Assembly: GCA_019828565.1 (NCBI GenBank) | Contig: JAHDYR010000067.1 | Location: forward strand, 807,094-871,093 | Direction: 5' to 3' | Length of the DNA: 64,000 nt | DNA from: Carpediemonas membranifera BICM | Lineage: Eukaryota > Protista > Fornicata | Part shown: positions 1 through 64,000 of the stretch, one piece after another | Numbering within the stretch: position 1 is the first letter of the stretch | Layout: every line of letters begins with the position of its first letter | Position numbers and translations under genes: made by a program | The notes under the pieces: model-generated | Seen by the model: only the letters and a program-made list of their open reading frames with translations | Databases searched by the model: none | What the model was told of the DNA's origin: nothing

Positions 1-3000
1 TTCGTATGCGGCGATGCGCTCGAGTGTCTTGAGGTCTGCTGTGCCTGGGTCGAAGCGAATGAGGCGGTCCTGGTGGACGAGCAGCTCGGACTTGGTGACG
101 AGGTCACGGAGGACGAATGTGTTGGGGCTCTTCCCTTCCCTGAGGAGTTGTAGCGGGCCGCGGACTGGAGGCAGAATCTTGGATGGGGCCTTGTGAGGAT
201 ATCTCAGGAGCACTAGGCGTTCGAGTTTCCAGTCGAAGTTGTCCGCCGGTTGGGTTTGTGCGGCCTTGTGACGCTCGTATGCGGCGATCTTCGCGCGGGC
301 TGCGTCGTGCATGGCCTGTATGTCGGTGTGGAATGCGTTAATGGCCTGGATGGTAGGTGTGTCTTGCGTCGCCTTGGCGGCGCTGATGATGCGTGACTCC
401 GGGAGGGCCGTGAGCGCGGACGTGTGTCCGAAAAGCAGCTCGAACGGCGTGAAGCCGGTAGTCGAGTGTGTCGAAGTGTTGATAATGTGTTGCACGATTG
501 GGATAAGTGCGGGCCAGTCGGTCGTTTCTGAGTCTAGTAGCAGGGCGCGCAGTCTGCGCATGATGGTCCCATTGACTCTCTCGACAACGCCGTTACTCTG
601 TGGGTGGTACGCCGTGGAGAACCTGTGGTTCAGGCTGATCTTCTTGTTGAGAGCGGCGATGGTTGAGTTCTTGAACTGACTTCCCTGGTCTGTCTGGATC
701 AGGCTGGGTGCGCCGAAGAGCGACCACACCTGGAGCATCGCGTCGGCGGCTTCTTCTGCCGAGGTTGACGCAACCGGCTTGAGCACAGTGAACTTGCTGA
801 AGACGTCGATGAACACGATCACGTGAGCGAGGCCATTCGTCTTTGGAAGCGGGCCGAGCGTGTCTATCTGCACCGCCTCGAATGGGCGGGTCTTCTGGGT
901 CGTATGCCACTGGGCCTTGGCGATGGGGTGGGATTTGAGCTTCTGGCAGACTGGGCAAGTCGCGACGTGCTCCGCGACGTCTGAGTTCATGGAAGACCAG
1001 GTCTTGCCGGCTTCCTTGAGATGGGCGATCGTTTGTTTGATCGAAGCATGGCCGTTGGCTCCAGCGTGGGCCTGCTGAATGTCGAAGCGGTGGGTGCTGC
1101 TGGCGATTTCGCTGATCGCCGCGCCGCTGGGGCGGGAGAGGGCGTCCGCGACGACGTTGGTTGTCCCTGCGATATGCATGATGTCGAAGGGGTACTCGGA
1201 TAGGATGAGTCTCCATCGCGTGAGCTTGCGCGTCCCTTCCTCAGCCTTGCGAATCATCCACACGATGTTCTTGTGATCTGTGAGTACGGTGAATGGCTTC
1301 AGCTTGAGAATCTGGCTAAACTCTGGCCGGGTGATGCAGTATATGACTGCGTAGAGCTCTTGCTCGACCGTCGCCCAGCGGCGTTGGGTCTCTGTGAACG
1401 TCTTTGAGAAGTACGCGAGGGGTTTCTTCGTGTCGCCCTCGTGTTGCCACAGCACTCCGCCGGCTGCGATTGTGGACGCGTCTGTCTCAAGTGTCCACTT
1501 GCAGGTCAGGTTGGGTAGTGCCAATGCCTTGTTGTCGGTGCACAGCTCCTTCAGAGCCGCGAATGCCTTGTCGTGTTCCTCAGTCCAAGGGAGCTTGTCT
1601 AGCTTCTTGGGTGATCCCTTGAGGAGGGCGTTGAGGGGGGCTGTGGCTGAGCTGAGTTGCGGGAGGTAGTTTGCGAGGTGGTTAAACTTGCCCATCGTGC
1701 GTCTGAGCTCTGTGACGGTGGTGGGGGCGGGCAGCTCCTTCAGCGCGGCGACGCGGCCTGGGCTCACCGAGCGGCCGGAGCTGTTGATGATGAATCCGCA
1801 GACCTCCACTTCGGCGGCGCCGATGGTACATTTGTCCGCGCGGAGGCGCAGGCGGTTGTCCTTGGCTCTCTGGAGGGTGAGTCTCAGGGTGTTGAGGAAT
1901 CCTTCTTCGGTCCGTGCGTAGAGGAATATGTCATCCACGTAGACCCGGTGGCCGGGGATGCCATCTAGCACGGCCTCCATCGCTCGTTGAAACTTGGAGG
2001 GGGCGTTCTTAAGTCCAAACGGGACCCTGAGGAACTCGGGTGGTGCCCGGGGACTACGAACGAGGTAAGGTGGATGCTGGCCGGCTCCATCAGCTGCTGC
2101 CAGTATCCGGACCGGAGATCGAGTGATGCAAAGTAAGAGCATCCGCCGGCTTCGTGGGGCAGGTCCCTCAGATCGGGGGAGGGGAAAGGCGTCGTCCTTC
2201 GTGGCGTCGTTAAGATCGTTGAATGCGACGCAGAAGCGGGGTTCGCCGTTCTTCTTGGTTGCCATCGTGTGGCGGCTGGCGTGCTCGGACTGGCTGTCTC
2301 GTATGATGCCGAGCTTCTTCATCTTCTCGATCTCGGAGAGGGCGGCTGAGCCAGCCTCTCCGACAAGCTGTCGAGGACGGCACTTGAGGTGAAAATCGCG
2401 TGTGAGTTCGATCTTGTGAGGCTGTAGTTTGCTGCCTTCTGGCGGGAGAGCCGGGTCGAACACCTCATCGAACTCCTCGACGATGCTTCGGACCTTGTTG
2501 GCGAACTCGGTGCCGTGGTCGTCCGGGATCGCGACGGCGAGCGAATGCTTCGAGTCCGAGGTTGACGCCGCTTCGAAGACGTCGGCGTCGATCATGTTGT
2601 GCTCTTCTAGATCGTCCTTATCATCCGGCTTCTCGGACGGGAGTATCAGTAGGCGGTCGTTGAGGACGTAGCCGATGTGCCTGAGGAGGTCCTTGCCGAT
2701 CAGCATCCTGTCGCTGGTGCCTGTGATCATGTGGACGTCCCAGTCGAGCGTGACGGTTTTGCCATCCATGCCAGGGAGTGTGATGGACATGGTGGCGATC
2801 TTGCCCACGGAGATAACGCGGTCGTCCGCGGCGAACAGGCGGAGGTCCGACTCGCGCCATTGGATGTTTCCTGGTATCTTTGGGGCGAGGTGCTCGGATA
2901 TGACGCAGACATCTGCGCCAGTGTCGAGCTTGGCTGGAAGTTGGACGGTTCCGGCGACCGTTACGGTTGTCTGTATGGGAATGGAGGTCGTTTGGACCTC

Positions 3001-4320
3001 GCCGACGGCGCCATCGCGTTGGTTCGCTCCGCAGTCCTTGGTTGTATGCTTTGAGTTCCAGCCATGCCTGTCACACCAGCGATTGAAAGACTTCGGGATG
3101 TAGAAATGCTCCTTGTCCTTAAACTGCTTGAACGGGTCCTGGCCTTCGACCTTGTGGGCCTTCGGCTTCAGCGGCTGGCCCTCGCGAGCAGAGGTGTCCT
3201 TGTTCGAGCACTGACTGTTATCATGCGGTGCCTTGTTGTCGGCCGGGATCGGCTTCGTCTTGGTCGACACGGCATAGGCCTGCCAGGGGACGACGATCTG
3301 GCCGAGATGGTCGGTCTCGAGGGTCGAGAGGGCGTCTATGCAGTCGCGGGCGGGACGCCAGTTGCCGTCCGAATCCCGCTCGATCAGCGCCTCGTATAGC
3401 GGGATCGCGTCGTCGTCGTATCCCTTGAGGGCGACAGACCGGACCGCAGCGCGGAGGGCGCTGTCGGGGATCTTATGGTAGCCATCGGCCTCGACGACGG
3501 GGTTGTACCCGTCGCACGCCTTCTGCAGGCGCAGAGTGTTAAGGCGGTGGGCCGCGTTCTGGCCGTACAGTTGGGTGCCCTTGCTCGTGATGGCCTTGAG
3601 GCGTGCACCGCGGTCGAGTGTTGGCATCAGGGTAAGGTACAGGTGAGGCAGGATGGTCCTGGCCTCGGCGCGAAGCTGGTCACGCACGGACACGGGGGCG
3701 GAGGGGGCGGCCGTTGCCGCTGACGGGAGAGAGTTGACGATTCTCGCGACATCCGCGGCCGATCGGGCCGGTTTGTCGTCCAGGGGGTTCGTTAGCGTCG
3801 CGAAGGTGAGGGTCGCATCCGGGTCCGCCTCGTGGCGGTCGTGGCTGGCCGTGCAGAGGCTGGCGAGCTTATCGTTCAGCTCGGCCTCGGCGCGGTCGTA
3901 AACAGCCTGCATCCGGCGCATCGCCGGGTCGAGAAGCGGGCTGTCCTTATAGGTGTTGGCGGCTGCAGCACAGAGCAAGAAGAGATCGTCCTGCAGAGCG
4001 TCGATGATTGCGCGGTATCTTGCGCGGCACGACGTGGCGTGTCTGTCAGGTTCTTGCTTGGCGTGTTGTGCCTGCGAGACCACGTCAGGGATAAGGGAGT
4101 CCCAGAACGACTCGAAGGTCGGGAACGTGGAGGTGGGCCGCCATGTGGCTTGTAGAAGCTCGAGGGTCTTTGCCGTGAATGTGTGGGGGAAAGAACGGGG
4201 TCTTTTGACGTTACCGACTTCCCGTAACCAGATCTCGTACCCCGTTGTGAGGGAAGAGACGTCTATCACGGATAGACCACTGTGTGATTCTGTAGAAGCA
4301 GAGTATCGATATTGTGCCAT
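1..4320 (-). CDS. Gag-Pol polyprotein, open to the window edge (hence absent from the ORF track)
   Basis: MAQYRY..DVSSL..WRPTS (homologous to gag at 57570); CHHC knuckle CDRHGWNSKHTTKDC; protease KLDTGAD (~2925); RT PFGLKNAP and YVDD (1941); RNase H TDAS; integrase IQTDQGSQF (~690). The RT segment YFASLDLRSGYWQ (~2135-2095) is out of frame between two compensating shifts. Confidence 0.88.
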   Translation of the reverse strand, partial: MAQYRYSASTESHSGLSVIDVSSLTTGYEIWLREVGNVKRPRSFPHTFTAKTLELLQATWRPTSTFPTFESFWDSLIPDVVSQAQHAKQEPDRHATSCRARYRAIIDALQDDLFLLCAAAANTYKDSPLLDPAMRRMQAVYDRAEAELNDKLASLCTASHDRHEADPDATLTFATLTNPLDDKPARSAADVARIVNSLPSAATAAPSAPVSVRDQLRAEARTILPHLYLTLMPTLDRGARLKAITSKGTQLYGQNAAHRLNTLRLQKACDGYNPVVEADGYHKIPDSALRAAVRSVALKGYDDDAIPLYEALIERDSDGNWRPARDCIDALSTLETDHLGQIVVPWQAYAVSTKTKPIPADNKAPHDNSQCSNKDTSAREGQPLKPKAHKVEGQDPFKQFKDKEHFYIPKSFNRWCDRHGWNSKHTTKDCGANQRDGAVGEVQTTSIPIQTTVTVAGTVQLPAKLDTGADVCVISEHLAPKIPGNIQWRESDLRLFAADDRVISVGKIATMSITLPGMDGKTVTLDWDVHMITGTSDRMLIGKDLLRHIGYVLNDRLLILPSEKPDDKDDLEEHNMIDADVFEAASTSDSKHSLAVAIPDDHGTEFANKVRSIVEEFDEVFDPALPPEGSKLQPHKIELTRDFHLKCRPRQLVGEAGSAALSEIEKMKKLGIIRDSQSEHASRHTMATKKNGEPRFCVAFNDLNDATKDDAFPLPRSEGPAPRSRRMLLLCITRSPVRILAAADGAGQHPPYLVRSPRAPPEFLRVPFGLKNAPSKFQRAMEAVLDGIPGHRVYVDDIFLYARTEEGFLNTLRLTLQRAKDNRLRLRADKCTIGAAEVEVCGFIINSSGRSVSPGRVAALKELPAPTTVTELRRTMGKFNHLANYLPQLSSATAPLNALLKGSPKKLDKLPWTEEHDKAFAALKELCTDNKALALPNLTCKWTLETDASTIAAGGVLWQHEGDTKKPLAYFSKTFTETQRRWATVEQELYAVIYCITRPEFSQILKLKPFTVLTDHKNIVWMIRKAEEGTRKLTRWRLILSEYPFDIMHIAGTTNVVADALSRPSGAAISEIASSTHRFDIQQAHAGANGHASIKQTIAHLKEAGKTWSSMNSDVAEHVATCPVCQKLKSHPIAKAQWHTTQKTRPFEAVQIDTLGPLPKTNGLAHVIVFIDVFSKFTVLKPVASTSAEEAADAMLQVWSLFGAPSLIQTDQGSQFKNSTIAALNKKISLNHRFSTAYHPQSNGVVERVNGTIMRRLRALLLDSETTDWPALIPIVQHIINTSTHSTTGFTPFELLFGHTSALTALPESRIISAAKATQDTPTIQAINAFHTDIQAMHDAARAKIAAYERHKAAQTQPADNFDWKLERLVLLRYPHKAPSKILPPVRGPLQLLREGKSPNTFVLRDLVTKSELLVHQDRLIRFDPGTADLKTLERIAAYE

Positions 4321-4371
4321 TGTTGGCTTGCGCAGGTAGATCTGTTTACATAAACTGCACTGGCTCTCACA
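4313..4371 (-). repeat. Putative 59-bp 5' mini-LTR of element 1
   Basis: TGTGAG...GGCACA ends. Shares the 15-mer GCAGTTTATGTAAAC with the 58-bp LTR at 52641-52698. The second copy is outside the window, so boundaries are inferred. Confidence 0.55.
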
Positions 4372-4851
4372 ACCCTATAAACAGTTTGAATCAGACTCCC
4401 TTTTACCTCGACAGATCACACCACAAAAATAAAGATGTACAACAGGCTCAAATCTGTCATTTTCAGATCTCAATCATTTGATTCATTTAGGGGGATTCCG
4501 CGCCTGCGCATATACTCCACATAGACACCCGAGCGATTCAGCGAGACACTTGTCCAGGGCATGCCAACTCGTGATTTGTATGCGCGACCAACTTCGAAAA
4601 ATGGTCGCGCGGTGTCCTAACATCATGTCTGACTCGTTCCGTACTCAGGTGGGTCGCGTAGGGGCGACGAGCCAACCGTCAAGGTTGGTCAAATGATTGG
4701 ATCAATTCGGCTGGCCACAATTTGGTTTCGCCGCCACAGCATGACGTAAATATTCTTCCCCCCCGTTGTTTTAAGGAACAGTAGCGCAGCGACGTAGTTC
4801 GCCCTTGTGTTGTCTGGTTCCGCAGGGGACACCCTCCTGAGGGATCACCCA

Positions 4852-4925
4852 GGATGCGTGGCTCAATTGGATAGAGTTTCTGATTTCTACTCAGAGGGTT
4901 GCAGGTTCGAGTCCTGCCGCATTCG
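4852..4925 (+). tRNA. tRNA-Arg(TCT)
   Basis: Acceptor GGATGCG/CGCATTC; A-box TGGCTCAATTGG; anticodon arm TCTGA-TT[TCT]AC-TCAGA; T arm GCAGG-TTCGAGT-CCTGC; TTTT terminator at 4928-4931. Confidence 0.95.
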
Positions 4926-4958
4926 TATTTTGCAAAACCACTAAACCGTATATGTCCT

Positions 4959-5003
4959 GCTAGCTGTCCTAGCCTCTAGACATACTTGCTCTACCCAACG
5001 GGG
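4959..5003 (-). repeat. Split direct repeat B2
   Basis: GCTAGCTGTCC...CCAACGGGG, identical to 5261-5305. Confidence 0.93.
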
Positions 5004-5101
5004 GGGGCGATCGTTTATTAAAGAAGAGAGCTAGTGTAAACGATCAGGGGACTCCGGCCAGCTTACCTACTGGGCGGATATACCGGTCTTGACCAGTATC
5101 G

Positions 5102-5305
5102 TGCCGTCGGATCTGGATGTTCCGAATTTTCTACCATTCTGCCCGCATAAACTGCGCGGCTCGCCTGGTCGGCGCATCACCATGCCGGAGCGAGGCGATC
5201 TCATTGCCCTCCGCTCACGGCCCGTTACCCGAGGTAACCTGTCAGCGCGATGTAACGCCAGCTAGCTGTCCTAGCCTCTAGACATACTTGCTCTACCCAA
5301 CGGGG
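5102..5305 (-). repeat. Split direct repeats A2 + B1 (internal copy of the circle junction)
   Basis: 5102-5260 matches 8783-8941; 5261-5305 matches 4959-5003. Confidence 0.93.
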
Positions 5306-5482
5306 ATATCCCACCGGCAACGAGCATAGTGGAATGGCTTGCAGGCACGCTTGCGAGCCCAAACCGACCGTCTCCTCGAGAGACCGCGTCAAAGAATGTC
5401 TGTTGTGGCTTACATCTGCCGTTGTAACGCGTGTCAGCCCCACCCTACCTAGCTCTCCCAGCCACTAGCTCCCGTCAGAGAT

Positions 5483-6400
5483 TTAAAGTGGTGGTTGGAG
5501 AAGGATGGAGGCCAGGTGTCCCTGGACCCCCGGGTGTGTGCGGACCCCGTTGCCCATATATCTCAGCATGCTTTTCGTGGAGGCCCACGTCCCCATGGAC
5601 AGGAGGACTTCGGTACTCGTGTGGGCTACCGCCAACTCCGTGGTGGCGCCCTTGCGGAATGAGTGCCACGAAATGTCGGTGCCGTACGCCTGGTGGATCC
5701 AGTGGCGGAGGGTTGACGCCGGTAGCGGCTTCGATAGTGAAATACCACCGGTTGAGGTGATCGCCCGCCAGATGAGGTCGTCGTCGCGGCGCGTTGCCGT
5801 GGGGACCCATGCCTTCAGGGCCCTTGCTGGGTTAAAGCGGGCCCACGATTGGTTTGGTACCAGCTTGCGGACGCCTGTGGCAGTCTTAGTTCTCGCGAAC
5901 AGAAGGAGGGCATTGCCATCAGCGTCGAACTCGACGTCTCTTCGTCTGAGCCCAAAGATCTCTGCGCCTCTACTCACGGTGATAAAGCAGAGAGCAGAAA
6001 AAGAGGGCGGCCTGGAAGGCTTGGGGTGACTTCCGACGTCTGTCTATGACCCTGCGGACTCTCGCGGACGTGACAGGCTTCGCACCCCCGGTCAGGCCTT
6101 CTACAGAGGCGACGTTCCGGGCGGCGGCGATTATCTGCTTGGCAGCGATCGGGGGGCGCCAGTCAGACACGAGTGGGGCGGCCTCGCAAATCCAGTAGCC
6201 TTTCCTGTGTATCGACTGTGGGCCCGACGTGGTACCCTCGGTCAGAAGGAACTCTTTGAGCTGTTGCGCGTGTGAGTGGCTCGCGTTGCGGGATTGGAGG
6301 AATTTGGCGACCCAGCCCGCTGCTGTGCGGCGCGACGATTCGTTTCTGAAATGTGATAGTCGGTCGTCAGCGAGGAGGGCTTGGAACGGGTTTTCAGGAT
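5483..6400 (-). CDS. Tyrosine recombinase of the PAT/DIRS element (frameshift near 5975-6005; start approximate)
   Basis: SRGAEI (R), RTKT (K), HSFRKG (HxxR), GTW, MLRY (catalytic Y). N-terminal part lies in ORF 5970-6788. Confidence 0.88.
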
Positions 6401-8261
6401 AAGCGCCACGAAGCGGATCTTGCCCTTGTCTGTCGCTGTCCAGGCTAGCTCGGACTGCAGGAGGTGTTTCGCCTGGACTCTGAGGTACAACTTGAGGGGT
6501 GTCAAACGTTTGATGGCTCGGACCTCGGGCGAGTTGAGGTCCGGGCACAGGACTATCGCCGCTGATCTCCAGTGTCGAGGGTTCCCAGTCTGGGTCGAGG
6601 CGCGTATTGTCTGGAGGCGACGACACGTCACTCCAAGAAGGGCTATAGGAGGAGCTATATAAATCCTGACTCCCCTCCAGTCCATCTGGAAGCCGTTGTC
6701 GTGGATTGACCAGGCTATTTCTGCAAAGCCTGGTAAGGCCAGAACCTTGTCGGGGCGTGCTGTGACGTCGATCTCGACCGGCCCCCACTTGCGCATGATG
6801 GTTTCCAAGACTTCTCGGGGTGACGACCAGTCGAGCTTGGCGAACCTGGAGAGCCTGTCCGCCTGGACATTCAGGTGTCCGGCAATATGGAAGCAGTGGA
6901 CGTCGAGGCGCTTGGTTTCTGCCGTGTTGTAGATGTCCTGTAGGATCTGGTGTGCGACTGGGGGAGGTTCGGCGATCCCCGTCTGTTTACCCAGCTGATG
7001 GCAGCTGAGTTGTCGGCAAAGACTGTGAGAGAGGAGCGTGACTCCTGCTGGGGCACGAGATTGATCGCCTGAGCGATCGCGAAGAGCTCCTTGACGCCAA
7101 TGTGTTCCCCCTTGAGATGAGGGGGGGAAGGCACCCTGTGATGCCGCTCCCTTCTCCCCATTGAACAGGCATGCTCCCCAGCCGGACGTTGATGCGTCTG
7201 AGGTGACAGAAATCTGGAGCGTATCGCGTATTTCCCAGTCCGCTCTTGCTTCGGCGAACCTCTTGGGTGGGCGATCGCGGAGGAGGACTTGCCACGCCGC
7301 CAGCTGCCTGCGGATTTGGCTGGAGAGGTGGACGGTCTCCGTCGTAGGGGTGGCCTGCAGTGGTCTGAGTGCGAGGCGGGCGAACTGTGTGGTCCCTGCG
7401 AAGAATGACAGACGGCCTAGGAGCTTCTGCCAGTCTGAAGCTGTGATGGACCCGACCCGGAGGGCCTTGGAGATCGTGGCCGTGTAGGCCTCGGCCTTGT
7501 CTTTTGAGATTCTTAGGGACTCGCTTGCGGTGTCTATGTGGACACCTAGGTAGTCTACCTGCTGGGTCGGCGTGAGGACGCACTTGTTGAGGCCCGGTAT
7601 CGCCCCCAGCGATAGCATGAGGTCGATGATCTGCGGGGTGACCGAAGCTAGGTACGATGGGGAGGCATGGGACACTAAGAAGTCGTCGAGATAGACCGCG
7701 ATGGTCACCCCGAACCTGTGTGCGATGATCTTTGCAAGCTGTATGGTCGTGCTCTGGAACACGTACGGCGCCGCTGTCCATCCGAAGCCGAGTGTGTTGT
7801 ACCTGAATGCGCGGCCGTCCGGTAGGACCACGCCTAGGAGGGGGGAGTCTCGCGAGGCGACGCCAAGTTGGTGGTATCCCGATGCTAGGTCTATCTTGAT
7901 CATGTAGTCGTTCTTGTGCAGATTGCGGACCGCCCGTCTGATGCCGAACAGACGAAACACCCTCAGCTCTGCTGTCAACTCGTTCAGGGCTCGGAGGTCG
8001 TGCACGGGGCGGACATCGTCTTTGCCCTTCGACACCGCGAACAGGGGTGCGCTGTGACGCAGTTCGTCTATCGGGCACGGGGAGAGGACGCCCTTGGCGA
8101 CTAGCTCTTCGATCTTCGGGAGTAGGCGGGGGTCCACTCGCCTTTGCGGTTCTGGTGGAGGGGGGCGCAGAGGTGAGGTGGATAGGGACGCCATCCCGCA
8201 GCCAGCTTACTACCTCGGGGGAGGCACCGAGTCTTGCCCACACCGGCCACTTTTTGTTCAT
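6242..8261 (-). CDS. RT-RNase H-DNA adenine methyltransferase-like ORF of the PAT/DIRS element (frameshifted)
   Basis: KIDLASGYHQ, LGFGWTAAP, YLDD, SDASTSGWGA, HIAGHLNVQADRLSR; MT-like IDVTA...DWRG..IYIAPP. The RNase H segment HIGVKEL..ADN is in another frame (6871-7161). Confidence 0.9.
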
Positions 8262-8290
8262 TGACGGGAACTGAACATCTGTGGCAAGGG

Positions 8291-8818
8291 CTACTTCTTG
8301 TGCTTCTTGTGAAACCCCCCTTTGTTCTGGGGCTGGTCCTTTCTCTTACCCTTGGCTCTGGCTTTGGCTGCGCAGTAGGAGATGGCACGGGGGGTTTTGG
8401 TCTGGGACGTGTTGAACAAGTCGAGAAACAGTTCGCAGGTTGCGTCCGACCAGTTGTCGTCCTTGAGGTCCAGAAGGGTACGGCGTGCTTGGAGTTCCAC
8501 CAGGAGTCTTGCTTTGAGCGGCTCGTCGTCGAGGGCGTTGACGATCACCATCACGCGGCGAAGCCACTTTGCTTCCGCCTTAAGTGGTCTCTTTGTCGGA
8601 AGCTCGCCGTATGCATCCATCTCTGCCAGTGTTTGGTCAATATCCGCTTCATCTTGTTCAGGGAAGAAATCAATTTGAGATTCCTTCGGCGGCTCGGTCT
8701 CGGGCGGCGGAGGAGGCGGATTAAGCTTTGCAAGCTGTTGCGAGATGGTAGCGATTGAGGCTTCTAGGTTATTGAGCCTCGTTGCCGTCGGATCTGGATG
8801 TTCCGAATTTTCTACCAT
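8291..8818 (-). CDS. Gag-like ORF1 of the PAT/DIRS element
   Basis: First ORF of the element, starting inside repeat A; coiled N-terminus and basic C-terminus. Confidence 0.7.
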   Translation of the reverse strand: MVENSEHPDPTATRLNNLEASIATISQQLAKLNPPPPPPETEPPKESQIDFFPEQDEADIDQTLAEMDAYGELPTKRPLKAEAKWLRRVMVIVNALDDEPLKARLLVELQARRTLLDLKDDNWSDATCELFLDLFNTSQTKTPRAISYCAAKARAKGKRKDQPQNKGGFHKKHKK

Positions 8819-8941
8819 TCTGCCCGCATAAACTGCGCGGCTCGCCTGGTCGGCGCATCACCATGCCGGAGCGAGGCGATCTCATTGCCCTCCGCTCACG
8901 GCCCGTTACCCGAGGTAACCTGTCAGCGCGATGTAACGCCA
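8783..8941 (-). repeat. Split direct repeat A1 (5' terminus)
   Basis: Identical to 5102-5260. Confidence 0.93.
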
Positions 8942-9562
8942 TAAAGTGCACCACATATTGCACAGCCGCTATATTTACAAGAAACCCCTGGTTTGCTGAT
9001 GTAAATATTCGGGACTTACCGCCACCTGGCATTCTCTGGGTAAGTCGAACTGGCTCGCCTTACCTGACGAGCAGGTACACTGGCCTTGACCAGCGTCTGT
9101 CCTGGCGCCGTCGCTGCTAGCGACAACTCTTCTGGCATTGTCCTTATCCTGCACATTGCGCCAAAACCCATCACCGAGGTGATAAATCTCAGACACCTGA
9201 TGTGGTGCCAATTCGGGCATTTAATCTGAGGAGCGCAACACCCTCATGATATTCTTGCATAAACCAACGGGTGGCTTGCTTCACACAGCTGTATGTATTC
9301 GCGAAGCCTTTTGCCAGGACTGCGACATACGCATCGCCTCTGACGATTATCCCCCAAGATGTTCTCTAACTGAGTGGCGTTTAATAATTAACTTCACAAT
9401 ACTATACTATAATATTAACCCGGTCTCAGCCGGATCTGCCATACCTCAAGAAACTCACACTGGCCGAACGATGAGCCTTAAGACGGCCGGCCATCTGTCT
9501 GCTCCAATGCGAGACAGTGCCTTGGTTCCGGGCCACCGCGGCTGTAAACCATGCCTCCCGAG

Positions 9563-10039
9563 TCATGTCACACGGTAGAAGCTAAGTCGAACACCCGACG
9601 CGGTGCGTTCCCCGCTGCTGATAAAGAGGCTTTCCCGGAGCCACTGGAGCCCGGGGTGGTGAACCTCGAACGTAGGTGTGGTTCTGAAGTAAACTTCGTC
9701 GGCGGGAATGTCGTTAAAAAACGACATGTCATCTCCAAACAGACGGTCACGGAACTCTGCTGGAACACGGCGAATGCCGTTGTTTTCGATGTAGAATGAC
9801 AAGCCATCATTTGTTTCAACAGCATATCGGGCTGACAGGCGGCATATACCGTTCTTATCGATCACCTGGCTGTCCACACCACCACCAACGACATATCCCT
9901 CGATGGCACCAGACACCGTGCCGCCCGTGATTGGAATGAGCTGTCTCTTGCCAAATTCGCGGCAATTCTCACCTTTGCTGACAATAACAGGCTGATCGAC
10001 AGTAATATTATGGAGAAAGAATGGAGAAAGACAATTCAA
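9563..10039 (-). CDS. DUF3237 (UPF0311) family protein, bacterial-like
   Basis: RQLIPITGG.V.G, GGVDSQ, LSARY..ET.DG, YFRTTP.FE, QWL..LF. Start uncertain: ORF begins at TTG and the ATG at 10055 is out of frame. Confidence 0.85.
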   Translation of the reverse strand: MNCLSPFFLHNITVDQPVIVSKGENCREFGKRQLIPITGGTVSGAIEGYVVGGGVDSQVIDKNGICRLSARYAVETNDGLSFYIENNGIRRVPAEFRDRLFGDDMSFFNDIPADEVYFRTTPTFEVHHPGLQWLRESLFISSGERTASGVRLSFYRVT

Positions 10040-10362
10040 GTCCTGGAGGGGTCATTATTCTCTCAAGACCGCTCTTTCGACTTCATGAACAACCTGAGAA
10101 ATTTTTTGAGTTGGGCCGAAAGGCACGATAATAGTGTCTGTGCCAGCGCACACCAGTCTCGTCGGTGTTCATGGTCATTCGATCGCAGTTTTCCGAGAAT
10201 ACTAACGCCCCCGGAGGCTCATCATTAAAATCAGCTATTTTCACGGGCGGATCTCGCCATATAGGCTCACTACGGCCTGCATCTCCCGCTCGTCGATCCG
10301 CAGAGCTTCAATTTTTGCGCGAGACGACTTGAGCCAAAGTCAAGAGGTCATCGTCTTCAAGT

Positions 10363-11499
10363 ATGTCCTTTTGTACGCCAGACAGCTTGCGGTACCTTAC
10401 ACACGTTGCTGATCAGCGTACCGCAAACCCCTGGCGTGGTAAAAGACCTGATTCTGCAAAAAAGACGACCGATAAGGCTCTGAGCCCTGGAAAGACGCGA
10501 AGAATTCCCCGTCCGGCGTCCCCACGCATTCTTGAACTTGCAAGGCCGAAGGTACGTGTTGATTCACGAGTTCGCCCTCGTACATCGATGTCTTCCTTGG
10601 CTATGACGATGCCTCCCATGTCGACGAGGGCCAGAACTCCCCCCACAGCGCCCAGGAGGCCAAAGTCTCCCGGTATTCGCCGCACACCTTTGCTCAATGA
10701 CAGCCAGCCAGTTCGTCTTGAGCGCTCGAACCGTGCAAGCACCACGGACAACAACAACACCAGCCATCTCTATTCCATCAGCCCGACACCCAAGCCTGAG
10801 GCCCGCAGTAGGACACCGCGGTCGTCTCCGCAGCGTAGGCAGGGCATAGCCCGCTCCCCGTCTCTCATGCGCCGCCCCGGGACGCCCTCGAGAGGACAGG
10901 TGCCCGACCGCACCCCCCTCGCTCCTTCCTCGGCTGGTCCGCCCTCATTCTACACCCCCACGGCGACTATGAAGCCTTCATCCGCCCCTTCATGGGATGA
11001 GATGTATCTCCGGGTACACACTGGCCCTGCCCCGTCGAAGTACCTCCCCAACGACCTTCCCCTCAGCCAAAGGCACCGCGCCATGTCGCCCTCGGTTCCG
11101 CACGACGACAGGGTCAAGTACTTCGTCAACAAGACCGTGACCCCCGGCCCGCCCCGCAAGATCATCTCCGACACTGCCGTCAGACGCCGGGCGGCTAGAT
11201 TTGACATGCACAGCGGTGTCAAGCGTGAGCCCTTCGCTGTACCCAAGGAGCGCCGTAACAACACGACTTACGCCGACCCCGACCGTCTCGACCCCTCTCT
11301 GACTCGGCCCAAGTCGTCTCGGCCCGTCGTCCAACGAGATGACCGCGACAAATACCTCGTCAAGTATACCGACTCGCCCGGCCCTGCATATGTCATCAAG
11401 GACACCACGAGCAGCCGTTGCAGGAACACGGGCGGCCCTCCTGGTTATCGCCCAGGCGTCCGCAACACACTGAGCTGGGTTTACTCACCAATGCGCTAA
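10363..11499 (+). CDS. Pro/Arg-rich protein with SHIPPO/ODF3-like PGP repeats
   Basis: GPAPSKY, TPGP and SPGPAY motifs. A 5' intron is possible (GTATGT at 10361). Confidence 0.5.
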   Translation: MSFCTPDSLRYLTHVADQRTANPWRGKRPDSAKKTTDKALSPGKTRRIPRPASPRILELARPKVRVDSRVRPRTSMSSLAMTMPPMSTRARTPPTAPRRPKSPGIRRTPLLNDSQPVRLERSNRASTTDNNNTSHLYSISPTPKPEARSRTPRSSPQRRQGIARSPSLMRRPGTPSRGQVPDRTPLAPSSAGPPSFYTPTATMKPSSAPSWDEMYLRVHTGPAPSKYLPNDLPLSQRHRAMSPSVPHDDRVKYFVNKTVTPGPPRKIISDTAVRRRAARFDMHSGVKREPFAVPKERRNNTTYADPDRLDPSLTRPKSSRPVVQRDDRDKYLVKYTDSPGPAYVIKDTTSSRCRNTGGPPGYRPGVRNTLSWVYSPMR

Positions 11500-11663
11500 T
11501 ATGTAAAATTACCGTCAATGTATCGTTAAGTCGGGTAGATCGGCAGAAGTAACTGCAGCTGTGGTGGGTTTGAGCGACCTACGGCTGCCGTCGGCAACTC
11601 TAAACTTGGGTACCACTGTGGTATTTATAAACAAGCTTGGACTAATAGATATATATACAGTGC

Positions 11664-13901
11664 TCAGCTGGCGTCAGATTTCACCAACAGCGACATCTGA
11701 TGCTCGAGGGTTCTATTAATTGCCGCGACAGCCCCGAGTGTGTCATCCAACGCGTTTTCATGGAACAGAAGCTCGGCGAGAGGCCTGACAATGAAGCTGA
11801 TGAACCCAACCTGGCACCGGGCGGGCTCGGGGTTGGCCCTGTCATGGAACTTCTCCATCTCGAGGCCATGGGCAATCTCCTGGTCGCCCTGGAAGTAGAA
11901 TTCCTCCTGAACCCTGCGGCCCCACTCCACTGCAACGTCCAGGGCCCTGGCTGGGTTGAAAACGTCACAGCAGACCATGAGAAGACGATAGCAGTCCATG
12001 GGCAGGCTCTTAGGAGCCGGGTTCCATGGCTGACTGGTTCTTAGCCGAGCCCTGAGGCGGTCCAGGAGGCTCATGTTGGCACCAAGGTCTGTGACGAGGA
12101 CCATGTTCACGACAACAGACCGGAAACGTCGGAACTGAGCGTCGTCGGACCTGATCGTCGAAAGGATGTCAGCGGCGGGGTTGGTGGTGATCTGGAAGGC
12201 TACGAAGGCGTGGTAGTTCTCCAGGGGCGACTGGTCGTTGTACGTCTTGGCCAGGTCGTCACCCGTTCTGTTCAGGAAGAGAGACGAGAGACCGCGGTGG
12301 CCTGCATCGTGAGTGATGGCTGCAAACACACATGCGAACACCTCTATAGGGCTGAGGCGTCTGTTCTCGGGCCGTGTGAGCAGCAGGAACATCATCTGGA
12401 GGACGTCTGCGGCGTGCTGCTCGTTATGGTAGGGCAAGTCACTGTAGTGGGAGACCACCTCGTCCATGAAGCAGTCCAACGTGTCCCGGTCGATGGAGAA
12501 CGTGTGGATCAGATCCAGGGCCTCGAATACGGTGGTAGAGACGACCTTGAGGGGTGATTGGGCATGTTTGGCAAGTTCGAACACATCAAAGTTGATGCTG
12601 TCGATCATGATGGGGGCCTCGTCGATACTGTCCTCGTGTTGGAGCTGCAGCGCCATGTTCCTGCTGAGCGGACTTTTCACGCCAATTCCAGGAGACAACG
12701 GGGTTAATGGCCGGTCGAGGTTCGACATGCCGCTATGCTCCGTGTAGGAGAAGCCGCGGGTCTCTGAGTCTGTCATGTACTCGGACGGGAACCAGGTCCA
12801 GAGCTCGTTGTGGAGTGAGCGATCGAGGTGGGTCCGGCCGATTCCGATGTCCGTCAGGATGCTGTCAATGTCGCCGAGGACGTCACCATCAACAACGTCC
12901 AGGGAACGGACACGCTGGACGACACCGGCCAGACGTTGGACGGGCGTGGCCTTGACGGTCTCGTCGAGCTGCGACAGTTCACGGCGGAGTCGTCCCAGCT
13001 CGTTCTCGACAACCCTGTGGAATCGGGTGGTGCGGGTCAGCTGGGCCTTGGCTATGGCCGCTCTTAGACGCTCTGTGGTGGTCTTTCCAGCAGCCTTTGC
13101 GATGATCTCGATTGACGAGCGAAGTGCGGCAATTTCTATCGATGACTTGCTCGTTTCTTTGCTCATCAAGCTCTTCAGCTTGGACAAGTCTGGGAATCCA
13201 GCCCATGCCTCCTCGTTGAACTCTGCTGGCGACATCATTGACATGAGCCAATAAGAGATGGTATGGCCAGAGGCGGTGATGGGTGTAGCGATCATTGTAA
13301 TGCCGCTTTCATTCACAACCGTGGCAATGGACTCATTGCCCTTACCGAGCGACTGGATGAGGTCCTCGCGCATCTGCTTGGCGATGGCACGGCCTTGATC
13401 GGATTTCATCATTAGCTGGTAGATGGGGTGTTCGTTGAACGGGCCCACAATGGTGGTGCCGCTCAACGCTATCACCCTGGAAGAGACCCCCATCATCGTA
13501 GCGAGCTTTGCGCAGAGCGCTGAGAGGTATGCAAGGTCGACGATCTGGGAGGCAACCCATGATTGGCCAGAGAAGTGGAAAACGCCAATAGGATCCTGGG
13601 ATCCTCCTTCATCGAACATTATCTCCACGTCTCTGGTTGTAGACTGGCTCGAGAAGCTATCGTTCATTGAGTGGGTTAAAGATGTGTTGTTCGCCGAAGA
13701 TGTGAAGAACTCGTGACGATATGAACTGGGAAACACGTTTTCAGCATTAGAAATAGCGTCCAGCTGCAAAGATGGACAGCTAGGCAGCGTTGTTCGCATG
13801 AACCGAGACGAATCGGCTGAGGCTGACTTTCCTCGGAGTCTGAAAGATTGCATGACCGCATCAAAGATTGCACAGATGGCCGTTCGCCTCGCCCAGGTCA
13901 T
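11664..13901 (-). CDS. Class I cyclic-nucleotide phosphodiesterase with N-terminal PocR-like sensor domain
   Basis: YHNEQHAADV, HDAGHRG, PLENYH, TDL, CDVFNP, EF..QGD.E, QVGFI. Confidence 0.93.
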   Translation of the reverse strand: MTWARRTAICAIFDAVMQSFRLRGKSASADSSRFMRTTLPSCPSLQLDAISNAENVFPSSYRHEFFTSSANNTSLTHSMNDSFSSQSTTRDVEIMFDEGGSQDPIGVFHFSGQSWVASQIVDLAYLSALCAKLATMMGVSSRVIALSGTTIVGPFNEHPIYQLMMKSDQGRAIAKQMREDLIQSLGKGNESIATVVNESGITMIATPITASGHTISYWLMSMMSPAEFNEEAWAGFPDLSKLKSLMSKETSKSSIEIAALRSSIEIIAKAAGKTTTERLRAAIAKAQLTRTTRFHRVVENELGRLRRELSQLDETVKATPVQRLAGVVQRVRSLDVVDGDVLGDIDSILTDIGIGRTHLDRSLHNELWTWFPSEYMTDSETRGFSYTEHSGMSNLDRPLTPLSPGIGVKSPLSRNMALQLQHEDSIDEAPIMIDSINFDVFELAKHAQSPLKVVSTTVFEALDLIHTFSIDRDTLDCFMDEVVSHYSDLPYHNEQHAADVLQMMFLLLTRPENRRLSPIEVFACVFAAITHDAGHRGLSSLFLNRTGDDLAKTYNDQSPLENYHAFVAFQITTNPAADILSTIRSDDAQFRRFRSVVVNMVLVTDLGANMSLLDRLRARLRTSQPWNPAPKSLPMDCYRLLMVCCDVFNPARALDVAVEWGRRVQEEFYFQGDQEIAHGLEMEKFHDRANPEPARCQVGFISFIVRPLAELLFHENALDDTLGAVAAINRTLEHQMSLLVKSDAS

Positions 13902-14094
13902 TCGCCGGTCCCTCTGGGTGGATGTCTGCTTCGCTAGGCCGCCGTTTAGTGCTCATGAGGACATCGCCCATGTGAGTCTTGCATGACTTGCATCGTCGCC
14001 CAGTGCCAGTTGCCGCGATGGTCATGGATTGCACACCATCTACATGGTTCATAGCATAAGTTCACACCATCATCCCATCATTCCAACATTTATG

Positions 14095-14889
14095 TCAACC
14101 TTGTAGCTGACCGACCAGCGCTAGGCCCAGTTGTGCGATACCCATACCCTCATTGCTGCTACTATCACTCTTGAGCTGGTCATAGATGGGGATCACCACG
14201 TACTGCAACAACAGCCAAAGAGCGGGGGCAGCAAAAGCGACAGAAACCCACGCAACCAAACCGATCAACACAAGCAGCAGGACGACCCACAGCTTGGCGT
14301 TCCGGACCCACATCGTCCGCTTGACCCGCCGCGTCTCCGTGTGGAACATTCGGGCGTCCACGGCGAGGGAGTTGGCCCGGTCGTCGAGCTCGTCCAGGTT
14401 CTCCCCACGACGGATGAGCGTGTCGATGTTGGAGTGCATGATGCCCTTGATGGCGTCGGTCTCGGTCTTCAGAGCCTCGAGGCGGTCGACGTTCTCGATG
14501 ATGTCATACTTGGAGGCGATGGAGGAGAGCACTGGCTTGCACCTGCTATTCAGGCTGTTGCGCTGGGCATCAGCCACGCTGTTCCCGATTCGGGCGGTGA
14601 ACGAGTCCTTGAGCTCGTTCAGCATCCTGAAGGCTGTTCGCTGGGGGTATGAGGGCGCGGTCACTACGAAGAAGGCGCAGCTCGCGGTTGTGTCGTAATG
14701 TATGGTGCCGACATCGCGGCTAGTGATCGTGAGGCGACTTCTCTCATTGAACTTTGAAGCTGAGATCACCTTCTCGATCAAGGAGGGGTAATCAGCGCCA
14801 TCCAGCTTGTATGACGTATGAGAAGCGATGATCTGTTGATCGTCGCGCTTTCCAATTGCAATGTAACGAATGTTACCGGTTGAAACCAT
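14095..14889 (-). CDS. VAMP7: Longin R-SNARE (VAMP7-like)
   Basis: Longin domain (YP.R.AF..L), SNARE motif NID.LI.RGE.LD.L, C-terminal TM segment. Confidence 0.88.
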   Translation of the reverse strand: MVSTGNIRYIAIGKRDDQQIIASHTSYKLDGADYPSLIEKVISASKFNERSRLTITSRDVGTIHYDTTASCAFFVVTAPSYPQRTAFRMLNELKDSFTARIGNSVADAQRNSLNSRCKPVLSSIASKYDIIENVDRLEALKTETDAIKGIMHSNIDTLIRRGENLDELDDRANSLAVDARMFHTETRRVKRTMWVRNAKLWVVLLLVLIGLVAWVSVAFAAPALWLLLQYVVIPIYDQLKSDSSSNEGMGIAQLGLALVGQLQG

Positions 14890-15222
14890 TCACTACTTAA
14901 TCGATGCCATGATCGTATGCGGAACGCGTATTCGTATTCGCATGAAAGAATGGTAAAGTGCGATCGACCAATATCGTGTCAATGCGGGGCTGTACGGGGG
15001 CTAAAGCATGTATAGAAGCATATCAGCTCTGTCCTCGCCGAGGGTAGTCAAAGGTCCGCTGGCTGGGGTGAACAAACAAATGTGTGAACCGGAGCAATTG
15101 CATGTCTATCTCAACTGTGTGACAGCGCAGCCGCGGAGGCCGCTGGGATGTGAGGACAGTCAATTTGCAATTATTGGGACGACGACGAGTTCTCAAAACA
15201 TCATCTCAACACATCTTTCCGA

Positions 15223-15729
15223 ATGAAAGCAAGCGACAGTAGAAATGATGAGTATTCTCGGTTAGTTGTTCACTCCCCTTTTGGCTTTCTCACAATCACT
15301 GCCGTTGACGGCGAAATAGTCATGCTTGAACGTTCCGGAGACCATGAAGCATTCGACGGCGTTTCTTCAGACGAACTGATCTTGCACAATGCATCCACGC
15401 AGCTTGGTGAATATTTCTCTGGGAAACGAGAGGTCTTTGATCTCAAGTTCAATCCATCCGGGACCGAGCACCAGCGCCGCGTCTGGGAAGCGATGCAAGG
15501 CATCAAACTTGGTCAAACCATGACGTATGGCGAGATTGCAGCCCAGCTAGGCTCATCCGCCCGAGCAGTGGGGGCCGCTTGTGGGAGGAACCCAATACCC
15601 CTGATGATCCCGTGCCACAGGGTCGTCGGGGCGGCTGGGCTGGGGGGGTACTCGTGGTCTGGCGGTGTTCAGACCAAGGAGAAGCTGCTGGACTTCGAGA
15701 GCAGGCGTGACCCGTCAGTTTTCGACTAG
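15223..15729 (+). CDS. ogt: Methylated-DNA-protein-cysteine methyltransferase
   Basis: SPFG, QL.EYF.G.R..FDL, TYGEIA, RAVG.AC..NP, PCHRV active site. Confidence 0.96.
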   Translation: MKASDSRNDEYSRLVVHSPFGFLTITAVDGEIVMLERSGDHEAFDGVSSDELILHNASTQLGEYFSGKREVFDLKFNPSGTEHQRRVWEAMQGIKLGQTMTYGEIAAQLGSSARAVGAACGRNPIPLMIPCHRVVGAAGLGGYSWSGGVQTKEKLLDFESRRDPSVFD

Positions 15730-15837
15730 CGAGCTCCGGCCACTCAGCCAACCTTATGCAGCCATTATTCCTTCTTAAACTTGCAGCCGCAGCGCTGATT
15801 TATCAGAGATCATCAGTCCAACATAAATTGACACCAC

Positions 15838-17220
15838 TCAGCGCACATCCATGAAGTTATGTGTTACGACAGACCTGATCTGGGACAGCAGCATCTCGGG
15901 CTCGAGCCCATGATCCGCCGCCTTCAGCACGATCGTCCTCATAGCCTCAGCATCCACAGTAGACCTCCTGATCGCCTCAGCGGTCATGTCTATCTGCTCA
16001 GCCAGGTCCTCGTCCTCAAACGTCGTATAAACCGCCGTCCCGACCCCCGCCAGCATCAGTGCCGCCAGCTGGATGCCCGCCTTGGCGTACGGGTTGCCGT
16101 TAAAGGCCCCACATCCCCAGTTACCGGTGGCTACCGCCGTGGGGAAGGGGACCTTTGCCTCCACGACCATGGCCTCACCTGCCACATGGAGCCGGGCTGA
16201 GGGCAGCGAGGCCACGTACGGGGTGGGGAGGAAGCCAATCGTGGCCTTCGTCAGGTCTCGTTTGGTCGACCCGACCCCGAATGTGCGGTGGTGGGCAGAG
16301 AAGTAAATGGCATCAATGGCTATCATGCTAGTGGCGAGCAGGGTCAAGGTCTGGCCAGCAATGGTCAGGCTGCACCCAGGTGGGACCGCTCTATACGGCC
16401 CGGCGAAGAGGGTGTCGTGTGAATAGCCTCTGTGCGCGGCATACCTACGATAGCCACTCACAACAACGGCCTCGTCGGCCTTCATGCTCTGGCACAGCAG
16501 CATGGTCAGCAGCAGCTCGGGGTGAGTGGCGAACATGATCTCCTCCTGCACGCACCCGTGGCCAAGAACACCGCCGCCCAGGTGCTTGTTCGCAAAGTCG
16601 ACGTGGGCATGGCCTGCAAGGTCGAAGATGGACTCCTGGGCACTCGCCCGGACCCTGGTCTGGGTATGGGGCGGCAGGGGGAGTCTGGCCCGCCGGGAGT
16701 AGAGCACTACGGGCCCGGGCAGGTCCCCACCGACCCAGGCGTCGAAGTAGGCGAGGATGCTGAGCATCTTGGCAACCTGGCTCTGCTCAGGTCTGCTATC
16801 CATCAGTCTCAGTAAGTTAAGCCCTCTAGGCCCGGCTTGCTGCTGAGGCAGGATGCCGAACAGAGAGCACGCCAGGACGCCCGCGACGATGTGGGATGGG
16901 ATTGCAACGAAGTCATTGACCTCACCCTCGTGTCTAAGTAGCATAGGGATCTTGGTGTCCGGCGGAATCGCCCTGATGAGGCGCTTGAGGGTCGGGAGGG
17001 TGTGCTCGATGAAGAAGATCTGGTCGTGACACTCAACGGCCTTGATGAACGTGCTCAGTGTCCACGTCTCTTGTTGGTGATTGATACTACCCCAGAGTGC
17101 CACAAAAGACAAGAATGAGTCCATATCCTGTGTGAATTGACGACGACATGTCTCAAACGCGGATAGAATCCAGCCCCTCGTTAATGTGAGGCCACACTGC
17201 CACTGAGTTTCCCTCTTCAT
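15838..17220 (-). CDS. PARG: Poly(ADP-ribose) glycohydrolase
   Basis: VDFANKHLGGGVLGHGCVQEEIMF and ATGNWGCGAF signatures. Confidence 0.95.
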   Translation of the reverse strand: MKRETQWQCGLTLTRGWILSAFETCRRQFTQDMDSFLSFVALWGSINHQQETWTLSTFIKAVECHDQIFFIEHTLPTLKRLIRAIPPDTKIPMLLRHEGEVNDFVAIPSHIVAGVLACSLFGILPQQQAGPRGLNLLRLMDSRPEQSQVAKMLSILAYFDAWVGGDLPGPVVLYSRRARLPLPPHTQTRVRASAQESIFDLAGHAHVDFANKHLGGGVLGHGCVQEEIMFATHPELLLTMLLCQSMKADEAVVVSGYRRYAAHRGYSHDTLFAGPYRAVPPGCSLTIAGQTLTLLATSMIAIDAIYFSAHHRTFGVGSTKRDLTKATIGFLPTPYVASLPSARLHVAGEAMVVEAKVPFPTAVATGNWGCGAFNGNPYAKAGIQLAALMLAGVGTAVYTTFEDEDLAEQIDMTAEAIRRSTVDAEAMRTIVLKAADHGLEPEMLLSQIRSVVTHNFMDVR

Positions 17221-17852
17221 CGTTCATCTCGAACTCTGGTGACATAGGAAGCAACACATAGGGACCTATCGCCATCGTGGAGCCGGGCTGTCATAAAATG
17301 CGTTCTGGTCAGCCAGAGTTAGCAAGAGCCTACTCGTGTCTCTCAGCGTGTTTCTTAGCTCAATAAAAACCATTTGAATGTGCTTTGACAATCAGACCAT
17401 TATGGAAACTAGGGTCCTATGTGCGCAGAATTGCAACACCATTCACCTGCTTTGCAATAAGGCCATGCACAGGCTCTTGAAATGCAAAACATATATGGTT
17501 CCGAAACTGAATCTCCCGCGAGTCGGCCAAGTTGAGATCGCGAAACGACGGGCCATGCCACGAAAAGCCGTGGCTACAAAGCCTCAGAAGCGAGACGCTG
17601 AAGATGTCCCCTTATCTGTGAGCATACTGGATTCTTTTTCACACTACGGCGCTCTAGCCGATACTGTTATGCTCACAACCCCGATTCCTTCCCAACTAGA
17701 TGACGATGTCGTTCAGTCTAACGTAGTTTCTATTGTTCGTCCCAAACCCCGCGTTCACGTAGGATATCAAGACTGCTGTCCCATCTGTCCTGGGGCCCTC
17801 GGGTTCCTTCACCAGAAAGGCCCATAGCCACCTTAAAACCCGCCTCGATGCG

Positions 17853-18821
17853 ATGGATAGCACCGTTAAGGGCGTAGCCGAGATTCTTATGGGCTCTCTG
17901 GCCGACGAGTGCTGGGTGAGCGAGGACGCCTTTGGCACCATCCCCCCGATGGCCAGAGGGAAGCTCTTCGTCGCCAGCATGCGCGCCAAGAAGGCTATCC
18001 AGGAGCGTGAGAGCTCGATGCCCCTGTGCCCCGACTACGGAGCCATGCTTGAGCTGCTCGGGTCCATCTCGTCCAGCCGGGTCCGCCCCGGCCTCGGGTG
18101 GGCAGCGGAGTCGGTCCTGCCGCCCGTACTCTTCGTTGGTATGGCCGCCCACTTGTTCAGGATAGACCGCCCCGCTGTCGCCTTCGCCGATGTTGCGGAG
18201 ACTGGCCTCGACGTCGTCGTCAAGGCCCTCGCCCTCGCCGCTGATCCGGTCATCCGTGCCGCCGGAGTCGACCCCACGTGCGCTATGGTGGCCCGTAGAG
18301 CCGCAGAGTCCCTCGAGGCCCTGCTGGCGGCCGCCCCCGCTGATGTCCGGGCCGACTACGACGCAAAGCAGCTCGCGGCGGCTGTCGCCGAGGGCGTGTC
18401 CGAACTCCCACCCCTGCTCCAGGCAGAGGTCGTTCGTGTGATCTGCGTCGGTCCAGAGGGCCTCGGAGTCAACGCAGTGCTCAAGCGCGCGGCCAAGGAC
18501 ACTGTCGTCAGGCTCGCCGGTGTGGGTGTCACCGACACACGCGAGGTCGCCCGGCACATGGCTACCCGCTTTGCCAAGATCCGGGGCGACTTCCGGGACA
18601 CTAAGACGGACTTCCTGTTGACCCAAGAGATCCAGACACTGGCGGACGACCTGTACGTCGCCCTCACGGCCCTGACGTGGTTCCTGACCTCGGACCAGAC
18701 CAGCAAGGTGTGCCGGGCCCTGCTTAAGGTGTACCAACAGGACCGGCAGCTGCTGAGTCCCCTCCAGCCCCTGTTCCGCCTCATCGACGCCGGGATCAAG
18801 TGCGAGCATGCCCAGGGGTAG
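17853..18821 (+). CDS. Hypothetical alpha-helical protein (upstream exons likely, from ~17556)
   Basis: Long ORF with host-like codon usage; no family recognised. Confidence 0.6.
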   Translation: MDSTVKGVAEILMGSLADECWVSEDAFGTIPPMARGKLFVASMRAKKAIQERESSMPLCPDYGAMLELLGSISSSRVRPGLGWAAESVLPPVLFVGMAAHLFRIDRPAVAFADVAETGLDVVVKALALAADPVIRAAGVDPTCAMVARRAAESLEALLAAAPADVRADYDAKQLAAAVAEGVSELPPLLQAEVVRVICVGPEGLGVNAVLKRAAKDTVVRLAGVGVTDTREVARHMATRFAKIRGDFRDTKTDFLLTQEIQTLADDLYVALTALTWFLTSDQTSKVCRALLKVYQQDRQLLSPLQPLFRLIDAGIKCEHAQG

Positions 18822-19426
18822 CACCTCGTTGTCGCCCCTAGATAAACCTCAGGCCGGGATCCTAGCTATACTGTGTGATGTTATGAAGTGTCTGTGATTC
18901 GATCGTTCACGGTCCTGACGGTCTACTCGGGCAGGTCAATTCTTATTGAGAGATTTTATTGGGAGATATTTGCCGTAAATTCTCGGGGCTAACCTTGGTT
19001 CTGTGTCGGCCAGGACTAAAGCCAACCTGCTCGGCCGAACATTTCTCGAAGAGCCTTCTAAGCAGTGAACTCAGATGCCGAGCTTCAGCAGGGTCTCATA
19101 TGCATGATGGAAGGGGCAGAACCATCGGATGTACCGCTGCAGCAGGTATAATATCGCGATGGCCCCGATACATAAATGTCTACCGAACAAAATTCGCCCA
19201 GCTACGACAACCAAAATGTTTGGCAGCCCAATCACACCGCCGGTGGATCAGGAGCAGTCACGCGGCGGAGTCGTCATCATTTAGCCAGCCCAGTTGAATT
19301 GTTCTTCTGGTCTCAGCCCAACGACCCCCACCGCCTCTTGTGCCCGGCTTCGACACGAGGCTGTCCCGAAGCCAGAGATAAACACTGACCCCCGATTCTT
19401 GAAAACATGGACCGCACTAGCTTGCT

Positions 19427-22400
19427 TTACTTCATAATAACTGCCAACTCACCCACAATCTCTTCCAGCTCAGTCTTGGCCGTCGCCTCCTTCTTCGTGG
19501 CATGCAGCAAGTCCTTCTGGAGCTTGTCCACAGTCGCCTTGGCCCGCTGTATCTGATTCTGGATCATCTGCAGTGACGTCGTACTGACCTCGGCAAGGGG
19601 ATCGTTCTCGTGCCCTTTCACCTTCTGGTACTTGCGGGTCAGGTAAGCAACAGTGTTGTTGTGCACGGTGATCTGCTCCTTGATGCGGCCTAGCTCCTCA
19701 CCAGCGGTGTCGAGTGCGGTGATCGCTGCCTGCTTCTTCGAGGCAAGCTCGGCGATCTGTTTCCGCTTAGCACTCTCCGCCTTGGCGATGGCCGCCTTCT
19801 CACGTTTCCGCTTCTTCAGCATCTCCTTGCGCTCCTTTTCTCTCTCCATCTCGGCCTCTTCCTGGGCTGCACGCTCGGCCTTGAGCAGTGCGAGGCGCTC
19901 CTTCATCTCCTGTGCGTTGCGACGGTGGGCCGCGTCCCTCCGACGCTTGAGCTCTGCCTCCCTCTTCTCGGCCTCCTCGCGCTCCTCCTCGAGCCGCTTC
20001 AGATGCTGCACGTGAGCGCTCCCCCCCTTCTTCTCAGCCTGCCGCTCCAGGAACTTGTGGTAGTTGAACGGCGCGCTCTGCGGCGCGTTCTTCCGCTGCC
20101 GAGGCTCTGTCTTGCTCCTAGTGGACGGCGAGGGCTTAGTACTGGCCGCGGCGCTCAGGATCCTATCATTCACGGCGACCCACTGGGCCCTGGTCTCGTC
20201 AATCCCAGAGGGCGCGGTCGGCAGCCTGTGGTCGTGCACCTCCTCGGGCGCCGGCTCGACTGGGTCAAACCCGTCGCTGGGGATCTCCTCGATGTCACTC
20301 CAGTCAAAGTCGTCAACTTCGTACTCCTCGAGCTTCTTGGTATAGTCCTCGGGCAGCTGGGCATTCGGGTCGTCCGCGAGAATGACGTTGAGCCTGGCAA
20401 TCTCAGCCTTGATGGCCGCAGCCTCTTCGGGTCCGGGGCGTGCGGAGGGGTCCTCGCTGATCGTCCTCGACCTGTTCATGCGCTCCTTGACCCGCTCACG
20501 GGCTGCCCGCTGCATGCGGCGCTTGCGGAGCTGCTGCTTCTCCTTCTCCTCCTGCTCGGCCTTGAGCTTGGCGTCCCGGGCAGCCTTGATCTTCTGGAGT
20601 TCCTCGTCCCTCTTTGCGAGCCACTTGCGGTGCTCCTGGCGTTTCCTCAGGAGCTGCGCCTTCTGCTCGGGACTGGGCTCAAGGACGCTCAGGGGTGTGC
20701 CTGCGGACGGCACGACCGGCTGACCTGGCGTCGTAGGGATTGGGGTGGGCTGCTGTTCAGGCAGGGCCGGCGTGCTCTGGACGACGCCCGAGAACAGGGC
20801 GTCCTTGGGAGAGGGCCAGGACTGCTTGGCAAGCTGTTCCGTCAGTGCGAGATACTCTCGGCCGGGTGCGGGGAACTCGGAGGTCGGCCGGCCGTGACAA
20901 AGCCAGTACGCCGATTGCCCACCGAGCACATGAACTAGCCAAGTGTGGTGAAGACGACGAATGGAATCCAGCTGGGACTCGGGCGTGTCCATACGACCAG
21001 CCATGACGCCCTCGAGGACGGTGCCGATGAAGGGCAGCGGGCCGCACGGAGCTCGAGCTGTGTCGATCTCTGCGGGCGAGATGGGGACCGCGATGGCCTC
21101 GACCAGACCTACGAGGCCGGCAGGAGTGGGGCCATCCGACGTCTTGGCCAGGTCAGCGAGGGAGGACTCGAGCACAGTCGTGAGGCGACGGAAGAGGGCT
21201 GAGTCAGTGTCTGTGATGTACGTCGACAGGAAGCCGAACTCTTTGGCCAGCAGGCCCAGCACCTCCTCCTGCCTGACAGTCATCCCCTCGGGAACGGCGT
21301 CTGGAACTCCGGCACTCTGGAAAGCAGCCATCAGGGCGGCGCGTTTGATCCGGTCGATTCGAGAAGCTGTGTCAAGCGAGATGAAGCTGGCGAGTGTGCG
21401 GCGGACAAACTCAGCGAATACTTCGAGCACGGCGTCGTCGGACTTGTGCGTGATGACCGCCGTGAAGATCGCCAAAAGTGCCAGCTCGTCAAACCGTGCG
21501 GATGCCGCTGGCTTCGTCGTCCGGGCCACCGACATGCGGCTGGTCGACCGGCTTGGGGGGGCCTGGGCCTTGGGTGGAATTAGCACCAGATCACATAGGG
21601 CGGGCAGGAGCTGGGTCACGCTGGACGAGGGCACACCCGTGTGGCCGACACATACGAGGGATAGGGCGATGGAGCGGTCAATGATGGAGTCAAAGGGAGA
21701 GGGCCGGCCCGCCTCCAGCTTGTCAGCGTGAGCAGTGAGGATCTCCGCAAGAACATCGAGCAAGGCGCCGACCGGGAGGTCAGGGTGGCGCTTGAGGGCG
21801 ATGGCGATCGACTCTGTGATCCTGGCGAACCGAACAGGACACCCAGTGAGGTGGGTGAATGTACCAAGGATCATAGGCCAGAGGAGGAAGGCCAGACGGG
21901 ACGATTCCTCCATGGAGAACGTCAGGAGCCCAAACATGTTGCTGATGGCCAGCAGGGGCGCCTGCAAAGCAGCGCTAGGAATACTCTCGGCGATCGGAGC
22001 GGGTGGCAGTATTGAAGCACGCGATACAAAGTCAGCAGCCCGGTGGTCGAGGGGCACGGCCAGTGCTGTGAACACAAGGAACTTTAGGCCTGCAATATCG
22101 GCCCGGATGCCTGCCTTGTCCGTCTCGTCGACGTCGATGGAGGCCATGTGGAGCATGTTGGGGAAGAGGGCCAATACGTCGGTCACTACCTGCACAGCAA
22201 GCAGCAGCGCCTGATTGTCAGCTGGGGTAACCGCCAGACACGCAGCTACAATGCGGGCGACGCCGTCAACGCTGTAGTTCGTCGGTTCAGGTGCGCTCTC
22301 TGCCTGGTGGAGCTCGTGGATGCGAGGGAGGACGGCGTGGACCGCAGCGAGGGCTGGGGCGCTGACCTCGTCCATCAGGAGTCGGGAAAGGATGGTCAGA

Positions 22401-23437
22401 GCTCCAGCAGCAGTGTTGTCCGGTGTGAAGGCGACTATGGTATCGGCAATGGTGCGGACGGCCTCTTCGTTGGATCCCAGTCGTGACAGGGCATCGTACA
22501 TCGCATAGATCCCATCGCCCTGGCCGCCAATCGTCCACTGGAGCATAGCAGCGTACGCCCCGGCGACCTCCATGTCGGCCTGGCGACGGGTCTCGACCGC
22601 AACGGCTTGTGTCGCTTGGAGAGTTGCGATGACAACCGACGCGTCTGGGGCGTAGATACCGGCAGTAATAACACTCATAGTAAAGGGTACCAACTGCGAG
22701 TTCCTCGGTGTGCTTAGGATAGCGGCGAGGTCGGCGCTGAGTGCACCAATGATGCTGACCCAACGCACCATGGCTTTCGTCATTGAGGGGTCCGCAATCA
22801 GCGTGTGCAGCCGACCGTCTGCTGCCGAGTCAGTGAGGATCTCCGTCGCTTGCTTAGTGACCATGCCCGTGGCCTCACAGAAGGTGACGACGAGGAAGTC
22901 AAGTGGTGTGCGTGCTGACTGGACGCGGGTTATGAAGCTGCCCTGGCGTCTGTGGCCAGTCTTGGTGGGTGACACACGTGTTGGGGACGCGGTCTTCTGC
23001 TGCTCGATGCCGGCTGGGGGGTTCACCCGTTTTCTTGTCCGCACGGCCACCGCGAACTGACGGTAGATGTCCTCCAGCAGCTGTTCCACTGTGGTGTGGT
23101 CTCCAGCAACAGCCATGGCCTTTGAGTCGGCTGTGAACTCCACTCCAAGCCTAGAGAGGAACGGTGCTATTATGTTCCAATTATGAAGACGGGCTGCAGG
23201 CGTCGAGAGGTCCTTCAGCGAGACAATTCGTTTGGGGTGCATCTCAAAGTCCTTGTTCATTATGTTCAGTATGTCTGCGATGTATATGCCGTTCTCTACC
23301 CGCTGTGTCGCCGCGGTGTTCAAGCAAACCTTGTTACCGCGGGATGGCTCGCATGTCTGAGCCTCATCTTGTGATAATACAGCTTCTGAGACCAGCCAGG
23401 CGTATAGTTCTTTCCGTAGAGGGAGCTCAGTCTCCAT
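19427..23437 (-). CDS. Large protein with N-terminal calponin-homology (SPEF-like) domain and C-terminal coiled coil
   Basis: NG..IA.IL...RLHNWN.I...L..LG CH pattern; helical middle; E/K/R-rich tail. ATG at 23437. Confidence 0.75.
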   Translation of the reverse strand: METELPLRKELYAWLVSEAVLSQDEAQTCEPSRGNKVCLNTAATQRVENGIYIADILNIMNKDFEMHPKRIVSLKDLSTPAARLHNWNIIAPFLSRLGVEFTADSKAMAVAGDHTTVEQLLEDIYRQFAVAVRTRKRVNPPAGIEQQKTASPTRVSPTKTGHRRQGSFITRVQSARTPLDFLVVTFCEATGMVTKQATEILTDSAADGRLHTLIADPSMTKAMVRWVSIIGALSADLAAILSTPRNSQLVPFTMSVITAGIYAPDASVVIATLQATQAVAVETRRQADMEVAGAYAAMLQWTIGGQGDGIYAMYDALSRLGSNEEAVRTIADTIVAFTPDNTAAGALTILSRLLMDEVSAPALAAVHAVLPRIHELHQAESAPEPTNYSVDGVARIVAACLAVTPADNQALLLAVQVVTDVLALFPNMLHMASIDVDETDKAGIRADIAGLKFLVFTALAVPLDHRAADFVSRASILPPAPIAESIPSAALQAPLLAISNMFGLLTFSMEESSRLAFLLWPMILGTFTHLTGCPVRFARITESIAIALKRHPDLPVGALLDVLAEILTAHADKLEAGRPSPFDSIIDRSIALSLVCVGHTGVPSSSVTQLLPALCDLVLIPPKAQAPPSRSTSRMSVARTTKPAASARFDELALLAIFTAVITHKSDDAVLEVFAEFVRRTLASFISLDTASRIDRIKRAALMAAFQSAGVPDAVPEGMTVRQEEVLGLLAKEFGFLSTYITDTDSALFRRLTTVLESSLADLAKTSDGPTPAGLVGLVEAIAVPISPAEIDTARAPCGPLPFIGTVLEGVMAGRMDTPESQLDSIRRLHHTWLVHVLGGQSAYWLCHGRPTSEFPAPGREYLALTEQLAKQSWPSPKDALFSGVVQSTPALPEQQPTPIPTTPGQPVVPSAGTPLSVLEPSPEQKAQLLRKRQEHRKWLAKRDEELQKIKAARDAKLKAEQEEKEKQQLRKRRMQRAARERVKERMNRSRTISEDPSARPGPEEAAAIKAEIARLNVILADDPNAQLPEDYTKKLEEYEVDDFDWSDIEEIPSDGFDPVEPAPEEVHDHRLPTAPSGIDETRAQWVAVNDRILSAAASTKPSPSTRSKTEPRQRKNAPQSAPFNYHKFLERQAEKKGGSAHVQHLKRLEEEREEAEKREAELKRRRDAAHRRNAQEMKERLALLKAERAAQEEAEMEREKERKEMLKKRKREKAAIAKAESAKRKQIAELASKKQAAITALDTAGEELGRIKEQITVHNNTVAYLTRKYQKVKGHENDPLAEVSTTSLQMIQNQIQRAKATVDKLQKDLLHATKKEATAKTELEEIVGELAVIMK

Positions 23438-23715
23438 TTCAAAAATCTGTTTCGTTGCAACTTTTGGTGAGAATGCCCCACCCTGTAAGAAGACCGTGTG
23501 ACCGCTTTGTGCCACGGCAGAGTCTGCGAATAGGCCAACCGCCCCATTCTATGCCGACTATTCCGTATCGAGCACCCACAGATTTTGATGGCTGGCATTC
23601 AGCCGAAAATTCTCGGTATGCCATGCGACTAGACACGCGCGGGCATGGTAGCAGCATGCACTGGGAACGCATGACTGACGAAATCTTGCTCGAGTCGGGA
23701 AGACAAAACTTGGCA

Positions 23716-26464
23716 ATGCAGGAATGCTCGCTGTGCCGCAAGCCAGCGGTAGTTTCCCATATTCTACTGAAAGATGACAGTATAACATGCAGTTTGTTCG
23801 CGTTGCATTGCTCTAACTTAGCCCATCCCTTCTGCGCCAAACATTTGAAGTCTATTGTCAATTGTCCCGTCGAAGGACACATTTCCTGCCCCATTTGCCA
23901 GATACAGCAGGATCTTACGGACATTTCCGGCGAGAGAGTCACACCCGAGGCGATCTCTGCGCTGCTAACGCGCTACGAAGATGAGGGTGATGCCCTCGAG
24001 AAGGAGCGTTTGTATCCCCAGACCAGCCTCTAACACAGATCAAACGGCCGTAGAGAGGCACCAAGAGGCGGAGCAAGCCCTTGCCCAGTGCGCCGAGGAC
24101 ATCTCCGTCTGCGAGTACCACCTCCGCATCAATTCACTCCGAGTCAACATCCTGAGCAAGTCGGACAACAGGCAGGCACCCACCCCTGCTCACCCGATCC
24201 CTACCGAGCCACCGACAGAGCACAAGCAGCCCAGGGAGACCCGGATCTCTCCGGCCCGGGTGCCACCCCAGGGAGAGGAGCCCGAGCCTGCCCACACTGC
24301 ACATGCCTCAGCTGAACCGGACAGACAGGAGCATCATGTCCAGCCAACCCCTTCCAAGTTGTCAAAGTCGACGGTCGAACCCGATATGGAATCAGATTCA
24401 GAGGGGGAGGAGTACGACCAGGACAACGTCGAGGAACCCGATGCCCCAGCCCCGAGACCACGCCCCGAGCCTGTTCAGCAGCGGGAGCAGCCTAAGCCAG
24501 ACCCCCAGCCCGAGAAGCCCCAGCCTAAGCCCGTCACCAGGGCCCGCTCGGTCCCCCGCCGCCCAGTCACCCCGGGTATCGAGCGTGCGGACGGTATGCT
24601 TCAGGAACTGGTGGCAGAGACTGGTCATGTGGGAGTCATCCCTGACAAGGCGATGTTTGTCGTCGATATATTCCAGCGGTACCTCAACGGGAATGTTCAG
24701 AACAAGAACGAAGTATTGGAGATCGCTGCCGAGCTGACTTGGACCCTCGCGGCTCAGCCTGACGGGCGGTCTCGGCTCCATGCGGCAGGAATCGAGACCC
24801 CACTGATGACGCTCATTTCATCTGCCGACACCGTGCTCGCTGCCCACAACGCCATCCACGCGCTCTCCTACCTCACTCGCGACGATGAGGTGAAGCGCCA
24901 CCTTGGCCAGACCACCGGACTCGAGGTCCTGCTCGGCATGCTCAGGGCCGCCCCAGAGGAGCTCCAGGCCAAGCTCGCTGGGGCAGTGTGGAACATCGCA
25001 TCGCTGGACGAGAACCGGTCGGTGCTGCGGGAGCGCGGTGGAGTTGAAGTGCTTGTTGGCCTCCTATCGAGCAGCTCGGAAGCGGTGGTCGAGAACGCCG
25101 CAGGTGCGCTGTGGAACTGCTCTGTGGATGATGACAACAAGCAGGCCATGGTCTCCAACGGCGCCATCCCTAAACTGCTCGACTGTCTCGGGTCCGCCAA
25201 CCCGGGCGTGCTGGAGAACTCGACGGGCGCCCTCTGGAACTGTGCTGCATACCCGTCCGCCCGCAGGCACGTGCTCAAGCTCGGCGGGCTCGAGGCGTTG
25301 CTGGCTGTCCTTGCGCAGGATAACGTGCCCCCCGTCGTACGGGAGAACTCCCTCGGAGCCCTGCGGAACTGCGCCATTGATGAGGAGAACAAGGTCGCCC
25401 TTGCTAACCTCGATGCCGTCCGGATCCTCATGCAAACTGTGATTGAATCGGTGCCATCCGTCGCGGACAACGCCATCGCCTGCATCTGGGTTCTCACGAC
25501 CGAGAAGCTGAACAGAACTAGTCTGCTCGAGGCCGACGGGCTCGACTTCCTGCTGCGAATCATCAGTCAACGGGAGACGCTGCCGCATACGATCGTCGAG
25601 AAGGCTATCGGCATCGCCCGAAACCTCTCCGCTGATCCAGCTCTTCGGCCGATGCTCCACGAGGCTGGTGTCATCACAGCGGTGGTACACGTGCTGCTTC
25701 CGGTGCTAAGAGCTGCTGAGGCACTCGCTGACACAGTCAAACGCCGCTCCTCTCGCGCTGAGGTGATTGGCAACATCATCAGCACGCACAAGCTCCCAAC
25801 GCGCCAGGAGCTGGAGTTCGTGTGCGCCACACTTTGGAACTGCGCCAAGGACAGCAACATCAAGGCCATCCTGGGCCATGACGGCGTATGCGAGGCCGTG
25901 ATGTGCGTTCTTGCTGCAACCCTCGACCAAGCCATCCCCAGTGAGGTCGTAGAGTTTGCCAGCGGTTGTATGGCCTCTCTTGCGTTCAATGCGGAGAACA
26001 AGGAGTTTATTAGCGAGGCCGACGGTGTTGCCGTGATCGAAGACCTGCTGAGGTCGACCACGGATCCCATCGTACTGGAAAACGCGGCTAGCGTCGCAAA
26101 GCACCTAGCAGACCTCCCCAAGGCACGCGCACAGATGCTTGAAGACAGTCTTGCCCCATGGGTGGTCAGCGTCCTCGCTGTAGCTGCCCGCACTGGCGAG
26201 GTCACCGTCCAGTTCAACCAGGACCAGCATGGGATGTTCAGCCAGCTGCTGGATAGCCACCCAATGGCTCTTAAGGAGCTCTGCTTCCTCATCAAGCATT
26301 GGGCATGTGATAAGAAGTGCAGACAGGCGCTATCTGGGACTATTCAGCCCGTCTACAGGCTCCTGTCGCACGAGGCCATACAGCGGTCTGGCGTAGCTGC
26401 GCTACAGGCGTTGGCGAGAGATCCAGCGCTGAGGCCAGTAATCGAGAGGTATTCCCAGGTGTAA
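23716..26464 (+). CDS. RING finger + Armadillo-repeat protein (introns 23792-23821 and 24008-24038)
   Basis: After splicing reads CSLC..ITCTHPFCAKH..CPIC, then ARM repeats (AAGALWNCS, STGALWNCA). Both introns are GTTTGT..CTAAC..AG; the second joins the two ORFs in frame. Confidence 0.85.
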
Positions 26465-26532
26465 GTTGTAAAAGTACTATTATCACAGTGCATCTCCCAT
26501 TAAACCCGTAAAATTATGATTTAAACGAACGC

Positions 26533-29148
26533 TTAGAGGTGGGTCGCGATGATACTGTTCTTGCTGTTGACCATGACCGTGGGTGGGAGGTTCCTGGTCA
26601 ACGCCTCTACTACCTCGAGCCAGGGCTTCTCGGCACCGGCCTCGGGCAGCACGGGAATGGTGATGAATGACAGAGCCGTCTCACCGCTGCACTGGCGCAT
26701 GATGGAGTTGAGGGAAAGCAGAGTTTCATCACGGGGCCCCAGAATATCAGAGTAGTCGGCCGAGTCGTCAGTGAAGAGGCGGACAGTGCTGGGGAGGAGC
26801 TCGGTGTCCTCCCTGACCCTGATCACGACGGTGGCCTTGATACGGAGCTCGAGAAGGACGGCAGAGAGCTCCTTGTGCAGCTCCTCCGCCTCCTCGTGCG
26901 TGTCGACCACCGAGCAGACGCGCAGAGTGGTCTGGGTGTCGTAGAACTTCGACTTCTTGACCATCATCGCCATGAGAAGACACAGTTCCTGGGACGGGAC
27001 GAGCATACCTTCCTCGGCCATGATGTCACGGAATGGGTTGACAGCGTAGGGGAATACCCAGGCATCAACGGTCATCTTGTGCTGGGGCCAGGCCGGGTTG
27101 GTGCGGGGGAGGGGTACGAGGGGCGCAGTGTGTGCGAGGATGGCCTTCTCGTCGTGAGTTTCGAAGTTCCTGAACAGCGCGATGTTCTTCCCGGCGCTCT
27201 GGACATCCCTGAGGATCTGAGCCCACTGGACGATATCCTGCATAGGTGGGTGGTGGGCAAGCATGTCCTCGACGGGCTCGGTCACATCGAGCAGTATGCT
27301 ACCCCTGCTGGTGTAGTGGGCTACGTCAGCGGGGATCTTGGTCGTGTCAGATGTGCCACGAACAGGGTTGTAGAGCTCCATGGCGACGGTGTTGGGCTTC
27401 ATGAACCCTAAGCCGGATGATGCTATGAGGTTGGAGACGCCCTGGCGGTAGTCTGACGCGATCAGGACCTCACCGAAGCCCTTGAGGTGCATGGAGGTGA
27501 CCAGTCGGTTCAGGGCAGAGCGGTGCTTGTCGACGATGTGACTGACAGCCTCGACAGTGCCGATCACTGGGATGCCGATAACATACAGCCCACCCTTCTT
27601 GAGATTGTTCCCGAATCTGAGGAGTGGCACAGTGGAAGCTGACACACGGCCAGTGTGGATCAGCAGAAGCTGGGGCCGCCAGTACTTGATATGGTCCTTG
27701 CGGACGTCCAAGCGGAGCAGGAACTTTCTCACCTGGTGGTAAATGAGCGCCTGGCTAATGTCGCCCCAATCAGTTGATGAGCCCGTGTAGTGGATGAAGA
27801 TGAAGAGCACAGCCATCGCTATGAACGACACAGACGCCCATAGAGGCTGAGCAATGAACATCAGGGCTGTTGACCCGACGCACCCGATGCCCGCGGTCCA
27901 TTTGTTAAACCACGGCCAGATTGGTCTGAAGTTGGGAGCACCCGAGATGACGTGGATGAAGCATGCAAGGTTGACGATGGCGTACGACATCAGGAAGAAC
28001 ATGGAGTCGATGGGGGCAACCAGGTTGACGTTGCCGATGAAAAGGCACGCCTGAGCAATGAGCCAAGTGAACACGACGCCGATGCGGGGCTCGTCGCCCT
28101 TGCCTGAGCCCTTGCCGAGGATGCCGATGAAGGGGATGATGTTGTCACGGGCGAGAGCCTGGAGGACACGGGATGCGCCAATGAGCGAGGCGAGGGCAGC
28201 TGCGAGCGTGACGACCCACGTGGCCGCGGCAATGATCCAGTAGCCGAGAACGGTCACTGCAACGGACTGTATGATGGGCTTGTTGTCCCGGAGTCCCGTG
28301 GCGCCGTCTCTGCGGGTGGTGAAAGCCATGAGGATCATCAGGAGCACGTAGACGGAGACTGTGGTGCCGAAGGCGAGAAGGGTGCCCCAGGGGATGCTCT
28401 TGGCGGGGTTCTTGAGGTCACCGCTCATGTTAACGCCGGCCATGATGCCAGTGCAGGCGGGGAAGAAGATGGCGAAGACGAGACGGAAATTCATCGTCTT
28501 GCCGCTGTCCGCGTCATACGTGTAGCCGGGGCCGAGGTTCCTGACGAACGTGTCGAGGGAGAAACCGGTGTACGCTTTGGGGCGGCCATCGCGGGCGACG
28601 AAGAATGAGAGGAATGTGAAGGCGACGGAGATCATGACGAAGATAAAGGTGATGAAGGTGGTCTTCGCATACAGACTGGCACCAACGAGGCAGATGAGTG
28701 TGAGCAGGAAGCACAGGATCGAGGCGATGATGAGTTGAGTGAGATAGTCGTTGTAGATCATCAGCTTAAAGGTGCTCGACACAGATTCGGCGAACCCAGA
28801 GAGGTAGAGGACGGCTGCAAAGACGTTGGCGCAATAGAAGATGACACCAATGCTTCCGCCGAACTCGGGGCCGAGGGCACGACTAATCATGTAGTAGCAA
28901 CCGCCACCCTTGATGCGGCCGTTTGTAGCGATCGCGGAGATGCTGAGAATGGTGAAGAAAGTCATCAGACATGCCACAAGGATCATGAACATTCCTTCGA
29001 CGAGGCCGGTTTGGCCAAGAACCCATCCAAACCTCAGGAAAAGGATGACAGACAGGATGCTGAGAACAACGGGAACGTACACACCAAAAAACGTTCCCAG
29101 CGTTCCTTTCCCGCTGTCTGCTTCACTGCGCACCGGTAGCAATGCCAT
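26533..29148 (-). CDS. Cation-chloride cotransporter (SLC12A9-like)
   Basis: LGTFFGVYVP, AIATNG, GGG.YYMISRALGPEFGGSIG, FFPACTGIMAG, APNFRP, WRPQ. Confidence 0.95.
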   Translation of the reverse strand: MALLPVRSEADSGKGTLGTFFGVYVPVVLSILSVILFLRFGWVLGQTGLVEGMFMILVACLMTFFTILSISAIATNGRIKGGGCYYMISRALGPEFGGSIGVIFYCANVFAAVLYLSGFAESVSSTFKLMIYNDYLTQLIIASILCFLLTLICLVGASLYAKTTFITFIFVMISVAFTFLSFFVARDGRPKAYTGFSLDTFVRNLGPGYTYDADSGKTMNFRLVFAIFFPACTGIMAGVNMSGDLKNPAKSIPWGTLLAFGTTVSVYVLLMILMAFTTRRDGATGLRDNKPIIQSVAVTVLGYWIIAAATWVVTLAAALASLIGASRVLQALARDNIIPFIGILGKGSGKGDEPRIGVVFTWLIAQACLFIGNVNLVAPIDSMFFLMSYAIVNLACFIHVISGAPNFRPIWPWFNKWTAGIGCVGSTALMFIAQPLWASVSFIAMAVLFIFIHYTGSSTDWGDISQALIYHQVRKFLLRLDVRKDHIKYWRPQLLLIHTGRVSASTVPLLRFGNNLKKGGLYVIGIPVIGTVEAVSHIVDKHRSALNRLVTSMHLKGFGEVLIASDYRQGVSNLIASSGLGFMKPNTVAMELYNPVRGTSDTTKIPADVAHYTSRGSILLDVTEPVEDMLAHHPPMQDIVQWAQILRDVQSAGKNIALFRNFETHDEKAILAHTAPLVPLPRTNPAWPQHKMTVDAWVFPYAVNPFRDIMAEEGMLVPSQELCLLMAMMVKKSKFYDTQTTLRVCSVVDTHEEAEELHKELSAVLLELRIKATVVIRVREDTELLPSTVRLFTDDSADYSDILGPRDETLLSLNSIMRQCSGETALSFITIPVLPEAGAEKPWLEVVEALTRNLPPTVMVNSKNSIIATHL

Positions 29149-29378
29149 CGCACGAACGCTTGCGAAAAATCTATAATCGTTTTTTATGCGGTGACCGCCC
29201 AGGACCGTTGAGCGCGTGAGACAGGCTCTCGGGCGACGCTAGGCGGGCTAAGCCATGCGCAGGGCCGCCCCTTTTCAGAGGTTGACTGACAAGCCCTAGA
29301 TGAGAATCGCATCGAATCAGGAGTGACGCGGCCTCTAAAAAAACAGATCAGAGCCCTTTATGTTCTTCCACACCGCTC

Positions 29379-30614
29379 TCAGGCAGTCCACATCTTGTTA
29401 GCCAGCTTGGCTCCAGCTACATCACCACCCTCAAGATTGACCTCGGTCTTGGGAAAGGGGCACATCAACTTGTCCACACCAAGGAACGAGGCGATCGATT
29501 CGAGCGTGGTAGTCGGGTTGCACTCGACGAGCTTGACGCCTGATGCCGTGCGGACCTTGAACTTGACGATGGGTTGGCTCGCATCAATGTTGATTGGCTT
29601 GCCGGGCTGGATCGGCGCCTTGGCCGCTCCCGTGGGCGTAGAGTTCCCAATGCTCTGGCCAGTGCCCTCGAACGGCTCCCGCTTGGGCTTGGGGGGCGTG
29701 TAGTCCTCCTCATCCCGCCGTGTCATCGACATCTTCACCGGCGCGGAGGTACGAATTTCCTCAGGTGTCAGGATGGTGATAGGAACCATGTTGCGCTGGA
29801 TAGAGTCCATGGTTTGCAAATACTCGGGGCTCTCTGACGAAATGAAGGTCTGGCCCTCGACTTCAATGCCATTGCGGTAGAAAACGAGGTTCTTCGTCAG
29901 AGGTTCAGGCGGGGCTGCGATGTGAGACTGCTTGGACCCGTCTGCAGAGCGTCCGGTGCCCACAAAGTCGGGCTTCTTGATCTCCACGCTGCCGCCGTTG
30001 TCCGCAAACTGCTTGGCGTTACGCCAGACCGAATCGATCGTTGGCTCCTCGTCTGATTCAGGCTCTGCCTGCACCTGGACACCACCACCGACTTCGAACC
30101 CGCCCTTCTTCGCTTCCTCCTTCAGTATGCTGTCGTAAAGAGTACCACTGCGGCGACTGCGGCGATCCTCGCGTTCCCATGGATCCCAAGGCTCGCCACC
30201 AGGATTCATCCCCTTGTTGACGCGGCTACGGTGCGGCCTCTTGCCCACGTGAGGGTCAGACTCTGCGGGATGGCGTCTGACCTCATTACGGGCTGGAACA
30301 GGGTCAACGGGAGCTGCAGACACAGTTCGGGCGGTGATGAAGTCAATGAGCTCGCCCATATCCTCTGTGTCGGGGTTCTGAGTGATGGCAGCGTCTACGA
30401 GGTCTCGGGGGAAACCCATGTCGAGGATAATGTCTCGGAACTGAGAGGATGTGGACACTTGCTGGACCTCATTCGCGTTAAGATCAAACTGGCCGCTTAC
30501 AAGCTTGTCTACGAGAACTTCGAGGTCGCGGGCTTCGGGGTTCTGACTAAGCACAGCGTCAACGTTATCGGCTGGAAATCCCATGGCAACGAGATCATCT
30601 CTGTACTGATCCAT
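29379..30614 (-). CDS. p47/Shp1-like p97 cofactor (2x UBA, SEP, SHP box, UBX)
   Basis: Two MGF UBA motifs; SEP FYRNG; SHP box PFEGTGQSIG; UBX FPK. Confidence 0.85.
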   Translation of the reverse strand: MDQYRDDLVAMGFPADNVDAVLSQNPEARDLEVLVDKLVSGQFDLNANEVQQVSTSSQFRDIILDMGFPRDLVDAAITQNPDTEDMGELIDFITARTVSAAPVDPVPARNEVRRHPAESDPHVGKRPHRSRVNKGMNPGGEPWDPWEREDRRSRRSGTLYDSILKEEAKKGGFEVGGGVQVQAEPESDEEPTIDSVWRNAKQFADNGGSVEIKKPDFVGTGRSADGSKQSHIAAPPEPLTKNLVFYRNGIEVEGQTFISSESPEYLQTMDSIQRNMVPITILTPEEIRTSAPVKMSMTRRDEEDYTPPKPKREPFEGTGQSIGNSTPTGAAKAPIQPGKPINIDASQPIVKFKVRTASGVKLVECNPTTTLESIASFLGVDKLMCPFPKTEVNLEGGDVAGAKLANKMWTA

Positions 30615-31039
30615 TGGCTGAATAAGCTATATGCGCTGAGAACAGACGATTCGAGGTTTTTGTTGGATACGATGACACGACGAATTGATTCGATGCGAGT
30701 GGCCTGGGTCAACAACCCGGGTGACCCCACGAATGACGTATGAGGGGGTCGGTCGCGCTTCGGTGCGTTTTTTACCCATGGTGAGGCGGAAACGGATGAT
30801 TCAGAGGTAAGAACGAACGTCACCAGAAGACCAGCTTTACATGTAGAATGCCTCAGGTTGAGCCCACGCGGGCCCCGAAAACAGACAAAACACATATCTC
30901 AACACCATTCGTCATGTGATGAAGTATCATAGAGTGCACAGTGCAAGCAGTAAAGTATCCAAGTTCCCACTTGTTGTGGGCAGACTCCGACTTCATGTGA
31001 GCACCCCGCAGTTTACCACCAGCATCATCAGGCTGCGGA

Positions 31040-33470
31040 ATGGGCCCAAGCACCAAGTCCAACGCCTTGAGGAGCTACACTGACTCAAAGAGGCTCAAGA
31101 GGCGCATGCTGGAGTATGAGCGCGAGCTCGAGCATTTCCCGAAGATCGTTCCAACATTCGTCCGCGTTATCATCAGGAAGCTGAGCTTTGGTATGTATCC
31201 TTTGATTCTATTATCCAGGCCGTCTCTTTACTGTCAGTACCAACGCTGTTGTAGCCCCCGTAGAACCGGAGCTCATCATCGGCTACCTTCTGCTCTCCAT
31301 CATTCCGATAGCTGCACAACTCATCCATGTTGCCCCACACATCCGTTGGCACGCCATCATCATATACTACGCGGTGTCCTCTCTGACGCTCCAGTTCCAG
31401 TTCGTGCTGCGGTCTCTCAATCCGCTCTCGCCATACCCCATGTTTCTGACAATCATCCCGTTCACAATACTGGTGTTTCTGTCCCGTGAGGTGCACCAAC
31501 TGTCCTTCATCTTCAACACCATGATGATCTTCCTCGTATACCTCCAGGTCAACCTCCGATTCCTGGTCTTCACGCTTTATAGCACCACCATGGGCGCCGT
31601 CTACCTAGTCACAGTCTTGGCCATGAAGTTCTACTACAGAGACGACTCTACGTCCGCCTCGTTCTTTGGCACCTCGCTCGAACAACCCATCCACATTCCC
31701 TCAGAGATGTTCATGGCCTTCTCCATAATCCCGGCGCTGATCTTCGTCGCACAGCTGCAGCGGTACATCCGATGGTTCGGCCTCTACCACCGTGCTCGCG
31801 AGACCATGCTGAAGCTCGGTATCACTGAGTTCACCCGCGCTAAAGCCCGCCACCGCACGAAGGCGTTGAGCACGCCCCTCGACGAGGTCCAAACGAAGCT
31901 CCAGGGCATGCTGAAGGCCAACCTCCCCGAGGACGTCAAGTCTGAGATGCGAAAGGTGATCCAACGTCTCCGTATGGCCAGGGTAAGCCACGGCCACGTC
32001 GACTTCGAGGAGAAAGCCGAGGACGTCAAGAAGTTCGTCCTACAGGCACTAGGCCAGAGTGCGATCTTCCAGTCGATGTCCGACAACGGGACAAACCCCA
32101 TCACCACTGTACCCGAGAACAGCGCGAAGCCCCACAGCCTAGACATCGACGGCCCTGGCGACTTTAACCTCGATGAACCAGAGCATCCCCTCGGTAAGAA
32201 CGCCAGTTGGCACGCCCTGACGCCGATGGGACCAGCAACGAACCTGCCTGATGAGATGACGGACGCATGCCCACGCCTGACGATGAGCCAGTGCAATGGC
32301 TGTACCCTGGACGGCACTCGGCGGTTTCCCCTCAAGGAGGCTGATATACCTGCGAACATGGCGAAGTGGATGGGACCACTGGCCGGGAGTCTGCAACCCC
32401 ACGTCCGGGCCGTGCACTTCGCGGAAGAGAGTGGCGTGGAGGACAAGCTGACGGTGCTGGTGAAGAGCCTGGAGAGCTACAACCTCAACATCTTCATGGT
32501 CGGCTCAACGTTCAACGGCCATGCCATCACCGTTATCGTCTCGACTCTGTTTGCCATGTACGATCTTTACGAAGACCTCCTGATCACCCCAGTCCGGCTC
32601 GTCCGGATCCTACTTGACATAGAGGACCAGTACACCACAACACCGTACCACAACAAGGTGCATGCCGCTGACGTCGCCGCTTCGATCCACTGGCTCGTCA
32701 AGAACTTGCCCCCCTCGTACCACTCATACATATCATCGTTCGAGCTCGCTGCAGTGTTTCTAGCAGCAGTACTCCATGACGTGGGTCATCCCGGCGCGGA
32801 CAACCGGTTCCAGGTCCAGCTCCAGACGCCGCTAGCTCAGTACTACAATGACGAGTCGGTGCTAGAGTCGTACCACGCCTCCCATGGTTGGAAACTTCTC
32901 ACAAGACCAGGGCTGGATCTGTTCGAGAAGCTGTGCTTCAGTAGTGTCATGGTCTTCCGCACGACATTCACGTCCCTAATCCTCAGCACAGACATGGGCC
33001 GACACATCGAGTACCAGAGCAGACTCAGGAGTGCAGTCGAGGTTGAGTCAGCCACGTCACTCACTGATATATTCCAACCCGACAAGGATGACCAGCGTCA
33101 CTTCCTACTTCAGTCCTTGTTCAAGATGGCCGACATATCAAACCCGACCAAGGATTGGCCCCTGTGTAAGCGATGGGCGCTTAGAATGCTCAAAGAGTTC
33201 TTCGACCATGGTGACATGGAGCGGTCGCTGGGTCTGCCCGTCTCTGATCTCAAGGACCGTGAGACATCGGCCCCGGCGAAGAGTCAGCTGGGGTTCATGA
33301 GGTATGTGGTCATTCCTTACGCCTCAGCTCTGGCCAACTGCCACGGGTCGTACGCCATCCTTGTCCAGAGCGCGGAGAGGAACTTGGAGCACTGGGAGGG
33401 CCTTGTGTGTGATTCGGGGACAGAAGGGCTGCTTGCTGAGATCGAGGCGCTCAATGTGTGGGCGGAGTGA
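31040..33470 (+). CDS. Membrane-anchored class I phosphodiesterase (intron 31191-31218; start approximate)
   Basis: N-terminal TM helices; YHNKVHAADV, HDVGHPG, ADISNP, EFFDHGD.E, SQLGF. A 28-nt GTATGT..CAG intron joins the ORFs in frame. Confidence 0.92.
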
Positions 33471-33681
33471 AAGGTGCAGGCTCACATGATACACTAGGGA
33501 ACCATTAAATCGTCCAGAGATGCGTATGGTGTAGTGTTTGCTTCGATTTCGAGGCATATCCTGTGAGACTTCGAAAGAATCGGAAACACTACGAGCGCCT
33601 CACAAGGGCCAGACAAGTGGCCTAATGAAGAAATTTGAGACCACCGCTCGTCAAATTGATCCTAAATCTGAGATCATCAGA

Positions 33682-33721
33682 TGTTGCGCAGTATAAACAC
33701 ATTTTTCGAACCTCCAAGACA
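33682..33721 (+). repeat. Left terminal direct repeat (40 bp)
   Basis: TGTTGCGCAGTATAAACACATTTTTCGAACCTCCAAGACA. Confidence 0.85.
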
Positions 33722-33830
33722 GGGCCTGAAAGGAACGATCAAAGTGCCAAACTGCACAACATCATCCGTCCGTAGACGAATGTTGGCGGTTAGCCAATTG
33801 ATGATACTGGAATGATGTTGGAAGGCGCGG
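33682..33830 (-). ncRNA. Putative Fanzor omegaRNA scaffold (5' boundary unknown)
   Basis: Sits between the RuvC C-terminus and the element end. c(UACG)g hairpin at 33763-33782, hairpin at 33783-33797, and an 11-bp pairing of 33751-33761 with terminal 33682-33692. Confidence 0.6.
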
Positions 33831-35023
33831 GATCGATGTGCGACTGAACGGAGAGCCACTGAGCTCATCTTCCGTGGCAAGAGAACGCCACAGGATGTTC
33901 TCTGCAGCACTCTTGTCCCGATGATCAACATTCAGAGCATCAGGAACTGTTGCGCGCCACTGAGCACCACGGCACTGTGGATTTTCGCAGAGCATCACAC
34001 GATGTGGGTGAACGTGCTGGTCATCACGCGGACGAACTCGCTTGTAGGGGGCGTGGCAGTGAGGGCAGACGACGGTGGTGCGGTCCTCGTTAACCATGTT
34101 AAGATCGACGACAATGATTAATTATACCTCTTGAGAAGGGGTACTATCTCTCTCGCGAACTTTCGATATGGCGCGCAAGGAATGAACATACCAGCAGGCG
34201 TGGTGAATCCCGAGCTCCCGTAGAAGACTTTCAGGCGAATGGGGGTGGCGATGGGATGGTGGCGACCGAACTCCCGAGCCAACTGTTGGCCGCAGCGGGC
34301 GAAGTGCTTCTGGCGAAGGATGTGGTTCGCAAAGCGCACTCGGCGGAAAGACTTACGCATTCCAGCCTCGAAAATGTCGTTCGCGTTGTCCAGCACAAAC
34401 CTAATAGAGTTGTTGATACTCACTAGTCTTGTGCTCTTGAACGACGCGGCCGTCATATCAAAGCCGAAACTTGGCGTCTTAGTGTATCCGCACTTTGGGA
34501 GGACGCCGGAGCTGGTGGTGCCATCGGGGTGCCTGATGTAATACCCTCCGATGGACCTCGCGCCCGGGTCGAACCCCATGAGGTGGGCATCAGGATCCGG
34601 CGCGGGCGGAGCCTCGGCATTATTGGTCCCGAGTCGGGGGCGCTCTTTCTCCCGCCCTCTCGCTCGCTTTCGAACAGGCATGCTCGCATCATGTTGTGGC
34701 CGATAGCGGCCGAAGCCTCTCTTAATAGTCACCGCCACACAGACCCCATCGGTGCTCAGGCTGAGCAGACGGCCCATTGACCTGGGGTTGTCCCGGTAGC
34801 GTCTTTTCTGCTCTTCTGTCAACGGTTTGGTGGCGTGTGGGAGTGTGGGATTAATTCCCACACGATGACAGAAGTTCTCGTCCAGTAGGCCCATCGTTTC
34901 ACTGTAGGCCATGAAGCCCGGTCGGACGGGGGCCATGGGCACGATCGGCACGAGGCGAGGCTGGCGGAGCGACATCGAGTACTCCCCGTTGAAGTGGCTG
35001 ATGAGGCCACTCAACGTCTCCAC
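33762..35023 (-). CDS. Fanzor1 (TnpB-derived RuvC nuclease), split by a 1-nt frameshift near 34118; N-terminus short or unclear
   Basis: PIVP..PGF, STDGV, RuvC-I GFDPG (D at 34570), RR.RF...RQK bridge region, YG, RuvC-II VNEDRTT (E at 34088), Zn finger CPHC..CENPQC, RuvC-III HRDKSAAENI (D at 33917). Confidence 0.9.
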
Positions 35024-35240
35024 TCCGTCTGTCCGTCATAGATGAAGATGACATATATGAGCCGACGATGAACACCATTACCAGCATATACAAGTGTAGA
35101 AGTGAATTTAATGAGGAAAGACAAATGACAAATGAGACGACGTGTGAGCGATTGTGATGTTTGCAGCTGTGCTGACGTCCACGAAGAAGACGCTTTGTGG
35201 AAGCCCTGGAGAAGACGATCTCCCTACCGACTTAAGACGT

Positions 35241-35262
35241 GAGTAGGAGGGAGACAGGGCAG
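35241..35262 (+). other. Polypurine tract abutting the right terminal repeat
   Basis: GAGTAGGAGGGAGACAGGGCAG|TG; same GGGCAG|TG junction as the Gypsy B PPT. Confidence 0.7.
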
Positions 35263-35304
35263 TGTTGCGCAGTATAAACACATTGTTCGACCTTCAATAG
35301 CACA
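35263..35304 (+). repeat. Right terminal direct repeat (42 bp)
   Basis: TGTTGCGCAGTATAAACACATTGTTCGACCTTCAATAGCACA. Confidence 0.85.
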
Positions 35305-35381
35305 TCAGATCTGCCCTTATCCTGCACCTACAAAATCACGAAGACCGACATCAGCGTCGGTTGGCCATAATACTACAAAAA

Positions 35382-37004
35382 ATGGACACGATATCCGCTT
35401 CACTCGGTAATGTTTTTGATCTGGCGCTCAACTCGAGCTTCAACCTGCTTTCCTTGTACGGCCGTTGGATCGATCATTGGTGCTACTCTCCCTCTCTTAT
35501 TAACGACACCGTCTCTGATTTTGCCGCTACGATCGGTGTTAGTCCGTATGACGTCCGCATGTTCGCGTCTCTTTTGATTGCGTTCATCTTTGCGTTCTTC
35601 CACCAGCTGCTCCCGTGGAAGACGCCCACGATCCACCACATCTACAACCTTGTCGCTGGTGTGTTCCTGACCATCCTCGCATTTGGCCCCAAGGTTTTGA
35701 ACGTCTATATCATGATTACCACGGTCTACGTCCTCCTCCGTCTCAACCCCCGCCGTCTGGGTCTGTCACCGAGCTTCATGAGCTGGCTGATCTTCCTTCT
35801 CACCTTCGGATACCAGTCCTGGGAGCAGGCCCGGCGTATCTACCACCCCCACTCCATGGAAAACGTCCACTTCACCAGTATGCCCATGATTCTCGCCCTC
35901 CGTCTTTCATCCCTCGCCTTTGACGTAGCCAGAGGCTCTGAGATGACAGCCGAGGAGCTAAGTGAGAAGCCCAAGCCCATCGGCCCCTTTGGTCGTCTCA
36001 AGACTCCCCTCGCCCGTTGCCCCGAACTCCTCCAGTATCTGGGGTACAGCATGTTCTACGGTTCAGTAATTGTCGGCCCCTTCTTCACATTCACCGAGTA
36101 CTCCGAGGTCACTAGCGGCAGGGCGACCGAGGGCATGGCCAAGCCAGACCGTCGTCGCCTCAGGATCGAGTCAATCGTCTGGGGAGTCATTTATCTCGGG
36201 TGGAGCTGCGTGCTGATGTCATTCTGGGTGCTCTTCTCCTTCTTCCCGCCCGACCCGATGCTCCCCTACCATGCCCAACACGCGACATACCTTGCCACAC
36301 CCCTGCTCTGGCGAATCGTCCGCTACCACATCATCCCGATTGAACTCATCAAAGCCAAGTACTACGCTGTCTGGGGCCTCGCCCACGGCGCCTCAACGAT
36401 GAGCGGGCTGACGTACAGCGGGCGGCGGCACACCATGGCCAGGGTATGGTCCAAGTTCGAGTTCAGACAGGGGGCTAACTACACGTGGCTGATCACACAG
36501 TTCCCGCCCAACCTCGCCCTGATGACCACCCACTGGAACGCAGGCATCGGCTTCTTCCTCGCCTCGTACGTTTATAGCGGTGTCAGAAGAAACGAACTAA
36601 TCAGTCGTCGCCTGGGCAAGAATGTCAAGCTGGTCGCCACCATCGCCACCTTCGTCACGAGTGCCATCTGGCACGGCTGGGAGCCCGGCTACTACCTGTT
36701 CTTCCTCGCCGCGGGCTTCTTCACCAGCCTCGCCCGTCGTATAAGCGGAATCCTGCGCCCTTTCTTCGTGTCCAGAGGCCGTCTGGCCTATGTCTACCAT
36801 GTATTCACCACTCTCAGCACCATGGGCTTCATGTACCTCGAGATGCCGGTATTCTACTTCCTCAGCTGGGAGAGGTGCATGGGATACTTCCAGGCGGTCC
36901 ATTACCTTCCCTTCGTCATCCTTGGAGGCGGGTTCGCACTGTCGGCCGTCATCCCACCCCTGCCTGCCAGAAAGAACTGGGCAGAGGGCAAGAAGATGGA
37001 CTAG
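35382..37004 (+). CDS. MBOAT lysophospholipid acyltransferase
   Basis: Multi-TM; GPFF, KYY.VW.LA, WN, SAIWHG..PGYYL.F; KKxx ER-retrieval signal. Confidence 0.93.
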   Translation: MDTISASLGNVFDLALNSSFNLLSLYGRWIDHWCYSPSLINDTVSDFAATIGVSPYDVRMFASLLIAFIFAFFHQLLPWKTPTIHHIYNLVAGVFLTILAFGPKVLNVYIMITTVYVLLRLNPRRLGLSPSFMSWLIFLLTFGYQSWEQARRIYHPHSMENVHFTSMPMILALRLSSLAFDVARGSEMTAEELSEKPKPIGPFGRLKTPLARCPELLQYLGYSMFYGSVIVGPFFTFTEYSEVTSGRATEGMAKPDRRRLRIESIVWGVIYLGWSCVLMSFWVLFSFFPPDPMLPYHAQHATYLATPLLWRIVRYHIIPIELIKAKYYAVWGLAHGASTMSGLTYSGRRHTMARVWSKFEFRQGANYTWLITQFPPNLALMTTHWNAGIGFFLASYVYSGVRRNELISRRLGKNVKLVATIATFVTSAIWHGWEPGYYLFFLAAGFFTSLARRISGILRPFFVSRGRLAYVYHVFTTLSTMGFMYLEMPVFYFLSWERCMGYFQAVHYLPFVILGGGFALSAVIPPLPARKNWAEGKKMD

Positions 37005-37247
37005 ACATCGATTATAAAGATTAAAACCGGAGGCACAGCAAGTTCACTCGTTTAATTCAACCAACTTTGACTCTATCACCGGTGTGAATGCCCCCGGTCG
37101 AAGCGCATCGCCATTGGACGACTCGCAGTCCCGCTTTTGGTCCTGAATCGACACTATATCTCTCTATATCTCAATGCACTGACCGTAAAATGCAGGTTAA
37201 GGTTCAGACTCACGCGCGCAAATTGTCAAGTGGCCAATTCTCCAACT

Positions 37248-39153
37248 ATGGCCGATCTGACTGAACCAAGATCGTATGATCGCTCCTTCTTCACTGAGTA
37301 TGCGCTTGCTGACTTCATACAAAGTGAACTGGAACTGAAGTACAGCTCGGCAGAGATGCCCGTCAAGCTCATTCGCCCAGGCGGCCCAAGGTTTGTCTCA
37401 TTGTCAAATATCATACAGGAAGACCAAAGAAGGCGCCAAGAGACACCGTCTACGCTGTTCTCTCGTTGGATGCCTCTTCAGCGGCTACTTTGACGAGCGC
37501 ACGGACGGTACGTACATGCTTCGCGTCGTCCACCCTCACGACCACTCCAACATCACTGCCCCCGCCATCCCCAAGCGGCGCCGCATGTCCCGGGCTGCTC
37601 ACATCGTCACTGTCGACCAGGTGAAAAAGAGCGGCGAGGACGTGGCCCAGACCCGGAACTCCAGTGACGTGGCGCGGGCTGACATCTACCACATCCCGAC
37701 TGGCCGCACTTTTAAGCACCTTGTGAGTAAGTACGTCAAGGAGGAGATCCAACCGAAGACTGCACCCGACCACACCTTCATCCCCCTCCTTCCACGACTC
37801 ACCGCCTCCCCTGATGACTCCCTCACTGGCATGAAGATCCGTATCCCCATCCTCGCGTCGATCATGCACTCGGCGGACGATCCCACCCTTGGCTTCCTCT
37901 GTAAGAAGATGCTCGAGGCCAAGAATCGGCTGGACCAGTGCCAGTGGAACGTAGAGGGCCTGTTCATCGCACAGTGTGACGGCAAGCTCTGGCTCCGGGG
38001 CAACAACACCACTGGGCAGACCGGCAGCGGCAGCACTGCCGTCTGGCAGGTTGGGTTCCAACGCATACACATCCCCCGGGTCGAAAGCATCGTCGTCTCG
38101 GCCGGCTCCGTCTTTGTAGACACATGCCGCGGCGTCTATGCCTGGGGCAACAACGCCCACGGCAAGCTCGGCGTCAACTCGACCGACCCGACGATCTTCA
38201 CCCCGAGGAAGGTCGACCTGCCCTCGCGGTGCGACGTCACCGTGCTCTCATCCCAGCACAGCACCCTCTTCTCCGCCCCGGGCAACGGCATCTTCATTGC
38301 CGGCCTGGCCGCCCCCATCCAGCACCGGGACGACGTGCCTGTCTCCTTCATCCGCCCGACGTACATCCCCGGAACCGCCACAGCCTTCAAGATGTGGACG
38401 GACAGCGAGAGCACCGCCATTTTCCAGACCCCGCAAGCACTCATGGCGTACGGCCACATCGACGGCGGCCGGCTCGGCATCAGCCCCGACACAACCGAGA
38501 CGCACACCATGGGCACCATCAGCGTGGTCTCGGCGCCCATCCCAGTCCCGGACGGCATGACCGTCGAGACGGTGGTGATGACGCCCGACAACGTCTTCAT
38601 CCTCACCGACCAGTGCCGGTGCCTCGTCAGCGGCACCAACAAGCACGGCCAGCTCGGCCTCCAGCACGCACGCCCCATCAACACGCCTGAGCTCCTCCCC
38701 TTCAACGTCGAGAGCGTCGTGTCTTCCGAGGAGGCGTCGATCTTCATCTCGAGCGGCAAGACCATGGTCGTCGGCGATAACACCTACCACCAGCTCCCCA
38801 TCGCCGTCCAGAGCACCCTTGTTCCCACAGAGGTCCAGCTCCCCTCGGGCGCCCCGTTCAGAGTGTTCCTCGCCAAGCGCGCCATGTTTTTGCACCGTAA
38901 CGACGGCCGCTGGGTTGTCCGCGGTGATAACGCCCGGGGTAGGCTGGGGATCCACACCAACGACCTCGTCGCCACCGAGTGGTGCGAGATCTCGATGTTC
39001 AACGTCCATGAGATCTTGGCCGATGGGGATGACCACATTTTCGTGGCCAACGACGCACTTTACCGCATTGACGGTAATATCATGACCCCAGTGACGGAAT
39101 CTTCCTCTTTCGACATGATTCCGGCAATCTTGCAGGTCGACCCAGTGTTTTAA
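37248..39153 (+). CDS. RCC1/BLIP-II-like repeat protein with N-terminal WRKY/FAR1-like Zn finger (intron 37391-37418)
   Basis: Repeats G.N..GQ/K/RLG (WGNNAHGKLG, GTNKHGQLG, GDNARGRLG); C-x4-C...HDH finger. A 28-nt GTTTGT..CAG intron restores frame. Confidence 0.8.
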
Positions 39154-39782
39154 ACAAATTATAGTCTCGGTTTGGAACCCAGGAAGCTGACTCGTGTTGA
39201 GATCGTCAGACAACGGTAGACCCCCGCCGTGCCCTTCAGTCAACCCTCGTGTGTGAAACAAGCATCGATGATCTCCGAGTACGCCAACTGGGATGTCGCG
39301 TTCATGGCGGTCGGGTGCTCCGTGGGGCATGACGAATTCTTGGTATTCCCGGGACTGAGCGCCGGGTTTCTGCTTGGCCATTGAGCGCGAGCACCTCGTG
39401 CTTGCACAAAATCTGTTTATGTGAATTATTGAGTGGATTATAGGTGGTCGGGCGAACTTTTTAAAGCAGCCGATTCCCGAGTGATAATGGAAGGAGTTTT
39501 TTGCGCAGTTTTGAGTCACAACTCTGATGTATCGACGCGTTCCAGTGCCCGTGAGAGGTGTTGGAGGCATTGTTCAATTGCTGCTTCATTGGCGAAGCAA
39601 AGAAATGTTCCAAGTTTTGCGATTGTTTCACCATAATCTTGGTCTAACATGTCAGCAGAGTGTGTCGGTAGAGTGCGAGCGGAGCCTGGGAAGCCCATGA
39701 TACGAGCAATGTCTCTGACGAATCGACCTTCCCTTGTGAACATTTCGACTCAAGATGGAGTCGAAACAACATTCCTCAGAAA

Positions 39783-42700
39783 ATGGGCACAGCAGCGCCG
39801 TCGCAAGCATCGACGTCTGCTAGTCGCCATATTGGGTGGCTTGCGCCTCTCCATCTTGGTTCTGTGGGATACAAGTCCACGTACGCTTTAGCGTCCATTC
39901 GTTTGAGCGCTCCTCCCTTTCCCATCATCTCCATCATAACTATGCTCGTCCAAGCACTTCAGTTGTCAGCGCTGTGCATGAGCTATAGCGATTCGCTGTT
40001 TTTCAAGGTACCTCGGTTGTTCCTTCCTTCAACGACAAGCCTTTTCGATGATACGAACGCAACATCTTCTCAGATCATCCTTGTTGGCGTGATGGTGTAC
40101 ATCGCTGTCCTCGTGGGGTGGGTCTTCCTCGAAACCGTGGTCGCACGCTCCATCCACATCTCGTTCCGCTACAGGATTCTCTCGACACTCATCATGCTCA
40201 CCACTGGCGTCCTCCTCCTGCCTCTCGTCGAGACCCTCGCCATGCCATTCATCATGACAGACAGCACTGGCAGCGATATGTCCGGCCTGGTCCAAGCGGT
40301 GACGCCCCTCTCGATCAGCCACCTCATATACATGGCTACGGCCCTCGCCGCCTTCATCGTGCTCACCGGCCTTGCTGTGTTGTCCAAGCTGATCATGTTC
40401 TCGGGCCCGTACAGCGACTCGTCGACGCTCTCCATCAACATCCCCTCACTCATCGTCCCAGCCCAGCCCGTGCTCCTCATGACCGTGGGGCTGCTGGGCG
40501 CCTCGAGGACATTCGGGCTCGACTCAGTCCACCCTATTCTCTCGGCCCTCTTCATCTGCTCCATCGCGATCGTCTACTCGGTGATCGTCAGCGTCTTCCC
40601 CACCCACGCCAACGCCATCCCATGGGCCATCGGGGTCTACACCTTCGTGGCCGTCATCCCGGTCTCACTCATGTCTGCCCTGCACCCGACCATGTTCTGG
40701 GTCGCCCCCGTCGTCTCGGTCCCCCTCACACTCGCCGTGGTCGTCGGAAGGCTCTTCGTTCTCTACACCCGCATCACGCCCTCCCTTATCAGGGTCAAGG
40801 ACGTCTCCAACGGCATGAGCAACGTCAGGAACGACTCCGAGGATGAAGTGTCGCTGCCCCGCTTCATCACACTCTCCGACTTCTCTCTCTGGCTCTGGTT
40901 CACGGTCGCCGTCCACAAGCTGTTCGACGCGCAGATCAGACGCACCGCAGACCGCAGGGAGATGCTTTCCACAGCTACCATCGACGACAAGACCTCCGCA
41001 AGACGCCGCGAGCTCATCGGTCGTCTGCAGACGCTTGTGTCATACGCCTGCGCCGAGGCCTTCACCAACGGCCGGTCCCGACTCACCATCGTCCAGTACG
41101 CCCTCACAGTCTCGGCTAACTACGAGGCGGCCATCTTCGAAGCGACGCGCCTCCCTACAATGGTCGAGCGAGACATCCTCAAGGGCCTCAGCCCCATCAC
41201 GGTGGTCATGCTCATCGGGCTCCACACAGACGCTGACCGGATCAGACGCAAGCAAGACAGTGGCCTCAACGCAGAGGCCCTGGCTGAGCTGAACGCCAAG
41301 CAGAAAAAGGCCAAGGAGGAGGCCATCAACGCACGCCGCGCCATCAACTCCTTCTGGCGTGCCCTTGCGATCCCTAAGCCCGACGTCAACGAGCTGCTCG
41401 CCATCTCCCAGGAGATCCACAAGCACAGCACCACTGCGGACAAGCTCTACATCCAACTCATCAAGGCCTTCCCCGAGCGAGATAACATCATCCACGCCTA
41501 CGCGGACTTCGTCGCCGTCGTCCAGCAGGACCCCGAGTACGGCGCCCAGATCCAAGCTGCGGCCGACGAGATCGCCAACAACCGCATGATGAGCGACAGC
41601 AGCTCGGCCTCGTCGTCGCGGTCGGGCTCAGTCTCCAGCGGGACGTCGAGGGCGGTGGAGAACGACATCCTCACCATCCTCCGCACCAAGCGGATCCGCA
41701 CGACGTCCAACTCCGTCTCCCGGCTCCGGTCCGCGGTCCTCGTCCTCCTATGCGTCATCACGGCCATCTTTGTGATCGTGGGGGGCGTGTTCCAGGTCAG
41801 GATGTTCGTCATGTCCGCCCTTATCGACGCACTCACCGCCTCGGGCAACATGGACTTCAACAGCGCCGAGGCGACCTATCTTGCCCTGCTGGCTGACTGC
41901 GAGGACAGCTACCCCGGCTCCTTCACCTTCGGCGACATGAACACAGTCGAGCTGATTCATGCCCGCCTGACCTCCTCCCTGGATGACCTCATCTCCTCCA
42001 CCGAGGACCTCGACGCGTCCGTGTCTGACATCATCACGGCCACGCTCTTCCCCAGCATCTTCAGCAGTGCCCGCGAGCCGAGCTTCATTGCCCGTCACTA
42101 CAGGGCGACCAACCCAGCCACCACGGAGTCTGTGTACACGTCCATCATCGACATGGCGTCGTCGCTCGAGGTGTCGTTCAAGAGAGTGCTCAAGGACAAC
42201 ACGCTCAGCACGGACATCGACTTCGTCAGCACTAACGGCCTCGAGAGCCTGAGGAACGGCATCAACATCCTCCAGGCAGACATACTCGAGTCGACTGACC
42301 TTGCCCAGTACGTCGGGCTGGGTATCGACGCCGTTGCACTGGCCGTGGTCGTACTCGTCCTCCTCGGGCTGCAGTTCTTCCTGCTCCGCCGCGCGTTCAA
42401 CACGGTTACCCTGCACCAGGCTGAGAACATCAACGTCTTCCTCCATATTGACAGGGACGTCGTAGACGAGATGGTGACTGCCACAAACGTCGCAAAGAGA
42501 GACCGGAAACGCAAGACCAAGAAGACTGCCAAGCGCGCCATCCACTTCGACGTCGCCAACGAACCCGAGGACGACGAGCACTCCCACATCACAGACGCCC
42601 GGGACCTCGCCCGCATGGACGTCGGACATAGTGTCAGTCAGGTGTCCATCGAGAACGACGACACCGACAACGAAGACGCAGGATCAGAGTTCGAAAACAC

Positions 42701-45641
42701 TCCCCTCCCGCCCCTGCCTGACGAGGTGCAGGAGCTCCCCGAGGACGAGGAAACCGACCAAGCCAGCCACAGCGAGGCCAACGACCACAACACGACTGGC
42801 AGTGCCCACAGCCCGACCCAGTCGGACAATTCGGACGAGGACAGCGACGTGCCAACACTGTCGTTCGGCAACATCGCGGGTAGGGGGTCCCCCACCCCAT
42901 TCTCCATGCCCAAGCAGGGACTGGCCTTCATCTCAGCCGAGTCAGTCGAGATTGCCTCGTCTGTGGAGGATGGGCACACGTCCAACTCCGACGTCGACCG
43001 GCTAACACCCTACGATGACGCCATGGCCGTCGAGGACCACCTCCTGCACGGCGATGACGGCGATGTTGACGTGGAGCAGGCTGAGCATACGCTACGCAGG
43101 GCAAAGGTGTACCACTCGTCGCTCTACAGCATCACCCGCCTCATCTACTGGGGCACGGTCCTGTTCCTAGCCATGGCCGCGGCCATCGCATTCGGGGTGG
43201 TGGTCTCGTTCGCATACGACGCTGTCGAGATCCCGATCATCATTGACGCGTTCAACGACCTTGATGCGACCCAGCGCCTCATCACTGACCTCAAATCAGC
43301 TGACTCGACCCAGACGATCTCAGCCGTCGAGTTCATCCAGAGAGGCACGGTTGACGCGTATGAGCGCTACTGGGAGGTCCCCGATAGTCGGACGAAGCTC
43401 GACCTCCTCAATACCCTCGCCGAGTTCGATCTCAGCGTGGAGGACGCCACCCTTGTCGCTGAGGCATGGGATCTGTCGGATCAGATCGCATATCGCGACC
43501 ACGTGGAGATGAAGATGCGGTGGATGACGCTTGACCTGCCTGACGCCGTGGGGTGCCAGATCATGGACCTCGACTACAACTACAGCGCCGAGACGTGGCA
43601 TGACGCCGAGCAGGCCGTCTATGGCGACTACCGCGCGAGCTCCGGCTTCTACTCCACGAACGAAGCTGACTCTGCCATGAACGCCACCGCCCTCGAGACG
43701 AGCGCTCGGGCGGTGTCCATGGACGACCAGTACTGGAGGCGAAAGGATCAGGCGGTGGACAACCTGAACGAGGTGCGGAACACGCTGCTGACCCGCATCG
43801 ACAACGAGGCGACGGAACTCAGCGACATCCTCGACACCGTCTTCACTGTTCGTATCATCGCCACGGCTGTGTTCGTCGCACTGAGCGTCATTGTGCTTTT
43901 CGACATCCTCGTGCTCATCATCCTGAAGCACAGACTCAAGCGGCTGGCCGACCGCATCGATCAGATCCGACACAGACTCATCGACTCCAAGGCGAACCAC
44001 CACGACGAGCGCAAGACGACCAAGCGCTCCGTCCTAATCATCCAGGGCGTCCTGCTCGTCGGCCTCACTCTAGTGTCGTTTACTTGCATCGCCATCGCCG
44101 TCTATTCGACCTTCTACCAACACAGTCAGAAGACGACTCTCAGAGACAAGCTGCTCGAGAAGTCTGACATCAGCACACACGTCTACGATGTCCTTGACGA
44201 CTGGACGGACTACAAGCAGCTCTCGCGCCGCTACACCCAGAGACCGCTGTCTAACATCCTCACGGGCATCGAGACGGCTTACACCGCTCTCGAGGCATCT
44301 GTTGCCCTTATGCAGGAGCATCTCGGAGAGTATGACATCCAGCCGGACACCCTGGCTGTGTTCAATGACAACATTGACCAGAACAACCACACGCTCATGG
44401 TCGCCATCGAGCTCATGCTGTGGGCCCAGGACATCCCAGTGACGGTGGCCACGGAGTTCCAGGATTACGAGTACGACATCACCGCCGAGAGCACGTACGA
44501 GTTCGACCAGATGCACTACACAAGACAGTATCTGTACAACAACAGCGTCGTCGACCGAACCCTCACGGCCGACGAGCAGATCAAAATCGCACGGGAGATC
44601 CTCTTCGACGACAAGTTCCACGAGAACGTCGTTACCTTCGAGGAGACGCTCTTCGTATACGAAGAGGACGCTCATGGCACAGTCGAAATAGTCATTGACT
44701 CTGCCGCTTCGTCCATGACCCAGATGGAGATCATCGTCGTGGTGTGCTTCGCCGTCATCTTCGTCTGCATGCTCATCCAGTTCCTCCTCCTCCTGACTCT
44801 CGTCCCCACCCCCGCCAGGAAGCTCTCGGTCATCCGCCAGCGGGTCAGCGCGAAGGCCACGCAGAGGTTCTACCGCATGGCCGCGGCGACCCTGGCGGCC
44901 CTGGGCATCATCTTCCTCATCCTGACCCTGTACAGCGAGCTGTGGTTCGTAGTCAGCACGCAGGTCGACATCCTCGACACTTCTGCGTCCAGAGCTGTGC
45001 GCTTTATCGGCGTGGCAGCCGAGGGAATATTCACAGCTTTCGACAAGGCCGACGCGAAGCAGAGGTACAACGCCGCCGTCAGCAACCTCGCCGTGATGGA
45101 GGACCGCCACGCCATCATCACGTCGGAGTCTAACCCCTTCGTCACTGGCCTCAACCTCTTCCTCGGCGACGAGTACTCCCTCGGCACTGCCATTACATGC
45201 CCCAGCTGCTCAGTCCTCACCGACGAGTCATACTCGCAGGCGATCTCGATGTTTATCGACGCCATACCCGAGCTGAACCCCGACAACGGCTTCGGCACGT
45301 GTCTCGCGGTCGACGGCATCAACAGTCAAGCGCTGAAGGCCATCATCGAGATCGAGCAGCAGGTGACGCCGGTTTTCCTCGGCACATTCAAGGACTACGC
45401 CAGAACCATTTCCACGGCGATGCTGGCCTACCGCCTGATCAACGTGCCGCTGTACATCTTCGCCATCGGCTTCCTCCTGCTTTCATACCGGCTTGTGTTC
45501 CAGAAGATCTTTACCGCGCTCAGCCGTGACGAGAGCATCGTGCTGAGTCTGCTTGTCATGATCCCGAAGGAACACGTCGCGAACAACATGATGCTCGCCA
45601 CCTTCCTCGCCGAGAACGCCATCTCTGATAACTCTAATTAA
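39783..45641 (+). CDS. TmcB/TmcC-like large multi-pass membrane protein
   Basis: N-terminal TM bundle; FW..L and LY..LI..FP...I..YA.F...V..D motif; further TM clusters; C-terminal LL..IP motif. True start uncertain. Confidence 0.75.
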   Translation: MGTAAPSQASTSASRHIGWLAPLHLGSVGYKSTYALASIRLSAPPFPIISIITMLVQALQLSALCMSYSDSLFFKVPRLFLPSTTSLFDDTNATSSQIILVGVMVYIAVLVGWVFLETVVARSIHISFRYRILSTLIMLTTGVLLLPLVETLAMPFIMTDSTGSDMSGLVQAVTPLSISHLIYMATALAAFIVLTGLAVLSKLIMFSGPYSDSSTLSINIPSLIVPAQPVLLMTVGLLGASRTFGLDSVHPILSALFICSIAIVYSVIVSVFPTHANAIPWAIGVYTFVAVIPVSLMSALHPTMFWVAPVVSVPLTLAVVVGRLFVLYTRITPSLIRVKDVSNGMSNVRNDSEDEVSLPRFITLSDFSLWLWFTVAVHKLFDAQIRRTADRREMLSTATIDDKTSARRRELIGRLQTLVSYACAEAFTNGRSRLTIVQYALTVSANYEAAIFEATRLPTMVERDILKGLSPITVVMLIGLHTDADRIRRKQDSGLNAEALAELNAKQKKAKEEAINARRAINSFWRALAIPKPDVNELLAISQEIHKHSTTADKLYIQLIKAFPERDNIIHAYADFVAVVQQDPEYGAQIQAAADEIANNRMMSDSSSASSSRSGSVSSGTSRAVENDILTILRTKRIRTTSNSVSRLRSAVLVLLCVITAIFVIVGGVFQVRMFVMSALIDALTASGNMDFNSAEATYLALLADCEDSYPGSFTFGDMNTVELIHARLTSSLDDLISSTEDLDASVSDIITATLFPSIFSSAREPSFIARHYRATNPATTESVYTSIIDMASSLEVSFKRVLKDNTLSTDIDFVSTNGLESLRNGINILQADILESTDLAQYVGLGIDAVALAVVVLVLLGLQFFLLRRAFNTVTLHQAENINVFLHIDRDVVDEMVTATNVAKRDRKRKTKKTAKRAIHFDVANEPEDDEHSHITDARDLARMDVGHSVSQVSIENDDTDNEDAGSEFENTPLPPLPDEVQELPEDEETDQASHSEANDHNTTGSAHSPTQSDNSDEDSDVPTLSFGNIAGRGSPTPFSMPKQGLAFISAESVEIASSVEDGHTSNSDVDRLTPYDDAMAVEDHLLHGDDGDVDVEQAEHTLRRAKVYHSSLYSITRLIYWGTVLFLAMAAAIAFGVVVSFAYDAVEIPIIIDAFNDLDATQRLITDLKSADSTQTISAVEFIQRGTVDAYERYWEVPDSRTKLDLLNTLAEFDLSVEDATLVAEAWDLSDQIAYRDHVEMKMRWMTLDLPDAVGCQIMDLDYNYSAETWHDAEQAVYGDYRASSGFYSTNEADSAMNATALETSARAVSMDDQYWRRKDQAVDNLNEVRNTLLTRIDNEATELSDILDTVFTVRIIATAVFVALSVIVLFDILVLIILKHRLKRLADRIDQIRHRLIDSKANHHDERKTTKRSVLIIQGVLLVGLTLVSFTCIAIAVYSTFYQHSQKTTLRDKLLEKSDISTHVYDVLDDWTDYKQLSRRYTQRPLSNILTGIETAYTALEASVALMQEHLGEYDIQPDTLAVFNDNIDQNNHTLMVAIELMLWAQDIPVTVATEFQDYEYDITAESTYEFDQMHYTRQYLYNNSVVDRTLTADEQIKIAREILFDDKFHENVVTFEETLFVYEEDAHGTVEIVIDSAASSMTQMEIIVVVCFAVIFVCMLIQFLLLLTLVPTPARKLSVIRQRVSAKATQRFYRMAAATLAALGIIFLILTLYSELWFVVSTQVDILDTSASRAVRFIGVAAEGIFTAFDKADAKQRYNAAVSNLAVMEDRHAIITSESNPFVTGLNLFLGDEYSLGTAITCPSCSVLTDESYSQAISMFIDAIPELNPDNGFGTCLAVDGINSQALKAIIEIEQQVTPVFLGTFKDYARTISTAMLAYRLINVPLYIFAIGFLLLSYRLVFQKIFTALSRDESIVLSLLVMIPKEHVANNMMLATFLAENAISDNSN

Positions 45642-45734
45642 ATTCTGCCTTTTATTGCTCTGGCAAGGCACTTTTTTAATTTAAGGGCAATAATTAAACC
45701 AACAGGGCAAGGAGCCATCATTCGATCGCTTTTC

Positions 45735-47536
45735 TCACTCGGTCTGGCCAGTGAACACCCCTCCGGCGATCAGCACATCACTGTACGTGAACCGTGTCGC
45801 CAGTAGAGGCTGCTTGGTAGGATAGACGCTCAGATGCAGCTCAGGCACGCTGTTGGTGCTGAACGGCAGAGCTGGGGCCGTCTCCTCGTCCTCGGGTTCA
45901 TACTGCGGGAAACTGGCCGTGCAGGGCACCCTGGCGAGTGATCTGAGTGTGGTCATATCCCACAGGCGGACACCGTCGACCGCAACGGTTGACAACAGCG
46001 TGCCGGAGCGGGAGAAGTCGAGATCCTTCACAGCTGCCGTGTGACCGTTGAGTGTGGCAAGTAAACGCCCCATCCGTGTGTCCCAGATCATAACAAGACC
46101 GTTCATGTCAGCGGTCGCCAGCACGCGGCCGTCTGGGCTTGCCCTGACCTTCACGGCGGCCTCTGTGTGCGGGGAGAGGGTGTAGAGGTGGCAGCTGTTG
46201 GACCCGACCCTCGTGTCAAACATGCGGGCCGTGGCGTCGGCCCCCGCGGTGACCACGATGTCGCCTGAGGTGTGGATGGTGGCGTCGTTGACGTCGGACA
46301 GATGCCCTGTGAAATGCATGCACGGGGCGGCGCGCTCGCAGTTCCAGAGCGTCGCGGTGCCGTTGTGGGAGCCGGTGACGTAGTAGAGACCGTACGGGGA
46401 CCAGCTGACAGACCACACGGGGCACTTACACCCCTCCCGCCGCGCCACCTGGCCCCGGAACCCCGAAGATCCCGCCAGCCACATGCGGACTGCCCCCTCG
46501 GCGTCGCTAGAGAGCAGCAGGGCGTTGTCTGCACTGAGGGAGAGGCTCGTGACCATGCTGCTGTGCCCGACGAGCGTGTACCTGTTGGCCGAGGGCGCGG
46601 CGTCCCTCGGGTGGTTCAGATCCCACACGGAGATCACTCCCCGCCTCGACCCGACCATAGCAAGGTCGCCGAACCTCGAGATCGTCATCGACGAGGTCGG
46701 ACCGACGTTTAGGGCCGTGAACTGGCATATCGAGGGCAGGCTGTTGGCGCTGACATGGTCTGCATGGTTCACCATCGCCAGAATCCTCTCCTGCACCGCC
46801 ATGGGCATTCTGACCCTGGGCATGTCGGGAGCACGGAACTCGTGCCGCCGTCTGGGGGGCTGGAGGGCCTTCGTGTCGTCCTCCTCCTCCTCCTCCTCTG
46901 CCTCCTCTGTGAGCACCTCCTCCATCTTTTCAGCGCATGTTACGAAGTGTTCTGGGTTCGAGACCCAGCGGTGGTCGTCCTTCAGGGTGGGGTGCACCGT
47001 GTCCCTCGAGTCCTCGTCGACCGTGGGCAGCTCCACGCTTAGACGGCCCCAGCCCCGCTGTGAGCGGCCTAGCTGTGTTGTAGTCTGCTTGGTCATCTTG
47101 ATGCTCACTGTTTCGTTCACAACCTCACGGAACGCAGGCTCCATCGCCGACAGCTTCTGCTCGAGGAGCTCCCGGACTGGCGCGCCCATGCGAACACGAT
47201 ACTTGTACTTGATCCACTTGTATATGAGGTCGTCGCGCTTGTCGTAGGGCGCTGTGGAGAGCTGCTCGTGGGTCAAGGCGCGGAATCGGGCAATTTCGTC
47301 ATCGGAAAGCGTGAAGAAGGAGTGCTGGGTGCCTATATCGTTGAAGAACTGCTTGGCTTGATCAATCTTTCGATCTGAGACGAGATGGAGATATGTGCGG
47401 ATGAAAAGCGGGAAAAGCAGCTCGGACAGCTCCTGGATGAGAAAAGCGGGATAAAACGAACAATCTTGTTGAACTCGAGTGAATTGTCCACCCATTCCGA
47501 GAATTGAATGAACTGTCCAACGATCACTGACGACAT
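45735..47536 (-). CDS. TAF5: TFIID subunit 5 (NTD2 + WD40), intron 47433-47461
   Basis: Spliced WVDNSLEFNKIELSELLFPLF matches NTD2; LPSIC, PVW.VSWSP.G.Y..TGS, F.GHLSDV, YPTK.P. Confidence 0.92.
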
Positions 47537-47701
47537 CGTTGCTCGCTTGCACAAAACTGCGGTTTTATACCCGTTTACTCCTATCTGTGCGAACACATAA
47601 GCCCCTTCCCTTTTGTGTGGGTGGCGGCCCTCGTGCCAGGACCAGTGATGAGTGTTGCCCTGTTCGATCATCAATAAATGATGCCTCGCAGCAGTTGACC
47701 A

Positions 47702-49447
47702 CTATATGAGAATGGTGCTAGCCCGCAAACCGTCAGCAGCCTTCTCTGCCGCCAACACCGGGTCGACCTCTATTAGTGTCGAACAGTACTCCCAATCGCC
47801 TAAGTCATCGACCACAGGGTACCCAAGCTGCATCCACCGATCTGGACCATCGCCGCGCTTCTCTCTGATTAGGTACGACGACCCCCGTTTCAGCTGGTAA
47901 ATGTCATTGGGGTCAACCCCGGGAAGAGTCAGGGCGCCGTTCTCGGCCGTGCTGCTAATAAATGACATACCAGGGGAGTCCTCCCAGACAAAGAAAGCAA
48001 ACCCGCTGATGCCGTCAATCGTTAGTACTCTCGCGATGGGGTGGTCGAGGACGAAGTGCTTCATATGACCAGTAGGGCGAACGAAAGGCTCAAGGAGACC
48101 AAAGTCGTCTACCCCACAGAAGACGAAGTTGCCGTGGTATCCGTTATAATAAATAACGAAGTCTGGGTCGGTGTATATTATTCTAGTGACCGCAAAGGGG
48201 AGCTCGAAGAACCCCACGACACTCTCCTCGTGCACAGTGCCGAGCCTTCCACTGGTATTCTCCCCAGCAATCATTTGCTGGACCCGACCTTTCCTGTCAT
48301 CTGTTAGTATGACGATTGCACTAAGCGCCTCGACCTGAGTTGGTCTGAAGTCAGGCGGCAGGTCCACACGCCTGAGGACATCTGTGCAATGGTCGCCGTC
48401 GAAGAAGTAACGCCGGTCAGCTGATCTTACTCCAAGGAAAACACCCTCGTCCAGGACAACGACAGTCACACGGTCGGTGATGACGTGGTCGAGCACAAGT
48501 TTGTGCCGCGTGTGGTGGCTGGCCAGCATATACGGCGACGTCTGCCTGTCCTCGATGTCCAGCTGGACCCTTGCTGGGAGATCGACCAGACCCGCGCCCC
48601 CCACGCCATGGAAGGTGTCACTATTTGCCCCTAGGATGAAGGGGCCGTCGTTAGTCATCACCATCACATCCCCCTTGAACCCAACGATATAGCGGACCGA
48701 TGGCATTCGTCTGATAGCACCGTTGGTGGCCATGTCCGCACAGCGAGAGATCCTGCGGTATGTCACGGTTGGCTTAGGAGTGTCCTCGCCCATCATGAAG
48801 AACTGGGGCGACGCCACACCGAGCAGGGCGCTACCAGGAGGCCCTTTTGAGAACAGACGGCCAAAGTAAAGTCTATAGTGGACTGTGCCAAGGCTGTCCT
48901 GGATGCTCTGGACCATGCCATCAGACTCGGAGACACGGTGGACGAATAGAAACTTCCGGCAGAGAAACCAGACTACTTTCTTCGCCTGAGAGTCCTCGGG
49001 GGGCTCGTCATTGTCAGTGGTTGCTTCATGGTCATAAAGGTCTGGATTGGCACCCAAAGCCATGCATATCGCCCATATGTTCCCCTGGTGGAGCGTGTAG
49101 ATGCAGTCCGGCAGGTCCTCTGGGTTGCCGAGAACTATGTTCATGCTCAGTCGAGGGCCCTTGGTGAGGATCGCCACGGCCTGGCGGAAAAGGACAGATG
49201 CGGTAGAATTAGTCATATGCAGCCCTTCTAATGAGGAGAGAAGGTCTTCTAACTCGATTGTGTTATCGATACCCCCTTCTGACGGTGGAATGGACGCTGA
49301 GTACTCCTCTCTGAACGCAGCAGCAAGTAACGACGGAATATCGCCAGGAATCCTTTGTGTAAGCGATACAGCAAGGGAGTGAGCAGCAATTAGGACTGAT
49401 CTGGCATCTTTCATCTCAGTTATGGTTGGAAGCCACTGTTCAATCAC
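47702..49447 (-). CDS. Hypothetical protein with degenerate RCC1-like beta repeats
   Basis: 581-aa ORF; GENTSGRLG and ELPFAV resemble repeats of 37248-39153. Confidence 0.6.
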   Translation of the reverse strand: MIEQWLPTITEMKDARSVLIAAHSLAVSLTQRIPGDIPSLLAAAFREEYSASIPPSEGGIDNTIELEDLLSSLEGLHMTNSTASVLFRQAVAILTKGPRLSMNIVLGNPEDLPDCIYTLHQGNIWAICMALGANPDLYDHEATTDNDEPPEDSQAKKVVWFLCRKFLFVHRVSESDGMVQSIQDSLGTVHYRLYFGRLFSKGPPGSALLGVASPQFFMMGEDTPKPTVTYRRISRCADMATNGAIRRMPSVRYIVGFKGDVMVMTNDGPFILGANSDTFHGVGGAGLVDLPARVQLDIEDRQTSPYMLASHHTRHKLVLDHVITDRVTVVVLDEGVFLGVRSADRRYFFDGDHCTDVLRRVDLPPDFRPTQVEALSAIVILTDDRKGRVQQMIAGENTSGRLGTVHEESVVGFFELPFAVTRIIYTDPDFVIYYNGYHGNFVFCGVDDFGLLEPFVRPTGHMKHFVLDHPIARVLTIDGISGFAFFVWEDSPGMSFISSTAENGALTLPGVDPNDIYQLKRGSSYLIREKRGDGPDRWMQLGYPVVDDLGDWEYCSTLIEVDPVLAAEKAADGLRASTILI

Positions 49448-50217
49448 AAGAGCCAGAACCCCGTGGACAGCCCCACAGGCCCTTGATACACCTCCAGTTC
49501 CCTATCAGCGCTGCTTATGGCCATTCTCGACTATTATCTTGGCTGCGGGCAGTGGTGTGGCTGGGTTCCTTCCGGTTGTCCGGCAAATCACCGCTGACTC
49601 TGCCCCAGTCACTATGATCTGGTCGATCCGGTCCATAGCCGGGGCCCCGTACGTGGACGAACTATTCGCCATCGCCCAGCCCATGTTCAAGCTCATCCTC
49701 ACTGTATCCCGGCCAGACCTCGAGGCTATACTGAACCCGCCCCTGCTGAGGCGACTGTCACACGGTCGACTGGACCATCACAGCATGAAGGCGGCTGTGA
49801 AGCACAGCGGGCCTGGGTCAGTCGTTCATGTGTGTGTGATGGACGATTATCTCAAGTCGGCGGGGAAGCTCGCGAGGCAGGCTGGGATCACGAGATGGAA
49901 GGTCAATTTGATTAAGTAAACCGAATGTATGCAAGTCGGTTCATCGGCCTGTTGGAGGGCAGCATTGGGCCTTTTCGATTTACGTATTTATCCAGTTTTT
50001 GTGTATAATGTGTTGTCAAGGTCCCGTCCCGTCCAATGCCAAGACATGGGACTGGCCCGGACCCTGTGGGGATCCATAGACTCGAGACTGACGCTCGACC
50101 CTTGCGGATTGCAGTTTCAAATCCTCGACCCAGTTGACGGTATGGCGCGCCAGTGTCTGGAACACCTCGGCGTAATCCTTGTCGTAGCACGAGTCCCAGC
50201 CCTTCTGGGCAAGAACC

Positions 50218-50800
50218 ATGGCGGAAGCCGCAGCGAAACGCCTTACGTCGATGTTTGACTTCCATTATTACGGTAATGTGGACGATACGTACTTTGCTGA
50301 GACGAAGAACTCGAAGAAGTTCAACTACCTCATCGTGCCGATAGTGAATTCCACCGGTATGGGCAAGTCCCGCGTCCTGAGCGAGGTGAGGACGAAGATC
50401 GCCGAAGACACGACGATTAAGACGGCCTACGTGGCATTCAGACGCGAGGGCAAGGATGGAAGGCCTGCAACCATCTATCCAACTTCCGATGAGGATTTGG
50501 CTAAGTATGCTGAGTCTGTCAACAAGTTGCTCACGGAGCCCATGGAGCCGACCCAGCCAGAAGAGATTCTCTATGACACCCTTACCACTTTCGTAGAAGA
50601 TATCGTGAAGGCGAAGTTTAAGGGAATCGAACCGCGCAGGTGTGAGGAGTTCGACTTGTTGACTGAGACATTCGACACGTTCGATAAGAAGCTCTTCCTC
50701 GTGCTCGATGAGTGCGGCCTGTTCCTCAACCGGCAGACAGACGCTGGAGTTTCTGCCTACCGCGTCCTCCGGCACGCGATTCACTACACTACACGCACAT
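50218..50800 (+). pseudogene. P-loop NTPase gene interrupted by the Gypsy cluster
   Basis: Walker A NSTGMGKSR, Walker B LFLVLDE. The ORF tail runs into the element C LTR/PPT. Confidence 0.65.
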
Positions 50801-50813
50801 TCGGAGTCAAGAT

Positions 50814-52640
50814 TGAGAAGAGAATTCGTTTACTTGGGGAAATCCGCATAGTTGACCAAAGGTCAATCGGGGTCAAACCCACGTCACTACCCCCTTCGAC
50901 GAGAAAAACCCACCTACTGAAGGAAGGGAAAGAAGGTACTTAGTACTTGTCGAGGGACTTACGAGCTTTGCGTGCCTTACGCTTGATGATCTCGAGGTGC
51001 TTTATGGCACCGAGAGGCTCGTCGGTCACTTCATCGTAGCCTAGCCACTTGACCCGGGCTGAACCCTTTTTCCAGTCAATAGATACTATATCTTCGACTC
51101 TGTACTGCTCCTGATCCGACTCAGCTAGCTGCCTCATAAGGTCTTCGCTAATATCAGTCTCGAACTTCATCAGCTTGTCAATATGAGTAGCCTTGAGCCG
51201 GTTATCGCTCAGCGACATGAGCTTAGCTCTGTTGCTAGGGAGTACCTCTACCACCTTCCACGGACCAGTGTGGGGTGTGTCGAGTTTTTGTGGAGCTTCG
51301 TTCTTCCAAAGAACGTAGTTCCCTGGCTCTAAGCCTGTGGTCTCGATCGGGCTCTGGTGAGGCCCTACTGCCTGTTTAGCCGCCTCTTCGAGGTTAGCCA
51401 GGGTGACCTTAAGGTTTTCGTAGAATCCTTTGTAGTCGAAGACGCCTAGCGTCTCTTCAGACCACAAAGCACTGTCCATTATGTTGTGTGGGTGGCCATA
51501 GACCAGCTCGTGGGGGGTAAATCCCGTGGCCGCCTGCAGTGTACCGTTGATTATCATCCGTACTGTTGGGAGCAGGGTCGACCAGTCGTCCCTAGGAGCG
51601 ATAGAGAGAGCCATCCACCTTAGGTGTCTTGCTACTTCGGCGTTACGCCTCTCCGCCAGCCCATTGCTTTGTGGGTGGTAAGGTGTCGTGAAGTGACGGC
51701 TGACCCGTAGGGTGTCCGTCAACGCTTTGACTATCTGGTTTGCGTATTCTGGTCCGTTGTCTGACAGGAGCTCCTTAGGTAGCCCGTGCCTCGAGAATAC
51801 GTTGTCCCATAGGGCTTGCGCGACGGTGTCTCCGTCGATGCTCGCTACCGGAATGAGTTCCGTGTATCGCGTGAACATATCCGTCGCTACAATGATGTAG
51901 CGGGCGCCCCTCTGATCCTTCGGAAGAGGTCCCATGGAGTCGACCGCTACGGTCTCCCAGGGTGACGTTCTAGTCGACGACCCAGCCTCAGGCTGCAGAT
52001 AGTTCTTCATCCTTGCCTTAAGGCAGATCGGGCATGTGCGAACAATTCGCTTGCAGTCTTGCAACCTGCCTGGCCAATAGGCCATGGTCCTCAGGCGCTG
52101 GTAAGTAGCGTTTGTTCCACTATGGAACTGATGTGCGACCTTGAGGTACCGCGAGCGAATATCGCCTTCTGGTATGATGGGGACGGCGTCCTTCAAGTAA
52201 ACGCCGTCCACCAGGGTTACTCCGTCGAGTTTCACCCAACCTTCCTTAGTAGACTCGGGCTGCTTGGCCTGGTCATCCCGAACCTCCTCTAAGGATGGTC
52301 CCAGGGTCGCTTCCCCCACATCTAGCAGGTTCGCTTGTTCCTGGTTACCAGAAGGAATATCCCTCGACAGCATATCCGCCATCTTGTTTGACTCACCCGC
52401 AATATGCGTGATGGAGAAATTGTAGTCTGATAGAATCATAACCCATCTGAGCAGCTTCTTTGAAAGTTCCTTTCTCTTCAAGAGATAGACTAAGTTCTGG
52501 TGATCAGTATGAATCTCGATCTCGTCTTTAAGACGGAAAAGCTGTGCCATGTCGGGTCGAGTCAGACAGTAGATGATTGCGTGGATTTCTTGCTCATATG
52601 TGGGCCAACGCGACTGAGCCGGCGTGTGGACACCTGCGAA
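50814..52640 (-). mobile_element. Chromodomain Ty3/Gypsy element C, 3' half (RNase H-integrase-chromodomain; stop at 50940)
   Basis: TDHQNL, N..AD.LSR, H..H/CPIC, DSMGP..SDNGPEY..NG.AER, GPW, VKWLGY. PPT GAAGGGGGTAG at 50887-50897, LTR begins at 50886 (distal end uncertain). Confidence 0.9.
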
Positions 52641-52698
52641 TGTGCTGAAGGTTGAACGTTTACATAAACTGCGGGAGGAGAGCGAGGACCGCGTCACA
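52641..52698 (-). repeat. 58-bp 3' mini-LTR of element A
   Basis: TGTGAC...GCACA. Follows A's reconstituted PPT AGGGGGGCAGGA once element B is removed, and contains A's in-frame stop. Confidence 0.7.
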
Positions 52699-52704
52699 TC
52701 CTGC

Positions 52705-55700
52705 TGTGGCGTAAACGACGGGTATTCGAGAATTCGTTTTAATCAGGTGATGCGTCACTGCCCTCCCTGAGCAACTCGGGGTGAGCGGCTAAGAACTTCT
52801 TGGCGGCGGGAGTGTGGCGGACGGCGTCGATGGGCTCCCAGGACAGCTCGGAGCTACCGAGCCACTTGACGCGCAGGAAGCCGGGCTTGGACTTGACGAT
52901 CCGTTCAACGTACCATTCCTCTTGGTCTGTAGCGGCGAAGTTGGCGAGCTCGCCCTCAGAGAGGTCGGACTTGAGCGGAATGAGGTGGGACAGGTGGACT
53001 GTGCGTCGCGGTTCGTTGGCGAGGAGCGGTACGACGACTGCCGTGAACGGGTTGACCTCAATGACCTTGAACGGTCCGGTGTGGCCGTGGAGCTTGCTTT
53101 CAGCGTGGTTCTTGCGCAAGACGTAATCACCGGGCTTGACTGGAACCGACTGCGTCTCTGCCCTCCCCTCACGAGTCTTGGACTGGCGTTTGTGAGCCTT
53201 GCGGCAGAGCTTGGCCAGGAGCGCGTCCATGACGGTGAGGTATTCGGCGACAGAGGTAAGCGGGGTCTCGTCCTCGGCGTTGTTGTCTGGCTGGGGTATC
53301 TGCCGGTCGGCAGCGTGTGTGCCGTAGAGTAGCTCGAACGGGGTGAACCCCGTCGCGCTGTGAACCGTGCTGTTGATTATCCACGCGACATATGGCAGTA
53401 GGGTCGTGGACCATGCGTCGAAGGAGTTAAATGCCAGCGCTAGGGTACGTAGGTGGCGCTTGATTTCGCGATTGACGCGTTCGACGTGACCGTTCGACTG
53501 CGGATGGAAAGGCGTGGTCCGGTGGTGTGTGACCGATAAGCGCTCGGTTAGAGCGGTGATGATACGGTTGGCGTATTCCGGGCCTCCGTCTGTGTGCAGG
53601 ATGGCCGGGATGCCGTGGCGGCAGATAGACGCCCAGATAGCGGCGGCAGCCGCGTCTGCATTGTTCGAGGGGGCTGGCACGAGCTCAGTAAAGTGCGTGA
53701 ATGTGTCAGTAATCACGACGACATACCGGTTGCCGGCCGAGTCCTCTGAGATGGGGCCGAGCGTATCGACGGCTACGCGTTCGAATGGTGTGCTGCTCGG
53801 GGTCGCGCCCATCTTCAGCTTGATGAAGTTCGCCAGACGGGTCTTCTGACAGATCAAACAGGCGTTGATCAGGTCGGATACGGTGTGTTCGAGCTGTGGC
53901 CAGTCGTAACCCAAGTCACGCACGGCCTGAGCGGTCTTCTTGACGCCCAAGTGCAGCCGGTGGGCCTCGGCTAGGACGTCGCGACGCGCGTCGGCGGGTA
54001 CGAATGTGCGACCGTGATACTTGACGACACAGTTGACGATGGTGTGCTTGGAGGGTCTCTCGTCAGCGTGCTCCTTCTGAGAGGCGAGCACTCTCGACTC
54101 TAGCGTGTTAGCCGTGACCTCGGCGATCTCAGCGGGGCGGGTCTGGAAAGGGAAACGGCTTAAGAAGTCGGCCGTGACGTTGGACTCGCCCGGGACGTGG
54201 TGGATCTTGAGTCTGAACTCCAAGAACGACAGTAGCCATCGGCGATGCTTCCGATTGTGAGCGGCCATGCGGTGGAGTGCCATCAGATTCTTATGGTCGG
54301 TGAACACGGTCAGATCGGGGTGGCCCAGGAAGAGAGAGTACATGTCAGGACGTGTCAGACAGTATATCAGAGCATACATCTCCTGGTCGTAGGTGCTCCA
54401 TCTTTGTTGAACGTCCGAGAACGCCTTGGAGAAGTAGGCGACGACTCTCCAGTCTGTGGGCGTTTGCTGTTGTAGCAGTATGCCGCCTAGGCCGAGGAGA
54501 CTAGCGTCCGTCTCGAGGCGCCAGGGTTTGGAGAGGTCTGGTATGGCGAGTGACTCCTCAGAGGCGAGCTGTGTCAGAACAGCCGCGATAGCCTCTTGGT
54601 GTGCTGAAGTCCACACGACCTTGGCGTCCTTGCGGAGGAGGCCATTGATGGGCGCTAGGATGCGCTGGCAGTCAGGGATAAAATCTGCCACGTAGTTGAT
54701 GTGGCCGAGGATCTGACGTACCTCGTGCGTGGTCGTCGGGCGTGGGAGGCTCTTGATCGTGTCAATGCGTGAGGGCTGAGGGCGACGACCGTGTTCGGAG
54801 ACGATCTCGCCGAGACAGTCGAGAGTCTGGTAGCCAAAATGACACTTCTCGGCGCGCAGCCTGATGTTCTTGTCACTGAGTAGAGCGAGCGTGCGCTGGG
54901 TGCGCATGACGAGTACCTCGGGCGATGGCGCGCCAGCAAAGATGTCGTCTATGTAGTTCCTGACGCCCTCTGAGTATACCGGGCGCAGGACGTTGGCGAT
55001 GGCCCGCTGGAATTGTGCGGGGAGGTTCTTTAGGCCAAACGGGGCGACCATATATTCGAAAAACTCGCCCGAAACCCGCACCGCGGACAGGTAACGGTGG
55101 GCATCCTTCAATGGCATCTGGTGAAACCCTTGGCGAAGGTCTAGACCGAAGAAGTACTTGCTGCCGACGAGGTCCTGGATGAGCGTGCGGGTATCTGTCA
55201 TGGGGAAAGCGTCAGTCACAGTTGCCTCGTTGAGGGCCCTGTAGTCTGCGCAAAGTCGTAGTGGGCGGCGTCCGTCCGCGTCGGGCTTCTTCTGGACAAT
55301 CACAGCCGGGCTAGAGACTGGGCCGTGTGCGTCGCGGATGAGCTGGGCTTCGTACATTTCATGGAGCTGTCGCTTGATCTCGGGAAGCCAGTCGGCGCGG
55401 ATGCCGCGTGGGTTGGCTTGTGGCAGAATGGCGTCCGGCTTCAGGTCAATGGTGGCTTCCGCGATGTCGGCGCCGCCGAGAGGCAGCTTGGGGTCGAAGA
55501 CGTCGGCGTTGGCCTGGAGCACAGCGAGTAGCTCGTCGTGTAGAGGGAACGAGGGGTCAATGTCGAAGGTTGGCGTGGCGAAGGACGAGACGTCGTCCGG
55601 CAGGTCGTCAGTCTCCGAGTCAACCTCGTCGATGTATTGATTCTGGGCCGGTGTGACATCGTCGGCGGGGTCCTCTGCTGACGGTGGTAGCTGAATGTTG

Positions 55701-57640
55701 ATGCCCGTGTCCGACATGAGGCCTAGGTGCCGGAGGAGGTCTGCCCCGAACAGGAACTTGTGGGCCTCCCCGGAGATGACTGGTACGGTCCACGTCAGCT
55801 CGACAGCGTTTGGTACGATGCCGTCGATAACGAGCTCGGCTATGACGGCGGTGGTGTCCTCGCAAGGTCGCTGGTCGGCCATCTTCAGCGTGTAAGCATG
55901 ATTTGTGATCATTACCGGGCCGGCCTCCTTCAGCGTGGCGAACGTGGCCTCCGAGATACAGGTCTTGGCGGCTGCCGGGTCGAGCTTCGCCCGCAGTCTC
56001 GTGCCGTTGACGAGGATGTCGTGGTAGATCGGCTTACCGATGTTTTCGCGCTGCGCTGACGTGTCGACTTCGTCGATTGACTCATCGGTGTCGGACTCGG
56101 CGTCTATGTCGACCTCGTTGATGGATTGACTGAGGCGCTCGAGCCGGTTCGTCTCCTTGTTTCGCGTCCAGCCTGCCGCTGGGTTAGGGGCTCTCGCGTT
56201 GCGTTTGGGCGCTTGGGTGGTCGTTGTTGCAGGTCGGTCAGGGTTGTTGTGGTGGCCAGGGGCCTTCTTGGGCTTGGCACCCACAACAGCTGGTTGAATA
56301 GGACGCGATGGTTGGGGGGCGGCACTGCGCTGTGTCTTCAGATGAGGGCACGCCTGAGTGACGTGGGACGAGTTGTATCCGTGGTAGTCGCAGAAGTGGC
56401 GGAAGGTGGGGTTGATGTAGTAGTTCGCCTTGTCTTTCAGCTGGACATACGGGTCTGGGCCGCTGATCTTGCGGGCTATGGGTTTGCGTGTGCGGGATCC
56501 GCCTGTCGCTTGCTCACCGTGGGGTTGCGGGGGCTGGCCGGTGCGGAATGCTCTCCACAGAACGACGATGTAACCGTCGTGGTCCTCTTTGAGGTCCCTA
56601 AGGTTATCAAGGACGTCATCGATGTCCTCTGCATCATCTATGATGTAGGAGTCGAAATAGTCCTTTGCTTCGGCGGAGAATCCCTTAAGTGCAAGCTCTC
56701 TGACTCTTGCGGCGAGAACCTTCCAAGGAATGGCTTGCAGTGCAGGAGCAGAAGCATCAGTGTTCACGAGATCGATGAACTCGCGCAAAGCGGCAATAGT
56801 TGAGCGATGTTTGGATGCTTTGCCATAGAGTGCACCGGGAAGGTTGATGGACTTGATGCGCGCGCCGACGTCCAGGGACGGCATGAGTGTGACGGAGCAG
56901 GCGGCTACGATGTCGTCGGCCTCGTCATGGAGGTAGGCGCGAATGTCGGTGACGTCGTCCCAGTCGGACTCGTCACTGGACGTGTCGGAGTTGTTGGTGG
57001 CGGCAGCCTCGTCATCGGCCGGCTTGGGTGGGGCCAGGGCTGCGTTGACCTCGGCGACGTACTCGTCGTCGCGGAGGGGGACATCTGGGTTGAACTTGTT
57101 GATGAGGGGCACATAAACCGGGGCTTTGTGGTCGATCTCGGCTACTGCAGCCGTGAATACGGCTTCTGCGCGGCGCTGTGCAGCCGCGGCCATCGGGCCT
57201 CTTCAGGAAAGGCCGCGGCCGCCGCTTCAGCGAGCATAAACAGGTCTTCTTCGAGAGCGGCGGTTAGACGGGCTACTGCCTGCTTGGGGGGTGGCGTGGA
57301 GGTGCTTGGGGGCGTGATGGGAAGTGAGAGCTTCATCTCGCGCCTAATGGCGCTGCGGATTACCGCATCGGGACATACATCGTCTTCTAGGTCCTCGAAG
57401 GTCTTATAATCAGAGGTGGGTCTCCAATTGGCCCGTAAGAACTCCTGCGAGCTGATGCTTAGGCATCTAAGGAACGATGTAGGAAATCTTGCATGAGGAA
57501 GTTCCCGCTTGTATTCCTTCGCGGCGGAGTTGAGCAGTGGAAGGGAACTTACGTCGAATTTCGTAGCCATAGGGAGTGATTAATCACTGTGGCGTAAACG
57601 ACGGGTATTCGAGAATTCGTTTTAATCAGGTGATGCGTCA
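52705..57640 (-). mobile_element. Full-length chromodomain Ty3/Gypsy element B with identical 53-bp LTRs and 4-bp TSD
   Basis: LTRs at 52705-52757 and 57588-57640 (TG..CA); TSD CTGC at 52701-52704 and 57641-57644; PPT AGGGAGGGCAG at 52758-52768. Confidence 0.93.
52739..57570 (-). CDS. Gag-Pol of element B (frameshift in gag near 57195)
   Basis: CHHC knuckle; protease KLDPAA; RT LDLRQGFHQ, PFGLKN, YIDD; RNase H TDAS; integrase HHCC/DDE; GPF; chromodomain WYVERI..VKWLG..SWEP. Confidence 0.92.
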
Positions 57641-58725
57641 CTGCCCCCCTAAGCTTCAGCTTATTCTTCTTGAGATAGTCGCGGGCAACGGCGACGTGGC
57701 GCAGGTTGGAGGCGGGCTCCCAGGTGTGTTCGTCGTAACCGACCCACTGAGTTAGCAACTCGAGCTGGCCGTTCTTGCGACGGTGCTTCTTGATGGCGGC
57801 GACCTCGTAGGAACGGTCGTCAGAGGCAGCCAGGGCCTTGAGGCGTTGCAGGCTGCTACGTGTCTTAAAGCGGATGAGTTGGTCGCGATGGGCTACGAAA
57901 GGGTCACCCTCAAAGAGGTCCACTAAGCGGACGGCGTGGTTGTCCAGGACTGCTAGGATCTTAAAGGGGCCCTTGAACCCGTGAAGCTTCGGTGTCTTGG
58001 TGCGGTTCAGCAGGGCAAGGTCGCCCTCGTGGAACGGTGTGTCTTCACGGTCGGCGTTGCGCTTATTAAGGCGCCTTTCGACGGTTGACTTCTGTCTCTC
58101 GGCCGCCCTAGAGGTAAGCTTATCAAGGTGGCCTCGAAGTTGTTTGATGTAGACGGCAGCCGTTGAAATGGGTGTGTCCGGTGAGGTGGCTGTGGCGTTG
58201 AGGATCTTCGCGACGGTGGAGCTTGGATCCATGTGGTCGCCGTACAGCATTGCATGCGGGGTGACCCCAGTCGCGGAACAGATGGTGGTGTTCAGAAAGA
58301 GCTGCACGACCGGCAGGAGATTGCTCCAGTTGTCAAACTTGTCAAACTGCAGCGCCAAGCATCGCACCAGCTTCATCACCTCCGCATTGCGGCACTCTAC
58401 TAGTCCGTTGGACTGTGGGTGATAGGGTAGTGTGTATTGTTGAGTAATCTCGGTGTTGTCCAGAAGTGCCTGAATGATTTTCCCTGTGAATTCTGGGCTA
58501 TTGTCAGATTTGATGAATAGTGGGGTGCCGTGGCGTGAGATCACTTGTGTCCAAATGGCGTCAGCGGCGGCATCGGCAGTGTTCTCCGGCGTGGCGGCGA
58601 GCTCAGTGTAACGTGAGAACATGTCTACCATGACGGTGATGTAGCGTGCACCGTGGGCGTCGGCCGGGATGGGGCCGATCGTGTCGACCGCAACTGTGTG
58701 GAAGGGCTTGTAGATAGACAGCGAC
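57641..58725 (-). mobile_element. Ty3/Gypsy element A, integrase core + chromodomain (5' truncated)
   Basis: PFHTVAVDTIGP, SDNSPEF, QSNGLVE, GPF, YEV..I..HR...W.GY...TWEP. Confidence 0.9.
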
Positions 58726-58731
58726 GTAGAA

Positions 58732-59877
58732 ATGACGAGGCCGGACAGTATCTGTGGTAGCCAAGCCCCGGCAACCCCAGCGTCTCAGAGGATGAACAGA
58801 GTCAGTGCCAACAAGAGAACCACAAGAACCCCCAAGCGGCAGGTGCTGGGGGGCGAGGCATCAGGCAAGCGCACTCAGCTTCCTATAGACAGTGTGAACA
58901 GAGACAAGGAGGTGCCGCCGAGGATTAGCCTGGAAGACATCGTCCAAGAGCATATCAGAGATCAGCAGGAGGCCAGAAGGATGGCAGGCGAAGGGAGAAG
59001 CCAGCACGAGACCAGCAGCCTGCCCTTATCAGAGACCCAGCCGAACCAGAGACTTGTCCTAGCAGCCATTGACTTTGAGTGCAGCTACACGGGCAGCTCA
59101 AGACAAGGCACATCAGCGATCCCGGTCGAAGGAGGCATTGTCATGATAGATGTGGATAGCAGTGAAGTGGTCGGCCACGGCCACGGTATGTTCTACCAGG
59201 ACATGCCGCTCAACAGAGTCGAGCAGTCAAGGCACACATCATGGGCTGTCACAGGCCTACCACCAGCGACCTTCGTGGACATAGCGACAGGAAGACCCCC
59301 CAGAGACCTAGAGCAGCACGTCCACACCTTCCAGGCGTGGGGCGACCGTCTAGCGACGGAGCTCAAAGCGTATGAGAGAAGAGAAGGCTGCAGAGTCCAC
59401 CTGTTCGCCAAGGGAAAGCACATGGAGATGTTCCTCCTCACAGACGCAGCGAACGGCTTAGCCGCAGAGAGCAGAGACTACTTCGCACAGAGACTAGTGG
59501 ACGAAAACGAGCTGCCAACGCTGCTGGTCAGGGCTAGACCCGACCTCGAACAGAGATTCAGAGTCAATTACAACAACGCGCAGAGCATGGAGTGGCTAGA
59601 CCTGTGGACCAGCCGGTGGCAGTCACGGGAAGCACCCAAGAGAGTATGCCCCTACCACAGCCACACGGCGGGGTGCTATCACTGCGCACTGGCGGACAGC
59701 ACACTGTTCGCAATCAGAGTTCTAGCACTATTCAGAGGCACCAACGGCATCGGTGAGTTAGAGGACGCCCTCAGACTGCTGCAGCCAGCCATTGAGGAAG
59801 AGGTCAGAGCAGCCAGAGAAAGCAGTGACATCAAGAAAGAAAGAAAGAAATTTAACGTATCCTGTACACCTGTGTAA
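58732..59877 (+). CDS. Maelstrom-like DEDD/DnaQ-fold nuclease
   Basis: AIDFE, IPVEGGIV, TGLPP, CPYH-x8-CALAD. Confidence 0.65.
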   Translation: MTRPDSICGSQAPATPASQRMNRVSANKRTTRTPKRQVLGGEASGKRTQLPIDSVNRDKEVPPRISLEDIVQEHIRDQQEARRMAGEGRSQHETSSLPLSETQPNQRLVLAAIDFECSYTGSSRQGTSAIPVEGGIVMIDVDSSEVVGHGHGMFYQDMPLNRVEQSRHTSWAVTGLPPATFVDIATGRPPRDLEQHVHTFQAWGDRLATELKAYERREGCRVHLFAKGKHMEMFLLTDAANGLAAESRDYFAQRLVDENELPTLLVRARPDLEQRFRVNYNNAQSMEWLDLWTSRWQSREAPKRVCPYHSHTAGCYHCALADSTLFAIRVLALFRGTNGIGELEDALRLLQPAIEEEVRAARESSDIKKERKKFNVSCTPV

Positions 59878-60854
59878 ATCAGGGAATTACCAGTTTGCAC
59901 CACCCCATGTCCCCGGGAACGCCTTAGCGTGTTGACTTCCCTTCGTGAGCGAGCCTGATACTACGTTGGGGGCGTTAGCACCATCACCGTCAGGGTCCAG
60001 CTGGTAAGGCTGGGTAGTCCCTTGCATGTTGACCTATCAACTGGCTGGCCCGATACCCCCAAAGTCGGGATAACCCAGGTCTTACTCTTGGGGGTCCTTC
60101 GGGCCCCCGTTCTGCCTGGCACCCGCAAGGCCTTGCCCTGCACACCCGCCACCGGGGCCTTCTGCTCGGTTTCCCCCTACAGGGCTCCTCTCAGGGATAT
60201 GTTCTCCATACCATTCGACCCAGTTTGCAATTTTTCAGGCACCCGCCGAAGCGGTTTCGGGCTTGGCGTTTGCCGTATCACGCAATTGGGCCAGTTATGA
60301 AACCCACCGATCATCGCTGGGTAGCTATATGATTCACGGCTGCGTTCGGGCTCTTCCACACTTTCCGTTCCGGCATGGATCCCCTCCTCAAGGATTTGTT
60401 CCCTATTGGGCTTCTTCCTAGCTTCCGGCTGGTTCCAAGTTTTGGGTGCCGGGCCGTTCGGCGCAGCTCTGATTTGGTCCAGGTGCCGCCCAGGTGGTAT
60501 TGTTGCCTTATGGTTACCCTCCTGTTTGGCTGCTGCGCCCCGATACCTCGCACGTACGTGTATACATGTGCATACGTGCCCCGCCCTATGGCTCTGGGTT
60601 ATTTCTTATACGTGTGAAGAGTGTGCCGGTTCTGCCGGCTGAATGTTGTCTACGTTCCCAGTATGGGTGAGCGTTTGTGTGTTAGCGAGATTAGTGTTCG
60701 GGGTTGAGTCCCCCTTCCGCGGCTGGGTGCTACCGGGATACGTGGGGCTTGCGTCCCCCGCTGATCCCAGGAGCGCTCCGCTTCGGTTGAGGCGGGGGGT
60801 TGGGTCCCAGTTTGACCCTGGTCCCAGAGGTCATAGGATTCTGGGATGGTGTAC

Positions 60855-63800
60855 TTACCCGTCTTTCCGGAGGTTCAGAAGGGCACGTCTGCCGTTCTGC
60901 AGTCCCTCTCTGACGGTATGGTCCTCGCTGCGGAGGAGCCAGAGCATTTCCAGGATTGCCCTTGAGTTGTACCACTCCGCCTCCTGCCCTTGCCTTAGGG
61001 CGTGGTACTGTGTGCGTAGATGCGCCTCCGCCAGGATGTCATTCCATCCTTCTGGGCGTTCTACCGCCTTGCATTGGCAGATGATGTGGCTTTGTGTTCC
61101 CAGGGGCTGGTTGTATGCCCATTCTGAGAGGATTTTGGTGGTTTCCGCCGCGGTTCTGGTGACAGTGTACAGGCGAGTAATGGTGTCACCTTCTGAGTCC
61201 AGGGTACATAGGGGGCAACACCGCTTGATCCTGCTCAGGAGGGCCTGGGGCTGGCCGATCGCGCTCCCAAGTATGGCTCTGCTTCTGCCACTGTTGCTGG
61301 GGGAGGGGAGTGTGTTGGATGCAGTCATGATTACTCTCTTGACTTCCCGTCTGGTTATCATCTCACCCTTGATCATTCCTGGTTTCTTGGGTCTCTTCCC
61401 TTGCTGCATGCTGAGGATGACTTCCGGGGCTAGTACTGTTGCCACCCCTTTGGCCGTTCGGCTCCCGGTGTGCAGTAGTTCTTCTGCTGTGAGGGTCCAG
61501 CCTCCCCTCTTTGCTCTTTCCCTGGCGGACATCTCCTCCTGTGTGCCCTGGAGGACGCTCCGTCGCCATTGGTAGAGGCGATGTAAGACCGATCCTCTCT
61601 CCGCTGTCGCCCAGTCCAGATTCCCTAGGGGGGTCGGACGGTCCGGGTCGTGCGCAGACTCATAGAGCCTCACCGCTCTCTGCCCCATATCTGCCTCCCA
61701 GCACATCCATCCCATTAGTACACGGGCGGCTCCTCCTCCCCCTGGTCCTGTGCCTGCCATTAGGCCGCGCCAGTTGTTCCAGATGGCTCTTCCCCTGGCG
61801 CTTGGCCCCAGATCTCGATCCCGAACTCGATCTTGGGCCAGAGGAAGGTTCTGAGGATGGATTCCGAGGTGGCGGCCGGGGTGGATCCTTTGGTCCACCC
61901 TGCTCTCCTGCCAGGGCTAGGTATTTCCGGGATTGTGACGTCTTCATTTTGATGCATGCTGCCAACGGATTCTTCCCGCTGGCTAGCCAGAGTCCCAGAT
62001 ACCTTGCTGAGTCTGACGCCAGTGTGGGAGTTCCTTGGATGCTGACCGCTGCAGTTACGTCGGTACTTATCACCACACTTTTGCCTGGGCTGGTCTGGAG
62101 TCCATGGGCTTCAATTACCCTGACCACTGCGTCTGTGCCTTCTTCGGCGAGCTGCGGGGTCTCGGCTGAGATGCTTGTATCATCTACAAACATTGCAATG
62201 AGGCAGTTTTTGGGCCTATCGTCCGTTGGAGGGAGGCAGGGGTCCGGGATCTCTCTATGCCGGAGGTACAGTGCCGCCTGGCTTAGCCAGTTAGCTGTGA
62301 AGAGGATGAACAGAGTGGGGGCCACCACACATCCTTGCTTGACCCCCCATGTTTGTTCTGGACCATGTGCTTGCCCCTCGTACCGAGATGTACGTTTCTG
62401 TAAGTGTATTTCGGATGGCCCTCGTCAGTCTTGGGTGTACCCCCCATGAGCGTCAACTTGTTCACCAGCAGGTCCCTTGGGACCGTATCATATGCTTTTG
62501 CTATGTCAAGTAGGACGCTGGTACGGTTTCCGGACTGGTGGAGTTGGGCTAGGAGGGCTATGTGATCCACTACAGTTTTCCCTTTCATGAACCCAACTTG
62601 CTCTCTGGGGATGAACTTCTCCACCGTCGGCCTGAGGCGCCATTTCAGTATCCTCCCGTAGGCTCTGTATAGGAGGGGGGGTGAGGGAGATCGGTCTGTA
62701 CGAGCTGGGCGTGAGCTTGTCCTTCCCAACCTTGTGGATAGGCGACACCGCTGCATACTTCCATGTGGTTGGCATGGTCCCGCTGTCGTATACTTTCGCG
62801 AGCAGGACTGTGATTGCCTCGTACGCTGACTCGGGGAGGTCCCTCAGACAATCTCCAATAATCCCGTCCAGGGCCTCCGGCCGAGGACTTCCTTATGGAC
62901 TTGACCGCCGCTGTCACTTCTTCAAGCGATGGCGGATGGTCCTCCATGTCCGTTTCCGGCTCGGTTTCCCAGGTGGGTTCCCAGGTGGGTTCCTTCCCGG
63001 AGCTTACCTTCGCGTACTGCTCCTGGAGGGAGTCTGCAATCTCCCTCTGCCTTGCTAGAATCTTGTTTCCAGCCTTCAGCATCACCGGGAGACCGGCGTG
63101 CTGCTTCTCGTTCCAGAAGCGGAACACTTGGTTTGCGAGGATCCTTTTTGTCGTTTTGTACCCATCACGGGATCCAACCTCAACCTGCTCATTCCAGTCA
63201 TGTTGGAAGGTCCTCCATGATCTGCTCAGTGCTCCGTTGAGGGACTTTTTGATATCTTTGGCGGCGGTTTTGCTCCAGGTGGAGGCTTTGGCCAGCCGTT
63301 CCCATACCTCACTCGGGATACGTTCCTGGTTTTCTACAGCGAATGGGTGCCTTCTGGAGGTAGCAAACCCGGTGGACAACCATTTCCTTATGAGAGTCTC
63401 CATCTCGTCCACTGGTATTTTGCTGTCTAGTGGTGGCCACTCTTCTAGCTTGGGCCCTGTTCTCCTGGGTTTGACCAGCCACGTATCGATCCGTGGGATT
63501 TCCAGTCTCTTTGATATCTCTGGTTTCCCTGTCGGGTTGCTATCCCAGGTGAGCTCTATGGCTTTGTGTGCCGACCCCCAGTGCCCGATTGTGGTCTTGT
63601 CTATTACCCTAACAACCGGGTTTTGGATACCCCCTGTTACCGCTGCATAGTCTATTGTGGACGTTCGGGAGTTAGTCCCGTACGTCGGTGCAGTTGGTGC
63701 TATTGGGGTGAGGTTCCATCGCTGGAGGGTCATCGCAGTTGCTTGCCTGAGTTTCCCTGGCCTCCTGTTCCAGTCCCCGATGATGATGATGTCACACCCC

Positions 63801-64000
63801 TCATAGTTCGCGACGGTTTGCTCTAGCATCCGGTCGAACTCCTCAATCTCGGGTCGTGCACATCCACTATCGGGAGCGTAGATATTGATGACTGCCGTGG
63901 CCCTCGATGCTTTGAGGATGCTTACTTGGATTCGTGGGTTCGTCCCGTCGGACACGCCTACGTCCCATTCCGCTTTGGAGTGCGGGCTAATCAGTGTGGC
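60855..64000 (-). mobile_element. Non-LTR retrotransposon (LINE) ORF2: APE-RT-Zn finger, multiply frameshifted; 5' part outside the window
   Basis: INIYAP, IIIGDWN, TIDY, SAH; YRPISL, QVGF, LDIAKAYDTV, FVDD, YLG; CPLC...HIICQC, spread over about 5 ORFs. Confidence 0.92.

Follow-up and report, generated by a model that had tools for sequence, protein, structure and literature searches.

A broken copy of a Fanzor-only mobile element family placed beside a candidate core-promoter motif in Carpediemonas membranifera

The DNA analysed in this study is a stretch of 64,000 nucleotides from Carpediemonas membranifera, hereafter called the window. It contains a short element that begins with TGT, ends with ACA, is flanked on both sides by the pentamer TCAGA, and lies upstream of an MBOAT gene (Table 1). 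Two direct repeats (33682-33714 and 35263-35295) are 91% identical over 33 nt and contain TATAAA. The 22-mer TGTTGCGCAGTATAAACACATT is exact in both copies, with 0 chance matches in 100 shuffles. The first-pass annotation of this DNA had described direct repeats of 40/42 bp running from TGT to ACA. The repeat is real, but only its first 22-33 nt are repeated, and the tails differ systematically; the outer TGT terminus stands, whereas the inner ACA end assigned to the left repeat was an arbitrary choice. A purine-rich tract (22 of 27 purines) ending in GGGCAG adjoins the right repeat; this tract, the TCAGA flanks, and the TATAAA of the repeat had all been described correctly. The annotation had listed neither a transposase nor a pair of terminal inverted repeats, and the searches agree. 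No second protein domain was found in the element on either strand, no protein family matched the plus-strand open reading frames (ORFs) inside it, and no terminal inverted repeat was found between its two ends beyond TGT/ACA. The sole ORF with a family match encodes a Fanzor on the minus strand, which is the only coding content of the unit, as had been claimed.

Table 1. Features of the Fanzor element and its flanks (positions in the window)
Feature	Position	Strand	Remarks
Target site duplication (TSD), left copy, TCAGA	33677..33681	+	Same pentamer after the right end
Left 22-mer, left terminus (TGT...)	33682..33703	+	239 genome copies, 0 for control; minus strand reads GTTTATACTGCGC, a near-consensus host promoter-like motif pointing out of the element
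Left-specific tail and subterminal region	33704..33761	+	Tail conserved in 33/33 left ends; contains TTTCGAACC (in most copies the 8-bp palindrome GTTCGAAC), AGACAGGGC, and, on the plus strand, two motif-like words, CAAAGTGC and CAAACTGC
ACTGCACAACA	33751-33761		11-bp inverted repeat of the terminus 33682-33692
Fanzor C-terminal fragment	33762..34109	-	Stop 33762-33764; TnpB/Fanzor-like profile-profile match, 99.4% probability; RuvC-II glutamate NEDRTT 34074-34091; RuvC-III aspartate HRDKSAAENI 33894-33923; zinc finger CPHC 34056-34067, CENPQC 33972-33989
Frame-breaking 5-bp insertion and resulting stop	34113..34120	-	LLKRYN and stop here; LLKGYNIVVDLNMVNEDRTT in the intact copy
Fanzor middle fragment, WED/RuvC-I region	34121..35023	-	GFDPG aspartate 34562-34576
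Junction of 669-bp deletion	~35029-35034	-	N-terminal helical domain removed
5' region of Fanzor transcription unit	35035..35262	-	Plus strand ends in the purine-rich tract GACGTGAGTAGGAGGGAGACAGGGCAG (35236-35262)
Right repeat	35263..35304	+	22-mer and right-specific tail GTTCGACCTTCAATAGCACA; right terminus (...ACA)
Promoter-like motif of right repeat	35279-35267	-	Placed to promote Fanzor transcription
TSD, right copy, TCAGA	35305..35309	+	Matches the left pentamer
Host promoter-like motif CCTTATCCTGCAC of the downstream MBOAT gene	35315..35327	+	Position-weight score 15.2; 8-mer TATCCTGC begins 13 nt past the element end

The gene had been annotated as a Fanzor1 with all three RuvC acidic residues and a zinc finger. 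The codons of the D-E-D triad are present, as are those of the CxxC...CxxxxC finger, but the gene is not intact and the catalytic codons are split over two reading frames. Compared with the full-length copies L040 and L046 (2.2-2.3 kb), the window copy lacks 669 bp of N-terminal coding sequence. This deletion (positions 1342-2013 of the reference L040) is common to the sister copy L059, with a support of 100/99. A 5-bp insertion near 34117 creates a stop at 34118-34120; contigs of other copies lack these five bases in 4 of 4 sequencing runs. An intron joining the two Fanzor ORFs was ruled out, because L046, in which the triad is complete, reads straight through and the window copy has the 5-bp insertion. 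Judged from its sequence, the window Fanzor gene is dead through internal deletion and frameshift.

The protein of the family is assigned, by profile and motif comparison, as a very divergent Fanzor1-like (TnpB-family) nuclease, for which RNA-guided cleavage is predicted. In an alignment with TnpB/Fanzor-like proteins, the segments GFDPG, NEDRTT, and HRDKSAAENI cover the invariant D, E, and D. The four cysteines CPHC...CxxPQC between RuvC-II and RuvC-III are invariant in alignment A2. Identification succeeded only with profiles that included remote relatives. A phmmer search of the PDB with the single protein returned no match to any solved Fanzor, the best E value of the paralogue-only profile against the PDB was 0.3, and an AlphaFold model from the paralogue-only alignment had a pLDDT of 39. 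A direct Pfam search gave a weak match to Cas12f1-like_TNB (E 0.018), and 5 of 7 remote relatives exceeded the curated cut-off of that family. The family-only profile reached TnpB-like proteins (E 7e-7; hhalign probability 99.4%), and the mixed profile matched the solved SpuFz1 (E 9e-24), PpFz1 (3e-16), and GtFz1 (1e-14). The top Foldseek matches of a moderate model (pLDDT 63, TM 0.35) were all Fanzor or Cas12f. The profile and structure checks that the first-pass annotation had proposed are in agreement with its assignment.

Multiple copies of a non-autonomous mobile element had been expected, and a genome-wide search with the 22-mer returned 239 occurrences in the 24-Mb C. membranifera genome, compared with 0 for a control. 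The ends of the element are TG...CA. The Fanzor protein gave more than 130 matches in at least three subfamilies; the subfamilies have their own termini and a common target. Variable 5-bp duplications and solo repeats had been sought as support: 20 of 28 complete copies have a distinct perfect duplication, solo repeats exist, and solo units likewise show target duplications. No empty alleles, sought for the same purpose, were seen. Every deletion class was found at several loci, each locus with its own duplication, and a 139-bp mini-element with a duplication retains just 21 nt of the left end. The moving unit is the entire TGT-to-ACA stretch, inherited end to end. On sequence grounds, the window feature is a broken copy of a mobile element family of ~2.25 kb that is non-autonomous and has Fanzor as its only gene. 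No paper treating Carpediemonas together with Fanzor was found in a literature search.

Spu-1 of Spizellomyces punctatus is similar in several respects. It is ~2.1-2.3 kb long, has a Fanzor1 as its sole ORF and no transposase of its own, and occurs in dozens of full and partial copies with many short "ghost" derivatives that retain the ends; it also shares the RuvC D-E-D triad, the zinc finger, and a structured non-coding 3' region reaching the element end (PMC10432273; PMC3627910). The repeats of Spu-1 are inverted and 30 nt long (PMC10432273; PMC3627910), whereas those of the Carpediemonas family are direct, and its insertions show TGT...ACA ends with a 5-bp duplication. The Carpediemonas family further differs in its insertion at a fixed distance from a promoter motif and in its very divergent protein, which is linked to the solved Fanzors by profiles only.

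Insertion is single-base precise and occurs via a 5-bp staggered cut. At 36 of 45 sites, the host motif TAAACTGC begins 13 nt past the right end of the element. The site logo reads TSD5-N5-SCYWAAMCTGCRC, and the 8-mer occupies position +14 in these 36 right flanks. The insertion orientation relative to the motif is always the same, and units of subfamily 2 sit at the same position relative to the motif, within 1 nt. Since the orientation is fixed and the right end lies 13 nt upstream of the motif, the Fanzor and the host gene point in divergent directions. Genome-wide, the motif shows a tenfold enrichment, with 682 occurrences of CYTAAACTGC against 71 for a control. An ORF of at least 100 aa starts within 150 nt at 16 of 30 sites, compared with 8 of 30 in a crude control. 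A contig from a run whose type was guessed to be RNA starts at 35340, near the MBOAT motif. We consider the motif a candidate core-promoter-like element. No paper describing Carpediemonas promoters was found.

Integrase-type insertion is well supported by the sequence marks at these sites. Ty3 of yeast and DGLT-A of Dictyostelium, two Ty3/gypsy elements that integrate beside transcription start sites, likewise combine integrase-type insertion, a 5-bp duplication, and a near-fixed distance from the site of a bound transcription factor. They target RNA polymerase III genes, whereas the motif targeted in Carpediemonas precedes genes that code for proteins; the orientation of the Carpediemonas element is fixed, and its integrase is one that we infer.

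Alternatively, the Fanzor could make the insertion cut itself, with a fixed guide whose seed to the promoter motif aims the element at promoters. The exact spacing holds at 36 of 45 sites, and the subfamilies differ in termini and agree in target. If counting starts at the G of GCAG, which is the reverse complement of the end of the motif, the 5-bp duplication falls on bases 17-21. This position matches the published cleavage positions of SpuFz1: its cut lies after base 16/17 on the non-target strand and after base 20/21 on the target strand, with 5' overhangs (PMC10432273). However, the probability that this numerical fit is due to chance is estimated at 10-20%. The Fanzor-sense RNA just past the stop reads GUGCAGUUUGG, and its first 9 nt are the reverse complement of the motif core; only these 9 nt match, the next positions are mismatched, and TnpB-type enzymes need a seed longer than 9 nt. 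A nuclease cut would also leave the precise TGT...ACA donor ends unexplained, and most moving copies lack an intact Fanzor, although action in trans is possible. We regard cutting by the Fanzor as very improbable.

The host motif recurs within the element. Read on the Fanzor strand, the 22-mer comes close to the consensus of the motif, with a position-weight score of 14.0 bits; real target motifs have a median of 14.7 bits, and only 12 window sites reach at least 14. The right repeat of subfamily 2 scores 13.3 bits on the Fanzor strand, and Gypsy LTRs score at most 2.4. We infer that the right copy of the 22-mer is the putative promoter of the Fanzor. The purine-rich tract occurs in two Fanzor subfamilies (a related form, GGGTGAGTGGAGGTAG, in subfamily 2), just downstream of the Fanzor-strand promoter motif. 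It may be the complement of a pyrimidine-rich Fanzor leader as much as a PPT.

Element contigs reached depths of 45,000-95,000, compared with ~11 for neighbouring genes, in runs guessed to be RNA and in contigs that give neither strand nor true ends. In these probable-RNA contigs, coverage drops ~200-fold ahead of the element's final 19 nt. In the Fanzor-sense 3' region, an 11-bp inverted repeat closes an 80-nt hairpin at the terminus, and this strand folds better than its shuffles, with a z of -4.15 (-2.17 for the other strand). An Rfam search returned no match. The left end may encode a structured 3' segment of the Fanzor RNA, where the omega-RNA would be expected. The 22-mer is unlikely to be the omega-RNA guide, because 19 nt at its start are missing from the abundant RNA at the left end. 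IS200/IS605-TnpB (OMEGA) elements are alike in having a TnpB-family nuclease, unlike ends, and a subterminal hairpin, and their RNA is encoded at the gene-distal end, as is predicted for the Carpediemonas element, but they make no target duplication, insert beside a 4-5-nt site, and use an HUH transposase.

The first-pass annotation had attributed the copies to LTR-type reverse transcription by Gypsy enzymes. Its observations on the local Gypsy are correct: the complete Gypsy at 52704-57649 has LTRs of only 53 bp (53/53 identical) and the same GGGCAG/TG junction as the Fanzor element. The element would then be a TRIM-like LTR element, in which plus-strand RNA starts from the left mini-LTR, Gypsy reverse transcriptase performs two strand transfers, and Gypsy integrase inserts the product. 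TRIM and LARD elements share with it direct terminal repeats, TG...CA ends, a 5-bp duplication, a purine tract, solo repeats, and the absence of gag-pol, and the Fanzor cargo is antisense to the orientation implied by the purine tract. Probable-RNA coverage starts at 33701-33717, just past the TATAAAC of the left repeat, and extends across the complete right repeat and on into sequence that flanks another copy; this asymmetry is expected of an R-U5...U3-R transcript.

The two ends, however, do not behave as LTRs. LTR-type reverse transcription gives a new copy two identical LTRs. Left repeats of the family end in (G/T)TTCGAACCTCC(C)AGACAGGGCC in 33 of 33 cases, and right repeats end in GTT(T/C/G)GACCCTTCAATAGCACA in all ~40. 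The tails differ, at fixed positions, after nt 22-25 in 28 of 28 pairs. Genome-wide, a left-type tail was found at 1 of more than 100 right junctions, and the tails differ in more than 99% of copies. The shared repeat variant A12G, considered as a possible sign of U3 copying, has 18 right-repeat and 6 left-repeat carriers, which form no clade; it points neither way. Because neither end repeat is a copy of the other, canonical LTR reverse transcription is rejected.

Other observations also stand against this origin. The terminal 21 nt on the right have no template beside the left repeat. No primer-binding site was found after the left repeat, where ...AGACA is followed by GGGCCTGAAAGG, with no TGG start and no 12-bp palindrome like GTGATTAATCAC, which follows the local Gypsy LTR; the left tail of the Fanzor element contains a palindrome of only 8 bp, GTTCGAAC. 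The strong promoter motif of the repeat is on the opposite strand. An autonomous gag-pol element with these ends, which had been sought as support, was not seen among the first 100 matches listed for each of subfamilies 1 and 2, where no repeat pair was 4-7 kb apart; one 3.8-kb repeat pair consists of two separate right ends. Gypsy A, a family in the window, never uses the target, since 0 of 30 of its ends lie at the Fanzor target distance from the motif. Moreover, TRIM and LARD repeats exceed 100 nt, whereas those of Carpediemonas measure 22-33 nt and are not identical over their length, and the cargo of Carpediemonas is a nuclease gene with its own predicted promoter inside the repeat. Canonical Gypsy-style LTR retrotransposition is not supported, and an origin as a TRIM-like element is improbable.

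Another explanation is a DNA transposon moved, by cut-and-paste or copy-and-paste, by a Ginger-like DDE transposase of the integrase lineage. The likeness to LTRs would then reflect shared enzyme ancestry and a duplicated promoter module. Ginger elements, described by Bao, Kapitonov and Jurka in 2010, reportedly have TGT...ACA termini, 4-5 bp duplications, and a Gypsy-like integrase that works without reverse transcription. The termini and short duplications recur in the Carpediemonas element, but the long terminal inverted repeats of Ginger and its own integrase are not seen; no terminal inverted repeat extends beyond TGT/ACA. The inheritance of unlike ends from end to end fits such a transposon. 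So do the many internal-deletion derivatives that retain both termini, as in MITE families, and the mini-element with only 21 nt of the left end. The purine tract could be accounted for as the complement of the Fanzor leader, but its conservation in two subfamilies argues the other way. A check of 160 motif sites turned up no excision footprints. A stand-alone integrase or transposase was also not found: the 429-aa integrase ORFs belong to split-ORF Gypsies with a reverse transcriptase ORF ~370 nt upstream (one locus, C1), and a stand-alone integrase family was rejected. We consider a Ginger-like transposon unlikely, if less so than the TRIM-like origin.

The best overall explanation, and in our judgment probably the correct one, is that the window holds a dead copy of a family of integrase-inserted, promoter-targeting, Fanzor-only elements. 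An integrase of the retroviral DDE type would act in trans on a complete double-stranded copy of the element, and it would be held at a factor bound to the promoter motif, by analogy with Ty3. Its likeliest source would be one of the at least 10 Ty3/gypsy families of the genome. Gypsy A is not supported as the helper, given that none of its 30 ends lies at the Fanzor target position. The integrated copy could be DNA, a possibility slightly short of an even chance. This DNA route would need an additional excision or copying step, because retroviral integrases are not known to draw their substrate from chromosomal DNA. The copy could also be a non-canonically primed cDNA, which we consider somewhat less likely; such an RNA route needs priming at the 3' end and not beside the left repeat. 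The fuller proposal, that a Fanzor family travels on a retroelement-integration carrier, possibly by a non-canonical RNA/cDNA route that keeps the unlike ends, and is placed with single-base precision beside core promoters, is possible but doubtful. In a bolder variant, the 5-bp stagger at bases 17-21 from the motif would be the Fanzor's own cut.

OMEGA and Fanzor nucleases are thought to earn their keep by restoring transposons that excise. If the present element does not excise, its nuclease must serve some other end, for instance homing into empty alleles or the cutting of targets. Earlier work placed Fanzor genes within 10 kb of Gypsy elements and went no further (bioRxiv 10.1101/2023.06.13.544871). 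New in this study are the single-base-precise insertion beside a host motif, the presence of that motif in the 22-mer, whose right copy is positioned as a putative Fanzor promoter, and the leader complement as an alternative explanation of the purine tract. Hundreds of copies in at least two subfamilies bear the marks of integrase-type insertion with Fanzor as the sole gene. As a by-product, the analysis provides a candidate core-promoter element of a deep-branching eukaryote, for which promoters have yet to be described. It also offers a natural and tractable case of promoter-targeted integration, in which the ends of the element themselves carry the promoter motif. If the proposed reading is true, this family would be the first example of an RNA-guided nuclease on a non-excising carrier of the retroelement type.

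The 22-mer TGTTGCGCAGTATAAACACATT, the first 22 nt of the direct repeat that the first-pass annotation had placed at both ends of the window element (33682-35304), was searched against the Carpediemonas membranifera assembly (24.2 Mb, 69 contigs). The search returned 239 copies, versus 0 for the control. In the window, the repeat is present at 33682-33714 and 35263-35295 with 91% identity over 33 nt; the 22-mer is identical in both copies, and a comparable match was absent from shuffled sequence. The other structural features claimed for the element were also observed: TCAGA on both flanks, TATAAA inside the repeat, a purine-rich stretch ending GGGCAG next to the right repeat, and no inverted repeat joining the element ends. 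An 11-bp inverted repeat pairs the left terminus TGTTGCGCAGT with ACTGCACAACA just past the Fanzor stop, and closes a hairpin of 80 nt when the Fanzor-sense RNA is folded (z of -4.15 vs -2.17 for the opposite strand).

In the loci examined, left ends numbered 33 and right ends about 40, and 6 units were solo. As the mobility claim had anticipated, the 5-bp target-site duplication (TSD) was perfect in 20 of 28 complete pairs and different in every one, and solo units carried their own duplications (GACGG at L008, GTGAC at L014, AAGAC at L019, and GGCGT at L003). Complete elements are 2.2-2.3 kb long. At least five internal-deletion classes were found, each at several loci with separate duplications; therefore, movement postdates deletion. 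A 139-bp mini-element (n=1) retains just 21 nt of the left end. Matches to the protein fragment exceed 130 and fall into three or more identity classes (93-97%, about 57%, and about 51%). In protein searches, all close hits bear J8273 locus tags. The repeat of a second Fanzor subfamily is a different one, with 172 copies that form pairs spaced 0.9-2.4 kb. The architecture of this subfamily is like that of subfamily 1, with a purine tract, a TGT-starting repeat, a CCACA-ending right tail, and solo units with duplication.

L043/L044 (C13:600334-616178) and L061 (C13:927400-931800) are 12-kb and 3.8-kb segmental duplications whose element copies have identical flanks, and the pairs within them are not independent insertions. 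At L056 (G000:C13:342587-346153; 193-2766, minus strand), an 857-aa frame fuses the Fanzor N-terminal half (to ...PSFGFD) to Ty3/gypsy RT and RNase H, an in-frame, same-strand chimera of the two kinds of element. Facing 22-mer pairs, 52 nt apart, occur at two loci (G000:C7:221998/222050 and C7:288279/288331) and would be palindromic tail-to-tail right ends.

GFDPG, NEDRTT, a CxxC...CxxxxC finger, and HRDKSAAENI are carried across two minus-strand ORFs in the window. That these are exons was ruled out: the intact copy L046 (674-aa open frame) reads ...LLKGYNIVVDLNMVNEDRTT... unbroken. The window gene has a 5-bp insertion, absent from other copies, that creates a stop at 34118, and 669 bp of its N-terminal coding region are missing, a deletion also found in its sister copy L059. 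Searches with a single protein sequence were unsuccessful. A profile of Carpediemonas paralogues reached remote proteins at E values of 7e-7 to 1e-3 (1.8 billion searched), and five of the seven relatives examined passed the Pfam Cas12f1-like_TNB cut-off. Profile-profile comparison gave a probability of 99.4% across RuvC-II, the finger, and RuvC-III. Against solved structures, the joint profile matched SpuFz1 (E 9e-24) and two more Fanzor1 proteins, then Fanzor2, Cas12f, and TnpB. The predicted structure was of moderate confidence (pLDDT 63), and its top fold matches were solely Fanzor and Cas12. The first-pass assignment to Fanzor1, with RuvC residues and a zinc finger, holds for the family protein, which is Fanzor1-like. 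The window gene is a pseudogene, and the window feature is a real but dead copy.

The flanks past 45 distinct right ends share the consensus TSD(5)-N5-S-C-Y-W-A-A-M-C-T-G-C-R-C, and in 36 of these the promoter-like 8-mer begins at position 14. Genome-wide, CYTAAACTGC has 682 occurrences, vs 71 for the reversed control, a tenfold enrichment of the candidate core-promoter motif SCYTAAACTGCRC. About 16 motif sites in the window fall outside the element. The motif at the window element lies 54 nt upstream of the ATG of an MBOAT gene; 15 nt past the motif, a contig begins that derives from a probable RNA run. Within 150 nt downstream, 16/30 motif sites had an ORF of 100 aa or more, vs 8/30 in a crude control. 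We infer that the target motif is a core-promoter or initiator element; a literature search found no paper describing Carpediemonas promoters. The target position of subfamily 2 is identical or 1 nt off, at times in the same promoter as subfamily 1. Subfamily-2 units stand at subfamily-1 promoter positions in L019 (1426-1494, a 69-nt right repeat) and L023 (1550-1645, a 96-nt solo with duplication AGCCG); therefore, the same few bases have been struck repeatedly by different families.

A weight matrix made from the target motifs was used to score the element itself. The 22-mer, read on its minus strand (GTTTATACTGCGC), gave the top score, 14.0 bits, close to the real-target median of 14.7; only 12 sites in the window, counting both strands, score at least 14. 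In subfamily 2, whose repeat is otherwise a different sequence, the motif scores 13.3 bits and agrees in both position and strand. No motif is seen in the Gypsy LTRs by the same matrix. Therefore, the right repeat carries a promoter-like motif directed toward the Fanzor gene, and what was called a purine tract is complementary to the bases immediately downstream of this motif. In the left 22-mer copy, the motif faces out of the element.

Coordinates of features in the window
Feature	Position	Strand	Remarks
Fanzor ORF	34121-35023	minus	one of two
Fanzor ORF	33765-34109	minus	second of two
Candidate core-promoter motif SCYTAAACTGCRC	35315-35327		enrichment over reversed control
Second Gypsy family fragment	50943-52697	minus	RNase H and integrase; 5' side truncated by the 52704-57649 element
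Complete Ty3/gypsy element	52704-57649, with 57650-58631	minus	1484-aa pol (RT, RNase H, integrase); 53-bp LTRs
ORF with endonuclease-reverse transcriptase (Exo_endo_phos_2) domain	62648-63955	minus	non-LTR retrotransposon, window edge

The two Gypsy elements are arranged as a nested insertion into a pol gene. The upstream LTR of the complete element is common to the integrase-chromodomain end of another copy; therefore, the complete element and that copy form a tandem array. A 12-bp palindrome, GTGATTAATCAC (57587-57576), directly follows the Gypsy LTR in place of a tRNA-type primer site.

The first-pass annotation had proposed a mini-LTR element moved by Gypsy-style retrotransposition. The TG...CA ends, 5-bp duplication, solo units, purine tract, and antisense cargo are consistent with this, and the local Gypsy LTRs are genuinely tiny and share the GGGCAG|TG junction, as claimed; their two 53-bp copies are identical. 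Probable-RNA coverage also begins inside the left repeat (33701-33717) and continues across the right repeat into a flank. However, LTR replication gives a new copy two identical LTRs, whereas the left repeat tail is (G/T)TTCGAACCTCC(C)AGACAGGGCC and the right repeat tail GTT(T/C/G)GACCCTTCAATAGCACA in every copy, with a left-type tail at a right junction in one case genome-wide. For the last 21 nt at the right end, no template adjoins the left repeat, which is followed by neither a TGG site nor a Gypsy-type 12-bp palindrome. Among the first 100 matches listed for each subfamily, no repeat pair was 4-7 kb apart; the sole 3.8-kb pair among the matches listed comprises two separate right ends. 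The motif was never seen at the Fanzor-element distance after any of 30 ends belonging to the Gypsy family of the window. Therefore, we conclude that the entire TGT...ACA unit is passed on end to end and that canonical LTR reverse transcription is not the maker of family copies. Of the retro-mobilisation claim, the retrovirus-like insertion marks remain and the canonical Gypsy-style route is not supported.

The repeats also differ in variability. Right-repeat position 26 (window 35288; T, C, or G) varies in 3/8 sister-copy pairs, the matching left-repeat base is C in 33/33 copies, and carriers of A12G within the 22-mer number 18 among right repeats and 6 among left repeats. Change is faster in the right repeat than in the left.

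The coverage data came from X1-X4, four small 2017 runs only guessed to be RNA, as contigs without strand or true ends. Their summed depth over 33000-36000 was 45,000-95,000 in the left 500 nt and 38,000 near the right end, with about 11 for neighbour genes. Several contigs bridge deletion-derivative breakpoints or pass from the right repeat into another copy's flank.

Insertion was concluded to proceed through DDE-integrase-type chemistry. No stand-alone integrase gene was found; 429-aa integrase ORFs follow RT ORFs at the one locus checked. An RNA route would need 3'-end priming and one jump restoring the first 19 nt, and a DNA route would need an excising or copying enzyme. No excision footprints were found at 160 motif sites. 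It is very improbable that Fanzor itself makes the insertion cut. If numbering starts at the G of GCAG (the motif's end in reverse complement), the TSD spans bases 17-21; the cuts of SpuFz1 fall after base 16/17 on the non-target strand and after base 20/21 on the target strand, leaving 5' overhangs (PMC10432273). The Fanzor-sense RNA directly after the stop codon starts with GUGCAGUUU, which is the motif core in reverse complement, but the numerical fit may be due to chance.

Fanzors are known from DNA transposons and from single-gene elements with inverted repeats (Bao and Jurka, PMC3627910; Saito et al., PMC10432273), and Gypsy is a frequent Fanzor neighbour within 10 kb (Jiang et al., bioRxiv 10.1101/2023.06.13.544871). 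Our literature search found no paper connecting Carpediemonas with Fanzor. What is new here is a Fanzor carrier that combines retrovirus-like insertion marks with precise promoter targeting.
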